A DNA stretch of 64,000 bases from Hemiscyllium ocellatum (lineage: Eukaryota): the NCBI RefSeq assembly GCF_020745735.1, contig NW_026867863.1, positions 800,504 to 864,503 on the forward strand, written 5' to 3'. Of the stretch, positions 1 to 64,000 are shown piece by piece (position 1 is the first letter of the stretch; every line of letters begins with the position of its first letter). The notes below the pieces were generated by a model. It was not told the DNA's origin, searched no databases, and saw nothing but the letters and a program-made list of their open reading frames with translations. The position numbers and the translations under genes are program-made.

Positions 1-23
1 TCAGCCAGAGTCTTATTGAATGG

Positions 24-150
24 TGGAGAAAGTGAGGTCTGCAGATGCCGGATATCAGAGCTGAAAATGTGTTGCTGGAAAAGCGCAGCAGGTTAGGCAG
101 CATCCAAGGAACAGGAAATTCGACGTTTCGGGCATAAGCACTTCACCAGG
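24..150 (+). mobile_element. Short elasmobranch interspersed repeat (Penelope-associated terminus type)
   Basis: GCTGGAAAAGCGCAGCAGGTTAGGCAGCATCC...GACGTTTCGGGCATAAG motif, related to 31125-31260; family assignment recalled. Confidence 0.5.
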
Positions 151-536
151 AATGAGGAATGTGGGTCCAGCAGGCTAAGATAAAAGATAAGATCTCAATT
201 CCTCTACTTCTTTTCCTGCTAGGGTAGAGTGAGTTTTGCTCTATATCAAACCTGTGCATCATATGACTTCAATCTGCCTTTCTTAGTTGCATAATTACAT
301 GGAGTTTTTTTTTCTCTTATGTCAATAGCCTGGGCTTTGTCCAAAGTTTAAGATGTTTTTACTGACATTATTGATTTTCTGTATCCCATAGGGTAGATTC
401 ATTGCAGTCAGTAATGGAAAATATAGCAGATCAAATATAATGCTGTTAATTGGTCTCACATTTTTTAAAAGGGATAAATATATGCTGTTCTATGAACCAT
501 GGGTTTTAAAAGCCTTTTCAGTAGAGCCACTGCTGA

Positions 537-1126
537 TTTAGCAGAGGGATTGAATTCAAGAGTTCAAGAGTCGTGAAGTGATGTTGCAGCTGTTCAGGAC
601 TTTGGTTAGGCCACATTTGTATTACTCTGTGCAGTTCTGGTCGCCTCACTTTAGGAAAGATGTGGAAGCTTTGGAGAGGGTGCAGAGAAGATTTACCAGG
701 ATGTTGCCTGGAATGGAGAATTGGTCGTACGAGGATAGGTTGAGAGTTCTCGGCCTTTTCGCGTTTGAACGGCGAAGGATGAGGGGTGACTTGATAGAGG
801 TTTATAAGATGATCAGAGGAATAGATAGAGTAGACAGTCAGAGACTTTTCCCCCGGGTACAACAGAGTGTTACAAGGGGACATAAACTTAAGGTGAAGAG
901 TGGAAGGTATAGGGGAGATGTCAGGGGTGGGTTCTTTACCCAGAGAGTGGTGGGGCCATGGAATGCGCTGCCCTTGGGAGTGGTAGAGTCAGAATCATTG
1001 GCGAACTTTAAGCGGCAATTGGATAGGTACATGGATGGGTGCTTAATCTAGAATAGATGTTCAGCACAACCTCGTGGGCCGAAGGGCCTGTTCTGTGCTG
1101 TATTGTTCTATGTTCTATGTTCTATG
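537..1126 (+). mobile_element. CR1-type LINE 3' end (RT C-terminus plus tail)
   Basis: ORF 578-1051 LVRPHLYYSVQFWSPHFRKDVEALERVQRRFTRM; ends in (TTCTATG)n. Confidence 0.92.
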
Positions 1127-4100
1127 ATTTACTCAATGTGCTGGAGAACTCACTGATACTGAAACATCTATAATCTGCGATGAGGATAAAATACAAACTG
1201 ACTGGAACTGCAAATTATCAGAAAATTTAGGGAACCGTGAGAGACTGGGGAATAAGCTCAGAATACAGAGGCACTGCAAACCCAAATACCCATTGACAAA
1301 GCTTCTCGAGATGAACTATGATGTGGTTCTGCACTATTCGGCTCTGATCTCTGTTCAGAACCAATGCATCTCTGTCAAACCTATGTCGTTTGTAGAAAAA
1401 CATAATGTCTGCGAGAAGGCAACTACAAAGCTCTCTTGCGATAATGTGACGTGGTATCAAATGAAAGTTGGAGTATCTCCTTATAAGGCTTCTTGCATCG
1501 TTTCAAGTGGCAGCTGAATTTGGGGATCCGACATCTGTTACTATCGAATTGGATGAAATCTTGATCGTAGTTCCTTTATTTACATTTCCCTATCTTTTAG
1601 GTTTGCCACATTTCTTTCTTAAAGAGGCAATGGGTTTGAGATATTTTTAGTGCTGTCCATAGGATAGCCGTGCTCCTGCCACTGTACAACTTCATATTGA
1701 TATCTGCCTTTAAAAATAATCTGAATCTATGATCACATTCTGATGCAGGGACTGAGCAGGTCTCATAATAGAATGACTAACTCTTCAACTGCTGTAAACC
1801 AATTTTCAAACTGGCATCATCAGAAAGGTGCTTTTGGTGCCACATTCACTGTTCAGAATAACAATTATTTTTTTCTTAATTTAATTAATAATGTGTTGTT
1901 TGCATGTGCATGTGGTTTGTCTCTGTTTTTGGTCCTCAATGGCTTTTATATTCTTGCTGTGTAGGATCAAAGGCAAAGTAATACGATTCTTCTCTCTCCA
2001 CAATGTCGTTGTTGCTGATTTTCCTCTGAGACCAGTACAGAACGCTACCAGTTCATTGTAAGCCTGATATATTGCAGTTCAGTTTCACCTACGCCAGCTG
2101 GTACAACATGGAAATTTGAGTATTGTTCAAAATAAAGTTTATTTTTAAATTTAAGATTTTAATATTGTACTTAACAGGACACTCTAAAGAATACTAATGG
2201 AAAGCGAGAAAACATGAGCAATGAGTGTGGATTGGTGAAGACATGTAGAATGGACCAGGTGATGATTCGCATTTAACTGCCAATGCTTGTTGTGGCTTGT
2301 TTTGATTCGACAAAATTGTGATGACCATTCCCTGATTCATTTGGCAGAGCAACACCTTGCCCACTCAGGCAACCTGCCAATTGAAAATTTGACAAAGTTT
2401 ACCTGCCGACTGTCCGTCACCATCTGACCAGTCCATTTTCCATTGGTAACATCTCGAACAGTCATTGTGCACTTCCAAAACATCAGAAATCTTTTCTTGT
2501 GCAGTGTAAGATGTTGGTTCCCTTTATGTCAAAATTCTTGCAGCTATCCTGATGAATGCGAGGCAAAACAACAAAAAATGCTTAATTTCTGTATTTGGAA
2601 ACAACCCTTTGAATATGGGAAACCTTTGCTAATAGAGTATCCAACATTCAGCTGATATGATGGAAACGGAACAAGTTTTAGAAATTGAAATGACTTAACC
2701 CTCTGACAAGCCCAATTTGTTCATGCAAATCCTTTTTGAATATTGTATCAGTGTGGCTGTTGAAAGAAAGCTTGGGAAAATTGTTTATTTCTGTAAACTG
2801 CTATTTAATGAACTGCTGAAACTATGGAAAATATATTTTATTGCATTTACAAATCTAAGATATCTTGTGAAATCAGGAGATGTACACAGCGCAAATAAAA
2901 ATCCCATTTAATGCTGGCCTGAACAAGAATGGTAAACTTAAATTTCTGCTTATAGAGAAAGGTCTGAGATTTTAACTGGCTAACTCTCATTAAATGTATT
3001 CAATTTAAATTTAGTTCTATCTCTAAATTCTTTAAGGCTTTGATCAACACTCTCTCTTGTACCCTTTATATAACACTCTGATCTTTGCTTCTCTGATTGA
3101 ATTATGTCTTATTTTTGTCCATGAGTATGGTCAAGCCTCTTTCATTCGCTGTAGTCTATGATAAACTTCCTCAGATTCCCTCTGGTACTCATTCACTCTT
3201 TGAAAGCTTGCCTAAAAACTTGTTTACTGTTTTACGGTGCATCCTCTTCCAGTTAAAGCTACTCATAAATGTGAGTATTTAATGTCTACATTGGCAAATT
3301 TAATTAATACTTATTGGAATCTATCTGCTAAACCTTTAGCAAAACTGAACCAACAAACAGCTTCAAACTGTGCACACGCCCAACACAAAACATTGCTGCC
3401 TCTCATTGACTTTTCAAATGCACTGCTCCATTCCAAATAGCAGACCACCCTTTGTCATTCGTAGAAATTTGTTTCTGATGGATGTAAGTGGTTTTTCTGT
3501 ACCTCCGTCATTTTTGGTGGACTCATATCAAGTTACACTTTGGAATTTGATGGTAAGGCCAAGATTGTTTATATTGATCCAGTTTCCCAGCCCTTCGTGT
3601 TCTTGAGAATTGGAATGGGACTGGGTTCTATCAGCCCTCTAAGGATAGGCTGCAGGGTCAATAGGTGGATAAGAGGTTGGAAGATGCCTGGGGAAGGAAG
3701 GAGATTCAGTGCCTCCCTTATTACCACCTCTGTATCTCCGTAATATTTTATTGATCCCAAATTAGGGAACGGATAGCCACTCAGGTGGTCAATGTAGAGT
3801 CTGTTGCCGCCAATGCTGGCAGTTTACTTGCAGTAGGTGGGTCTTCCATTGTGTGGGTGTCCTCCTCCTGCATCCTAGATGCACGCCTGCAGGATGCCCC
3901 TGCTAAAGAAGTACCTCATGGCTCACAACAGGATAGCCCATCTGCATACTTGAACAGTCTCCTGTCCATGGCAGCGATCATTACAGGAACTGGAAATCAA
4001 AGTAATTGAGTGAAAGATGCCGTGAGGCCTCGAGTGTCCACAACATTCCCAGGACCAGGTTGGCAGGCCCTCCTGAGGCCATTAATGATTCAACAAAATC

Positions 4101-5599
4101 CCCCATTTGGTTCATGGGCAACGGGGTAATCTTTCTCCGAGGAAGAGTATTGTGATTACTGCTGTTTCAGTGAAGAGTGGCCACGAGATAAAATCATTTG
4201 CATTCAGTGTTGTACACTTTTGTGTCTTTTTTTGTGAAATTCTTTATAATTCCTCGAAATATTCTTAATGCACTGTTTGCTTCATAGCATAGTGATTTTC
4301 TACATAGGATGACAGAGGGAATACAGAACAGAAACAGAGCATTTGGCTTAATCAGTTCATGTCAGTGGTTATGCTCCACTCAAGCTGTTTCAAATCTTTT
4401 GTCATCTTAGTCGCCCATTACAATTCTCTATTCCTATCCCTTCCAAGTGCTCACCTAGATTCTTTGAAATACATCTAAACTATTGATGTGAACTATTCTG
4501 TCTGGTCACATATTCCCCATTCTGGTCATTCTTTCAGTGAGGAGGTTTCTTCTGAGGCACTGTCTTATATTTTCAGCCTCTAATTATATTCTACCCCATA
4601 GAGAAATGTTTTCTTGGTACGTTCCCTTTTCAAAATCTTTCATATTTTTAGAACTGTCAGCCTTCTTTTCAAGAGAGAAGTGAACAGCACGACAATTATT
4701 CCCTGATATACACAGCCATAAACTTGTTTATCATTTTGTAAACCTTCTCTTCACTTCTTCTCGTACATTCTATAATGCGTCAACTGGAACTGCAGGCAAT
4801 AACCTTAATTGTAGTCAACCAATTTTTATAAGGACCCTACTTTCAAATCTATCACTTTAGAGATAAAGCTTAGAGCTTTGTTTGCATTTTTATGGTCTTT
4901 GGAACCATTGATAAAATTGTTAGTGACTGATGTAATTGTCTTAGATCCCTTTGTTTGTCTCACTCACTTAAACGTGCATATTTGAACAAGACATAACACC
5001 TTACGTTTATGAGTGTGTGGTTATTCTTTTGCTAATTATTTGGCCATACTGGAAGTTAATTATTGACAGGTTGCAACTTCTTGTATTCCTCAGAGTTGGC
5101 TATCTTTCAACATTCCTCGTCAAATTTGGTGTCTTTGAAATGCTAAACATTTTTGTAATAATTACAGACAATATTTAATTTGCAGTTTTACTTGGTTTTG
5201 ATTTTTTGGCTTAAGTACCTAGAGAGGTGCAGTAATCTGCACAGTAAAGTAACAACGAAACGGAAAATGACAGACAGATAAAAATTATTACCAACACAGG
5301 GCTAATTAATAGGCTCTGTGAACTGCAAGAACAAAATAGGGAATTATTTTTACACGAATGATATGGAGAGATTATCCGTAGTGTAATTACTTTTTGATCA
5401 TTTCTTTTGGTTGCATTTTATTTCCCCAGGTCTTTCTGTGCGACTGGTATCAAATTGAAAGGGCACCCACCCTCCATTTTAAACTAACTGATGGTAAAAA
5501 GAAATGATTTACGAAGCCATCGCTCCAGGCTTATACATATCCGCAGCCACCTAGAGTAATGCATGGTGTGGCTGATTAGGCTGTGGCTGATTTCCCTGC

Positions 5600-6010
5600 A
5601 GCGTTGGAGGCTTAGGGGTGACTTTATAAATGTTCATCAAATCATGAGCGGCATGGAGACTATGAATATAAAATTGCTCTTCCCTGGGGTGAGCAGAGTC
5701 TCACTTTAAACCTATGCTCGTGAGTGTAGGTTTAGGGTGAGAAGGGGAAACGATGAAAGTACCTTAGGAGTGACTTTTTCATGCAGAGGAGGGGGGTATT
5801 TGGAATGAACTGCCAGAGGAAGTGATGGAGGCTGTTGCAATTTCAACATTTAGAAAGCATCTGAATGTGTATATGAACAGGAAGGGTTTAGAGGGATATG
5901 GGCCAAGTACTGGCAAATGGGAATAGATTAGTTGAAGATATCCGGTCAACATGGACGAGTGAGACCAAACGTTTGTTTCCAAATTGTACATCTCTATGAT
6001 TCTATGACTC
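5600..6010 (+). mobile_element. CR1 LINE 3' fragment
   Basis: GGGGTGACTTTATAAATGTT...ATTTAGAAAGCATCTG...CTCTATGATTCTATGACTCT tail, similar to 537-1126. Confidence 0.75.
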
Positions 6011-6149
6011 TACTCCTTTGCTGTTAATGTACCCGGAGAATCTCTTTGGATTATCTTTAACATTATCTACCAAGTCTTTCCCATTTTTCCTTTCATCACC
6101 TCCTCACCTCCCTGTTTAGAATGCTCCTACATCTCTTGTACTCTTTGAT

Positions 6150-6900
6150 ATTCACTTGATCTCATTTATCTATGTCTATTATAAGAATCGTTCTTCTTCT
6201 TAACCAGAGCCTCAATATCTTTATTTCTCCAGTATTCCATCCTCTTACCAGCTTTACCTTGACTCTAACAGGATCATCAAGCCTCTAAACTCTTATTATC
6301 TCACTCCTAAAAGCCTCGCTCTTGCTGGCCATCTCTTTAGCTGCAGAAAGTCTACTCCAATCAACATTTGAAAGTTTTTGTCTCATACTATCAAAATTTG
6401 CCCTAGCCCAATCAAGAACATTAACTTATATATAATACCAATCTTTTCTATTGGTATTTTACAACTAATTAAATTAATGTCCCGGCCCCAAACTGCTCCC
6501 CTACTAACCCTTCAGTCACTTGCCCTGCCTGAAACCAGAGGTTTGCTCATTCTATGGTAGTTTCATCGGCATATTAATGAAGACAAATTCCTTCAACACT
6601 TAACGGTTTCCTCAGCATCCGAGCTCTTAAGATCATGCCTGTCCCACTTTATGTTTGGAAGGTTAAAATTTGCTGTTATTAAAATCCTAAAATTCTTACG
6701 TATACATGAGATCTGTCAACATATTTGCTACTCAATTTCATTCAGACCACCAGGGGGACTATTACAATAACATCAAATTAATTGTGCTTTCCTTATTTCT
6801 GAGTCTCATCCACATAGGTTTACTGGACCATCCCTCACAAATACCTTCTGTTAGAAGAGCTCTAATACTTCACCACAATTAAAATTGCTTCCAATCTCCT
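6150..6900 (-). mobile_element. Degraded CR1 LINE ORF2 fragment
   Basis: Antisense similarity to the CR1 copies at 12150-13700 and 45690-47600. Confidence 0.5.
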
Positions 6901-9113
6901 TTTAACTCTTCCTACTTCTGCTGTACCTTTGATGGTGTGAGTTGCCCTTGAGGACTTCGAACATAAATTATTCAATTTACTGGTGATGGTTAGTACCTGA
7001 AAATAAAGATACTATGCGTGACTTGGTGATGGGAAGTAAATATGTTACCTTGTGTGGAAGGAAGGTTCTGGATATAAACAACATTTTTGTAAATAAAACA
7101 AACTCCATTCTGTCTGCGCAGTTTTTTTCGTACACTGGTTTACCTTCAGCATATTTTCCTTATATTTTGATTAGTTCAAATTCATCTCATCCGCTGTTTT
7201 ATACTTGTCAGCGCTTTGTTAACGGGTGTTTGCTGTTTCACAATGTATGTCGCCTTATCGTGTACGCTCTGGGAATTCAGTATTTGTAGTGTTTGTTGTT
7301 TCAACCTGTGCCTTGGTCTATTAGGCAAAATTACAGAAAAATGTTAATAGCAATTTAAGTTAAAATGTTAGGATATCGGAAGAACAGCTAAGCGCTTCAA
7401 AATATAACAGAGGGTTTTTGAGAAAAGACATGGAAAGCAGCAGGGTTTCCAGTCCGTTTGATCGCTGCCTTCCCTTATCGAAATCAACCTGTGATTTATC
7501 ATTTTTGAGGATTGTTGTCCATTAATATTGGTGCATCAGATAGATCTCAGTCTCGAGCGGGTGTGACATGCCTCTTTGTTTTATGATGAACTCAGGGGTA
7601 CATATAATATTAAGGGTGTAAATCCAAAGTGGTGCAGGAGCAGAGGATCCTCCGTTATATGTGCATAAATCAGAGAATGTACCATGACAGGTGGACGGAA
7701 GAACAATAAAACTTACTTCAAGTACGCTGTAATTATGTTAAACTGAAATAAAACAGTCGCTTGTCTCACCTGAACTAAAGCATCCAGTTTCAGAAGCCAC
7801 ATTTTTAAAATACGCAAATCTATGAGACAGGCTGCGTGCCGCATTCACAACACTGTTCCTGGGATGATGTACCTTACGGTTTCTGAGAAATTGGAACTGT
7901 TCCCCACTGCTGAACATGTGAATAGTTGCTATGATTGGTTCTCAATTCCATCTTGCGTCATATAGATTGCAACGGTTGAATATTTCTAGCACTTCTTGAG
8001 CTCTGCCTTGTCTGATCGACATCGACCACTGATTTATTATTTTTGAGGGCTTCTGTTCAGTAATATCCCTGAGTTAGAGAGACCTCAGTCTCTTTTTCTG
8101 GGATTTGACAGATATGGTGTTTCAAATAGATCCCAGAAATTGTTCTCCGTGACATTTAAATGTGAGAAAAACCCCAGTTCTGAGAATTCGCACTTGGATT
8201 GTGCACGTGTTGTTTCTGAATACCTGACTGAACGGTGACATTTTTGGCTGATGAATGTTTCGTTGGGTGTGTAAGGTGGTGATTTGTGCATAACTAATCC
8301 ACGCTGTTGCAACTTTTGGAGTAAATTTACTTTAGACAATGTAGAGTAAAGTTTCAATCTCCGTTGCCTGCCTTTTATAGGCTTCTGGCGGAGCAACGCT
8401 CCAAATTTGTATCATTATGTATATCAAGGCTGTGACCGTTAATGCGAAAGAGGAAAAGTTCTCTAATCATTTTGTTTCCGGTGTGTTCCACGAGGCATAT
8501 CGTGATAAGTGGGCCACGTGGTGGCGCAGCATTCACCTAAATGACTGGATGAAACACAACCAAACAAAATAAGTGAAGGTATTTCGCTGGGAAAGGAGTG
8601 TGGGGACGTGAGAAAATGTGTTATTACTGACTGACCTTGAAGCAACAATTAAGCAAACTCAAGGTTAGTGCATATTCATTCGAGATTATTTAACCATTTT
8701 AGAAGGCATTTTTTATCCAAAACGTTGATGTAAAAGATAACAGAAGCAAATACTGTGGCTGGATGCCGCATTGAGACAAGAACGCATGCGCTGTGAGCTG
8801 TGAACTTTCTGTGTATCTGTAACAGTCACCAGAAATGGAATACAATGGCTCATCACCATTTTGAATAATGAACAAATAAAAACAAAACAAATAGGCTTCA
8901 AACAAAGGGGAAGCTACAAGTTCTTTCAACCACAATCATTACAACGATATCAAAGGATATAATAGGAAAACCCATCAATAATTGTCTCAGTTACACGCTG
9001 ATAAACTGAAGTGATCTCAGCAAGTGAACAGTCAGCAACAGGGCTGATTGTCGATATGGAATTCAGCGACCTTGTTATGCAGATCAGGAAAACCTACGGG
9101 GTCGACAACTCAT

Positions 9114-9122
9114 TCACTTTAC
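9114..9122 (-). pseudogene. Ig heavy chain TM2 exon (V-K-stop)
   Basis: Minus strand TTTATCTCCCTTTTCCAG|GTA AAG TGA, about 140 bp after TM1. Confidence 0.8.
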
Positions 9123-9261
9123 CTGGAAAAGGGAGATAAAACAATGATGCAGATGCTTATGGTCAGGAGCATTCAGATTCAATTTTTATTCAATGGCACA
9201 CTTAGAGATTTCACAAAACATATTCGGCTGCTTGGCGTGTGAAAGATGTTATTATTCTGAC

Positions 9262-9390
9262 ATTCACCAGAGTGGCAGCAGCGCTGTAAAAAGGTACTCA
9301 GGAAGAATAGGGTGATGAATGTGGAAGCAGTTGTACAGATGTTGCTGTTATCATCTTCATAATCTTCAATCCAAGTGTGATCTATTGAAC
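9262..9390 (-). pseudogene. Ig heavy chain TM1 exon, frameshifted
   Basis: Acceptor TTTATATTCGTAG| then SIDHTWIEDYEDDNSNICTTASTFITLFFLSTF, +1 T, then YSAAATLVN (CART-like motif); donor reads GTCAGA. Confidence 0.9.
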
Positions 9391-9960
9391 CTACGAATAT
9401 AAAGACGAGAGAACACACTTAAATAGTTAATTGACCCAGTCCGATCTATCTGCATCTAAGTTATGTAATTAGAGACCATTACATGTTCAGGAAGTAGTCA
9501 GACATTTATCAAACGTGACTCTGTTAGCTGTATCTATTAGAGCATTACTGATTCTCAGCAGGAACTTACAAATTCTAACTGCACATGTTCTTTCATCACT
9601 GACTGTCAGAACATTTCAAATTACTTTTTCTTTTAATCTATTATTGAAGAATATTATTATTTGAGGAATGGATATTAGGAACGAGTATCGTAATTATTTC
9701 CTTATATTTTAAATATAGGATGAGCCCCTCATAATACGTGTGAAGAATTTAGATCCATACTTGCAAAGGCAAGACACACAAGGCAATGGATCAAGTGCTG
9801 GCACATGAGACTGGAATAGTTAGGTGGCTGTTATTTATAGGATGGACCAAAGAGCTTTTTCCTGTGCTGTATAAGGCGAATCTTTTAAAAATGTTATAAA
9901 TAATGCCTTACTCATGTTAATCACAGATGTTTTGTTTATCTAATTTACCACAACACTTAC

Positions 9961-10256
9961 CCTGACATGGCATTTCTTTGCTCTTGTGCGACCCGCTGTG
10001 TTAAACCAGTAGATTTTGCTGGGGTAATCTACTGTTGACCCGGGCAGGGTTAATTGGCTGCGCTGGGTGTAGGTTCCCTTGTTGTATACCACTGATGGGT
10101 AAGTCTTCAATCCAATCGTGATTAGCTCTCCACCTTTATTAAAGATTACCTTGGTTATTTCAGGGAAATAGTCCATCGCCAAACAACCAAAGATCACAGA
10201 ACCGGTATCGTGGTCATGACAGGACAAGAGCAGGCCATAAAGCGTGGGGGAGACGG
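9961..10256 (-). pseudogene. IGHM: IgM CH1 exon, pseudo (cluster A)
   Basis: [13 protein letters not shown]...[15 protein letters not shown]...YTQRSQLTL; 9-nt deletion removes the acceptor AG (vs 50942-50950); 4-nt deletion destroys the second Cys; GTAAGT donor intact. Confidence 0.93.
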
Positions 10257-10604
10257 GATAGAATGACCAATTGAGCACATTAGGTTCTGTTAATTTGTCC
10301 TTGTCAGTTACTCAAATGTATCCTCAGCTGTACAAGTTTGCCAGTATGCTCCTGCTGAAGTCTACAGCGTAACTGGAGTTTATTTTTGTTTCTTACCAGT
10401 TGTTGATCATGCTGTATTGATTCCCTCTTCAGAAACAAGCCCTCTAACATGACCATTACCATAAGATTTATGAAGAAGAACATCCTGATCCCACTACCAG
10501 TAACTATTTGAAAATCTCACCAACTGACATTTTCACTGGGTTGCAAGTGAAGAACGGAGAGGTTTCACAAAATACAAACCAAGTAAATACGGATTCATCA
10601 AAAT

Positions 10605-10895
10605 TCGACAGTGTGTGCAAACAGGCCATTTGACCCAACAAGTCGACAATCACCCTTTGAAAAATATCCTATCCAGACACATTTCACCCTGACTAATGGA
10701 CCTAACCTCCCAATCCCTAAATGCAACATGACGAAGTCACCCAGTTTGCACATGTTTGAACTTTGGGAGGAAACCCTGACAGACATGAGGAGAAAGTACA
10801 AACTCTTCACAGACAATCAGCCGAGGCTGGAATCGAACAAGAGTCCCTACGACTGCGAGGCAGCAATGCTGATCACCGAACCAGCACGCCACCCC
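10605..10895 (-). mobile_element. tRNA-derived elasmobranch SINE (HE1-like)
   Basis: GC-rich head with tRNA-box-like motifs and CR1-like tail GGCCTGTTT; same position as 50245-50600 in cluster B. Confidence 0.75.
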
Positions 10896-11339
10896 ACTAT
10901 GCACTGTGCAGCTGGAAATCACAAACAAAATTGCTTGGAATTGCTTGACAAACCCGAAAAGCTGGCAGTGTTTCTGGCGATAAATCCAAGTGAATGGTTC
11001 AGGTCCAGTGATCGTTGTTCATTTATCAAAACAAGGCAGAATGTCGTCTCTGGGAAGGTCACTGCAGCAGCAGCACAGGCAGGAGCTGAGCACTGAGACT
11101 GGAGGATGTCTGTCACTGCTGACCTCATGCCAATTGTCTGGAGGTTGAAACTTGTAATTTACAATTATCTGAAGTCTGGTGGCTTCTGAAAAATGGAGGA
11201 CTCATAAAGGTTCAGAGACTTTGGAGCATTTCAGCTAACTGAGCCGACAATGTACGTAAATCTGATTTGAAAAAATAAAAGTACTCTTTAACTTTAATAA
11301 CTGTCAAACTGACACGCAGTTCACTACCAAAACTCTCAT

Positions 11340-11880
11340 CTGTCACAGACAAACAAATGTTCTCCCTCCCTATCCAGACATGAATTTCCACACACATTGA
11401 CAAACCTTACCCTGTTACACACAATTCGTGGCCGGAGTACAGCACCCCTTTCACAAGAAACACATCCAAGGCAATCCATATCGGTAGGGTAGATGAGCAG
11501 AGATATCCTTGCGTCCATGTACATAGATCCCTAAAAGTTGCCAGGCTCGTTGATAGGAATGTTAGGAAGTCATACTTTGAGTTGGCTTGCATTGGAAGAA
11601 GGGCTGAGATTCAAAACCATGACATCGTGCTGCAGCTGTACAAAAAACTGGTGTGGCCGTACTTGGAGTATTGTGGTCACCACATTATAGGAAGAATGTG
11701 GAAGCTTTGGAAAGAGTTCAGTGGAGGTTTAACAGAATGTTGTCTGGTGTGGAGGGAGGTTTAATGAGGAAAGGATGAGGGAATTGAGGTTGTTTTTGTT
11801 TGAGAGAACAAGGTTGCGAAGTGACTTAATTTAGACATATAAGACAATCAGAGGGTTCGATAGGGTGGATAGGGAGTCTT
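11340..11880 (+). mobile_element. CR1 LINE fragment
   Basis: IVLQLYKKLVWPYLEYC remnant; matches 49330-49800 in cluster B. Confidence 0.8.
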
Positions 11881-12014
11881 TTGTGATTTACACATGAAAG
11901 AAGTTAAACTATCACTGTATTCTAACAGATGAAATGCTTAACAGTCAATCAATTTTTCAATGTATAATTTCAGTTATGGCACACTGAAAAGTTTTGCTAT
12001 AAGTTCTGTGTTAC

Positions 12015-12122
12015 GATCGAGCACTCCACAATCACCTGATGAAGGAGCGTCGGTCCGAAAGCTAGTGTGCTTCCAATTAAACCTGCTGGACAATAACATG
12101 GTGTTGAGTGATTTTTAACTTT
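12015..12122 (-). mobile_element. Short repeat (Penelope-associated terminus type)
   Basis: Antisense AAAAATCACTCAACACCATGTTATTGTCCAGCAGGTTTAATTGGAAGCACACTAGCTTTCGG; same family as 20355-20472. Confidence 0.6.
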
Positions 12123-12149
12123 GCTTTCCTAGTATATGCTTATAGAGTT

Positions 12150-13700
12150 AAAATCGCCTATCATATCCATCCTATTATTCTTACATATAGCTGAGGTATC
12201 CTTACACGTTTGTTTCTCAATATCCCTCCATCTATTAGGGGGTCTAGAATACAAAACCAAAGCGCATAATCATCCCTTTCTTAATTCTCAGTTCCACACA
12301 AACAACTTCCCTGGATGTATTTCCGGGAATATCCACCCTCAGCACAGCTGTAATGTTATCCCTTATCAAAAATATCAATCACCCTCCTCCCTTGCCCCCC
12401 TTTCTATTCTTCCTGTAGCATTCGTATCCTGGAACATTAATCTTCCAGTCCTGACCATCCCTGAGCCATGTACCTGTGATTGCTATGATATCCCTGTCCC
12501 ATGATCCTAACCATGCACTGATTTCACCTGCCTTCCATGTTAGGCCCCTTGCAATGAAATAAACACTGTTTAATTTATTCGTCCTACTTTGTCCCTGCCT
12601 GCTCTGACTGTTTGACTCGCTTCTGTTTTCAATTGCACTAGTGCCAGATTGACCTCTTTCCTCACAATCTCCCTGGGTCACAACACCACCCCTCTCCCTA
12701 CCTTACTAGTTTAAATCCTTCCGTTCAGCTCTAGCAAATTTCCCGGTCAGAATATTGGTCCCATCCAATTTAGGTGCAATCCGTCCTTCTTGTCCATATC
12801 ACTTCTAACCCAAAATAAATTCCAATGATCCAAAATTATGAATCCTTCTCCCATACACCAGCTGCTCAGACTCGCATTCATCTGCTCTATCCTCATATTC
12901 CTGCCGTCTGTAGCTCGTAGCATTGGGAATAATCCAGATATTACTACTTTCCAGGACCTCCTTTAATATTTTCTGCCTAACTCTCTGTAATCTCCCTTCA
13001 TAATCTCAATCTTTTCCCTTCCTTTGTCCTTGGTTCCAAAGTGGACAATGTCCTCTTGCTGTCCCCTCTCCCCCATGAGAACTTTCTGCACTCTCTTTGA
13101 GACATCATTGATCCTAGCACCGGGGAAACAACACACCATTCTGCTTTTTCGCTGCTGGTCACAGAAAGGTATCTCTGCACTCGGATTGCAGAATCCCCGA
13201 ACACAATTGATCTCTTTGAAGCCGATATAACCCTCATTGCATTAGACCTAGTCTCAATACCAGAAACTTGGCTGTTCGTCCTATGTTCCCCTGAGATTCC
13301 ATCACCCCCTACATTTTTCAAAACAGCATACCTGATTGAATCGGTACAACCACAAAAGACTCCTGCACTAGGTGCCTACCTATCTTACATTTCCTGGAGT
13401 TAACCCATCTATGTGACAGTATCTGAGACATCGCCCCTTCCTATAACTGCCATCCATGAGATACTGTTGCTTCTAACTGTCTCTCCAACCGATCCATTCG
13501 ATCTGGTAAGATTCGCATCAAACAGGACCTATGACAGATATAATCTGCAATAATGCTTAATCTCTCTTTAAACTCCCACATCTGACAAGAAGCACATACC
13601 ACTCTATTAAAGCCAATTTTTACTCCTTCGTAAGTTACAGAGCCAGAAATTAATACAGTCTTATTCCTCGAGAAAACACTGCCCCACACAAACTTTAGCA
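12150..13700 (-). mobile_element. CR1 LINE 5' part: ORF1 (Cys-rich plus esterase-like) and ORF2 endonuclease start
   Basis: VVCASCQMWEF, SIVFGDSAIR and YFIARGL...DIIAITGTWLRDGQDWKINVPGYECYRKNR; absent from cluster B. Confidence 0.85.
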
Positions 13701-16649
13701 ATTCAAGTCAGTTGATGATGATTTGTTTCTCAAGGAAAAGCCTGACACTTCCACGCTTGTCTAGAGATGCAGATAATCACTGGAGGCATTGAAAAGTATT
13801 TACACGAATTGCGAATGGTTTCTTTCTGTGTAGTTTGGCTTCTTTTTCTCTGAACAAACAGTGTTACTTCTTAATCATATTGTGGGAATGAAGATTGCCT
13901 CATTTTTTAAAGCAGAAATCACACATTATACTTCCCTGGAATAAAGAAATATAATCTAAACTTAATGGAATATGGTGATTGGGATGTTTAAATTGTAAGT
14001 TATCAGAGATTTAAAGCTTATTTTCACGACCAATTAATTCCAGCCTCAATGGGTCACTTTAACTTCTCACAGAAATGTCTTTAAACAACGGTTTCTCCCT
14101 TTGTTAAGGAAAGTAAAATCATTGAACTATGGATAGGTTTTACTTGCTAGTCAAAGATGGAAAAGAGTTTTAGCCAAAGAGAGGCCTGAGAAAATAGTGC
14201 GCGGATGCACCCTGATCTAAGTAATGGGGGAACAGCTCGAGGGGCTGAGTGCCCTCCTCCTGCACTTTCCTATAATTGTGTCCTTCATTAGGCTAGCACT
14301 GACACTGAACAATTTTTATTAAAATATTTTAACAAATTAATTGTTTCACAAATTCTTAAAACATCTTTGATTATTTGGAACGCGAGCATTGACGTTCTAT
14401 GTTTGAGTGATCAAAACAACTCCCACCCAATTACAGCAGTCACTGCAATCTGGAGTGTGTTGTTACTTCACGAAACAGTTTCTTGTGAAAATACAGCTTG
14501 AAATCAGGGTTTTCACATTCAATGATTTTCTGATATTAAATATCTCTGAACATTCTCAATTTCTTCAAACGCATCTTCTCTCTGTACAGCTTGTTTAATC
14601 GAACAGAACTTCTTTTTAATGAAACAACAAACTTTGATTGCTAGCAAACCAAAATAAAGACAGAAGTTTCTGAAGATTCTCAGTAGGTCTCGTGGCGGCT
14701 TTGGAGAGAAAGTAAGGTTGACATTGCGCGTTCCGAGATCCCCCTTCAAAAAATTGTTTTCATGTTTTTGGCACCTGTTGAATTAGACAGCGATTACGTT
14801 TGCTTGACTGCTGTTGCAAAAAGATTCTTAGCAAAGGTACTGGAATGCGTAAGATAGCAACTGATGACTAGTTGAAAGGCTATCACCATCTGCTGGAAGT
14901 GTTGGATTCAGCGGAACCCCCACTGCACTGAACAGTCAAATTCAACCACAGCACTGGTTAAATATAAAATAAAACAACCTAGGCATGATCTCAACAAAAA
15001 TGCTTCAAAGCAATTCATTCTGGAATAGTTATACATGTTATTGTTAGAATGGTAATTTAAAAGCTGGGATTTATTTGAGGGGTTATTCCATTAACCCCAG
15101 CTAGTGATGTCCAAAAGCTTGTGAACAAAAATGGACTTGGAAAGAGCTGCTAACCGCCAAAGTTGTTTAATATCTAAGAGACACAAATCAGGATTGCGAT
15201 TGAATAGATTTCAACGGCCTCTGTGAATGGAATTCCAAAAAAACTCCCAAACGACTCGATCTGGTTTTTTGCCCCGAATGAAACTGATTAGAGATGATGT
15301 TACATACGTCTCTAACAGGTTGTAAGTGAACACAGGCCACGTGGCATGGAGTCAGGGTCACTACTACAATATCACAGCAGACCTGAACACAATGAGCTCG
15401 ACACTATATCGGAGAGCACAGCCCACCTGTTTTACAGTGCATAAACCATGTTAATTATTAACACATTCCAACAAATAAGGATTGTTCCAGAATGTTTATG
15501 CAATGAAATTAACATTGCAACAATTTTCCAGGAATACTTTGACTGTAAGTCTGAATTGTCCAAAGTCTGTGGGAACTACAGAGGAATAAAACTATGAATT
15601 GCACTGCCATAAATTCACTGTCACTGGACTTCAACGTTGAACTCCCTTCCTCTTACTCATTAATGTTGATGCACCAGATGGTCTACTTAGTTAGAAATAG
15701 ATTAAAACATTTTGAACTGTATTATGACATTTTCCAGTGACATTAAAAGCTGGCAAAATGTTTTCAAATAATACAATGCAAATTAATTTCTGATCCTACA
15801 TTGTGTCACTAAACACGTCCCGGACAATCGAGGCACAACGAAAATAAGCAGCATATTTTCCTCTGCCTCGCTCAATTATATATCCCTTGTTGCCAACAAC
15901 CAATTGAAACACTCTTGCAATCTGCCTTTTGTTACTGATGTGTTCGTTCTGATACTAAAACATGACCAGGGCTCTCAATTCAGAGGCACCTAATCAAATA
16001 TTCTATTTCTGGCAGATAAGCATGGTTTTGAAATGGGATATGAAATTGAACTGTCGGAGATTCAGGTATTGGAACCGGACAACTTACAAATGGTCAGGAT
16101 CAGTTGACAAGTTAGTCGGAGATAGCACCGAAACATATTGTACAACAATCTTGGTCTTTCCAATATATCTGCTCAATTCCTCAGGTCCAATATGTTCACT
16201 GTAATTGAACATTCATCGTAGGAATGAAAAAGATAATACCCATTAATGTGAACGAGAATGGGTTCACAATGAACATAGATAATCACCGATTTAATCAACT
16301 AAATAAGTCATTGTAATTAACAACATTATTGATGTAGGACATATTGCAAATTTATGCACAGGTGCAAAGGAAATGGATTCTTCTTTAAATTATTTTTACG
16401 TATTCTGAAAACATTTCTTGTACTCGAAGATTTTACATATTCTGGACAAAGCCAATACTCCATTCCAGTGTGGCAATGCGTTTCTGTTGAAACAAATAGG
16501 GCAAGTATTTACTATCAGGTTTTCTTTACAATGGGTGGGTCAGTTTCTTGTTAGCTGTTTTGCAACATACGAAAATGTTTTAAAAAGGTATAAATTGAAA
16601 GCTTGCTTCTGTCTGGAGTTGCCCACTTTAAATGAGGTCTAAGTAAATA

Positions 16650-16965
16650 TGGGCGGCGTGGTGGTTTCGTGATGAGCACTGTTGACTTTCAGATTCAGAT
16701 TCCCGTGCTTGGTTCCAGCCTCAGGTGACTGTCTGTGTGGAGTTTACACATTCTCACCTGTGTCTGCATGGGCTTCCTCCCACAATCGAAAGATGTGCTG
16801 GCCAAGTGAATTGGTAATACTGAATCATCCATAGTGTTAGGTGCATTGATCTGGGGTGTATATAGGGTAGGGTAATATGTCTGTGTGGGTTAGTCTTCAG
16901 AGAATCGGTGTGTAATTTAAGGGACAATGACCCGTTTCCATAGTGTAGGAAATCGAATCTAAATG
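16650..16965 (+). mobile_element. HE1-like SINE
   Basis: GGGCGGCGTGGTGGTT...GGTGACTGTCTGTGTGGAGTTTACACATTCTC; matching flanks with 41735-42045. Confidence 0.75.
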
Positions 16966-17169
16966 ATCGCCACACTTAACTAATGTTAAGTACATTGCAA
17001 AAATTGGTCAAGTACATTAATTAAAAAACCCTCTATTTTCAGTCTGAATACACAACGTGCTCTGATATCCTCTCGTTCATGTCTTCTGCAAATTTATGAA
17101 CTCTGCATATGTCTGAACACGTCGACGCAGACTACGTTCTCTGCATTCGCAACAAGCATTCCTACTGTT

Positions 17170-17530
17170 TTACAGTAGATTTCCAACAGTATGGAAAAAG
17201 GCCACTGTACTCAACAATTCCACACCGACCCTCCGAACAGTAAGTAACACATTCCACCTACGCTATATTTACTCCTGTCTAATGCACTATAACCTACACA
17301 TCCCTGAATTCAATGTTTAATTTAGCACAGCCAATTCACCTAGCCTGAACACCTTAGTGACTTTGGGTGGCGGGGGGTGGGGGGGGGGGTTGTGGCGGGG
17401 GTCGGGGGGCGAGGTAACTGGAGCACACAGAAGAATCCAGGACATGGGGAGAATGTGCAAATTTTACACAGGTAGTCACCCGAGAATGGAATCGAAATGC
17501 GGTCCGTGGTGCTGTGCAATGCTCACCACT
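17170..17530 (-). mobile_element. HE1-like SINE containing a G-rich run
   Basis: Same family; matching flanks with 41118-41470. Confidence 0.7.
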
Positions 17531-18159
17531 GAGCCAGCATGCCGCCCTATGAGTTAATGCGTGAATTATTTTAACTAATTAAAAATTTGGCCTTGATCAC
17601 ATAATTCCACATAGCAGTTGTTTCCGAAAGAATGACTCTTCAATTGAAATTTTGTTGTAAAATGTAACTATTCATTTAAAACGCATGGATTGGGAACACC
17701 TAAAGCACTGTGCAGATTAAATCATTCAGTCACTGTTTTATGTTTTTCCTGCAATTCCAGTTTAATCAGCGACATAAAAATTAATTGACTCGTTTTACTT
17801 GTGCAACTGATCAAAGCAGTGAAACTGGTCTGTTCTTCATCGAATTGGGCAGAATTTCCAAATGGTCTTTGCCAATGATCTTTTCCAACCAGAAAACTGT
17901 GTGTAGTGTACAGCGGAATTGAAAAGTGATTCTTGACTAATTACAACATAGTCATGGCATCTTTGCTCAAGAGCAAGAACTATTAGAACAACATACTTTT
18001 GAAATTTTATTTACATTTCTCTATGACTTCCAAATGTTTGGAAGACAGAACTTGTGATTCAACTGGATAGTTGAGTTTTGACTTTGGATTGTAAATAGTG
18101 GACTAGATTAATCCTTAGTTATTACTTCTCATTACATTTAAGTCATCATTGTTCATGGA

Positions 18160-18255
18160 ATAGTGCAGGTTAGATGGGCTTCAGATTGGTGTGATAATCC
18201 GGTGCAACATCGAGGGCCGAAGGGCCTGAACTGTGCCGTAACTTTCTATGTTCTC
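18160..18255 (+). mobile_element. Short CR1 3' tail
   Basis: GAGGGCCGAAGGGCCTGAACTGTGCCGTAACTTTCTATGTTCT; absent at the paralogous site near 40530. Confidence 0.7.
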
Positions 18256-19289
18256 ACTAAAACTCGCACCCTAAGGTATCGTTTTTTCCTTCATTTCCAA
18301 AAACATTGCGATTTGCCTTTCACGTAATACTAGGCTTTATGAAGATTCAACTGGCATGCTGATTGCATCGAATGAGATAACTGGAGCAGTTCACTGACAC
18401 CAACCATGTTAACAGTGCAATAACAATGTAGAAACCAGAAACAGTTTCCCAAATGTAACAAAATTAATGTTACAGTCCCTCCTCCTCATTAGAGCAAAGA
18501 TCAACAAATGACAACACTGAGGAAACCGATGGGATTGCAGCAGAACGGGCTCTGCAAACATTTCCAACCAAAAACATGATGTTACCTCACAAAAAAAAGA
18601 AATCAAAACAAAGTTGTACAGATTCCAGGCAGAGAATGATCAAATTGAATAGAAATACCAAATAATAACAGCAGCCTTGTTTGTGAGGTGATTTACTTAA
18701 TACTTTAAGCTGTAAAGCTTTCGGAAACAGTTCAATTTATTTCCAATCTGTACACCTTTTGCGGTCATGCCATTCTTGTGTTGTGCACAGTACAGCAGTT
18801 GAAGTCATATAATGATTAATCAGATTGAGATCAAAATAAAGTTAGTTCAATAGGCAAACATTATGACATTATTATTTTAAATTATAGCAAGTTCATTTCA
18901 ATAACGTAACCTGATCAATTCTGCAGTTTCAGATTTTAATCCCAAATTTTACTTTGAAAGATGTAACTCGAAACAAACTTGACTTAGTTTACAATTAGAG
19001 CTGAGGTTTTTTTTTAAAAAAATAATGCACTAAAATACTTTTTTCTCATTTCTTTCACTTCCGTGTTTCTGCCTTAAATTCGTTTTCAGACAGTTACAAA
19101 CAGACATAATGTTTTCAATCAAGCAGCAAAAAAAATGCCAGATGAATTTAATAAATGTAGCAACGGTTCAGCAAAAACAAAGAACCTCACAAAAATTCGT
19201 AATTAAAGTAATCCAGAGAGACCATCTCCTCACCAGAAAGAAAACACGAATTACTGAAAGTATGAAAACGCAGATCAATTTCACAAAAT

Positions 19290-19530
19290 GAATAAGAATC
19301 CAATCAACTCACTGCAACTGAATCATAAAATAAACTCATAATAAAATCAACTGAAAACAACAGATTTAAATGAAAGATAATCAGAATCCAACCAACTCAA
19401 TTCAACTGAATCTTATAAAACAATTTAAAAAAGGTAATCAGTGTGATTCAACAAAACCAAGTAAAAACAAAGTCGGAATCCAAGTCAACTCAATTCAACA
19501 GAATCAAACAAGAAAAATCAGAATCTAATC
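19290..19530 (-). repeat. Degenerate ~90-bp tandem array in J-C intron of cluster A
   Basis: Core AGAATCCAAYCAACTCAATTCAACTGAATC near 19294, 19382 and 19475. Confidence 0.75.
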
Positions 19531-20044
19531 CACAGAAGGAAACATAGTATCCCAAAAAAATACATTTTATAACCAGCTTGTCATCAACAAAACTTACAAA
19601 ATAAAGGAGAAAATATAATCATGGTAAGAACATTATGTATACAGAAAATATATTCAAGAAATGAATAATGATATTTTCGCATATTTTAATCATGTTTGTT
19701 AATATTTCAAAAATCTTTTAATTCTGAGCATTTACTGTCGATAATAAAACTCACAATTAGAGTGTCACTGACATTAAACATTATTTATACCTGACCGATG
19801 AAGCCAAATTAGGTGTTTCTCACAGAATGACCACCTGATTAAAAAAAAGATACACCGAGCAACTGACTCCGTCATCATCATTTTAACTATTTGCTGAACC
19901 TTAACTGAAGTCTATAATCAGCCTGAAAAAAATCAATCCGAACCAAATCACCTCAGCACAGAATGTGAGTTTCACTTAATTCAGAAATTAGTCACACGAA
20001 TAGAGAGTTTTTAAAAAGTCTCTAAGAAAGTTCAAAGTTCTTAC

Positions 20045-20090
20045 CTGAAGTCACTGTTACCATGATCCCTTCGCCCCAGTAATCAAGTTA
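20045..20090 (-). pseudogene. IGHJ: JH segment, cluster A
   Basis: TAA CTT GAT TAC TGG GGC GAA GGG ATC ATG GTA ACA GTG ACT TCA G|GTAA = (*)LDYWGEGIMVTVTS. Confidence 0.93.
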
Positions 20091-20128
20091 GCCAGTGTTA
20101 CAGTCTCTGGACTGCTCACACCATAACT
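20091..20128 (-). promoter_or_regulatory. Degenerate J recombination signal (22-bp spacer)
   Basis: AGTTATGGT-22 nt-CACTGGC; aligns with the cluster B J RSS. Confidence 0.7.
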
Positions 20129-20354
20129 AGATCTGCATTAAAAAAAAACAAAAATCAACCATTATTTTAAATTTTCGGACCCACGGGCAAAATAAAGTCA
20201 CGATATATCTTAATCACATAATTGTGCTAGTGGATTCTGATCATTTTGACAAATTTTAATGTTGTTTTATACTTCACAGTGTAACATATGAGCTGATTCT
20301 GAAAATCACCAAATGGCGTATCAATACTTAGCAGCACTTATACAAATTAAACAA

Positions 20355-20472
20355 AGCTAAAAATCACACACCACAAGGTCATAGTCCAACAGGTTTAATT
20401 GGAAGCACACCTTTGTACCTTTTTTTTAACCTTTGTACACCCCAGTCCAACACAGGCATCTCCAACTCATGA
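20355..20472 (+). mobile_element. Penelope-associated short repeat between D-RSS and J
   Basis: CTAAAAATCACACACCACAAGGTCATAGTCCAACAGGTTTAATTGGAAGCACAC; absent from the cluster B D-J interval. Confidence 0.65.
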
Positions 20473-20586
20473 CAAATAAAACAGTGATACTTTCATAAAA
20501 CCCCTCAGAACTAATACTGCACTGTAAGTTAAGACGATTTGTACAAGTAACCATTTAATAAATGCAGAAATAATGGAGGCTGAATA

Positions 20587-20614
20587 CGGTTCTGCATTGA
20601 TCATAAATGCCGTG
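20587..20614 (-). promoter_or_regulatory. Degenerate D 3' 12-RSS, cluster A
   Basis: CACGGCA-TTTATGATCAAT-GCAGAACCG; aligns with 38316-38343. Confidence 0.75.
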
Positions 20615-20898
20615 TACCAACTGCACAGTCTTAAGGTTAATCATGTCCAACGCAAAAATGTTGTTTGAACTGCCTATGGAAGCAGTAAATCGTCCTTCAA
20701 TCGTTGGTGCACAGTTATTGTTGGATGAAGTTTGGTACCAAAGCAGCCACTCCAGGCCCTGCTCGGGAACTTGTCGGACCGAGTGCAGGTAGCAGCTGCA
20801 AAGATTGAACTTGCTGGTTTTACAGGTCAGTCTCAGGGTGCCTCTGGAAAGGCCAATCCCTGCCTCTGGATGAGTCAAAATAACCTTTTACTGGACAT
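20615..20898 (-). pseudogene. IGHV: VH exon fused to D-like remnant, cluster A
   Basis: Acceptor TTTTTTAAAG|AT GTC CAG TAA (stop); [47 protein letters not shown]; EDTAIYY region missing. Confidence 0.92.
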
Positions 20899-21026
20899 CT
20901 TTAAAAAAGAAAATAAATAAACCTTGAGCATGAACGCTGATGAAATGATGGCTGAGTCGTTGACATTCCTGCAGTAGACTGATATTGAGACAGTCACAAA
21001 GAGAGACTCGAACAAAAAATACTGAC

Positions 21027-21075
21027 ATGTTAAGACAGTCAGTAACAAGCTTAGAAAAATTGTCGACCTAATCGT
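21027..21075 (-). pseudogene. IGHV: VH leader exon, start codon mutated to ACG
   Basis: ACG ATT AGG TCG ACA ATT TTT CTA AGC TTG TTA CTG ACT GTC TTA ACA T|GTCAGT; aligns with 37818-37866. Confidence 0.88.
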
Positions 21076-21269
21076 TGTGATAACTTGTGGAAAACGGTTC
21101 TGTCAAGGTCTTTCTAAACAAAGCCGATCCAGGAGTGTTGAATTATGGTCCAGTGCCCAGGATTAATATGACCATCAGAAGGCTCAGGCTTACAGTTTCC
21201 ACCTATTGGTTTCCTGCTGGATGCTGAGACCGGATCCTGGTATCAGCTTGCACAGCCCGAAGAGATGGA

Positions 21270-21287
21270 CTCATGTATTTACATGAG
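21270..21287 (-). promoter_or_regulatory. Octamer-like ATGTAAAT inside a palindrome, ~200 bp upstream of leader A
   Basis: CTCATGTA-AA-TACATGAG, at the same position as in cluster B. Confidence 0.5.
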
Positions 21288-21454
21288 GATATGCATTAAC
21301 ATGGAGATATACACATCTTGGGATATTTGTTTTGCTGAATAGCTTCTTTAGACGTTTTTTTTAAATGGTGGAAGTAAATTTGAGTAGCTTCCGGTCTGCT
21401 TCAGATATAGTCGCAAGTATTTTGTTTCAAAAAAACAAAACGAATTAAATTGAA

Positions 21455-21890
21455 ATTTAGCTCCCTTTATTTCAGCGTTCATCCACAAGCAGATAAAACT
21501 AAAACTAAAGTTCAAAGATGTTGCTAGCTAATTAAATAGTTGAGTCTTTTTTCCTCTGGACACTGAAATTCTATGTTGCACTACAAAATAGCATGTAATT
21601 CATGCGAAACATTTCGAAATTCACTTTAGGCAATTGAATACAGAGCGTGTCCAAAGTGATTATATTTACAATATTCAATTAGAAGTTAATTCCCTTTAAT
21701 TCTGCATTCAACCACAAGCAGATAAAACTAAAAAGAACTTCAATAATACTATTAGCCAACAAAGTAGTGACTTTATTTTTGCTGTCCCTCAAAGTCTCTC
21801 TGACATTACAAATTAATATTTCATTACAAATCAGCGTTTCTAAATTCAATGTAGGCAACATAATATGGAGCATGTCTGAAGTGATTATGT
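21455..21890 (-). repeat. Diverged ~200-bp tandem duplication upstream of V promoter A
   Basis: CCACAAGCAGATAAAACTAAA near 21482 and 21712, with a paired second block near 21590 and 21805; counterpart ~36985-37445. Confidence 0.7.
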
Positions 21891-23039
21891 TGAGAATGTG
21901 AGTACATGTCACGAAACAGTTTGGACCCCGAGATTAGAAGTACCTCCTTACATTGCAGAATGTCTCTCCTTGCATCTTTTTTTTCTAATTGCTCCGACCC
22001 TAAAATGCATCGTAAAGGAAAGCTGTGTGCCTGAGAACCAAAAAATGATTTGGCAGTGATACCAAACACCCAGGTAACCTTTTGACAGAGCATCTAATGA
22101 ACTGGAACAGGCCAGTCCATGAGTTAAAAGTAAATCATCAACATGTAAACCATTGTAGGTAACTGTCTTGTACGTCAGGAGTGTTTGGTTAATTTAGATA
22201 GTATTACAATAATTATTACCATGAATGTAGGTTATAAACAGTACATTAATCTGTTCACTGGTGGCTCTGACATGGGCAGTTAACTCGTAAATATCAGCAA
22301 TAACTCGCCGTTACACTACATTAGTATTAACCATGTATAACGGGTCCTTCTAGTTTTAAAGAGATGCATGAATCAGAGGATGGTGCAACGAGTGATGTGA
22401 GTTTTAACCAATTCAAGTGTGTTAATTTACTTTGAGATGATAATAAATGATACTGCAATGTGCGATATGGGATTCATTAACTTCATATTCAGGAGCTTTT
22501 AAGATACTCAATAAACAGGCTGAACTAACCAGAACGTCATTGCATTCAATTTCCTGTTTTCTGGCAGTCTTACATTGAATGCTGTATTCAGTGACTTTCC
22601 TTTTTAAAGAAGAAATGCTACATGAAATTTGTCCATTGGGAGTAAACGGGCAAATATAATTTGTTCGGTAGAATTTTATCTTGGTTGATTCATTTTCCCT
22701 TTAATCAGCCAGATACAACGGTTGGCAGCAATTAAGCTGACTGCAGAAAAGGTCCTAGAGTTCCCAGGTTTATTTCCAGGAAGCATCTGAGTTTTTGCAG
22801 TGGATCAAAGATATTTTTGTCTCACTATTGACCAGTTGGTGGAAAGCCAACTGCGAGCCATAACCACTGCCTTCGCAGAAACAAATCTACACAGCAACAA
22901 TGCTGGAGAAAATTGTCTTTTTCAATTTTGTACCTTGGAGAACTCGTCCCACCTCTCATTGAATGAAATATTCGCAGAGTATCGGACACAATCTAAACAT
23001 CATCAGGTCATTCGAGGATCACTACAGCACTATTTAATA

Positions 23040-23350
23040 TTGAGAAAATCGTTAAATCGTCTCAGAGTCATGGAGTGATACAGCATGGAAACAGACACTT
23101 CGGTCCAACCAGTCCATATCAGTGATAATCCCAAACTAACTGATCCCACCTGTGTGTACTTGGGACATATTCTTCCAAACATTTGTTACAGGTTTATTTA
23201 TCCAAACGTCTTCTAACAATTTTAACAATACCCATCACCAAATCATCCCACATACAAACCATTCACTGTGAAAAAAGTTGTGTCCGTTATCTTTTTAAAA
23301 GTTTTTCTCCTCTTATTGTAAAAACATGCCCCCTACTGTTGAAATCCCCC
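23040..23350 (-). mobile_element. CR1 3' tail shared with cluster B (35640-35885)
   Basis: GAGTCATGGAGTGATACAGCATGGAAACAGACACTTCGGTCCAAC tail motif. Confidence 0.7.
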
Positions 23351-23364
23351 ACCATACGGAAATA

Positions 23365-25510
23365 ACGCCAATGTCTCTGTCAAAAATTGAAAACAATCCC
23401 AGCTCCAAACATTTACAACATATCACTATGGGTCTTGCATGAGTCCAAAAAGGATTGCCCCCTTCGAACAATGATTTCTAAACTTTGCTTGCGTATCTGT
23501 TGTGAAGGACGTTTTCCAATAACTTCTGAAGTGCAAATTTTTCACATCAATCGGATGAAAGTAACATTTCGTGTGTTACCCCTCACAAAAAAACAAGCAC
23601 GTTTGTTGACACGAGTTGCTCTGAGGAAGTTTATGATTGATACTTTTATATAACAAAAACATTTCCAATGTTGTGAGGGCTCATCTATCATCTGTGCAAT
23701 GGTCTGAATTTTAACTTTCGTCCAACTGCAGATGAAACTGACTGATCTGTGTAAAAGTACAGTCTGTGCCTTTACATTGTCAATATTTATTGCTGACTTT
23801 AGTTGAATAAATGGATGCTGTCCCTAGCATCGTCTGCCACCATGAATTACACCAGTAATTTCCACATCGCTAGCTGGAATGACAGGTGGAGTTTATTGAT
23901 ATGTGATATTTTTGAAACGAAAGCTTTAAAAATTTCCGGAATGAATCATGCCAATTAGATCCATTCAACTTTCCACTCATAGCTTTATAAACTTATATGA
24001 GGTCACCCCCCGAACTCTCACCTCCAGTGAAAAATGTTCCAGTCTATCTGGATTTCCGACGTTGACTCTGTTCCCTCACATTCTGCTGCTAAAGATCCTC
24101 CCGCCACCCCAGGTCCATAGAGTGTATTCGTTGTTACTAGTTCAAAGAAAAGAAAGGAAGTTGTCCCAACATATTGTTCAACTTTATTTGGCTTCGAATA
24201 CCATAAAAAATAAATGTTCATGTTATTGCTGCTTGATGGGAGAATGCCATGTACACTGAATCTGCTGAAATACCTCCAGCACCATCCTGAATCTGGTTCG
24301 CAGATTCACCTGTTGCTTACAAATGAAAGTACATATCAAGGAACAGTGAATATCGTCCACCAGCTACATACGCCCCCAATCCTCCCCGACCTGTACTTTG
24401 CACTTTGGAAATCCGTATTGTAAATAATCAGTTAGAAGAAGTGTTTATTTAAATAAAACTTGCTTAATTCATGTTGCTGATCTTGGCTGAATAAACGTAT
24501 GCTGCTGTCAGCATTTCTGGGGAAATTATCTGCATTTTTTTCATGTCGGTTTACATTGATGTTAAGTAACGAATCGTCAAAATGTCTTGAGAAACAACGT
24601 TTAGAAATGGGCCCATTTGCTCCCCAGGCATGCACCAACTGTTTGAATGTTGATACAATTTTGCCCCGACTTTTTCCCCAAAAAACATGATTTACAGCAT
24701 TTGAAATCATATCTATGTTGATATTGGATTAGACCCTAAGCAATGTTCACGAATCTTTATTTCAAGTGCTACCACCTGCAGGGTTACAGACAAAATGCTA
24801 CAAAGTGAGTGTCGGCTGGAAGGGTCTGTTTTCAGGTGGCACAGGTGCGATGGGTGAAGTGATCCCTCTCTGTCATGAAAGCTTTCTACAACTCTAAATC
24901 TATCTTTCCTCCTTTGTCTAATTAAGAGGATGCAATTCACATGGTTTATACCGGAAACAATCCAAGCCTTCGTTTCAATTATATCACAAATCAATAAACA
25001 CCACCTGATACTCTGGCTTGCGATGTGGATATTAATGGTCTAATTAATACTGACAGATGATGCCTGGGACAACATTCATTTATTCAACCATAGGCAGCAT
25101 TATAAATTAATAATGTGAAAAGCACAAACTGTAATTTTACCCAGTTTCCCCTGCAGTCAGACACACAATTCAGACCATTGCACAAAAGGTAGATGAGCCC
25201 TCACAACATTGGAAATGATTTTGTTTGATAAAAGAATCAATCTTAGACTTCCTTAGAGCAACTTGTTTCAAGAAAGTTGCTTGATTATTTTTATGTGTGG
25301 TAACATACGAACTGTTACTTTATTCTGACTGATGTGAACCATTTGCACTTCAGGTTATTTGAATATATTCACAGCATATACGTGAGCAAATTTTAGTAAT
25401 CATTGATTCAAAGGGGACTATTTTTCTTTGGACTCAAGCAAGATCCATAGTGATATTTTGTAATGTTTTGAGCTGTGATTGCTTTAAATGTTTGACTAAG
25501 ATATTGGCGT
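23365..25510. repeat. Long imperfect inverted repeat (arms ~23365-23950 and ~24940-25510, spacer ~1 kb)
   Basis: ACGCCAATGTCTCTGTCAAAAATTGAAAACAATCCCAGCTCC vs reverse complement ACGCCAATATCTTAGTCAAACATTTAAAGCAATCACAGCTC; similarity runs along both arms. Confidence 0.85.
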
Positions 25511-25852
25511 AAAGTACAAAACCTCACCATTTACTCTAACATGAAACTAGCAACCACTGTGAACCAGGAAGACGATGGTTCAGAATTTAACAAGGCCCTA
25601 GCAAGGTTCGTGTAATGGACAGACAAGTGATACATGACATTTACCAAAAGCATTTATGAAATGATTAATTTAGATCGGAAGAATGCAAGAACACAAATAC
25701 ACGGCTCTGGCTGCATTTCAATATACTATCAATTACTTTTCGACTACAAATTAAAATAATTGTGTCTTTGTTTATACTTAATACACCCTATCTTGTTCCG
25801 GGGCTAAGATAGTTTTTTTTTAAATTTATTTCACTCAAGAATATATATACAA

Positions 25853-25881
25853 ACACACACACACACACACACACATATATA
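25853..25881. repeat. (AC)n(AT)n microsatellite
   Basis: Read directly. Confidence 0.95.
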
Positions 25882-26089
25882 TGCTGCATTTTGCCTCTGT
25901 TTGGACCAAACTTGGTTTGGTGTCAGCTTGTATCACTCGAGCTGCTTTTTCAGGAAGTGAATCTCTCCATCTGTTATGTCAAAATACACTGTTCCTGCTT
26001 TTATCGAAATAAATCCTGACCATACCATTTAAATTCAGAACCAGTTATCTTGTATTTATTCAGTGGAAATGAACAGAATATGAACAGCC

Positions 26090-27110
26090 TGTTATTGATC
26101 GGTGGGAGAGGGAGTTAAAGTGTTCAGAAAAGGGGCCGTGGGGTTGATTGGCGCAGGTGTCTCAGAGATGTTCTTTGAAATGATCCACAAGTTGACATCC
26201 TGTCTCCCTGATGTAGATGACACCAAATCTGGTGGTACAGACTCAGACGGAGGTGAGGGGGAGGCGTAGGCGCAGGTTTTACACTTCCTTCGGTGGCAGG
26301 GGAAGATGACGGGGTGGGGAGTGGGCTGGTGGCGGGCGTGGACCTGACGAGGGAGTCGTGGAGGGAATGCTGTCTGCAGAATGCAGATAGTGGTAGGGAG
26401 GGAAATATACCCCAAGTAATGGGGTCTGCTTGCAGGTGGTGGAAGTGGTGGAGGATGATATGATATATGCAAGGTCATTGCGGTGAAGGTGACGACCAAG
26501 AGGGCTCCCTGCTGCGATTGGAGGGGGTGCGGGTTTCCAGGGCATTGTCGACCAGGTGGGAGGGGAAATTGTAGTCTTTGAAAAATGAGGTTATCTAGTA
26601 CGTTCTATGGTGGAATTGGTCCTCCTGGGAGCAGATGCGGTGGAGGCAAGGGAATTGAGAAGAAGGGATTTTTTTTACAGAAGGTAGGGTGGGAGGAGAT
26701 GTCGTCCAAGTAGCTGTGGGAGTCAGTGGGCTTGTAGTAAATGTTTAGTCGTTAATTCGTGATGGAGATGGAGTGGTCTAGGAATGGGAGGGAGTGTCCC
26801 AGATGGTCCCTGTGAAGTTGAGGTCAGGGTGGAATGTTTTAGTGAAGTTGATGCACTGTTCAAACTCCGAGATGAAATGGCGCTGATACAGTCATCAATG
26901 TAGCGGAGGTAAAGGTGGGCAATGGTACCGGTGTAGCTGTGGAAGATTGACTGTTTCACATATCCGACGAAGAGGCAGGCATAGCTTGGGCCCATCCGGG
27001 TGCCCATGTCTACTCCTTTAGGTTGGAGGTAATGAGAAGATTGGAAGTAAAAGTAGTTGACAGTTGAGCTGTTCAGCCAAGTGAATGAGAGTGTGAGAGG
27101 CAGGGTACTG
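26090..27110 (-). mobile_element. Penelope-like retroelement remnant (RT and GIY-YIG-side fragments)
   Basis: YLQPKGVDMGTRMGPSYACLFVG...LYLRYIDDC and FPCHRRKCKTC. Confidence 0.85.
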
Positions 27111-28339
27111 CTTGCGTTAGTGTAACAGGAAAAACTGGTGAGCTTCAAGGCCTGTGTCATGGTGTTTGCATGTGTACAAGGCCTTGTCATTCTGTTCATT
27201 CTGGGGCTTATCAATAGCTCGCACTTTTTATGGAACTGCAAGGACAATGGCTGGTAACTCAGAAAAAACAATGTTTTAGACTTCCGCTTGAAGCAAATTT
27301 TGACCAGAACGTTAAATACCACAAAGCTCACTGTGGGAAATGTCAGTGACTTCAAATTTTAAGAATATTTGAAACTCTGTTAAAACTAGGCATTTTCAAT
27401 CATAGTTTCTGAAATAATCGAGAAAATACTTAGCCGTTAGAATTAGCCCTTTCAACTATGATTTGCAAAGTTTGAAGCTATACAGTGCTGTGCTTTATTT
27501 CAATTCAATGTCGGTCAGCGTTAGACAAGACGAGGTGATCTCTCCATATATGGATTCTGTTAATCGGACACACCGACATACCTGTCTCTACGAAATTGTT
27601 TGCTTAATTGATGAAAATCTATTAATAGATCAAACAGAATGTATTCAGCTGGGGAGGTGATAGATACAGAAAACAGAATCTAAAACTGGGAACATTAAAT
27701 CTGAAGTGAGAGTAACAAGAAGTTCCTCAAAGACAGGAATAGGTGCAGTCGATATGTTCCAGACGGTGGTGATTCGAATGGGTTTGTTACATAGTCGGGA
27801 GACTCGTCCAATGACGTCCTGGTATCGGACCACAAAACAGCGATTGAAAGGTCGTTTCAATGCACATTTTACACTTTGTGCCCTGATATAGGCCACATTG
27901 GCAGATGTTTCCGCCAGATTGTGTCCCCTGAGTTTATTTTCTGATGAGAAGTGAGATGTTTGCTAGCTGCTGGCACATACAAACAGGAAGTTGTGTGTCA
28001 GCTGAGAATGATACACCAGGCGCTACATTCTGTATTATCAGCACAAACAGTCATCTTGCCTCTGTGGGTGAACACACAGACAGTATCAAGAACAAACGGC
28101 TGTTGGCCTCAAAATTACATTCAATTCGATTCCCTTTTTCCAGAATAAAAACGAAGCGTCAAAAGATTATTTAAGTCATAATAAATTACCTATCTGAGAG
28201 ATACGAAGAGTTACCATTGGGCCAAAGGAGGTAAACGACAATATGTAGTTTCGCTCATAAATCTATGTTTAAAAGTAGAAAGCATGAGGGAAGTTAATAA
28301 ATAAATCTAAGAGACAGCATTCATTAACAGTTGGAATTG

Positions 28340-28990
28340 CAAGTTTTAAACATTAAAATTCAGCATGTCTTTGGTGGAAGTGATATCATATCGGACATGG
28401 TTGATTCTGCTTTCCGAAGAGGTAATGAGATTTGTCAACGAGTGTCAAAAATGAATGAAATGCTTCTTGACTTCAATGAGGTTTTTGACAAGAGCTTGTA
28501 TCTTCAGTAAAGTAAAGAGTTCATGGGATCTTTTGCAGTTTGGCAAATGCATCGAAGGTTTAGTTGGTGGCAGAAGGTCGAGGGTAATGGTCGACGGTAA
28601 TCTTTATGAAGACATATCTTGTCCAGTGGCTTGTTATAAGACTTTGTGTTGGATTCTTTGCTGTTTGCAGTGTATATTAATGATCTCGTCAAGAATGTAG
28701 CAATTTTGATGAGTAAGATCAAAGATAAGGTGAAAAACGTTTAGTTTTGCAATTGAGGAGGAGGAAATCCTTGGAATACAGTATGACATCGATGACTTGC
28801 CTTTCCGACAGAAGAATGAATTGAAAACGAAATATTATATCCTGAGGTCTGTGAAATAAAGCATTTTCGAGACTAACAATTTAAGCAAATATACGATGCA
28901 CAGTTGGAACCTACAAAACACAAAAGGTAAGCGATCTCTTGTTGTGCATAGCCACATCATGTGGTGAGTTAGGTGTGGACGATAGTTTCC
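28340..28990 (+). mobile_element. Degraded CR1 RT fragment
   Basis: GAGGTTTTTGACAAG...GTGTATATTAATGATCT (FDKV / YINDL remnants) with many stops. Confidence 0.6.
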
Positions 28991-29229
28991 AGGTATTGTG
29001 GTTTGACTATTAATTCAGGAAACTCGGGTCTCAGACCGCAGTGCTGCCACATCAGGTCGTGAATTATGGTTTTTAATTAAACAACTCATTCGAGGAATAG
29101 GTTCCACAGATATTCCCATGCTCTGTGATAGATAGCATAACATATCAGTGCAAAATGTAAGGCTGCAGCATTCACAACAATCTTTAGCATGAAGTGCCAA
29201 TTGTATTATCCATCTTGGCATCTTCCAAT

Positions 29230-30760
29230 GACCACCAATATTACAGATACCTGTCTTCAGGGAAATTGCTTCCCTCCATGTGATTTCAAGACATTGTTGG
29301 GACTCTCGTTACTGCAAATGCTATGGAGCCTGACAAAATTATTACAATAATACTGTTGACTTCTGCTAGCCAAGCAGTCCCAGTACAGCTACTACACTGG
29401 AATCGACTCGACAACATGGAAAATAGGTCAGGCATGTCCTGTGCACTGAAAATAGGACAAACCATCCTGACGAATTACTGCCCCATCAGTCCAAGCCCAA
29501 TCTTGAGTTAGGTGTAGGAAGGTGCTATCAACGATGCTATCAAGCAACAATGGCCCAGCAATAATCTGCTCGGTGATGCTCAATGTGGATTAGAAAGGCC
29601 AACTCAGCTCTTGTCTGAATTACAGACTTGATGCAAACATGGAGAAAGAACTGAATTCCAGAAATGATGGGAGAGTGACAGCCTTTGATAATCAAGTCAA
29701 ATTTGACAGAGTAAGGTATTATGGAGCCCTGGCAAAACTGGAATCAATGGATATTAAGTGACAAACTCCCCGCTGCCTGGACAGACATTGGACGATGGTT
29801 CTGGTTGCTGAAGGTCACTCAATTCAGCCGAAGCAAATCTCTGTCAGAGTTCTTCAAGAAAGTGTCCTCGGGCCATCCATCTTCAGCTAATTCATCAATG
29901 ACATTTCCTCCATCAGATGGTTAGAAATGAAAAGTGCACTTTTTTTGACTCCTCGCACACGGAATTAGTCCACAGTCAAATGCCAGAAGATCTGTACAAT
30001 ATCCATACTTGTGCTGACAATTGGCAAGTAGCATTCACACCACAAAACTGCCAGACAATAATCAGCGACCATCAGAGACAATCTAACTAAAACCCCATGA
30101 TATTGTTACCATTATTGAATCTCTCACCATCAACATCCTGGGTTTTTTTGTTGATTAGAAATTGAATTGGAAACTTCATATAAATACATTGGTTGTAAGA
30201 GCAGGCCAGAGGCTAGGATTACTGCAGCGAGTAACTCACCCTCCTGACTCGCATAAAGAATTGACTGTAGAAAAGACAGAAGTCAGGACTGTAATAGCAC
30301 AGCTCTACCTTTTATTGGATAGGAGCATGTTTAACTGCTGTCAAGAAGCTTGGCAATGTCCAGGACAAAGCATCCCACTTGATCAGCAGCATGTTCACAA
30401 GCGTCCATTGCCCCAGATCTGATGTTCAGTTCCTGCCATATGCATTATCTAAAAAACTACACTGCAGTCATTTGGCCACTTCCTTAGAGAGTAACTTCCT
30501 ACTCCCAATTGCAACTCGAAAAACAAGAGCAGGAGATACATGGGAATAACAGAACTGTAAGCTCCTTCTAAACCACTCTGCATCTTGACATGGAAATATA
30601 TCATCTATCCTTTACTGTAGCTGGGTCAAAATCTGGCATTCCCTTCCTCAGGGCACGTTGAACATGGTATTTCAGAAACGCAACTTAATGCTATCTTCTG
30701 AAGGATACCGACAAACGGCTAATAACAACCACCACATCCCATGAGTCAATAAAATAACTA
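29230..30760 (+). mobile_element. Degraded non-LTR retrotransposon RT (CR1/L2 group)
   Basis: NYCPIS remnant, GATAATCAAGTCAAATTTGACAGAGTAAGG (D-K--FDRV), TTCATCAATGAC (FIND). Confidence 0.65.
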
Positions 30761-31124
30761 TTCGTCGCAAACATGATAGCTCGATTAAGTGTTTGAGGGG
30801 GCATTACGAGTACTTAATAAACAATCAAAAAGCTTGGAGTAAAGTTCCAGAATCAAGATTTCAACCTCTAGCATGGCAACTTTAATTAATGAAAGGATTT
30901 GAAATGAAACTGCTGGTGTAATGAACGATAATCACAGACTTACCACAGTTTTGATGCACATTACATGTTCCAGTATTGTCCTTCAGAGGGGAACGTCTGC
31001 CCTGTCGACTTGGCCTGGCCTACCAGTCCAACAATAAGATGACGGTTCCTTTCCTGTGCCAAATCTGACTCAGAAATCCATTAGCATAAAGTGAGGACTG
31101 CATATGTTGGAGCTCAAAGTCGAG

Positions 31125-31260
31125 AGTGCAATGCTGGAAAAGCACAGCAGATTAGGCAGCATTAGGTATCCTAATTAAGGGATTATGCCCGAAACATCAA
31201 TTCTTCTGCTCGTCGGATTGTGCCTGATCTGCTGTACTTTTCCAGCACGACACTCTCGAA
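31125..31260. mobile_element. Tail-to-tail inverted pair of Penelope-associated repeat ends
   Basis: TCGAGAGTGCAATGCTGGAAAAGCACAGCAG ... CTGCTGTACTTTTCCAGCACGACACTCTCGA. Confidence 0.65.
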
Positions 31261-33469
31261 TAAGAAGTCAATCAGTTGTAATAAATCTTCTTCAGAAAGA
31301 TCAACCATAATTACCCAAGCAAGATGGTAGGCTTTCAAAAAAGTAGCTGATGACCACCTTCTTGAGATATGTGACTGACATTTTCATATTTCAAACAAGA
31401 AGTCAAAAAGTGGAATTTGTGGTGGAGTATGGAAATCTGAAAGAGAAGCAGAATACAAATGTGGGAATTATGTAGCAAGGGAGTCAGGCTGCTCAGACAG
31501 TCCGATAGAGATTTTAAGATAAATGATTGGATGAATGGTCTCCTGTGACGTTGCTGTAAACAGAAATATAACTCTTGCCAGTATTCCAGTCCAATATTGG
31601 TTCATTATACAAAGTGTCCGTATTATTGCATTTCTGTTTGTGACCGCTTTCCGTGCATGCCTCCTGCATTTCCAAAATTAGGAACACAGTGGTGATATCA
31701 CGAGACCAGTTTTCCCGAACTCAATTTTGATGCTGAATGGACAGGGTTTGGAATACCATCGTTTTCCCAGGGTGAAATTCGAATTCAAAGAAATCATGGA
31801 ATCAGAAAAAAAGCCGAATGGTGGCAATGTTATCAAAGTCAATGGAAAAAATACAAAATCAGCTGGTTCACTAATGAATTAGGAAAGTCGTCTATCGCCT
31901 TTACCTGATCTGGCCGACATGAGATTCCGGAGCAATCGGGAAGTAATTCATTGCGTTCTGAAGTGGCCTTCACAAGCTATACAATGGGCGTTCGGGGATA
32001 GGGACTCATTGCTGACCTTGCCAGCAATGTCAACATTTTAGGAAAGAATATAAGAAAATATATGCGTGATGAAACCTAGCAACAACTATATCAATAATGC
32101 TTGATGATATCTCGCAACAACTACATCAATTAAATGTAGTTGTTGCGGCAGTTCCTGATGTCACTTCAAATATTTTACATGAATATTCTAAAATGCACTT
32201 TGAGCTGTGTTGCACCTTTTGATATTTTCCTGTCTAAACGGACTACAATATAAATCAATGGGACATTCAGAGTAGTTGGACAGAGACGTTTAATTGCAGA
32301 ACTTTCAGAACGGAATTCTTAATCTAAATAAAAGTGTTAAATTGTGTTTAATTTCCTGAAATAAATAGCATCTCTTACAATTAATGTTCATTAATTTGTA
32401 TTCCTTTCTGCAAACTGTCAACATTCTTAAATAAACTTGTTTCGAATTAAAACTTACCAGTAAATTATTTCGTTCATCTGGCTTTGCTGTCATCAACACT
32501 TCCATGAAACCAATTAAGCATTTCTGTAACTTAACACAGAAATAGAACTCTCAGAATAGATTACAGAACAACAAAACCCCAATTTGTATTTCCCCACAAA
32601 CACAAAGCACGATTATTGGCAAAAAATGCAAATAACTGAATGCATTCCAATAGTAATTTATGTTGGACCGTTTTGATACATAGGATGTATGATTCTTAAA
32701 TGACAGAGGTATCAATTGTCATGTTTAGTCAAAAAAAATTAAGAGATATATTGGCACAACCAATGTTTCAGTCTCTCTCTTTCTCTCTTCCCCTCCTGCC
32801 TTGCCCCCTTTTGTCTTTAAAGCTGATGTCTTGTTTTGCCTCTCCACAGTCAGTCAAGGTTTTCCTCAATAACATGAAGTCAACACCTCATCAACATATC
32901 CTCTCAGCCAAATTCATCCTTTTCTTCACAGTGATTTGAATCAGTAGGGCAAGATGTTCTCGAAAATCTGTCTGAGTATTGAGTGACTGTAAATGGTTGA
33001 GACTGCAAAACTTTACTGTGTTAGTGTTATCATTTTATCTCACCAGTATAATTCTTGGCTGAGGAATGTTTAATGGCTCAGCGTAATGCATATTTAGCCT
33101 ATATTTAACCTTTTCTGCATATCTCATGGAATGTTTAATATTCTACAAGGCGATTTATTCTGTATCGATTCTGTGTTGTGCCTGCTCTGGGAGGATTTTT
33201 TTCAGGGAATCCTGGATGCAGTTCTACTATAAACCAAAATGTATTTGATATGATGCATTGGACAGTGCAATATGGAGGGAGATTTACCCAGCACATACAT
33301 CGACTGTACAATCATGGAAATCATTTGATGTAGCAGTGTAAAGGGGCTTGAACCCCTACTCTTGTCTTTCTGATTTTGTAATGTTGAGTAGCTTATAATG
33401 AACAGGCACACTCATGCACACACACATATGCAAAATATCTTTGAACAACCGTTTCAGTGTTGAATGGAT

Positions 33470-35300
33470 GAGTGCTGTGAGAGCTTTAATGGTTTGAATT
33501 TTGGGTCTGACTGCAGGTGAAACTGGGTAAAAGCACAGTTTGTGCTTTTCGATTTGTTAATTAATATTGCTGACTTTAGTTGAATAAAGGAATGTTGTCT
33601 TAGGCATCATCTGGCACCATTAATTAGACCATTATTTTCCACATCGCGAGCTGGAGTGTCAGGTGGAATTTATAGACATGTGACATCATTAAAACGAAGG
33701 CTTGGAATGTTTCCGGAATGAATCATTTGAATTAGAGCCTCTGAATTAGACAAAGTAGGCAAGATGAATTTAGAGTTGTAGAAATCTTTCACGACAATGA
33801 GAGACCGCTTCGCCCATCGCACCTGTGCCACCTGAAAACAGACCTTTCCAGCTGACACCCACTTTAAAGTATGTTGTCCACAAACCTGTTGGTGATAGCA
33901 CTTCAAGTAAATATTTGGGAACATTGCGTAGGGTCTAATCCACTTTCATCATAGATATGATTTCCAATGTTGTAAATCCTGGCTTATGGGGAAAAAGAAG
34001 GGGTAGATGTTTCTCAAGACGTTTTGAGTATTCTTGACTTAAAGGAGAAAAATGCAGACATTTTCCCCAGAAATGGTGATAGCAACGTACGTTTGTTTAG
34101 CCAAGATCAGCAACATGAATCAATGGAAATGACATGTGAAAAATGCAGACATGCTCTCCAGAAAAGCTGACAGCAACATACGTTTATCTTGCCAAGATCA
34201 GCAACATGAAGTAAATAAGTTTTAAAAACCACTTCCGATTAATTGATTATTAAAAATATGCAATTCACAAAGTGCAAAGTACAGGGGAGGTTGTGTGTGT
34301 CGGTGGGTTGTTGTGGGGATGGGCAATGTTCACTGTTCCCTGATGCCCACTTGCGTATGTGAGCAGCAGGTGAACCTGCAAATCAGGTTCAGGATGGTGC
34401 TGCATGTATTTCAGCAAATACTGGCACATTGCATTCTCCAATAAATCAGCAATAACATGAATATTTATTTTTGAAGCCAAATAAAATTAAACAATATAGT
34501 GGGACAACTTCCTTTCACTTCTTTGAACTCGTATCAAGGGACGCTGTCTGTGGACCTGGGGCGGCAGGAGGATCTTTAACAACGGAATGTGCGGGAACAG
34601 AATCAATGTTGGAAATCCAGATAGACTTGAACATTTTTCACTGGAGGTTGAGAGTTCGGGGTTGGGAGTGACTACATGTAAGTTTATAAAGCCATGAGTG
34701 GAATGGCGAATAGCTCTTCTTGACATGATTCATACCGGAAATTTTCAAAGCTTTCGTTTCAAAGCATCACATATCAATAAACTGTACATGACACCAGCGA
34801 TGTGGAAATTAATGGTGTATATGATGGTGCCAAACGATGCCTGGTACAACGTCCCTCCAATCAAATAAAGTCAGCAATAAATATTAACAATGTGAAAGAC
34901 TCAAACCATACTTCTACACAAATCAGTTTCATCTGCAGTCAGATCCACAACTTACAATTTAGACCATTGTACAGAAGATAGACGAGGCCTCACAATATTG
35001 GAAATGATTTAGTTTGATAAATGAATCCATCGTACACTTCCTCAGAGCAACTCGTTTTAACAAATTTGCTTGATTTTTTTTGTGTGTGGGGTAATTCACG
35101 AAATGTTACTTTAATCCGATGGATGTGAACAATTTGCACTTCAGAAGTTTAGGAAAACGTCCTTTACGACAGATACACAAGCAACTTTTAGAAACCATTG
35201 ATTAAAGGTGAGATCTTTTTTGGGCACAAGGATGATCCAAATGATATTTTGTAAATGTTTGGAGCTGGGATTGTCTTCAAGTTTTGACTAAGATATTGGC
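33470..35300. repeat. Cluster B copy of the long inverted repeat (outer arm cut to ~33470-33725, inner arm ~34724-35300)
   Basis: Whole block is the reverse complement paralog of 23365-25200. Confidence 0.8.
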
Positions 35301-35304
35301 ATAT

Positions 35305-35595
35305 TACATTACGTACAGTGTGGAAACAGGTCCTTCGGCCCAACAAGTCCACACCGACACACACCCACCCAGACCCATTCCCGTACACCTTACACGAAGG
35401 ACAAGTTAGCGTGGCCAATTCACCTAACCTGCACATTTTTGGACTGTGGGAGGAAACTGGAGCACCCAGAGGAAACCCAAGCAGACACGGGGAGAATGTG
35501 CAAACTCCACACAGTCAGTCACCTGAATCGGGAATTGAACCCGGGTCTCTGGCACTGTGAGTCAGCAGTGATAACCACCGAGCCACCATGCCGCC
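35305..35595 (-). mobile_element. HE1-like SINE, cluster B only
   Basis: Well-preserved copy; GGAAACAGGTCCTTCGGCCCAACAAGTCC tail. Confidence 0.8.
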
Positions 35596-37605
35596 CACTG
35601 TATTTTCACTCTGTTGGTGGATTTCAACAGTAGGTGACATATTTTTATTATGAGAGGAGAAACAATGTAAAATATATAACGGAGACAGCTTTTTCACAGA
35701 GAATGGTTTGTGGCGGGCACTGTTAAAACTTTCAGACGACATTTGGATAAGTAAATGAATATCAAACATTTGGAAGGATATGGGCCAAGTACACACAGGT
35801 GGGATCAGTTTAGTTTGGGATAATACTGGCATGGACTGGCTGGACCAAAGTTTCTGTTTCCATGCTTAATCACTCCATGACTCTGCGACTATTTATCTTT
35901 TTTTCTCAATATTGAACAGTGTTGTCATGATCCTAGAATGAACTGTTGACGTTTATATTGTGTCTGAGACTTCGCGAATTCTTGTTTCAATGAGAGGAGG
36001 GACGAGTTCTCCAAGACACATAACTTAAAAATAAAATGTTCACCAGCTTTGTTGCTGTGCAGAATTGATTCTGTGGAGATAGTTTGCAATTGGCTTTCCA
36101 CCACCTCGGCAACAATGAGTCAAAATATCTTTGATCCACTGCAGAAACTCCAGTAAATGAAACTGGGAACTCAAGGACCTTTTCGGCAGTTAGGTTATTT
36201 GCTGCCAAGTATTGCATCAAAAGACGAAATGAAGCAACCAAAATAAGATCCTACCAAACTATATTTTCCCATTTTCTCACAATGGACACATTCCACTTTG
36301 CATTTCTTCTTTTGAAAGGAAAGTCACTGAATACAGCATTCACCGTATGATTATGAGAAAACAGGAAATTGAATGCAATTACGTTCTGGTTAGTTCAGCC
36401 CATTTATTCAGTATATTTAAAGCTTCTGAATATGAAATTAATTGACCAAAATCCCACGTTGCAGTAACATTTGTTATTTTTATTTCAAAATAAATTGACA
36501 AATACGAATTGGTTCAAACTCACATCACTTAATGCACGATTCTCTGATTCATGCACCTCATTAAAACGAAATGGGCCCTTTTATACTTGGTTAATACAGG
36601 TGTAATGTAACGCCGAATGTTTGCTGATTGTTACGAGTTAACTGTCCCTATCAGTGAGCAGAGAAATGTACTGTTTATGACCAACATTCGTGGTAATTAT
36701 TATTGAAATACGCACTAATATAACAAAACACTCCTGATGTACCCAGACAGTTACCTGCAATGGTTTAGATTTTGAGGATTTTGCTTTAACTAATGGACTG
36801 GCTTGTTCTAGTTCATTAGATGTTCTTTTAAAAGGTTACCTGGGTGTTGTATATCAGTGCCAACTCACTTTTTGTTTCTCAGGCAAACAGCTTTCCTTTA
36901 TGATGCATCTTAGGGTCGAAGCAATTCAAAAAAGAAGATGCAAGGAGAGACATTCTGCTTCTAATCTCAGGAACCAAACTGTTTAGTGACATACAATCAT
37001 ATTCTGAATATAATCTCTTCAGACATGATCTATATTAGGTTGCCTAGATTGATTTCAGAAACGCAGATTGGAAATGATGTATTATTTCGTAACATCAGAG
37101 AGACTTTGAGGGACAGTAAAAATAACGCCACTAAATTTGATGGCTAATAATATTAGTGAAGTTCTATTTAGTTTTATCTGCTTGTGGTTGAATGTAGAAT
37201 TAAATTGCAATTGAATATTCTAAATATAGTCACTTTGAACACGCTATATATTCAGTTGCCTAAATTGATTTTTGCAATGTCTAGTATGAATTACATGTTA
37301 TTTTGAAGTGCGACAGAGAATTGCAGTGTCCAGAAAAAAAAATGCTCAATTGTTTTATTAGCTGTTAATATCTTTGAACTTTGATTTTAGTTTTATCTGA
37401 TTGTGAAAGAATTTAGAAATACAGGGAGTTAAATTCCAATTTAATTCGTTTTGTATTTTTTAAAACAAAGTACTTGCAACTAGCATTTGAAACAGACCTG
37501 AAGCTACTCAAATTTACTTCCACCATTTAAAAAAAACACTTCCAAAGAAGCTATTCAGCAAAACAAATATCCTAAGATGTGTATATCTCCAAGTTCAAGC
37601 GTAAT

Positions 37606-37623
37606 CTCATGTAAATACATGAA
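37606..37623 (+). promoter_or_regulatory. Octamer-like ATGTAAAT palindrome, ~200 bp upstream of leader B
   Basis: CTCATGTA-AA-TACATGAA. Confidence 0.5.
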
Positions 37624-37817
37624 CCCATCTTTTCGGGCTGTGCAAGCTGATACCAGGATCCGGTCTCAGACTCCAACTGGAAACCAAGAGTCGGAAGCTG
37701 TCAGCCTGCCCCTTCTGATGGCCACATAAATCCTGGGCACTGGACCGTAATTCAACACGCCTGGATCGGCTTTGTTTAGAAAGATCTTGACAGAATATTT
37801 TCTCACAATTTATCAGA

Positions 37818-37866
37818 ATGATTGTATCGACAATTTTTCTCAGTTTGTTACTGATTTTCTTATCAT
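37818..37866 (+). CDS. IGHV: VH leader exon (MIVSTIFLSLLLIFLS), intact
   Basis: ATG, hydrophobic core, phase-1 donor T|GTGAGT. Confidence 0.92.
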
Positions 37867-37993
37867 GTGAGTGTTTTTTGTTCAAGTCTTTCTTTGATAC
37901 TGTCTCAATGTTAGTCTACCTCAGGAATGTCAAAGACTCAGCCATCATTTCATCAGCGTTAATGTTGCAATTTAATTTGTTTTCTTTTCAAAG

Positions 37994-38315
37994 GTGTCCA
38001 GTCAGAGGTTGTTTTGACTCAGCCAGAGGCAGAGACTGGCCCTCCTGCTGGTAGCCTGAGACTGACCTGTAAAACCAGCGGGTTCAATCTTGGCAGCAGC
38101 TACATGCACTGGGTCCGACAAGTTCCCGGCAAGGGCCTGGAATGGCTGCTGTACTACTATACTTCAGTCGACAAAAACTATGCACCAGCGATATTGGGCC
38201 GATTTACTGCGTCCAAAGAGACTTCAGACAACATTTTTGTGTTGAACATGGGAAACCTGAAGATCTAAGACACGGCCATCTATTACTGCGCAAGAGCAGT
38301 GGGTAGGTGGATATT
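37994..38315 (+). pseudogene. IGHV: VH exon with germline-fused D sequence; one TAA in FR3
   Basis: (C)[52 protein letters not shown]...[38 protein letters not shown]; no V 23-RSS after YYCAR. Confidence 0.95.
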
Positions 38316-38343
38316 CACTGCAATTATGATCGATACAAAAACC
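38316..38343 (+). promoter_or_regulatory. D 3' 12-RSS
   Basis: CACTGCA-ATTATGATCGAT (12)-ACAAAAACC (consensus nonamer). Confidence 0.9.
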
Positions 38344-38651
38344 TTTCAGACCCTATTGTTTGCAACACGTCAGTGATTATTTCTACAAACCGTCTTAACT
38401 TGCAGTGCAGTATTAGTTCTCTGGGCTTCTGTGCATGTTTAATTTGTAAAAGTGGTGATAATTATTGATACACCAATTGGTTATTTTGAGAATCAGCTCA
38501 AGTGTTACTCTGTGAAATATAAAACAACATAAAAATTTATTAAGAATGATCAGAATTCACTAGCGCATGTGATGTAGCTTCATTGTGACTTAATATTGCC
38601 AGTGGTTCCGAAAATGTAATGGGAGATTTTTGGATTGTTTTATGCAGAGCT

Positions 38652-38690
38652 AGTTATTATGTGGCCCAGTGCAGACAATGTAACACTGTG
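38652..38690 (+). promoter_or_regulatory. J 23-RSS
   Basis: AGTTATTAT (6/9 match)-23 nt-CACTGTG (consensus heptamer). Confidence 0.85.
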
Positions 38691-38738
38691 CCTATCTTGA
38701 TGACTGGGGCCAAGGGACCATGGTGACAGTGACTTCAG
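38691..38738 (+). CDS. IGHJ: JH segment (YLDDWGQGTMVTVTS), intact
   Basis: WGxG motif, donor G|GTGAGA. Confidence 0.95.
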
Positions 38739-39249
38739 GTGAGAATTTTAACCTTAACTGTGATTTTTTAAAAACTTTCCATTCATGTGATTAATTTCTG
38801 TATTAAATGAAACTCATATTCTGTCTTGAGTTTGGTTTGGTTCGGAATAATTTTTGTTCAGGCTGATTATAGACTTCAGTTAAGGCTCAGCAAGTGGTTA
38901 TAATGGTTGTGACGGAGTCAGTTACTCTGAGTGTCTCTTTGTTTCGATCCGATGGGCTTTCAGTGTGGCTGGGTTACTTAATGTCTCTTAATCAGTCAGG
39001 TATAAATAATGTTTAACGACAGTGACACTGGGACTATCGGTTTTCTTATCGACAACAAATGCTAAGAAGTTGAAGATGTTCAAAATATTACCAAACATGA
39101 TTAAAAATGCTAAAATATCATTATCCATTTCTTGAATATATTTCCTGTACACATTATGTTCTTACCATGATTATATTTTCACCTTTATTTTGCTAATTTT
39201 GTTGATGACAAGCAGGTTAGAAACTGTCATAATTTTTTGCAGGGCTATG

Positions 39250-39550
39250 TTTCATTCTGTTGATTGAGATTCTAAGATCGTTTGACTTGATTCTGTTGAA
39301 TTGAGTTGTTCGGATTTTAAATTTGTTTCAGTTGATTCGGTTGAAATGAGTTGATTGGATTCTGACTGTGCTCTTACTTAGTTTTGCTGAAGTGTGTTGA
39401 TTGAATTTTGAAATTGTTTTATTTGGTTCTGTTGAATTGAATTGGTGAGATTCTGATTATGTTTCATTTAAGTCTGTTGTTTTCAATTGATTGGATTCTG
39501 GTTTTATTTTCCTCGAATCTGTTGAATTGAGTTGATTGGATTCTTATTCA
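39250..39550 (+). repeat. Degenerate ~90-bp tandem array in J-C intron of cluster B
   Basis: Core GATTCTGTTGAATTGAGTTGATTGGATTCT near 39289, 39334, 39426 and 39515. Confidence 0.75.
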
Positions 39551-41117
39551 GTTTGTGCAATTGATCTGTGTTTTCATGCTTTCTGTAATTGGTGTTTTCT
39601 TTCTGGCGATAAGATGGTCTCTCTGGATTACTTTTAATTGAAAATCTTTGTGAAGTTCTTTGGTTTTCCTGAATCGTTTCGGCATTTGTTAAATTTGTAT
39701 GCCATTTTTAACTCAGCTTGATTGAAAAATTTGCATCTGTTTGTAACTGTCTGAAAACCAACTTAAGGCAGAAATAAAGAAGCGCGAGGAATGAAAAACT
39801 TGACTTTTTAATACAGTGGTGATTTTTTTTAAAAATCGCATTTCTAATTGTAAATTAACCGAATTTTGTTTTCAGTCGGTTCATTCAAAATAAAATTTGG
39901 GACTAAATTCTGCAACTGCAGAATTGCTCAGTTCACAAAATTGAAACTAACTTACTACAATATTATATTTTTTATATTGTCTTAATATTTTTCCATTAGA
40001 GAAATTTTGTTTTGTCCTTAAAGAGATTAATCATTATATGCCTAAAAATGCTGCACTAGATTGTCATGATCATCAAGGGTGTACAGTTGGGAAATAAATC
40101 TAACCTTTGCCGGAAAAGTTACAGCTTTAAATGTTACGTCCCCTCACAAACAAAACTGATGTTATGACTTGTTACTATTTGTTCAATTTAATCATTAATT
40201 TACTTGATTCTGAGCAGTTCTGTTAGACTTCAGTTCGGGTTTTCTTGTGAGGTTACATCATGTTCTTGGTTCTGTTGAAACTGTTTGCAGTGCTAGCTCT
40301 GCTGCAAACACATCGTGTTGTCATTTGTTGATCTTTGCTATGTTGAGTATTCTACATTGTTATTGCACTGTTCACATGATTTCTGTCAGTGAACCGCTCC
40401 AGTTTCCTCTTTCTCATTCAATGCAATCAGCATGCCAAATGAAACTTCACAAAGCTTGACGTTACGTGAAAGGTAAGTCGCAGGGTTTTGGAAATGAAGG
40501 GAAAACAGATACCTTCAGGCGCGATTCTTAACGAGAAGTAATAATTAAAGATTAACCTAATCCACTCTTTACAATCCACGTTCAGAACTCAACTACATAG
40601 TTAAACCACAATGTCTATCTTTAAACAGTTTAACAAGTCATAGAGAAATATAAATTGAATTTCAAAAGTATAATATTCCAGAAGTTGTTACCTTTGCAAA
40701 CAAAATCCTTAACTGTGGTTATAATTGATCAAGAAATGCCTTTCCATTCTGCTGTATATTACACACAAGTTTTCTGGCTGGAAAATATGATTGGCAAAGA
40801 CAATTTGGAAATTCTGCTCAATTCGATGAACAACAGATCAATTTCACTGCTTTGATCGGTTTCACAAGTAATCTGAGTCCTGAGTCAATTAATTGTTCTA
40901 GCCCTGATTAAACTGGGTTTGCTGTGAAAAATGAAACCTGAGTAATTTAATCTGCACAGTGATTTAGGTATCCCCAATCCCTACTTTTTAAATAAATAGT
41001 TACATTTTACAGCACAATATCAACTGAAGAGTCATTCTTTTGGAAACAACTACTATAGTGAATTGGTGACCAAGGCCAAATTTCGAATTAATTGAAATAA
41101 TCCACTTATGAACTCGG

Positions 41118-41470
41118 AGGGCAGCATCATGGCTCAGTGGTTAGCATTGATGCTTCACATCGCCGGGATCCCAGGTTCGATTTTACCCTCGGGTAACTAT
41201 CTGTACGGACTTTGCACATTCGCCCCGTGTCTGCGTCGGCTTTCTCCAGGTGTTCCGGTTTCCTTCCACAGCCTGAAAATGGGCAGGTTAGGTGAATTGG
41301 CAGTGTTGCTTTGCACATAGTGTTCAGGAATGTGCATATTTAGGGTGCATTCGGTGGGGTAAATATGGGTTGGGTAAATGGGTTTTCGTGGGCTCCATAT
41401 TGCTCGGGCGATCGGTGTGGAATTGTTAGGCCAAATGGCCTGTTTCCAATATGTTGGAAATGTACTCTAA
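41118..41470 (+). mobile_element. HE1-like SINE
   Basis: GGGCAGCATCATGGCTCAGTGGTTAGCATTG head; counterpart 17170-17530. Confidence 0.8.
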
Positions 41471-41734
41471 AACAATGGAAGTACTTGCTGCAAAAGCAGA
41501 GAATTTATTTCCCATCGATGTATTTAGACATATGCGGAGTTCATAAATTTGCAGAAGACATGAACTAGAGGATAACAGAGTACATTGTTTGAACTCGAGG
41601 ATAACAGGGCACATTGTTTATTCAAACGCTGAAAATAGAGTATTTTTTTTAATCAATATACTTGACCGATTATTGCAATGTAGCAATCTGAAGGAGACTG
41701 CTCACGTTAGTTAAGTATGATGATTATTTAGATT

Positions 41735-42045
41735 TGATTTCCTATAGTATATATTGGGCCATTTGACCCTACAAGGCCACACCGATCCTGTGAAGAGCAA
41801 CCCACCCAGACCCATTCCCCTACCCTATATTTACCCTTGAGTAATGCACCTAACACCATGGACAATATAGCACGACCAGTTCACCTGACGGGCACATCCT
41901 TGAATTGTGGGAGGATTCCCACGCAGCCAAAGTAGAAACTGTGTAAACTCCACAGAGACAGTCACCCGAGGCTGAAACCGAACCCCGGTACCTGGATCTG
42001 TGAGGCAGCAGTGCGCAACACAAATCCACCGCTCTGCCCACATTT
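41735..42045 (-). mobile_element. HE1-like SINE
   Basis: Counterpart 16650-16965. Confidence 0.75.
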
Positions 42046-45000
42046 ACTTAGCCACTCAGTTAAAGCGGGCAACTCCAGAGAGAAGCATGTTTTCAATTCA
42101 CACTTTTTTAAAAAAAAAACATTTTCGTACATGAAAAGCTGCTAACAAGAAAATGAATTTGCCCTAATTTCTTCAACAGACATGCATTTCCACACTGTAA
42201 TGCAGGACTAACGTCATGCAGTTCATGTAAAATCTCCACAGTTCAAGAAATGCTTTCAGATATGTAAAAACTATTTGGAGTATTATCCATTTCCTCCGGA
42301 GCTTTGCATTAATTGTTGACATATCTCACCATTGCTAATTACAACGACTTATTAAGTTTATTGACTCAGTGATTATCTATGTTCATTGTGAACACGTTCT
42401 CGTTTGCATTAATCCTTTGGTTAGTTCCTCTGATGAATGTTCAATTGCAGTGAATACATTGGATGTGAGGAATTGAGCAGATATATCTGCTAACATACAG
42501 ATTGTTGTACATTTCGTTTCAGTGTTATCTCCGACTAACTTGTCAACGGGTCCTGACCATTTGTAAATTGTCTGGTTTGGGTACCTGAATTTTCGATAGT
42601 TCAATTTTATCTTGCTCTTCAAATCGACTTTTATCTGCCAGAACTGCAATATTTGATTGGGTGCCTCAGAACTGAGTGCCGTGGCTAAGTTATTCCAATC
42701 AGAACGAATACCACAGTAACAAAAGGCAGGCAGATTCCAAATGTTTTGATATTGGTTCTTGGCAATAAGGGATACTTGATTGAGCGATGAAGAGGGAAAC
42801 ATGTTGATTATTTCCTTTTGTGCCTCAGTTGGTCATGGACATGTAGCACAATGTAGAATCAAAAATTATTTTGCATCTTACTATTTGAAAACCTATTAGC
42901 GTTTAATATCACTGGCAACGGTCATAATGCATTTCAAAACATTTTCATCTATATCAAACTAAGTAGACCACGTGGGGCAGCAACATTCATAGGGGTTCTA
43001 GGGAAGGGAATTCTAGGTTAAAATCCAGTGTCAGTGAATTGATGGTAATGTAATCCCACTTTTTATTCCTCAGAGAATTTGGACAATTCGGAGCTGCTGT
43101 CAAAGTATTCTTTGATAATTGTTGCAATGTTACTTTCGTGTACAAACTTTCTGGAACAATCCCTTGTTGTTGGAAAGTATCAATACTTAACATCGTGTAT
43201 GTACTGTCAAACAGGTGGGCTGTCTTCTCTGAGATAGTGTGAAGCTCATTGTGTTCAGGTCTGCTGTGATATTATTGTAGTGTGCCTGACTCCATGGCAA
43301 GCGGCCTGTGTTCACTTACAGCCTGGTTGAGAAGTATAAAATACCAACTCTTATCCGGTTAATTCTGGGCAAAAAAGCAGATTGAGTTGTTAGTGTGTTT
43401 GTTGGAGTTCCACTCACAGAGGCAGGTGAAATCTATTTCATCTCTGTCCTGACTTGTATCTCTTAGATATTAAACAAAACTTTGGCGTTTAGCAGCTTTT
43501 TCGAGATCAATATTTGTTCACAAGATTTTGAGCACATCTAGCTGGGGTTAATCGAGTAAGTCCTTTAATAATTCCCAGCTTTATAACTGCTGTTCAAATA
43601 ATATCACGTATAACTAATCCAGAATGTATTGTTTTGAAGCATAATTGATGAGATTATGCCTAGGTTGTTTTACTTTATATTAAACTGGTGCTGTGGCTGA
43701 ATATGATTGTTCAGTACAATGGGGGTTCCGCTGATTCCAACACTTGCATCATATGGTGATAGCTTTTCAAGTGGTCTTCAATTGTTATCTCGGCTCATCC
43801 ACTACCTCTGCTAAGAATGCTTTTCTCACTGCAGTCAAGCAAACGTAACCGCTGTCTAACTCAACAGGTGTGAGTTCTTGTGCCAATAGCATGAAAACAA
43901 TTTCCTGAAGCGGGAGGGGATGGGGTAGCGGGGTGAGGGGTGTCTCTCGACGTGAAACGTTAACCTCGCTTTCTCTCCACAGGAGCTGCCAGACCTGCTG
44001 AGTTTCTTCAGAAATTTCTGTCTTTATTTTAGTTTTCTAGTATTCCAAGTTTTTTGATTCATTTCTAAAAATGTTCTGTTCGATTAAACAAGTTCTTCAG
44101 AGAGAAAATGCACTTAAACAAATTGAGAATGTTCAGAGATATTTATTATCAGAGAATCATGTTTTACAAGAAAGCATCATGAAGTAACAGCACACTCCAG
44201 AGTGCAGTGCCTGCTGTATTTGGGTGAGAGTTATTTTGATCAGTCAAGTAGTGAATGTCAGTGCTCCCATTCCAAATACCTGTAATCAACAGAATTACTT
44301 TTTAAAGAATGTGTGAAACAATTAATTTGCTAAAATATTTTAATACAAATTGTTCACCGCCAGTGCTAACCTAACGACTGACACATGATAGGGATGGGGA
44401 GGAGGACAGCACTAAGCCCTCGAGCTGATCCACCACTTACTTATATCATGGTGCATCTGCGCACTAACTGCAGACGCCTCTCTTTGGCTAAAACTCTTTA
44501 CTACCGTTGTTTTGCAAGCAAAGTCTATCCCAAATTTAATGGTTCGACTGCCCATAACAAAGGAAGACACCGTTTTTGAAAGGTATTTCTGTGAGTATTT
44601 AAAGGGACACAATGAGGCTGTAACATCCCAGTCTCGTATTCCACTAATGGTACTTCTTTATTCCAGGAAAGCATAATGTGTGATTGCCGTGCTAAAAATG
44701 AGGGAATCCTCATTTCCATTATATGATTACGAAATAGCTCTGTTAGTTGAGTGAAAACACAGTCAAACCACACAGAATTAAACCATTCAACATGTCACCT
44801 TGTGTGGGCACGCAAGTGCCTCAAATACTTTTCAATTCTTCCGGCGGACAGGTGTGGAAGTATCAAACTTTTATATCGCATTGAAAAACCAGTTGTCCTC
44901 AGCATACTTGAATTGCTGAAGCTCGTGTGGTATTAGCATTCACAGCACTGTTAGAAAGTGAGTCCCATGGCTGTGATTGAGGAAAAGTAAAACGGCAGGG

Positions 45001-45689
45001 AAATAGTTGCAAGTCAAGGTGGAGTCTAATTTGGAGGTAATCATTCAGATGAAGCATTTTCATGCATGCACGCCCTTATCCTCAAAGATCACAATTTTGA
45101 AACATGTTGCCAGGGACATGTTAGAATACAAATTAGAAGCTGAATTAGGCACCTCGGTCACTTTAGAATGCTATTGTATTCATGGGATCATCATAAATCC
45201 TGCTGCTCACCAGTCTTTCCAACAGCCGATAAAATTGAGCCCGATTCTTTACTGTTCAATGAACGAATGGTGAACCATTGGAATTCTCCGCCACTAAATT
45301 GCTTGAGGTTAAAACATTAAGTGATTTCAAGAAGGAGATAGATTCCTTCAATTCTGAAGATATACTACGAGTATGTGGAAAAAAAGACAAACAGGGTACA
45401 ATATCGGTTGAAAGTCATGAGAACGACGAATGGGGCATGGTTTGTAAATTTGCACATGAAACCAAAATTGGTGCTATAATTGGCAATGAACGTTATCTAA
45501 AAGAGATCGTGATCAATTGGGCAATTGGGCAAATGGGCTGAAGAGTTGCAATTGGAGTAGAGATTAAATGAAAACGACCTTTAAAGAAGATAAAGCAGGT
45601 CACAACTTGCAGAGATAATTGTAGGGCACTGGATCGTGTTGTCCAACAGAGAGACCTGGGAGTTCAGAAGCATCGATTCTTACAGCGTC

Positions 45690-47590
45690 ATATAGTCATA
45701 GAGATGTAGAGCAAGGAAATAGACTCTTTGTTCCAACTCGTCCATGCCGACCAGACATCCCACCCCAATCTAGTCCCACCTGCCAGCACATGGCCCATAT
45801 CCCTCCAAACACTTCCTATTCATATAGCCATCCAAATGCCTCTTAAATGTTGCAATTGTATCAGTCTCCACCACTTGCTCTGGCATCTCATTCCATACAC
45901 GTACTACCTTCTGTGTGAAAAAGTTGTCCCTTATGTCTTTTTGTGTCTTTCCCCCTCACCCTAAACCTATTCCCTCTAGTTCTGGACTCCCCGAACCCAG
46001 GAGAAAATAAACTTTGCCTATTTACTCTAACCATGTCCCTCAGGATTTTCTAAACCTGTATAAGTTCAAGCACTAAGTCTCTGAAGTTCCAGGGAAAACA
46101 GCCCCAGCCTGTCCAGCTTCACCCTCTAGCTCACATCCACCAATCCTGGCAACATGCTTGTTAAATCTTTTCTGAACCCTTTCAAGTTCCACATCATCTT
46201 TTCGATAATAAGGAGACCAGAATTGCACACAATGTTCCGACAGTGGCCAAAACAATGTCCTATACAGCCACAACATGTCCTCCCAACTCCTGCATTCAAT
46301 ACTCTGACCAATAAAGGAAAGCATAACAAACGCCTTCTTCACGATTCAATCTACCTGCGACTAGACTTTCAAGGAGGTATTAATGTGCACTCCAAGTTCT
46401 CTATGTTCAGCTACACTCCCTCGGACCTGACCATTAAGTGTAGAATTTCTGCTAAGATTTGCTTTCATAAAATGCAGCACCTCGCATTTATCTGAATTAA
46501 ACTCCATCTGCCACTTCTCAACTCATTGGCCTATCTGGTCAACGACCTGTTGTTTAATGAGATAACCCTCTCCGTTGTCCTCTACACCTCCAATTTGGTG
46601 TCATCAACAAACTTACTAACTGTACCCCTTATGCTGGCATCCAAACCAATTATGTAAATGACAAGAAGTAGAGGCCCCAGTACCGATCCTTGTGGCACTC
46701 AACTGGGAACTGGCCTCAAGTCTGAAAAACAACTCTCCACCAAGACCCTCTATCTTCTACCTTTGAGCAAGTTCTGTATCCAAATGCTGAGTTCTCCCTG
46801 TATTCCGTGAGAGCTAACCTTGTTAATCAGTATCACATGGGGAACCTTGTCAAACGCCTGCCTGAAGTCCATATAGATCACATCTACCACTCTGCCCTCA
46901 TAAATCATTTTTGGTAATTCCTCAAAAAACTCAGTCAAGTTTGTGAGGCAGGCTTTCCCATACACAACATCATGTTGACTATCCCTAATCAGTCCTTGCT
47001 TTTCCAAATCCAGGTACAGCCTGTCCCTCAGGATTCCCTCCAGCAACTTACCCACAACCTACGTCAGACTCACTGGTCTATAGTTCTATGGCATTTCCTC
47101 CATAAACAGTGGCAACACGATAGCCAACCTCCAGTCATCCGGCTCTTCACCTGTAACTATCGTTGATACAAATATCTCATCAAGGGTCCCACAATCACTT
47201 CTCTAGATTCCCACAGAGTTTTAAGCTACACCTGATCAGGTCATATGGATTTATCCATCTTTACCCGTTTCAAGATATCTAGCAATGTCTTTAATAACAT
47301 GGACATTTTACAAGATGTCACTGTGCATTTCCCTATGTCTTTATCTTCAATATCCTTTTTTACAGTAAATATTGACGCAAAATACTCTCGCCATTTTCTG
47401 CGGCTCAACACAAAAGCCACCATGTTGATCATTGAGGGGCCCTATTCTCTCCCTCGTTACTTTTTTGTCCGTAATGTAATTTTAAAAACTCTTCTGATTC
47501 TCCTTAATTCTATTTGCCAAAGCTGTCTCATGTCCCCTTTTTGCACTCCTGATATCCCTCTTAAGTATACTCCTACTTCCTTTATACTCT
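45690..47590 (-). mobile_element. CR1 LINE, RT region to 3' tail
   Basis: LIRDSQH..VYGKACLTNLTEFFEE..VDVIYMDFRQAFDKVPH; HCVQFWSPYYRKDDVELERVQKRF. Confidence 0.9.
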
Positions 47591-47594
47591 CACT

Positions 47595-47990
47595 GGGTAG
47601 TAATGTTGAATACAGGGACCAGGGGGTTCAGATACATAAATTCTTGAAAACATTGCCTCAAGTAGACAGTGTGTTGAAGGTTTGGCACATGCTCCTTCAT
47701 TGGTCAGAGCATTGAGTGCAGGAGTTGAATCTTCTTTCTGTAACTGTACCAGACATTGGAATGAAATGCCGGAGGAAGTGGTAAATGCAGAGACAGGTAC
47801 AACACTTACAAGACATTTGCACAGGTATAGGAATTGGATAGGTTCTGATGGATGTGTGCTCATAGCAGACAAATGGAATTAGTTTAATTTGAAAACACTG
47901 GTCAGCATGGACAAACTGTACTCTGACCAATAAAGGAAAGCATAACAAAGGAAATGTTCTGTGCTATGTGGCTTTATGACTCTATGGCTT
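47595..47990 (+). mobile_element. Rearranged CR1 3' fragment
   Basis: TGGAATGAAATGCCGGAGGAAGTGGTAAATGCAGAGACAGG...GACTCTATG. Confidence 0.65.
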
Positions 47991-48034
47991 CATTGTGCAG
48001 TTTGCTCAACGTTGGTAAGCAAGTGAGGGGATAG

Positions 48035-48280
48035 ATTGGGAGTATGAGATTGTTTGAGTTAGTAGGCTTTGGCTGGCCATTTACCAGTACGGAAAATTTA
48101 GCATTGCCAATTCACCTATCTGCATATTATTGGATTGGGGGAGGAAACCGGAAGAAACCCACGCAAACACGGGCAGAATGTGCAAACACCACACAGAGTC
48201 GCCTGAGGTGGGAATTGAACCCGGGTCTCTGACGCTGCGAGGCAGCAGTGCTAACCACTATGCCACCGTGCTGCCCACAG
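48035..48280 (-). mobile_element. HE1-like SINE
   Basis: Antisense GGGCAGCACGGTGGCATAGTGGTTAGCACTGCTGCCTCGCAGCG head. Confidence 0.8.
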
Positions 48281-48689
48281 TTTCGTCAAATTGTGCTTGG
48301 TAAATGAGGGACCGTTTGAGTTGAAATACAGGAGGTCTATCTTTGCCAAGCTTGTTAGCGGAGAGATCAGCAGAGTGCCACGCTGCTGATTGGAGAGATG
48401 TGCAGGATGCCAGGCTCTTTCGAGAGCAGAAGGTCACTGTAATGCAGTGGCAGGTGGACTTGATGTCAAAATGCAAAGCTCAGAGTCTGGAGAAATGGAA
48501 TGAGGTAAAGGACAAATGCGAAAGGAGCTAGGATGCAGTGTGCACACGTTGACTTGGATAAGATGAGAGATCAGTGACCAAGGGCTGAGGTCATGCCTGG
48601 GTAGTGGGGTTCTGACAGAGGTTGTGAAAATGAGGGTGCCATGTCCAGTCAGGGCCAAATTCAACATGGACAGACGCAGGGTGGCAGCA

Positions 48690-49800
48690 GTGGAATTACA
48701 GGGTCATATAGATGTACAGCATGGCAACAGACCCTTCACGCCACCAAACCATGCCGACCAGATATCCCAACCCAATCTAGTCCCACCTGCCAGCACCCGA
48801 CCCATATTCCTCCAAACCCTTCCTATTCATACACCCATTAAAATTTCTCTTAAATGTTGAAATTGTAACTGCCTCCACAAATTCCTCTGGCAGCTAATTC
48901 CATTTATGGATCACTCTTTCCATGAAAAAATCCCCCCTTAGGTCTCTTTTACATCTTAGCCCTCTCAAGTTAAACCTATGCACTCTTGTTCTGGATTCCC
49001 TGAAACAAAGGAAAAGACTTTGTCTATTTATCCTATCCATGCCCCTCATAATTATATAAACCTCTGGGATTGACATTATGTATCAATCTAGAATGTAGAA
49101 CATGGAACATTAGACTGCAGTACAGTCCCTTCAAGCGTCTATTTCATGCCAACCTGTGAAACCAATCTGAAACCTTTTATCCTCCACTATTTCATTTTCA
49201 CCCATATGTTCATCCAATGACATTTCACATGTCCTCAAATTTCACACATATACTATTGTTGAGACAGTGCCGTCCACACCCTTACTACTCTCTGATTAAA
49301 GAAACTACTTCTGACACCTGTCCTCTACCTATCAGCCTTCAATTTAGGGCTATGTCCCCTCCTGCTAGCCATCATCATCCAAGGAAAAATACTCTCTCTG
49401 CTTACCCTATCTAACCCTCTGATTATCGTATATCTCTCAATTAAGTTACCTCTCAAACTTCTCCACTCAAACAAAAACAGCCTCAAGAACCTCATGCTTT
49501 CCTCATAAAACCTTCCCGCCACAGGAGGCAACATCATGCTTTTGAAACACAGTCCCTCTACTAATGAAAGCCAACTCAATGTATGCCTTCTTAGCAATCC
49601 TATCAACCTGACTGGCTCTATACACATGGACACCGAGGTCTCTCTGCTCATCGACATGACCGATATGGATTGTCTTGGATGTGTTTCTTGTGATAGGGGT
49701 GGTGTATTCCGGGGATGAATGGGTGAATAACCGGAAGGATTTGGCAATGTGAGTGGAAATTTAGGTCTAGACAGCGAGGGAGAGCAGGGCTCAGTCTGAG
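48690..49800 (-). mobile_element. Two adjacent CR1 3' fragments
   Basis: Tails near 48695 and 49100; LFLFEWRSLRGNLIERYTIIRGLDRV; 49330-49800 shared with cluster A. Confidence 0.75.
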
Positions 49801-50244
49801 ACATGATGGTTTTGGTGGTGAACTGCGTGTCAGTTTGAAATGTATTAAAGTTAAAGAGTACTTGTTAATTTTTCAAATCATATTTACGTAAATAGTCAAC
49901 TCAGTTAGTTGTAACCCTTCAAAGCCTTTGAACCCTAATGCTCTTCCATTTTTCAGAGTCCTCCAGAATTCAGATAATTTTAAATTAGAAGTTTCAACTT
50001 TCAGACAATTGACATGAGTCCAGCTATGATAGACTTCCTCCAAGTCCCAGTGCTCAGCTCCTGCCCATGCTGCTGCTGCAGTGACCATCTTTCCTGAGAG
50101 AACATTCTGCCTTGATAAATGAGAAAGAGTCACTGGACCTGAACTGTTCACTCTGATTTCTTTCTAGAAATACTGCCAGCTGTTGGGTTTTTCCAGCAAT
50201 ATCTGATTTCGTTTCTGATTTCATGCAGCACGGTACCTAGTCGG

Positions 50245-50600
50245 GTGGCACACTGTTTCCGTGGTTAGCATTGCTACAACAAAGCACTTGGGACTCGGGT
50301 TCTATTCCATCCTCGGGTGACTGTCTGTGTGGAGTTTTCACATTCTCTCTGTGGCTGTGTGGGTTTGTTCGAAAGGTCTATAGATGTGCAAGCTGGGTAA
50401 ATTAGCCATGCTGTGTTCAGGGAGAAAGTGAGGTCCGCAGTTTCAGCATTCTGTGTTCAGGGATTGGCATGTTAGGTCCATTAGTCAGAGTTAAATGTAG
50501 AGTATTAGGGTAGAGCAATGAGCCTGGATGGTTACTTTTCAGAGTGTTGGTGTGGATATGTTGGGCCAAATGGCCTGTTTGCACACACTGTAGAATTTTG
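50245..50600 (+). mobile_element. HE1-like SINE
   Basis: Counterpart 10605-10895. Confidence 0.75.
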
Positions 50601-50945
50601 ATGAATGCGCATTTCCTTGGTTTGTATTTTGTAAAACCTCTCTGCTCTTCACTTGCAACCCAGTGAAAGTGTCAGTTGGTAAGATTTTAAAACAGTTACT
50701 GGGGTGGGATCAGCATGTTCTTCTTCCTAAATTATATGGTAATGGTAAAGATAGAGGGCATGTTTATGAAGAGGAAACATATAGATCATGATCAACATCT
50801 GTTAAGAAGTAAAAATAAACTCCAGTTATACTGTGGACTTCAGCAGGAGGATGCTGGAAAACGTTTACAAATGAAGATGCATTTGAGTAACTGATATGGA
50901 CAAATTAACAGAAACTAATGTGCTCAATTGATCTTTCTATCGTAG

Positions 50946-51251
50946 AGACACCGTCTCCCCCCACGCTTTATGGCCTGGTCTCCTCCTGTGAGGACCACAA
51001 CACCGGTTCTCCGATCTTTGGTTGTTTGGCAATGGACTATTACCCTGATGTAACCAAGGTAACCTGGAAGAAAGGTGGGGAGTTAATCACGACTGGATTG
51101 AAGACTTACCGATCAGTAAGAAACAAGAGTGGAACCTATACCCAGAGCAGCCAGTTAACCCTGCCCGGGTCAGCAGTAGATTGCCCCACCAAAATCTACT
51201 GTGAGGTTCAACACAACGGGTCACACAAGAGCAAAGAAATGCCATGTCCAG
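50946..51251 (+). CDS. IGHM: IgM CH1 exon, intact
   Basis: TCTTTCTATCGTAG|(E)[101 protein letters not shown]|GTAAGT; C1-set Cys/Trp intact. Confidence 0.95.
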
Positions 51252-51529
51252 GTAAGTGTTGTGGGAACTGAGATCAACAGAACATCTGTGATTAACATGA
51301 ATGAGGCATTATTGATAACCATTCTCACAGAAGGATTTTATACAGCACAGGAAAAGGCCCGTTGGTCCATCCAATCCACACCTAAAAATAACAGCCACCT
51401 AACTGTGCCAGTTTCATGTGCCAGCACTTGATCCGTTGCCTTGTGTGACATGCCTTTGCAAGTATGGATCTAAATATTTCATACATATTATGAGGGGCTC
51501 AATCTCTACATAACTTGTCAGCACTGAGC

Positions 51530-52680
51530 TCCAGACTCACATCACCCTCTGTTTGAGATTGTTTTGACTTGAGATCCATCCTAAAACTCCTGGCCTTGCC
51601 TTCACCCTGTGCCCCTGAGGCATTGATCTCTCCCTCAAGGGGATTGTTTTTGTCCAGTTCAGCCTGCCTGGAATTATTTGAGGTATAGACATCGCAATCA
51701 TCTTCTCCTTAATTCTCCTCTGCTGCAAGGATATCCCCCGTCTGTCTAATCTTTTCATAAATAAAATACTTCAACCCAGGCAAAATCCTTGCAAAGCTCA
51801 TTAATGCTGCTTTCAGCGTAATCAAATTCTGTCGATAGCATGCACACAGCACTTCAGTATGGCCTAATCAATGTGTTATTAAGTTCCAGCATCATCTCCC
51901 TACTCTTCATTGTCAATGTCTCACCTAAAATGAACAAATATCCTCCCGAACTTCCTCGCCTCTTTATCCATATGACGCATTAATATAGGGGATCAGTGGG
52001 TGCGAACACCAATGGCCCTCAGCTATTTCCAGGTTTCCACCATTCAAAACGTAATACCTCGCAGTTTCTTCTGCCGCAGTGCAATACTTTACTCTTATCT
52101 AGAGTGATTTCCATTTGCAACTTCTCTTCACATATAATCAATCCTTGTATGACGTCCTGCGCTCTAAAACTATCATGCTCATGACTTACCAACATGACAA
52201 TTTTCCTTTCATCTCCGAAGTTGCTGATTAACCTTCCTACATTCCATTCTCAATCATTGGTATATAAGAGAAACAGCAAGGAAATCAGCACTGATCCCTG
52301 CAGAACATCATGAGACATAGATTTACAGTCACGCAGACACCTTATGACCATTATCCTCTGCTCCCGACCACTCAGCCAATTCTCGATCCAATTTGGAAAT
52401 TTAACTCTGATCCTATTGGCTCTGATTATTGCTGTCATTTGGTCATTGATTTATCTGTCTGAAAACTACCACCAAATTGTTAAGATATGATTTTCTCTCA
52501 ATAAAACCATGCTGGAAGTTGTTGATTGATCTTGCAAATGAAGACAAATTCTGCTCCTCAATAGTTCCAATAGTTTCCCTACCACTGAGACTAGCTTGAA
52601 AGATCTGCATTTTCATTGTTTATCCCTTCCTTCCTCCTGCATAACAATGCAACGTTGACTGATCTGCACTCACATGTCAG
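51530..52680 (-). mobile_element. Degraded CR1 LINE in the intron after CH1
   Basis: NWIENWLSGREQRIMV..VLQGSVLISLLFLLYTND. Confidence 0.75.
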
Positions 52681-52751
52681 ACAGTAATTCTAAACCATTG
52701 TCAGCGACACAACTATTGCATCCTTTGCATCACTCAACAGCTTGTTTTATA

Positions 52752-53251
52752 NNNNNNNNNNNNNNNNNNNNNNNNNNNNNNNNNNNNNNNNNNNNNNNNN
52801 NNNNNNNNNNNNNNNNNNNNNNNNNNNNNNNNNNNNNNNNNNNNNNNNNNNNNNNNNNNNNNNNNNNNNNNNNNNNNNNNNNNNNNNNNNNNNNNNNNNN
52901 NNNNNNNNNNNNNNNNNNNNNNNNNNNNNNNNNNNNNNNNNNNNNNNNNNNNNNNNNNNNNNNNNNNNNNNNNNNNNNNNNNNNNNNNNNNNNNNNNNNN
53001 NNNNNNNNNNNNNNNNNNNNNNNNNNNNNNNNNNNNNNNNNNNNNNNNNNNNNNNNNNNNNNNNNNNNNNNNNNNNNNNNNNNNNNNNNNNNNNNNNNNN
53101 NNNNNNNNNNNNNNNNNNNNNNNNNNNNNNNNNNNNNNNNNNNNNNNNNNNNNNNNNNNNNNNNNNNNNNNNNNNNNNNNNNNNNNNNNNNNNNNNNNNN
53201 NNNNNNNNNNNNNNNNNNNNNNNNNNNNNNNNNNNNNNNNNNNNNNNNNNN
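52752..53251. other. Assembly gap, exactly 500 N
   Basis: Run of N. Confidence 1.
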
Positions 53252-56200
53252 AAAGCTACTCATAAATGTGAGTATTTAATGTCTACATTGGCAAATTTAA
53301 TTAATACTTATTGGAATCTATCTGCTAAACCTTTAGCAAAACTGAACCAGCAAACTGCTTAACTGTGCACACCCCCAACACAAAACTTTGCTGCCTCTCA
53401 TTGACTTTTCAAATGCACTGCTCCATTCCAAATAGCAGACCACCCTTTGTCATTCGTAGAAATTTGTTTCTGATGGATGTAAGTGGTTTTTCTGTACCTC
53501 CGTCATTTTTGGTGGACTCATATCAAGTTACACTTTGGAATTTGATAGTAAGGCCAAGATTGTTTATATTGATCCAGTTTCCCAGCCCTTCGTGTTCTTG
53601 AGAATTGGAATGGGACTGGGTTCTATCAGCCCTCTAAGGATAGGCTGCAGGGTCAATAGGTGGATAAGAGGTTGGAAGATGCCTGGGGAAGGAAGGAGAT
53701 TCAGTGCCTCCCTTATTACCACCTCTGTATCTCCGTAATATTTTATTGATCCCAAATTAGGGAACGGATAGCCACTCAGGTGGTCAATGTAGAGTCTGTT
53801 GCCGCCAATGCTGGCAGTTTACTTGCAGTAGGTGGGTCTTCCATTGTGTGAGTCCTCCTCCTGCATCCTAGATGCACGCCTGCAGGATGCCCCTGCTAAA
53901 GAAGTACCTCATGGCTCACAACAGGGTAGCCCATCTGCATACTTGAACAGTCTCCTGTCCATGGCAGCGATCATTACAGGAACTGGAAATCAAAGTAATT
54001 GAGTGAAAGATGCCGTGAGGCCTCGAGTGTCCACAACATTCCCAGGACCAGGTTGGCAGGCCCTCCTGAGGCCATTAATGATTCAACAAAATCCCCCATT
54101 TGGTTCATGGGCAACGGGGTAATCTTTCTCCGAGGAAGAGTATTGTGATTACTGCTGTTTCAGTGAAGAGTGGCCACGAGATAAAATCATTTGCATTCAG
54201 TGTTGTACACTTTTGTGTCTTTTTTTGTGAAATTCTTTATAATTCCTCGAAATATTCTTAATGCACTGTTTGCTTCATAGCATAGTGATTTTCTACATAG
54301 GATGACAGAGGGAATACAGAACAGAAACAGAGCATTTGGCTTAATCAGTTCATGTCAGTGGTTATGCTCCACTCAAGCTGTTTCAAATCTTTTGTCATCT
54401 TAGTCGCCCATTACAATTCTCTATTCCTATCCCTTCCAAGTGCTCACCTAGATTCTTTGAAATACATCTAAACTATTGATGTGAACTATTCTGTCTGGTC
54501 ACATATTCCCCATTCTGGTCATTCTTTCAGTGAGGAGGTTTCTTCTGAGGCACTGTCTTATATTTTCAGCCTCTAATTATATTCTACCCCATAGAGAAAT
54601 GTTTTCTTGGTACGTTCCCTTTTCAAAATCTTTCATATTTTTAGAACTGTCAGCCTTCTTTTCAAGAGAGAAGTGAACAGCACGACAATTATTCCCTGAT
54701 ATACACAGCCATAAACTTGTTTATCATTTTGTAAACCTTCTCTTCACTTCTTCTCGTACATTCTATAATGCGTCAACTGGAACTGCAGGCAATAACCTTA
54801 ATTGTAGTCAACCAATTTTTATAAGGACCCTACTTTCAAATCTATCACTTTAGAGATAAAGCTTAGAGCTTTGTTTGCATTTTTATGGTCTTTGGAACCA
54901 TTGATAAAATTGTTAGTGACTGATGTAATTGTCTTAGATCCCTTTGTTTGTCTCACTCACTTAAACGTGCATATTTGAACAAGACATAACACCTTACGTT
55001 TATGAGTGTGTGGTTATTCATTTGCTAATTATTTGGCCATACTGGAAGTTAATTATTGACAGGTTGCAACTTCTTGTATTCCTCAGAGTTGGCTATCTTT
55101 CAACATTCCTCGTCAAATTTGGTGTCTTTGAAATGCTAAACATTTTTGTAATAATTACAGACAATATTTAATTTGCAGTTTTACTTGGTTTTGATTTTTT
55201 GGCTTAAGTACCTAGAGAGGTGCAGTAATCTGCACAGTAAAGTAACAACGAAACGGAAAATGACAGACAGATAAAAATTATTACCAACACAGGGCTAATT
55301 AATAGGCTCTGTGAACTGCAAGAACAAAATAGGGAATTATTTTTACACGAATGATATGGAGAGATTATCCGTAGTGTAATTACTTTTTGATCATTTCTTT
55401 TGGTTGCATTTTATTTCCCCAGGTCTTTCTGTGCGACTGGTATCAAATTGAAAGGGCACCCACCCTCCATTTTAAACTAACTGATGGTAAAAAGAAATGA
55501 TTTACGAAGCCATCGCTCCAGGCTTATACATATCCGCAGCCACCTAGAGTAATGCATGGTGTGGCTGATTAGGCTGTGGCTGATTTCCCTGCAGCGTTGG
55601 AGGCTTAGGGGTGACTTTATAAATGTTCATCAAATCATGAGCGGCATGGAGACTGTGAATATAAAATTGCTCTTCCCTGGGGTGAGCAGAGTCTCACTTT
55701 AAACCTATGCTCGTGAGTGGAGGTTTAGGGTGAGAAGGGGAAACGATGAAAGTACCTTAGGAGTGACTTTTTCATGCAGAGGAGGGGGGTATTTGGAATG
55801 AACTGCCAGAGGAAGTGATGGAGGCTGTTGCAATTTCAACATTTAGAAAGCATCTGAATGTGTATATGAACAGGAAGGGTTTAGAGGGATATGGGCCAAG
55901 TACTGGCAAATGGGAATAGATTAGTTGAAGATATCCGGTCAACATGGACGAGTGAGACCAAACGTTTGTTTCCAAATTGTACATCTCTATGATTCTATGA
56001 CTCTACTCCTTTGCTGTTAATGTACCCGGAGAATCTCTTTGGATTATCTTTAACATTATCTACCAAGTCTTTCCCATTTTTCCTTTCATCACCTCCTCAC
56101 CTCCCTGTTTAGAATGCTCCTACATCTCTTGTACTCTTTGATATTCACTTGATCTCATTTATCTATGTCTATTATAAGAATCGTTCTTCTTCTTAACCAG

Positions 56201-59105
56201 AGCCTCAATATCTTTATTTCTCCAGTATTCCATCCTCTTACCAGCTTTACCTTGACTCTAACAGGATCATCAAGCCTCTAAACTCTTATTATCTCACTCC
56301 TAAAAGCCTCGCTCTTGCTGGCCATCTCTTTAGCTGCAGAAAGTCTACTCCAATCAACCTTTGAAAGTTTTTGTCTCATACTATCAAAATTTGCCCTAGC
56401 CCAATCAAGAACATTAACTTATATATAATACCAATCTTTTCTATTGGTATTTTACAACTAATTAAATTAATGTCCCGGCCCCAAACTGCTCCCCTACTAA
56501 CCCTTCAGTCACTTGCCCTGCCTGAAACCAGAGGTTTGCTCATTCTATGGTAGTTTCATCGGCATATTAATGAAGACAAATTCCTTCAACACTTAACGGT
56601 TTCCTCAGCATCCGAGCTCTTAAGATCATGCCTGTCCCACTTTATGTTTGGAAGGTTAAAATTTGCTGTTATTAAAATCCTAAAATTCTTACGTATACAT
56701 GAGATCTGTCAACATATTTGCTACTCAATTTCATTCAGACCACCAGGGGACTATTACAATAACATCAAATTAATTGTGCTTTCCTTATTTCTGAGTCTCA
56801 TCCACATAGGTTTACTGGACCATCCCTCACAAATACCTTCTGTTAGAAGAGCTCTAATACTTCACCACAATTAAAATTGCTTCCAATCTCCTTTTAACTC
56901 TTCCTACTTCTGCTGTACCTTTGATGGTGTGAGTTGCCCTTGAGGACTTCGAACATAAATTATTCAATTTACTGGTGATGGTTAGTACCTGAAAATAAAG
57001 ATACTATGCGTGACTTGGTGATGGGAAGTAAATATGTTACCTTGTGTGGAAGGAAGGTTCTGGATATAAACAACATTTTTGTAAATAAAACAAACTCCAT
57101 TCTGTCTGCTCAGTTTTTTTCGTACACTGGTTTACCTTCAGCATATTTTCCTTATATTTTGATTAGTTCAAATTCATCTCATCCGCTGTTTTATACTTGT
57201 CAGCGCTTTGTTAACGGGTGTTTGCTGTTTCACAATGTATGTCGCCTTATCGTGTACGCTCTGGGAATTCAGTATTTGTAGTGTTTGTTGTTTCAACCTG
57301 TGCCTTGGTCTATTAGGCAAAATTACAGAAAAATGTTAATAGCAATTTAAGTTAAAATGTTAGGATATCGGAAGAACAGCTAAGCGCTTCAAAATATAAC
57401 AGAGGGTTTTTGAGAAAAGACATGGAAAGCAGCAGGGTTTCCAGTCCGTTTGATCGCTGCCTTCCCTTATCGAAATCAACCTGTGATTTATCATTTTTGA
57501 GGATTGTTGTCCATTAATATTGGTGCATCAGATAGATCTCAGTCTCGAGCGGGTGTGACATGCCTCTTTGTTTTATGATGAACTCAGGGGTACATATAAT
57601 ATTAAGGGTGTAAATCCAAAGTGGTGCAGGAGCAGAGGATCCTCCGTTATATGTGCATAAATCAGTGAATGTACCATGACAGGTGGATGGAAGAACAATA
57701 AAACTTACTTCAAGTACGCTGTAATTATGTTAAACTGAAATAAAACAGTCGCTTGTCTCACCTGAAATAAAGCATCCAGTTTCAGAAGCCACATTTTTAA
57801 AATACGCAAATCTATGAGACAGGCTGCGTGCCGGATTCACAACACTGTTCCTGGGATGATGTACCTTACGGTTTCTGAGAAATTGGAACTGTTCCCCACT
57901 GCTGAACATGTGAATAGTTGCTATGATTGGTTCTCAATTCCATCTTGCGTCATATAGATTGCAACGGTTGAATATTTCTAGCACTTCTTGAGCTCTGCCT
58001 TGTCTGATCGACATCGACCACTGATTTATTATTTTTGAGGGCTTCTGTTCAGTAATATCCCTGAGTTAGAGAGACCTCAGTCTCTTTTCCTGGGATTTGA
58101 CAGATATGGTGTTTCAAATAGATCCCAGAAATTGTTCTCCGTGACATTTAAATGTGAGAAAAACCCCAGTTCTGAGAATTCGCTCTTGGATTGTGCACGT
58201 GTTGTTTCTGAATACCTGACTGAACGGTGACATTTTTGGCTGATGAATGTTTCGTTGGGTGTGTAAGGTGGTGATTTGTGCATAACTAATCCACGCTGTT
58301 GCAACTTTTGGAGTAAATTTAATTTAGACAATGTAGAGTAAAGTTTCAATCTCCGTTGCCTGCCTTTTATAGGCTTCTGGCGGATCAACGCTCCAAATTT
58401 GTATCATTATGTATATCAAGGCTGTGACCGTTAATGCGAAAGAGGAAAAGTTCTCTAATCATTTTGTTTCCGGTGTGTTCCACGAGGCATATCGTGATAA
58501 GTGGGCCACGTGGTGGCGCAGCATTCACCTAAATGACTGGATGAAACACAACCAAACAAAATAAGTGAAGGTATTTCGCTGGGAAAGGAGTGTGGGGACG
58601 TGAGAAAATGTGTTATTACTGACTGACCTTGAAGCAACAATTAAGCAAACTCAAGGTTAGTGCATATTCATTCGAGATTAATTAACCATTTTAGAAGGCA
58701 TTTTGTATCCAAAACGTTGATGTAAAAGATAACAGAAGCAAATACTGTGGCTGGATGCCGCATTGAGACAAGAACGCATGCGCTGTGAGCTGTGAACTTT
58801 CTGTGTATCTGTAACAGTCACCAGAAATGGAATACAATGGCTCATCACCATTTTGAATAATGAACAAATAAAAACAAAACAAATAGGCTTCAAACAAAGG
58901 GGAAGCTACAAGTTCTTTCAACCACAATCATTACAACGATATCAAAGGATATAATAGGAAAACCCATCAATAATTGTCTCAGTTACACGCTGATAAACTG
59001 AAGTGATCTCAGCAAGTGAACAGTCAGCAACAGGGCTGATTGTCGATATGGAATTCAGCGACCTTGTTATGCAGATCAGGAAAACCTACGGGGTCGACAA
59101 CTCAT

Positions 59106-59114
59106 TCACTTTAC
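59106..59114 (-). pseudogene. TM2 exon, duplicate
   Basis: Same as 9114-9122. Confidence 0.78.
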
Positions 59115-59253
59115 CTGGAAAAGGGAGATAAAACAATGATGCAGATGCTTATGGTCAGGAGCATTCAGATTCAATTTTTATTCAATGGCACACTTAGAGA
59201 TTTCACAAAACATATTCGGCTGCTTGGCGTGTGAAAGATGTTATTATTCTGAC

Positions 59254-59382
59254 ATTCACCAGAGTGGCAGCAGCGCTGTAAAAAGGTACTCAGGAAGAAT
59301 AGGGTGATGAATGTGGAAGCAGTTGTACAGATGTTGCTGTTATCATCTTCATAATCTTCAATCCAAGTGTGATCTATTGAAC
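59254..59382 (-). pseudogene. TM1 exon, duplicate, same frameshift
   Basis: Same translation as 9262-9390. Confidence 0.88.
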
Positions 59383-59952
59383 CTACGAATATAAAGACGA
59401 GAGAACACACTTAAATAGTTAATTGACCCAGTCCGATCTATCTGCATCTAAGTTATGTAATTAGAGACCATTACATGTTCAGGAAGTAGTCAGACATTTA
59501 TCAAACGTGACTCTGTTAGCTGTATCTATTAGAGCATTACTGATTCTCAGCAGGAACTTACAAATTCTAACTGCACATGTTCTTTCATCACTGACTGTCA
59601 GAACATTTCAAATTACTTTTTCTTTTAATCTATTATTGAAGAATATTATTATTTGAGGAATGGATATTAGGAACGAGTATCGTAATTATTTCCTTATATT
59701 TTAAATATAGGATGAGCCCCTCATAATACGTGTGAAGAATTTAGATCCATACTTGCAAAGGCAAGACACACAAGGCAATGGATCAAGTGCTGGCACATGA
59801 GACTGGAATAGTTAGGTGGCTGTTATTTATAGGATGGACCAAAGAGCTTTTTCCTGTGCTGTATAAGGCGAATCTTTTAAAAATGTTATAAATAATGCCT
59901 TACTCATGTTAATCACAGATGTTTTGTTTATCTAATTTACCACAACACTTAC

Positions 59953-60248
59953 CCTGACATGGCATTTCTTTGCTCTTGTGCGACCCGCTGTGTTAAACCA
60001 GTAGATTTTGCTGGGGTAATCTACTGTTGACCCGGGCAGGGTTAATTGGCTGCGCTGGGTGTAGGTTCCCTTGTTGTATACCACTGATGGGTAAGTCTTC
60101 AATCCAATCGTGATTAGCTCTCCACCTTTATTAAAGATTACCTTGGTTATTTCAGGGAAATAGTCCATCGCCAAACAACCAAAGATCACAGAACCGGTAT
60201 CGTGGTCATGACAGGACAAGAGCAGGCCATAAAGCGTGGGGGAGACGG
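59953..60248 (-). pseudogene. IGHM: CH1 pseudo-exon, duplicate
   Basis: Same lesions as 9961-10256. Confidence 0.92.
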
Positions 60249-63200
60249 GATAGAATGACCAATTGAGCACATTAGGTTCTGTTAATTTGTCCTTGTCAGT
60301 TACTCAAATGTATCCTCAGCTGTACAAGTTTGCCAGTATGCTCCTGCTGAAGTCTACAGCGTAACTGGAGTTTATTTTTGTTTCTTACCAGTTGTTGATC
60401 ATGCTGTATTGATTCCCTCTTCAGAAACAAGCCCTCTAACATGACCATTACCATAAGATTTATGAAGAAGAACATCCTGATCCCACTACCAGTAACTATT
60501 TGAAAATCTCACCAACTGACATTTTCACTGGGTTGCAAGTGAAGAACGGAGAGGTTTCACAAAATACAAACCAAGTAAATACGGATTCATCAAAATTCGA
60601 CAGTGTGTGCAAACAGGCCATTTGACCCAACAAGTCGACAACCACCCTTTGAAAAATAACCTATCCAGACACATTTCACCCTGACTAATGGACCTAACCT
60701 CCCAATCCCTAAATGCAACATGACGAAGTCACCCAGTTTGCACATGTTTGAACTTTGGGAGGAAACCCTGACAGACATGAGGAGAAAGTACAAACTCTTC
60801 ACAGACAATCAGCCGAGGCTGGAATCGAACAAGAGTCCCTACGACTGCGAGGCAGCAATGCTGACCACCGAACCAGCACGCCACCCCACTATGCACTGTG
60901 CAGCTGGAAATCACAAACAAAATTGCTTGGAATTGCTTGACAAACCCGAAAAGCTGGCAGTGTTTCTGGCGATAAATCCAAGTGAATGGTTCAGGTCCAG
61001 TGATCGTTGTTCATTTATCAAAACAAGGCAGAATGTCCTCTCTGGGAAGAAGGTCACTGCAGCAGCAGCACAGGCAGGAGCTGAGCACTGAGACTGGAGG
61101 ATGTCTGTCACTGCTGACCTCATGCCAATTGTCTGGAGGTTGAAACTTGTAATTTACAATTATCTGAAGTCTGGTGGCTTCTGAAAAATGGAGGACTCAT
61201 AAAGGTTCAGAGACTTTGGAGCATTTCAGCTAACTGAGCCGACAATGTACGTAAATCTGATTTGAAAAAATAAAAGTACTCTTTAACTTTAATAACTGTC
61301 AAACTGACACGCAGTTCACTACCAAAACTCTCATCTGTCACAGACAAACAACTGTTCTCCCTCCCTATCCAGACATGAATTTCCACACACATTGACAAAC
61401 CTTACCCTGTTACACACAATTCGTGGCCGGAGTACAGCACCCCTTTCACAAGAAACACATCCAAGGCAATCCATATCGGTAGGGTAGATGAGCAGAGATA
61501 TCCTTGCGTCCATGTACATAGATCCCTAAAAGTTGCCAGGCTCGTTGATAGGAATGTTAGGAAGTCATACTTTGAGTTGGCTTGCATTGGAAGAAGGGCT
61601 GAGATTCAAAACCATGACATCGTGCTGCAGCTGTACAAAAAACTGGTGTGGCCGTACTTGGAGTATTGTGGTCACCACATTATAGGAAGAATGTGGAAGC
61701 TTTGGAAAGAGTTCAGTGGAGGTTTAACAGAATGTTGTCTGGTGTGGAGGGAGGTTTAATGAGGAAAGGATGAGGGAATTGAGGTTGTTTTTGTTTGAGA
61801 GAACAAGGTTGCGAAGTGACTTAATTTAGACATATAAGACAATCAGAGGGTTCGATAGGGTGGATAGGGAGTCTTTTGTGATTTACACATGAAAGAAGTT
61901 AAACTATCACTGTATTCTAACAGATGAAATGCTTAACAGTCAATCAATTTTTCAATGTATAATTTCAGTTATGGCACACTGAAAAGTTTTGCTATAAGTT
62001 CTGTGTTACGATCGAGCACTCCACAATCACCTGATGAAGGAGCGTCGGTCCGAAAGCTAGTGTGCTTCCAATTAAACCTGCTGGACAATAACATGGTGTT
62101 GAGTGATTTTTAACTTTGCTTTCCTAGTATATGCTTATAGAGTTAAAATCGCCTATCATATCCATCCTATTATTCTTACATATAGCTGAGGTATCCTTAC
62201 ACGTTTGTTTCTCAATATCCCTCCATCTATTAGGGGGTCTAGAATACAAAACCAAAGCGCATAATCATCCCTTTCTTAATTCTCAGTTCCACACAAACAA
62301 CTTCCCTGGATGTATTTCCGGGAATATCCACCCTCAGCACAGCTGTAATGTTATCCCTTATCAAAAATATCAATCACCCTCCTCCCTTGCCCCCCTTTCT
62401 ATTCTTCCTGTAGCATTCGTATCCTGGAACATTAATCTTCCAGTCCTGACCATCCCTGAGCCATGTACCTGTGATTGCTATGATATCCCTGTCCCATGAT
62501 CCTAACCATGCACTGATTTCACCTGCCTTCCATGTTAGGCCCCTTGCAATGAAATAAACACTGTTTAATTTATTCGTCCTACTTTGTCCCTGCCTGCTCT
62601 GACTGTTTGACTCGCTTCTGTTTTCAATTGCACTAGTGCCAGATTGACCTCTTTCCTCACAATCTCCCTGGGTCACAACACCACCCCTCTCCCTACCTTA
62701 CTAGTTTAAATCCTTCCGTTCAGCTCTAGCAAATTTCCCGGTCAGAATATTGGTCCCATCCAATTTAGGTGCAATCCGTCCTTCTTGTCCATATCACTTC
62801 TAACCCAAAATAAATTCCAATGATCCAAAATTATGAATCCTTCTCCCATACACCAGCTGCTCAGACTCGCATTCATCTGCTCTATCCTCATATTCCTGCC
62901 GTCTGTAGCTCGTAGCATTGGGAATAATCCAGATATTACTACTTTCCAGGACCTCCTTTAATATTTTCTGCCTAACTCTCTGTAATCTCCCTTCATAATC
63001 TCAATCTTTTCCCTTCCTTTGTCCTTGGTTCCAAAGTGGACAATGTCCTCTTGCTGTCCCCTCTCCCCCATGAGAACTTTCTGCACTCTCTTTGAGACAT
63101 CATTGATCCTAGCACCGGGGAAACAACACACCATTCTGCTTTTTCGCTGCTGGTCACAGAAAGGTATCTCTGCACTCGGATTGCAGAATCCCTGAACACA

Positions 63201-64000
63201 ATTGATCTCTTTGAAGCCGATATAACCCTCATTGCATTAGACCTAGTCTCAATACCAGAAACTTGGCTGTTCGTCCTATGTTCCCCTGAGATTCCATCAC
63301 CCCCTACATTTTTCAAAACAGCATACCTGATTGAATCGGTACAACCACAAAAGACTCCTGCACTAGGTGCCTACCTATCTTACATTTCCTGGAGTTAACC
63401 CATCTATGTGACAGTATCTGAGACATCGCCCCTTCCTATAACTGCCATCCATGAGATACTGTTGCTTCTAACTGTCTCTCCAACCGATCCATTCGATCTG
63501 GTAAGATTCGCATCAAACAGGACCTATGACAGATATAATCTGCAATAATGCTTAATCTCTCTTTAAACTCCCACATCTGACAAGAAGCACATACCACTCT
63601 ATTAAAGCCAATTTTTACTCCTTCGTAAGTTACAGAGCCAGAAATTAATACAGTCTTATTCCTCGAGAAAACACTGCCCCACACAAACTTTAGCAATTCA
63701 AGTCAGTTGATGATGATTTGTTTCTCAAGGAAAAGCCTGACACTTCCACGCTTGTCTAGAGATGCAGATAATCACTGGAGGCATTGAAAAGTATTTACAC
63801 GAATTGCGAATGGTTTCTTTCTGTGTAGTTTGGCTTCTTTTTCTCTGAACAAACAGTGTTACTTCTTAATCATATTGTGGGAATGAAGATTGCCTCATTT
63901 TTTAAAGCAGAAATCACACATTATACTTCCCTGGAATAAAGAAATATAATCTAAACTTAATGGAATATGGTGATTGGGATGTTTAAATTGTAAGTTATCA

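Follow-up and report, generated by a model that had tools for sequence, protein, structure and literature searches.

Cluster B, an IgM heavy-chain mini-locus of an orectolobiform (hemiscylliid-like) shark, occupies 37.8-51.3 kb on the forward strand of the window, by which we mean the whole stretch of 64,000 nucleotides from Hemiscyllium ocellatum that was analyzed. We found that the V segment of this cluster is directly followed by remnants of D1 and D2, and that J is still unjoined and retains its own RSS. The best explanation, to which we assign a probability of about 0.9, is that a double RAG-type join took place in the germ line of an ancestor, that the resulting VDD-J cluster was inherited, and that it has now become a pseudogene through a TAA codon in FR3. 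The V-D1-D2 join is a germline state, as judged from its orthology with a C. punctatum locus and its recurrence across samples.

Cluster B carries its own leader with an intron, a J segment, and Cmu1. The leader exon (37818-37866) consists of MIVSTIFLSLLLIFLS and a split Cys codon, followed by a GTGAGT donor, and it can be aligned to that of an unjoined V gene in C. punctatum (P0002; annotated protein start MIVSTLFLSLLLTFLSC). The leader intron (37867-37993) is retained, and its GT...AG borders are kept in all five of the aligned genes. The VH exon (37994-38296) matches the Pfam V-set domain (E = 1.5e-9), and its best relative is C. punctatum chiPu_0018910, with 91% amino acid identity. The YYCAR motif is read directly at 38281-38295 (TAT TAC TGC GCA AGA), and the 20 nucleotides GCAGTGGGTAGGTGGATATT at 38296-38315 adjoin it directly. 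A 12-RSS follows at 38316-38343, composed of the heptamer CACTGCA (38316-38322), the 12-nt spacer ATTATGATCGAT (38323-38334), and the nonamer ACAAAAACC (38335-38343). On direct reading against the unjoined clusters described below (L002 and L004), the V 23-RSS and the V-D and D-D intervening DNA are absent from cluster B.

The JH RSS (38652-38690) starts 309 bp downstream of the 12-RSS and comprises the nonamer AGTTATTAT (38652-38660), a 23-nt spacer (38661-38683), and the heptamer CACTGTG (38684-38690). Its nonamer has one change relative to AGTTATTGT, which is typical of the family as seen in three C. punctatum clusters. The JH coding segment, YLDDWGQGTMVTVTS, lies at 38691-38738, with a GT donor at 38739. 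By their counted spacers of 12 and 23 nt, the two remaining signals of cluster B are 12/23 compatible. A pattern scan of the whole window gave just one good 12-RSS inside clusters A and B (cluster A being the inverted partner discussed below), namely that at 38316-38343; the sole other 12-RSS-like match, at 32601, sits between the two clusters. The sequence-only reading had described this arrangement exactly, with J about 308 bp away. After a J-Cmu1 intron of 12 kb, the Cmu1 exon (50946-51251) is open and matches the Pfam C1-set domain (E = 6e-14). Nothing recognizable was seen downstream of Cmu1 in 51252-52751, and a gap of Ns (52752-53251) cuts off the remaining C region, Cmu2-4.

The origin of the 20 nucleotides was examined against two unjoined IgM clusters from the C. 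punctatum assembly, L002 and L004, in which the canonical V(23)-(12)D1(22)-(12)D2(12)-(23)J layout could be read. In both, V ends with TGTGCAAGAGAC, followed by CACAGTG, a 23-nt spacer, and a nonamer. D1 is ATACTACAGTGGGT in L002 and ATGCGACAGCGGGT in L004, with a 12-RSS on the 5' side and a 22-RSS on the 3' side; D2 is ATATAACTGGGGTGA in L004, with 12-RSSs on both sides, and J has a 23-RSS. The D2 of an H. ocellatum paralogue was also obtained: in a contig from sequencing run X1 whose match to the window starts at 38316, the sequence immediately upstream is ...CACAGTG ATATAGCTGGAGTGA, an unjoined D2.

The 20 nucleotides match germline D segments, D1 and then D2. The V-derived part of cluster B stops at AGAG, 2 nt short of the germline AGAGAC, so that the first nucleotide of the junction (38296) is the G from the trimmed V end. 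The next stretch, CAGTGGGT (38297-38304), is identical to the last 8 nt of D1 (8/8), which has lost 6 nt at its 5' end and none at its 3' end. The remainder, AGGTGGATATT (38305-38315), corresponds to the last 11 nt of D2 with 7 matches, 4 nt being trimmed from its 5' end; the 3' end is complete, as the RSS next to it took no part in a join. In the C. punctatum orthologue, the D2 remnant AGCTGGATTGT matches 9 of the 11 nt at the 3' end of D2. The lengths sum to exactly 20 nt, and zero N nucleotides are needed. With random 20-mers of the window composition, the chance of reaching the D1 plus D2 score was P = 0.0017, and the same simulation gave P < 5e-5 for the orthologous C. punctatum junction. 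The earlier assignment of the two remnants from the window alone agrees with this parse, since its D1 piece is the exact 3' end of D1 and its D2 piece, GGTGGATATT, falls inside the D2 remnant; the V-D1-D2-J layout with D2 between 12-RSSs, then cited as established for sharks, is the one found in L002 and L004.

The signal that follows the junction points to the same origin. The D2 3' RSS of L004 is CACTGCA-ATTATGATCAAT-ACAAAAACC, with an atypical heptamer and a nonamer equal to those of cluster B and a spacer that differs by 1 base, and the intron downstream of it is homologous between the two clusters. From these comparisons, the 12-RSS of cluster B is identified as the D2 3' signal.

A locus of C. 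punctatum, L001, on the contig with the best V-exon relative, shares synteny with about 20 kb of the window (88-92% identity) and holds both clusters in the same head-to-head inverted arrangement. Its cluster B reads TGT ACA AGA GCAGTGGGGAGCTGGATTGT CACTGCA-12-ACAAAAACA; that is, it has the same join, with GAA where the window has the in-frame TAA. The two junctions (38296-38315 in the window, 11685-11704 in L001) differ by 5 substitutions in 20 nt (75% identity), and the V exons are 92% identical. At the amino acid level, the junctions show one change, AVGRWI against AVGSWI, and these numbers are too small to interpret. Because the orthologous junction lies at the syntenic locus, the join is older than the split between H. 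ocellatum and C. punctatum.

The join also recurs in sequencing reads. In runs X1 and X5, which come from two H. ocellatum studies (one of which may be the source of the assembly), 343-nt contigs of single-copy-like depth cover 38068-38410, and with it the stop, the junction, and the RSS, without a single mismatch to the window. In further H. ocellatum samples from two studies, a share of 0.64-0.90 of the sampled 31-mers of the stretch was present. A run from another organism (organism C) spans 38262-38465 without gaps, and its mismatch counts equal those of L001; this run is probably C. punctatum, in a separate data set. The proposal of a germline-joined V-D-D with an unjoined J is thus borne out, both by the C. 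punctatum junction at the orthologous locus and by the matching contigs of two studies.

In H. ocellatum, cluster B has no uninterrupted reading frame through leader, V, and junction. An in-frame TAA, overlooked in the sequence-only reading, lies in FR3 at 38266-38268, 9 codons before the R of YYCAR (...GNLKI*DTAIYYCAR). This codon is GAA (Glu) in the orthologue and in the unjoined V genes, so that a single G-to-T change accounts for the stop. The TAA is not an assembly slip, because it was found in both of the H. ocellatum runs compared (X1 and X5), whose contigs equal the window. The read comparison at this codon reports the best-supported variants only, and a GAA allele may exist in the population. 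No further lesion was seen in the leader, splice sites, V, junction, RSSs, J, or Cmu1 of cluster B. Because of the in-frame TAA, the H. ocellatum copy cannot yield a productive chain and is a pseudogene. The suggestion of a half hard-wired CDR3 that can diversify only where D meets J therefore does not hold for this copy.

The inactivation was probably recent, because the V exon still carries a signal of constraint. Compared with the open C. punctatum orthologue, it has 12 synonymous and 12 non-synonymous differences, with dN/dS of 0.27 (binomial P = 0.003 against neutrality). Cmu1 is 92% identical to its C. punctatum orthologue at the nucleotide level, with dN/dS of 0.43, and the noncoding flanks of cluster B are 91% identical. 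These values suggest that purifying selection acted on the lineage of cluster B during much of the period after the species diverged; part of the low dN/dS could instead stem from gene conversion by functional V genes.

Among the alternatives, the one that survives best is that the lineage is a working, selected, semi-hard-wired IgM, an innate-like heavy chain whose CDR3 is fixed in its first half, and that the TAA is a null allele or a very recent loss in H. ocellatum. We regard this as possible but not as the probable reading. It is favored by the C. punctatum orthologue, in which leader, V, junction, J, and Cmu1 are open and both RSSs are present, and by the V dN/dS value. However, the TAA occurs in both H. 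ocellatum runs compared, gene conversion could produce the signal of constraint, and the C region past Cmu1 is not seen in either species, since L001 and L002 end at or before Cmu1. Moreover, none of the few RNA runs covered contained the cluster B V exon, which is weak evidence. If the lineage is used, rearranged reads would show the cluster B V and GCAGTGGG(G/T)AG(C/G)TGGA joined to J. In a fuller form, which we consider somewhat more doubtful, cluster B would be a conserved, selected hemiscylliid VDD-J IgM gene, intact in C. punctatum; the gene would give heavy chains in which CDR3 always begins with AVG(S/R)WI and diversifies at one junction only. It would be an innate-like partner of the joined nurse shark gene IgM1gj and would just have been lost in H. 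ocellatum, and the germline joins of clusters A and B may have arisen independently, each at the same two signals.

In the double RAG-type join that we prefer, two deletional steps would have taken place in the germ line of the ancestor. In the first, the V 23-RSS would have been joined to the 5' 12-RSS of D1, and in the second, the 3' 22/23-RSS of D1 would have been joined to the 5' 12-RSS of D2. The product is V (minus 2 nt), D1 (minus 6 nt at the 5' end, 0 at the 3' end), and D2 (minus 4 nt at the 5' end, 3' end intact), without N nucleotides. The D2 3' 12-RSS and the J 23-RSS are left, and one 12/23-compatible step would complete the VDJ exon. The joined gene has been passed down since before the split from C. 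punctatum, with V and Cmu1 constrained for much of that time, until the later change from GAA to TAA in the H. ocellatum genome made it a pseudogene. We infer that the agent was RAG in germ cells, because the joints are trimmed and N-less and a pair of RSSs remains. Trimmed joints without N nucleotides are the pattern given for germline joins by Lee et al. (PMC2193156).

A non-RAG origin, either as a primordial V-D gene that was never split or as a copy of a rearranged gene made through an RNA intermediate or gene conversion, is very improbable. The join itself is past and only its outcome is visible, which leaves some room for such an origin. However, the 20 nt are the trimmed ends of present-day D1 and D2 in the right order, and the signal that remains next to them is the D2 3' RSS, followed by a homologous intron. 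A retro-copy is ruled out, as the leader intron and the D2-J intron are both retained. Against a primordial V-D gene, noncoding trees show A, B, and the unjoined clusters diverging from a common point, so that the joined clusters sit among the split ones. The weakest alternative, that a somatic V-D-D rearrangement of a lymphocyte clone was captured in the assembly, is favored only by the somatic occurrence of VDD-J intermediates in shark lymphocytes and thymocytes (PMC2435157), and its probability is negligible: it is ruled out by the same join at the orthologous syntenic locus of another species and by its recurrence in several samples, with single-copy-like contig depth in two studies and with the 5 substitutions in the 20-nt junction indicating that the junction is old.

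The inverted partner, cluster A, lies on the reverse strand, with V at 20896-20630, J at 20087-20046, and Cmu1 at 10257-9965. It is not another allele of cluster B; it is an older pseudogene, far more decayed, and its junction is different and shorter. An ATG is missing, and stops are present. Its junction (20587-20640, reverse strand) reads ...AAGACT GTGCAGTTGGTA and then CACGGCA-12-GCAGAACCG, with a shorter D remnant than that of cluster B, and a 22-nt loss in H. ocellatum removes EDTAIYY at the end of FR3. Cluster A of C. punctatum retains YYC and reads TGT-GCAGTTGGTA-CACGGCA. A stop early in V occurs at the same codon in cluster A of both species, and because of this shared stop, cluster A was already dead before the species split.

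The D1 remnant of cluster A is the same as that of cluster B with one change; relative to cluster B, cluster A lacks 6 nt of the V end and 10 nt of D2. One ancestral join followed by two small deletions fits these data, and the 6-nt deletion of cluster A would sit between GCA repeats. Independent joins in the two clusters also fit. Noncoding trees of the 5' flank and of the J-C intron gave three clades (A, B, and unjoined) in a near-trichotomy; these trees are unrooted, as the whale shark locus L003, at 72-78%, diverges too far to serve as a root, and only the first is usable, because the C. punctatum cluster A segment in the second was partly mis-extracted and forms a long branch. In addition, only about 580 bp separate Cmu1 of cluster A from its TM1 exon (9382-9272, reverse strand), which is followed by a TM2 of two codons near 9120. 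This part of cluster A (9272-10257, reverse strand) is without Cmu2-4 and a secretory tail, and Cmu1 and TM1 are both frameshifted. The homology between clusters A and B ends at 9713 and 51511, respectively, which looks like a deletion breakpoint.

Several other features were observed in the window and in the data compared with it. A direct repeat of 10.7 kb (3255-14005 and 53252-64000) has 99.67% identity and an offset of 49,997 bp, and its second copy begins where the 500-N gap (52752-53251) ends. Either a tandem duplication of very recent date or a duplicated haplotype in the assembly would account for it. Relative to C. punctatum, the window has an insertion of 8 kb between the two V promoters (22285-30297) and one of 3.2 kb in the J-C intron of cluster B (45108-48286), the latter containing a reverse-transcriptase fragment at 46750-47055 (RVT_1, below the Pfam cut-off). 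In run X1, a contig with a depth of 6.4 joins 38294 to 38692 (...TGCGCAAG + TGGGTA + CTATCTTGATGAC...). This contig holds a complete VDJ in frame (CASGYYLDDWG), related to cluster B; its source could be a paralogue in which all segments are joined, or a clone in that sample that had undergone rearrangement. A second odd joint, from 38343 to 38686, was seen in run X5. In the unjoined C. punctatum cluster L002 (11280-11330), D2 is truncated (ATATAGCTG...) and runs directly into D2-J intron sequence. A deletion has removed the D2 3' RSS together with about 180 bp, so that L002 is probably unable to finish the D2-J step.

Cluster B belongs to the class of partially germline-joined (VDD-J) IgH clusters of cartilaginous fishes. 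Pseudogene groups G6-G8 of the nurse shark are reportedly treated by Lee et al. 2008 and Rumfelt et al. 2004. Partly joined VD-J and VDD-J clusters as well as fully joined heavy-chain clusters have been known in the horned shark since 1988, and they have been ascribed to RAG activity in germ cells (PMC2193156; PMC5192425; PMC4279169). As in the VD-J and VDD-J clusters of Heterodontus francisci (Kokubu et al. 1988, cited in PMC2193156 and PMC5192425), V is fused to D sequence in cluster B, and J is separate and has its RSS. Cluster B differs from them in that it comes from another shark order, its junction is parsed to the base and is orthologous in two species, and it carries a nonsense codon. 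The nurse shark IgM1gj, a joined VDJ heavy chain, and the NS4/NS3 light chains (PMC2193156; PMC4279169) likewise have trimmed joints, little or no N addition, and a fixed CDR3. However, they are completely joined and are expressed mainly in neonates, whereas cluster B is two-thirds joined, with one step left, and is inactivated. The chicken pseudo-VH genes (PMC2193156) are also germline V-D fusions, with copies multiplied by duplication; unlike cluster B, which keeps leader, RSS pair, J, and Cmu1, they are conversion donors without an RSS, a leader, or a J-C of their own.

Within the same shark family, 37 IgM clusters have been counted in bamboo sharks, and pre-joined D segments have been found in their IgNAR (PMC8692893). 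This is also partial germline joining within a mini-cluster, but in another isotype and with D joined to D, whereas V-D-D is joined in cluster B. We found no description of VDD-J IgM clusters of bamboo sharks in the literature. The earlier suggestion that the allele is undescribed in this species may thus be true, as no paper was found, but the class itself has long been known. In the whale shark, the annotation 'Ig heavy chain V region' in L003 (6465-6600; NC_063338.1) covers a VDJ that is completely joined in the germline: YYCARDWGGSLHYWGQETMVTVTA runs into a GT donor, and none of the RSSs remains. This gene is possibly the counterpart of the nurse shark IgM1gj.

As the class has been known since 1988 and the H. 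ocellatum copy is dead, the value of cluster B is that of a well-documented example, with a lead to the intact C. punctatum orthologue. Its new points are modest, namely its orthology between species and the signs that it was once constrained. The double join of RAG type can be reconstructed to the base, with trimming of 2, 6/0, and 4 nt and no N nucleotides. That its product was inherited across a species split with V constrained supports the view that partly joined immunoglobulin genes in sharks can be kept for function and are not instant junk.
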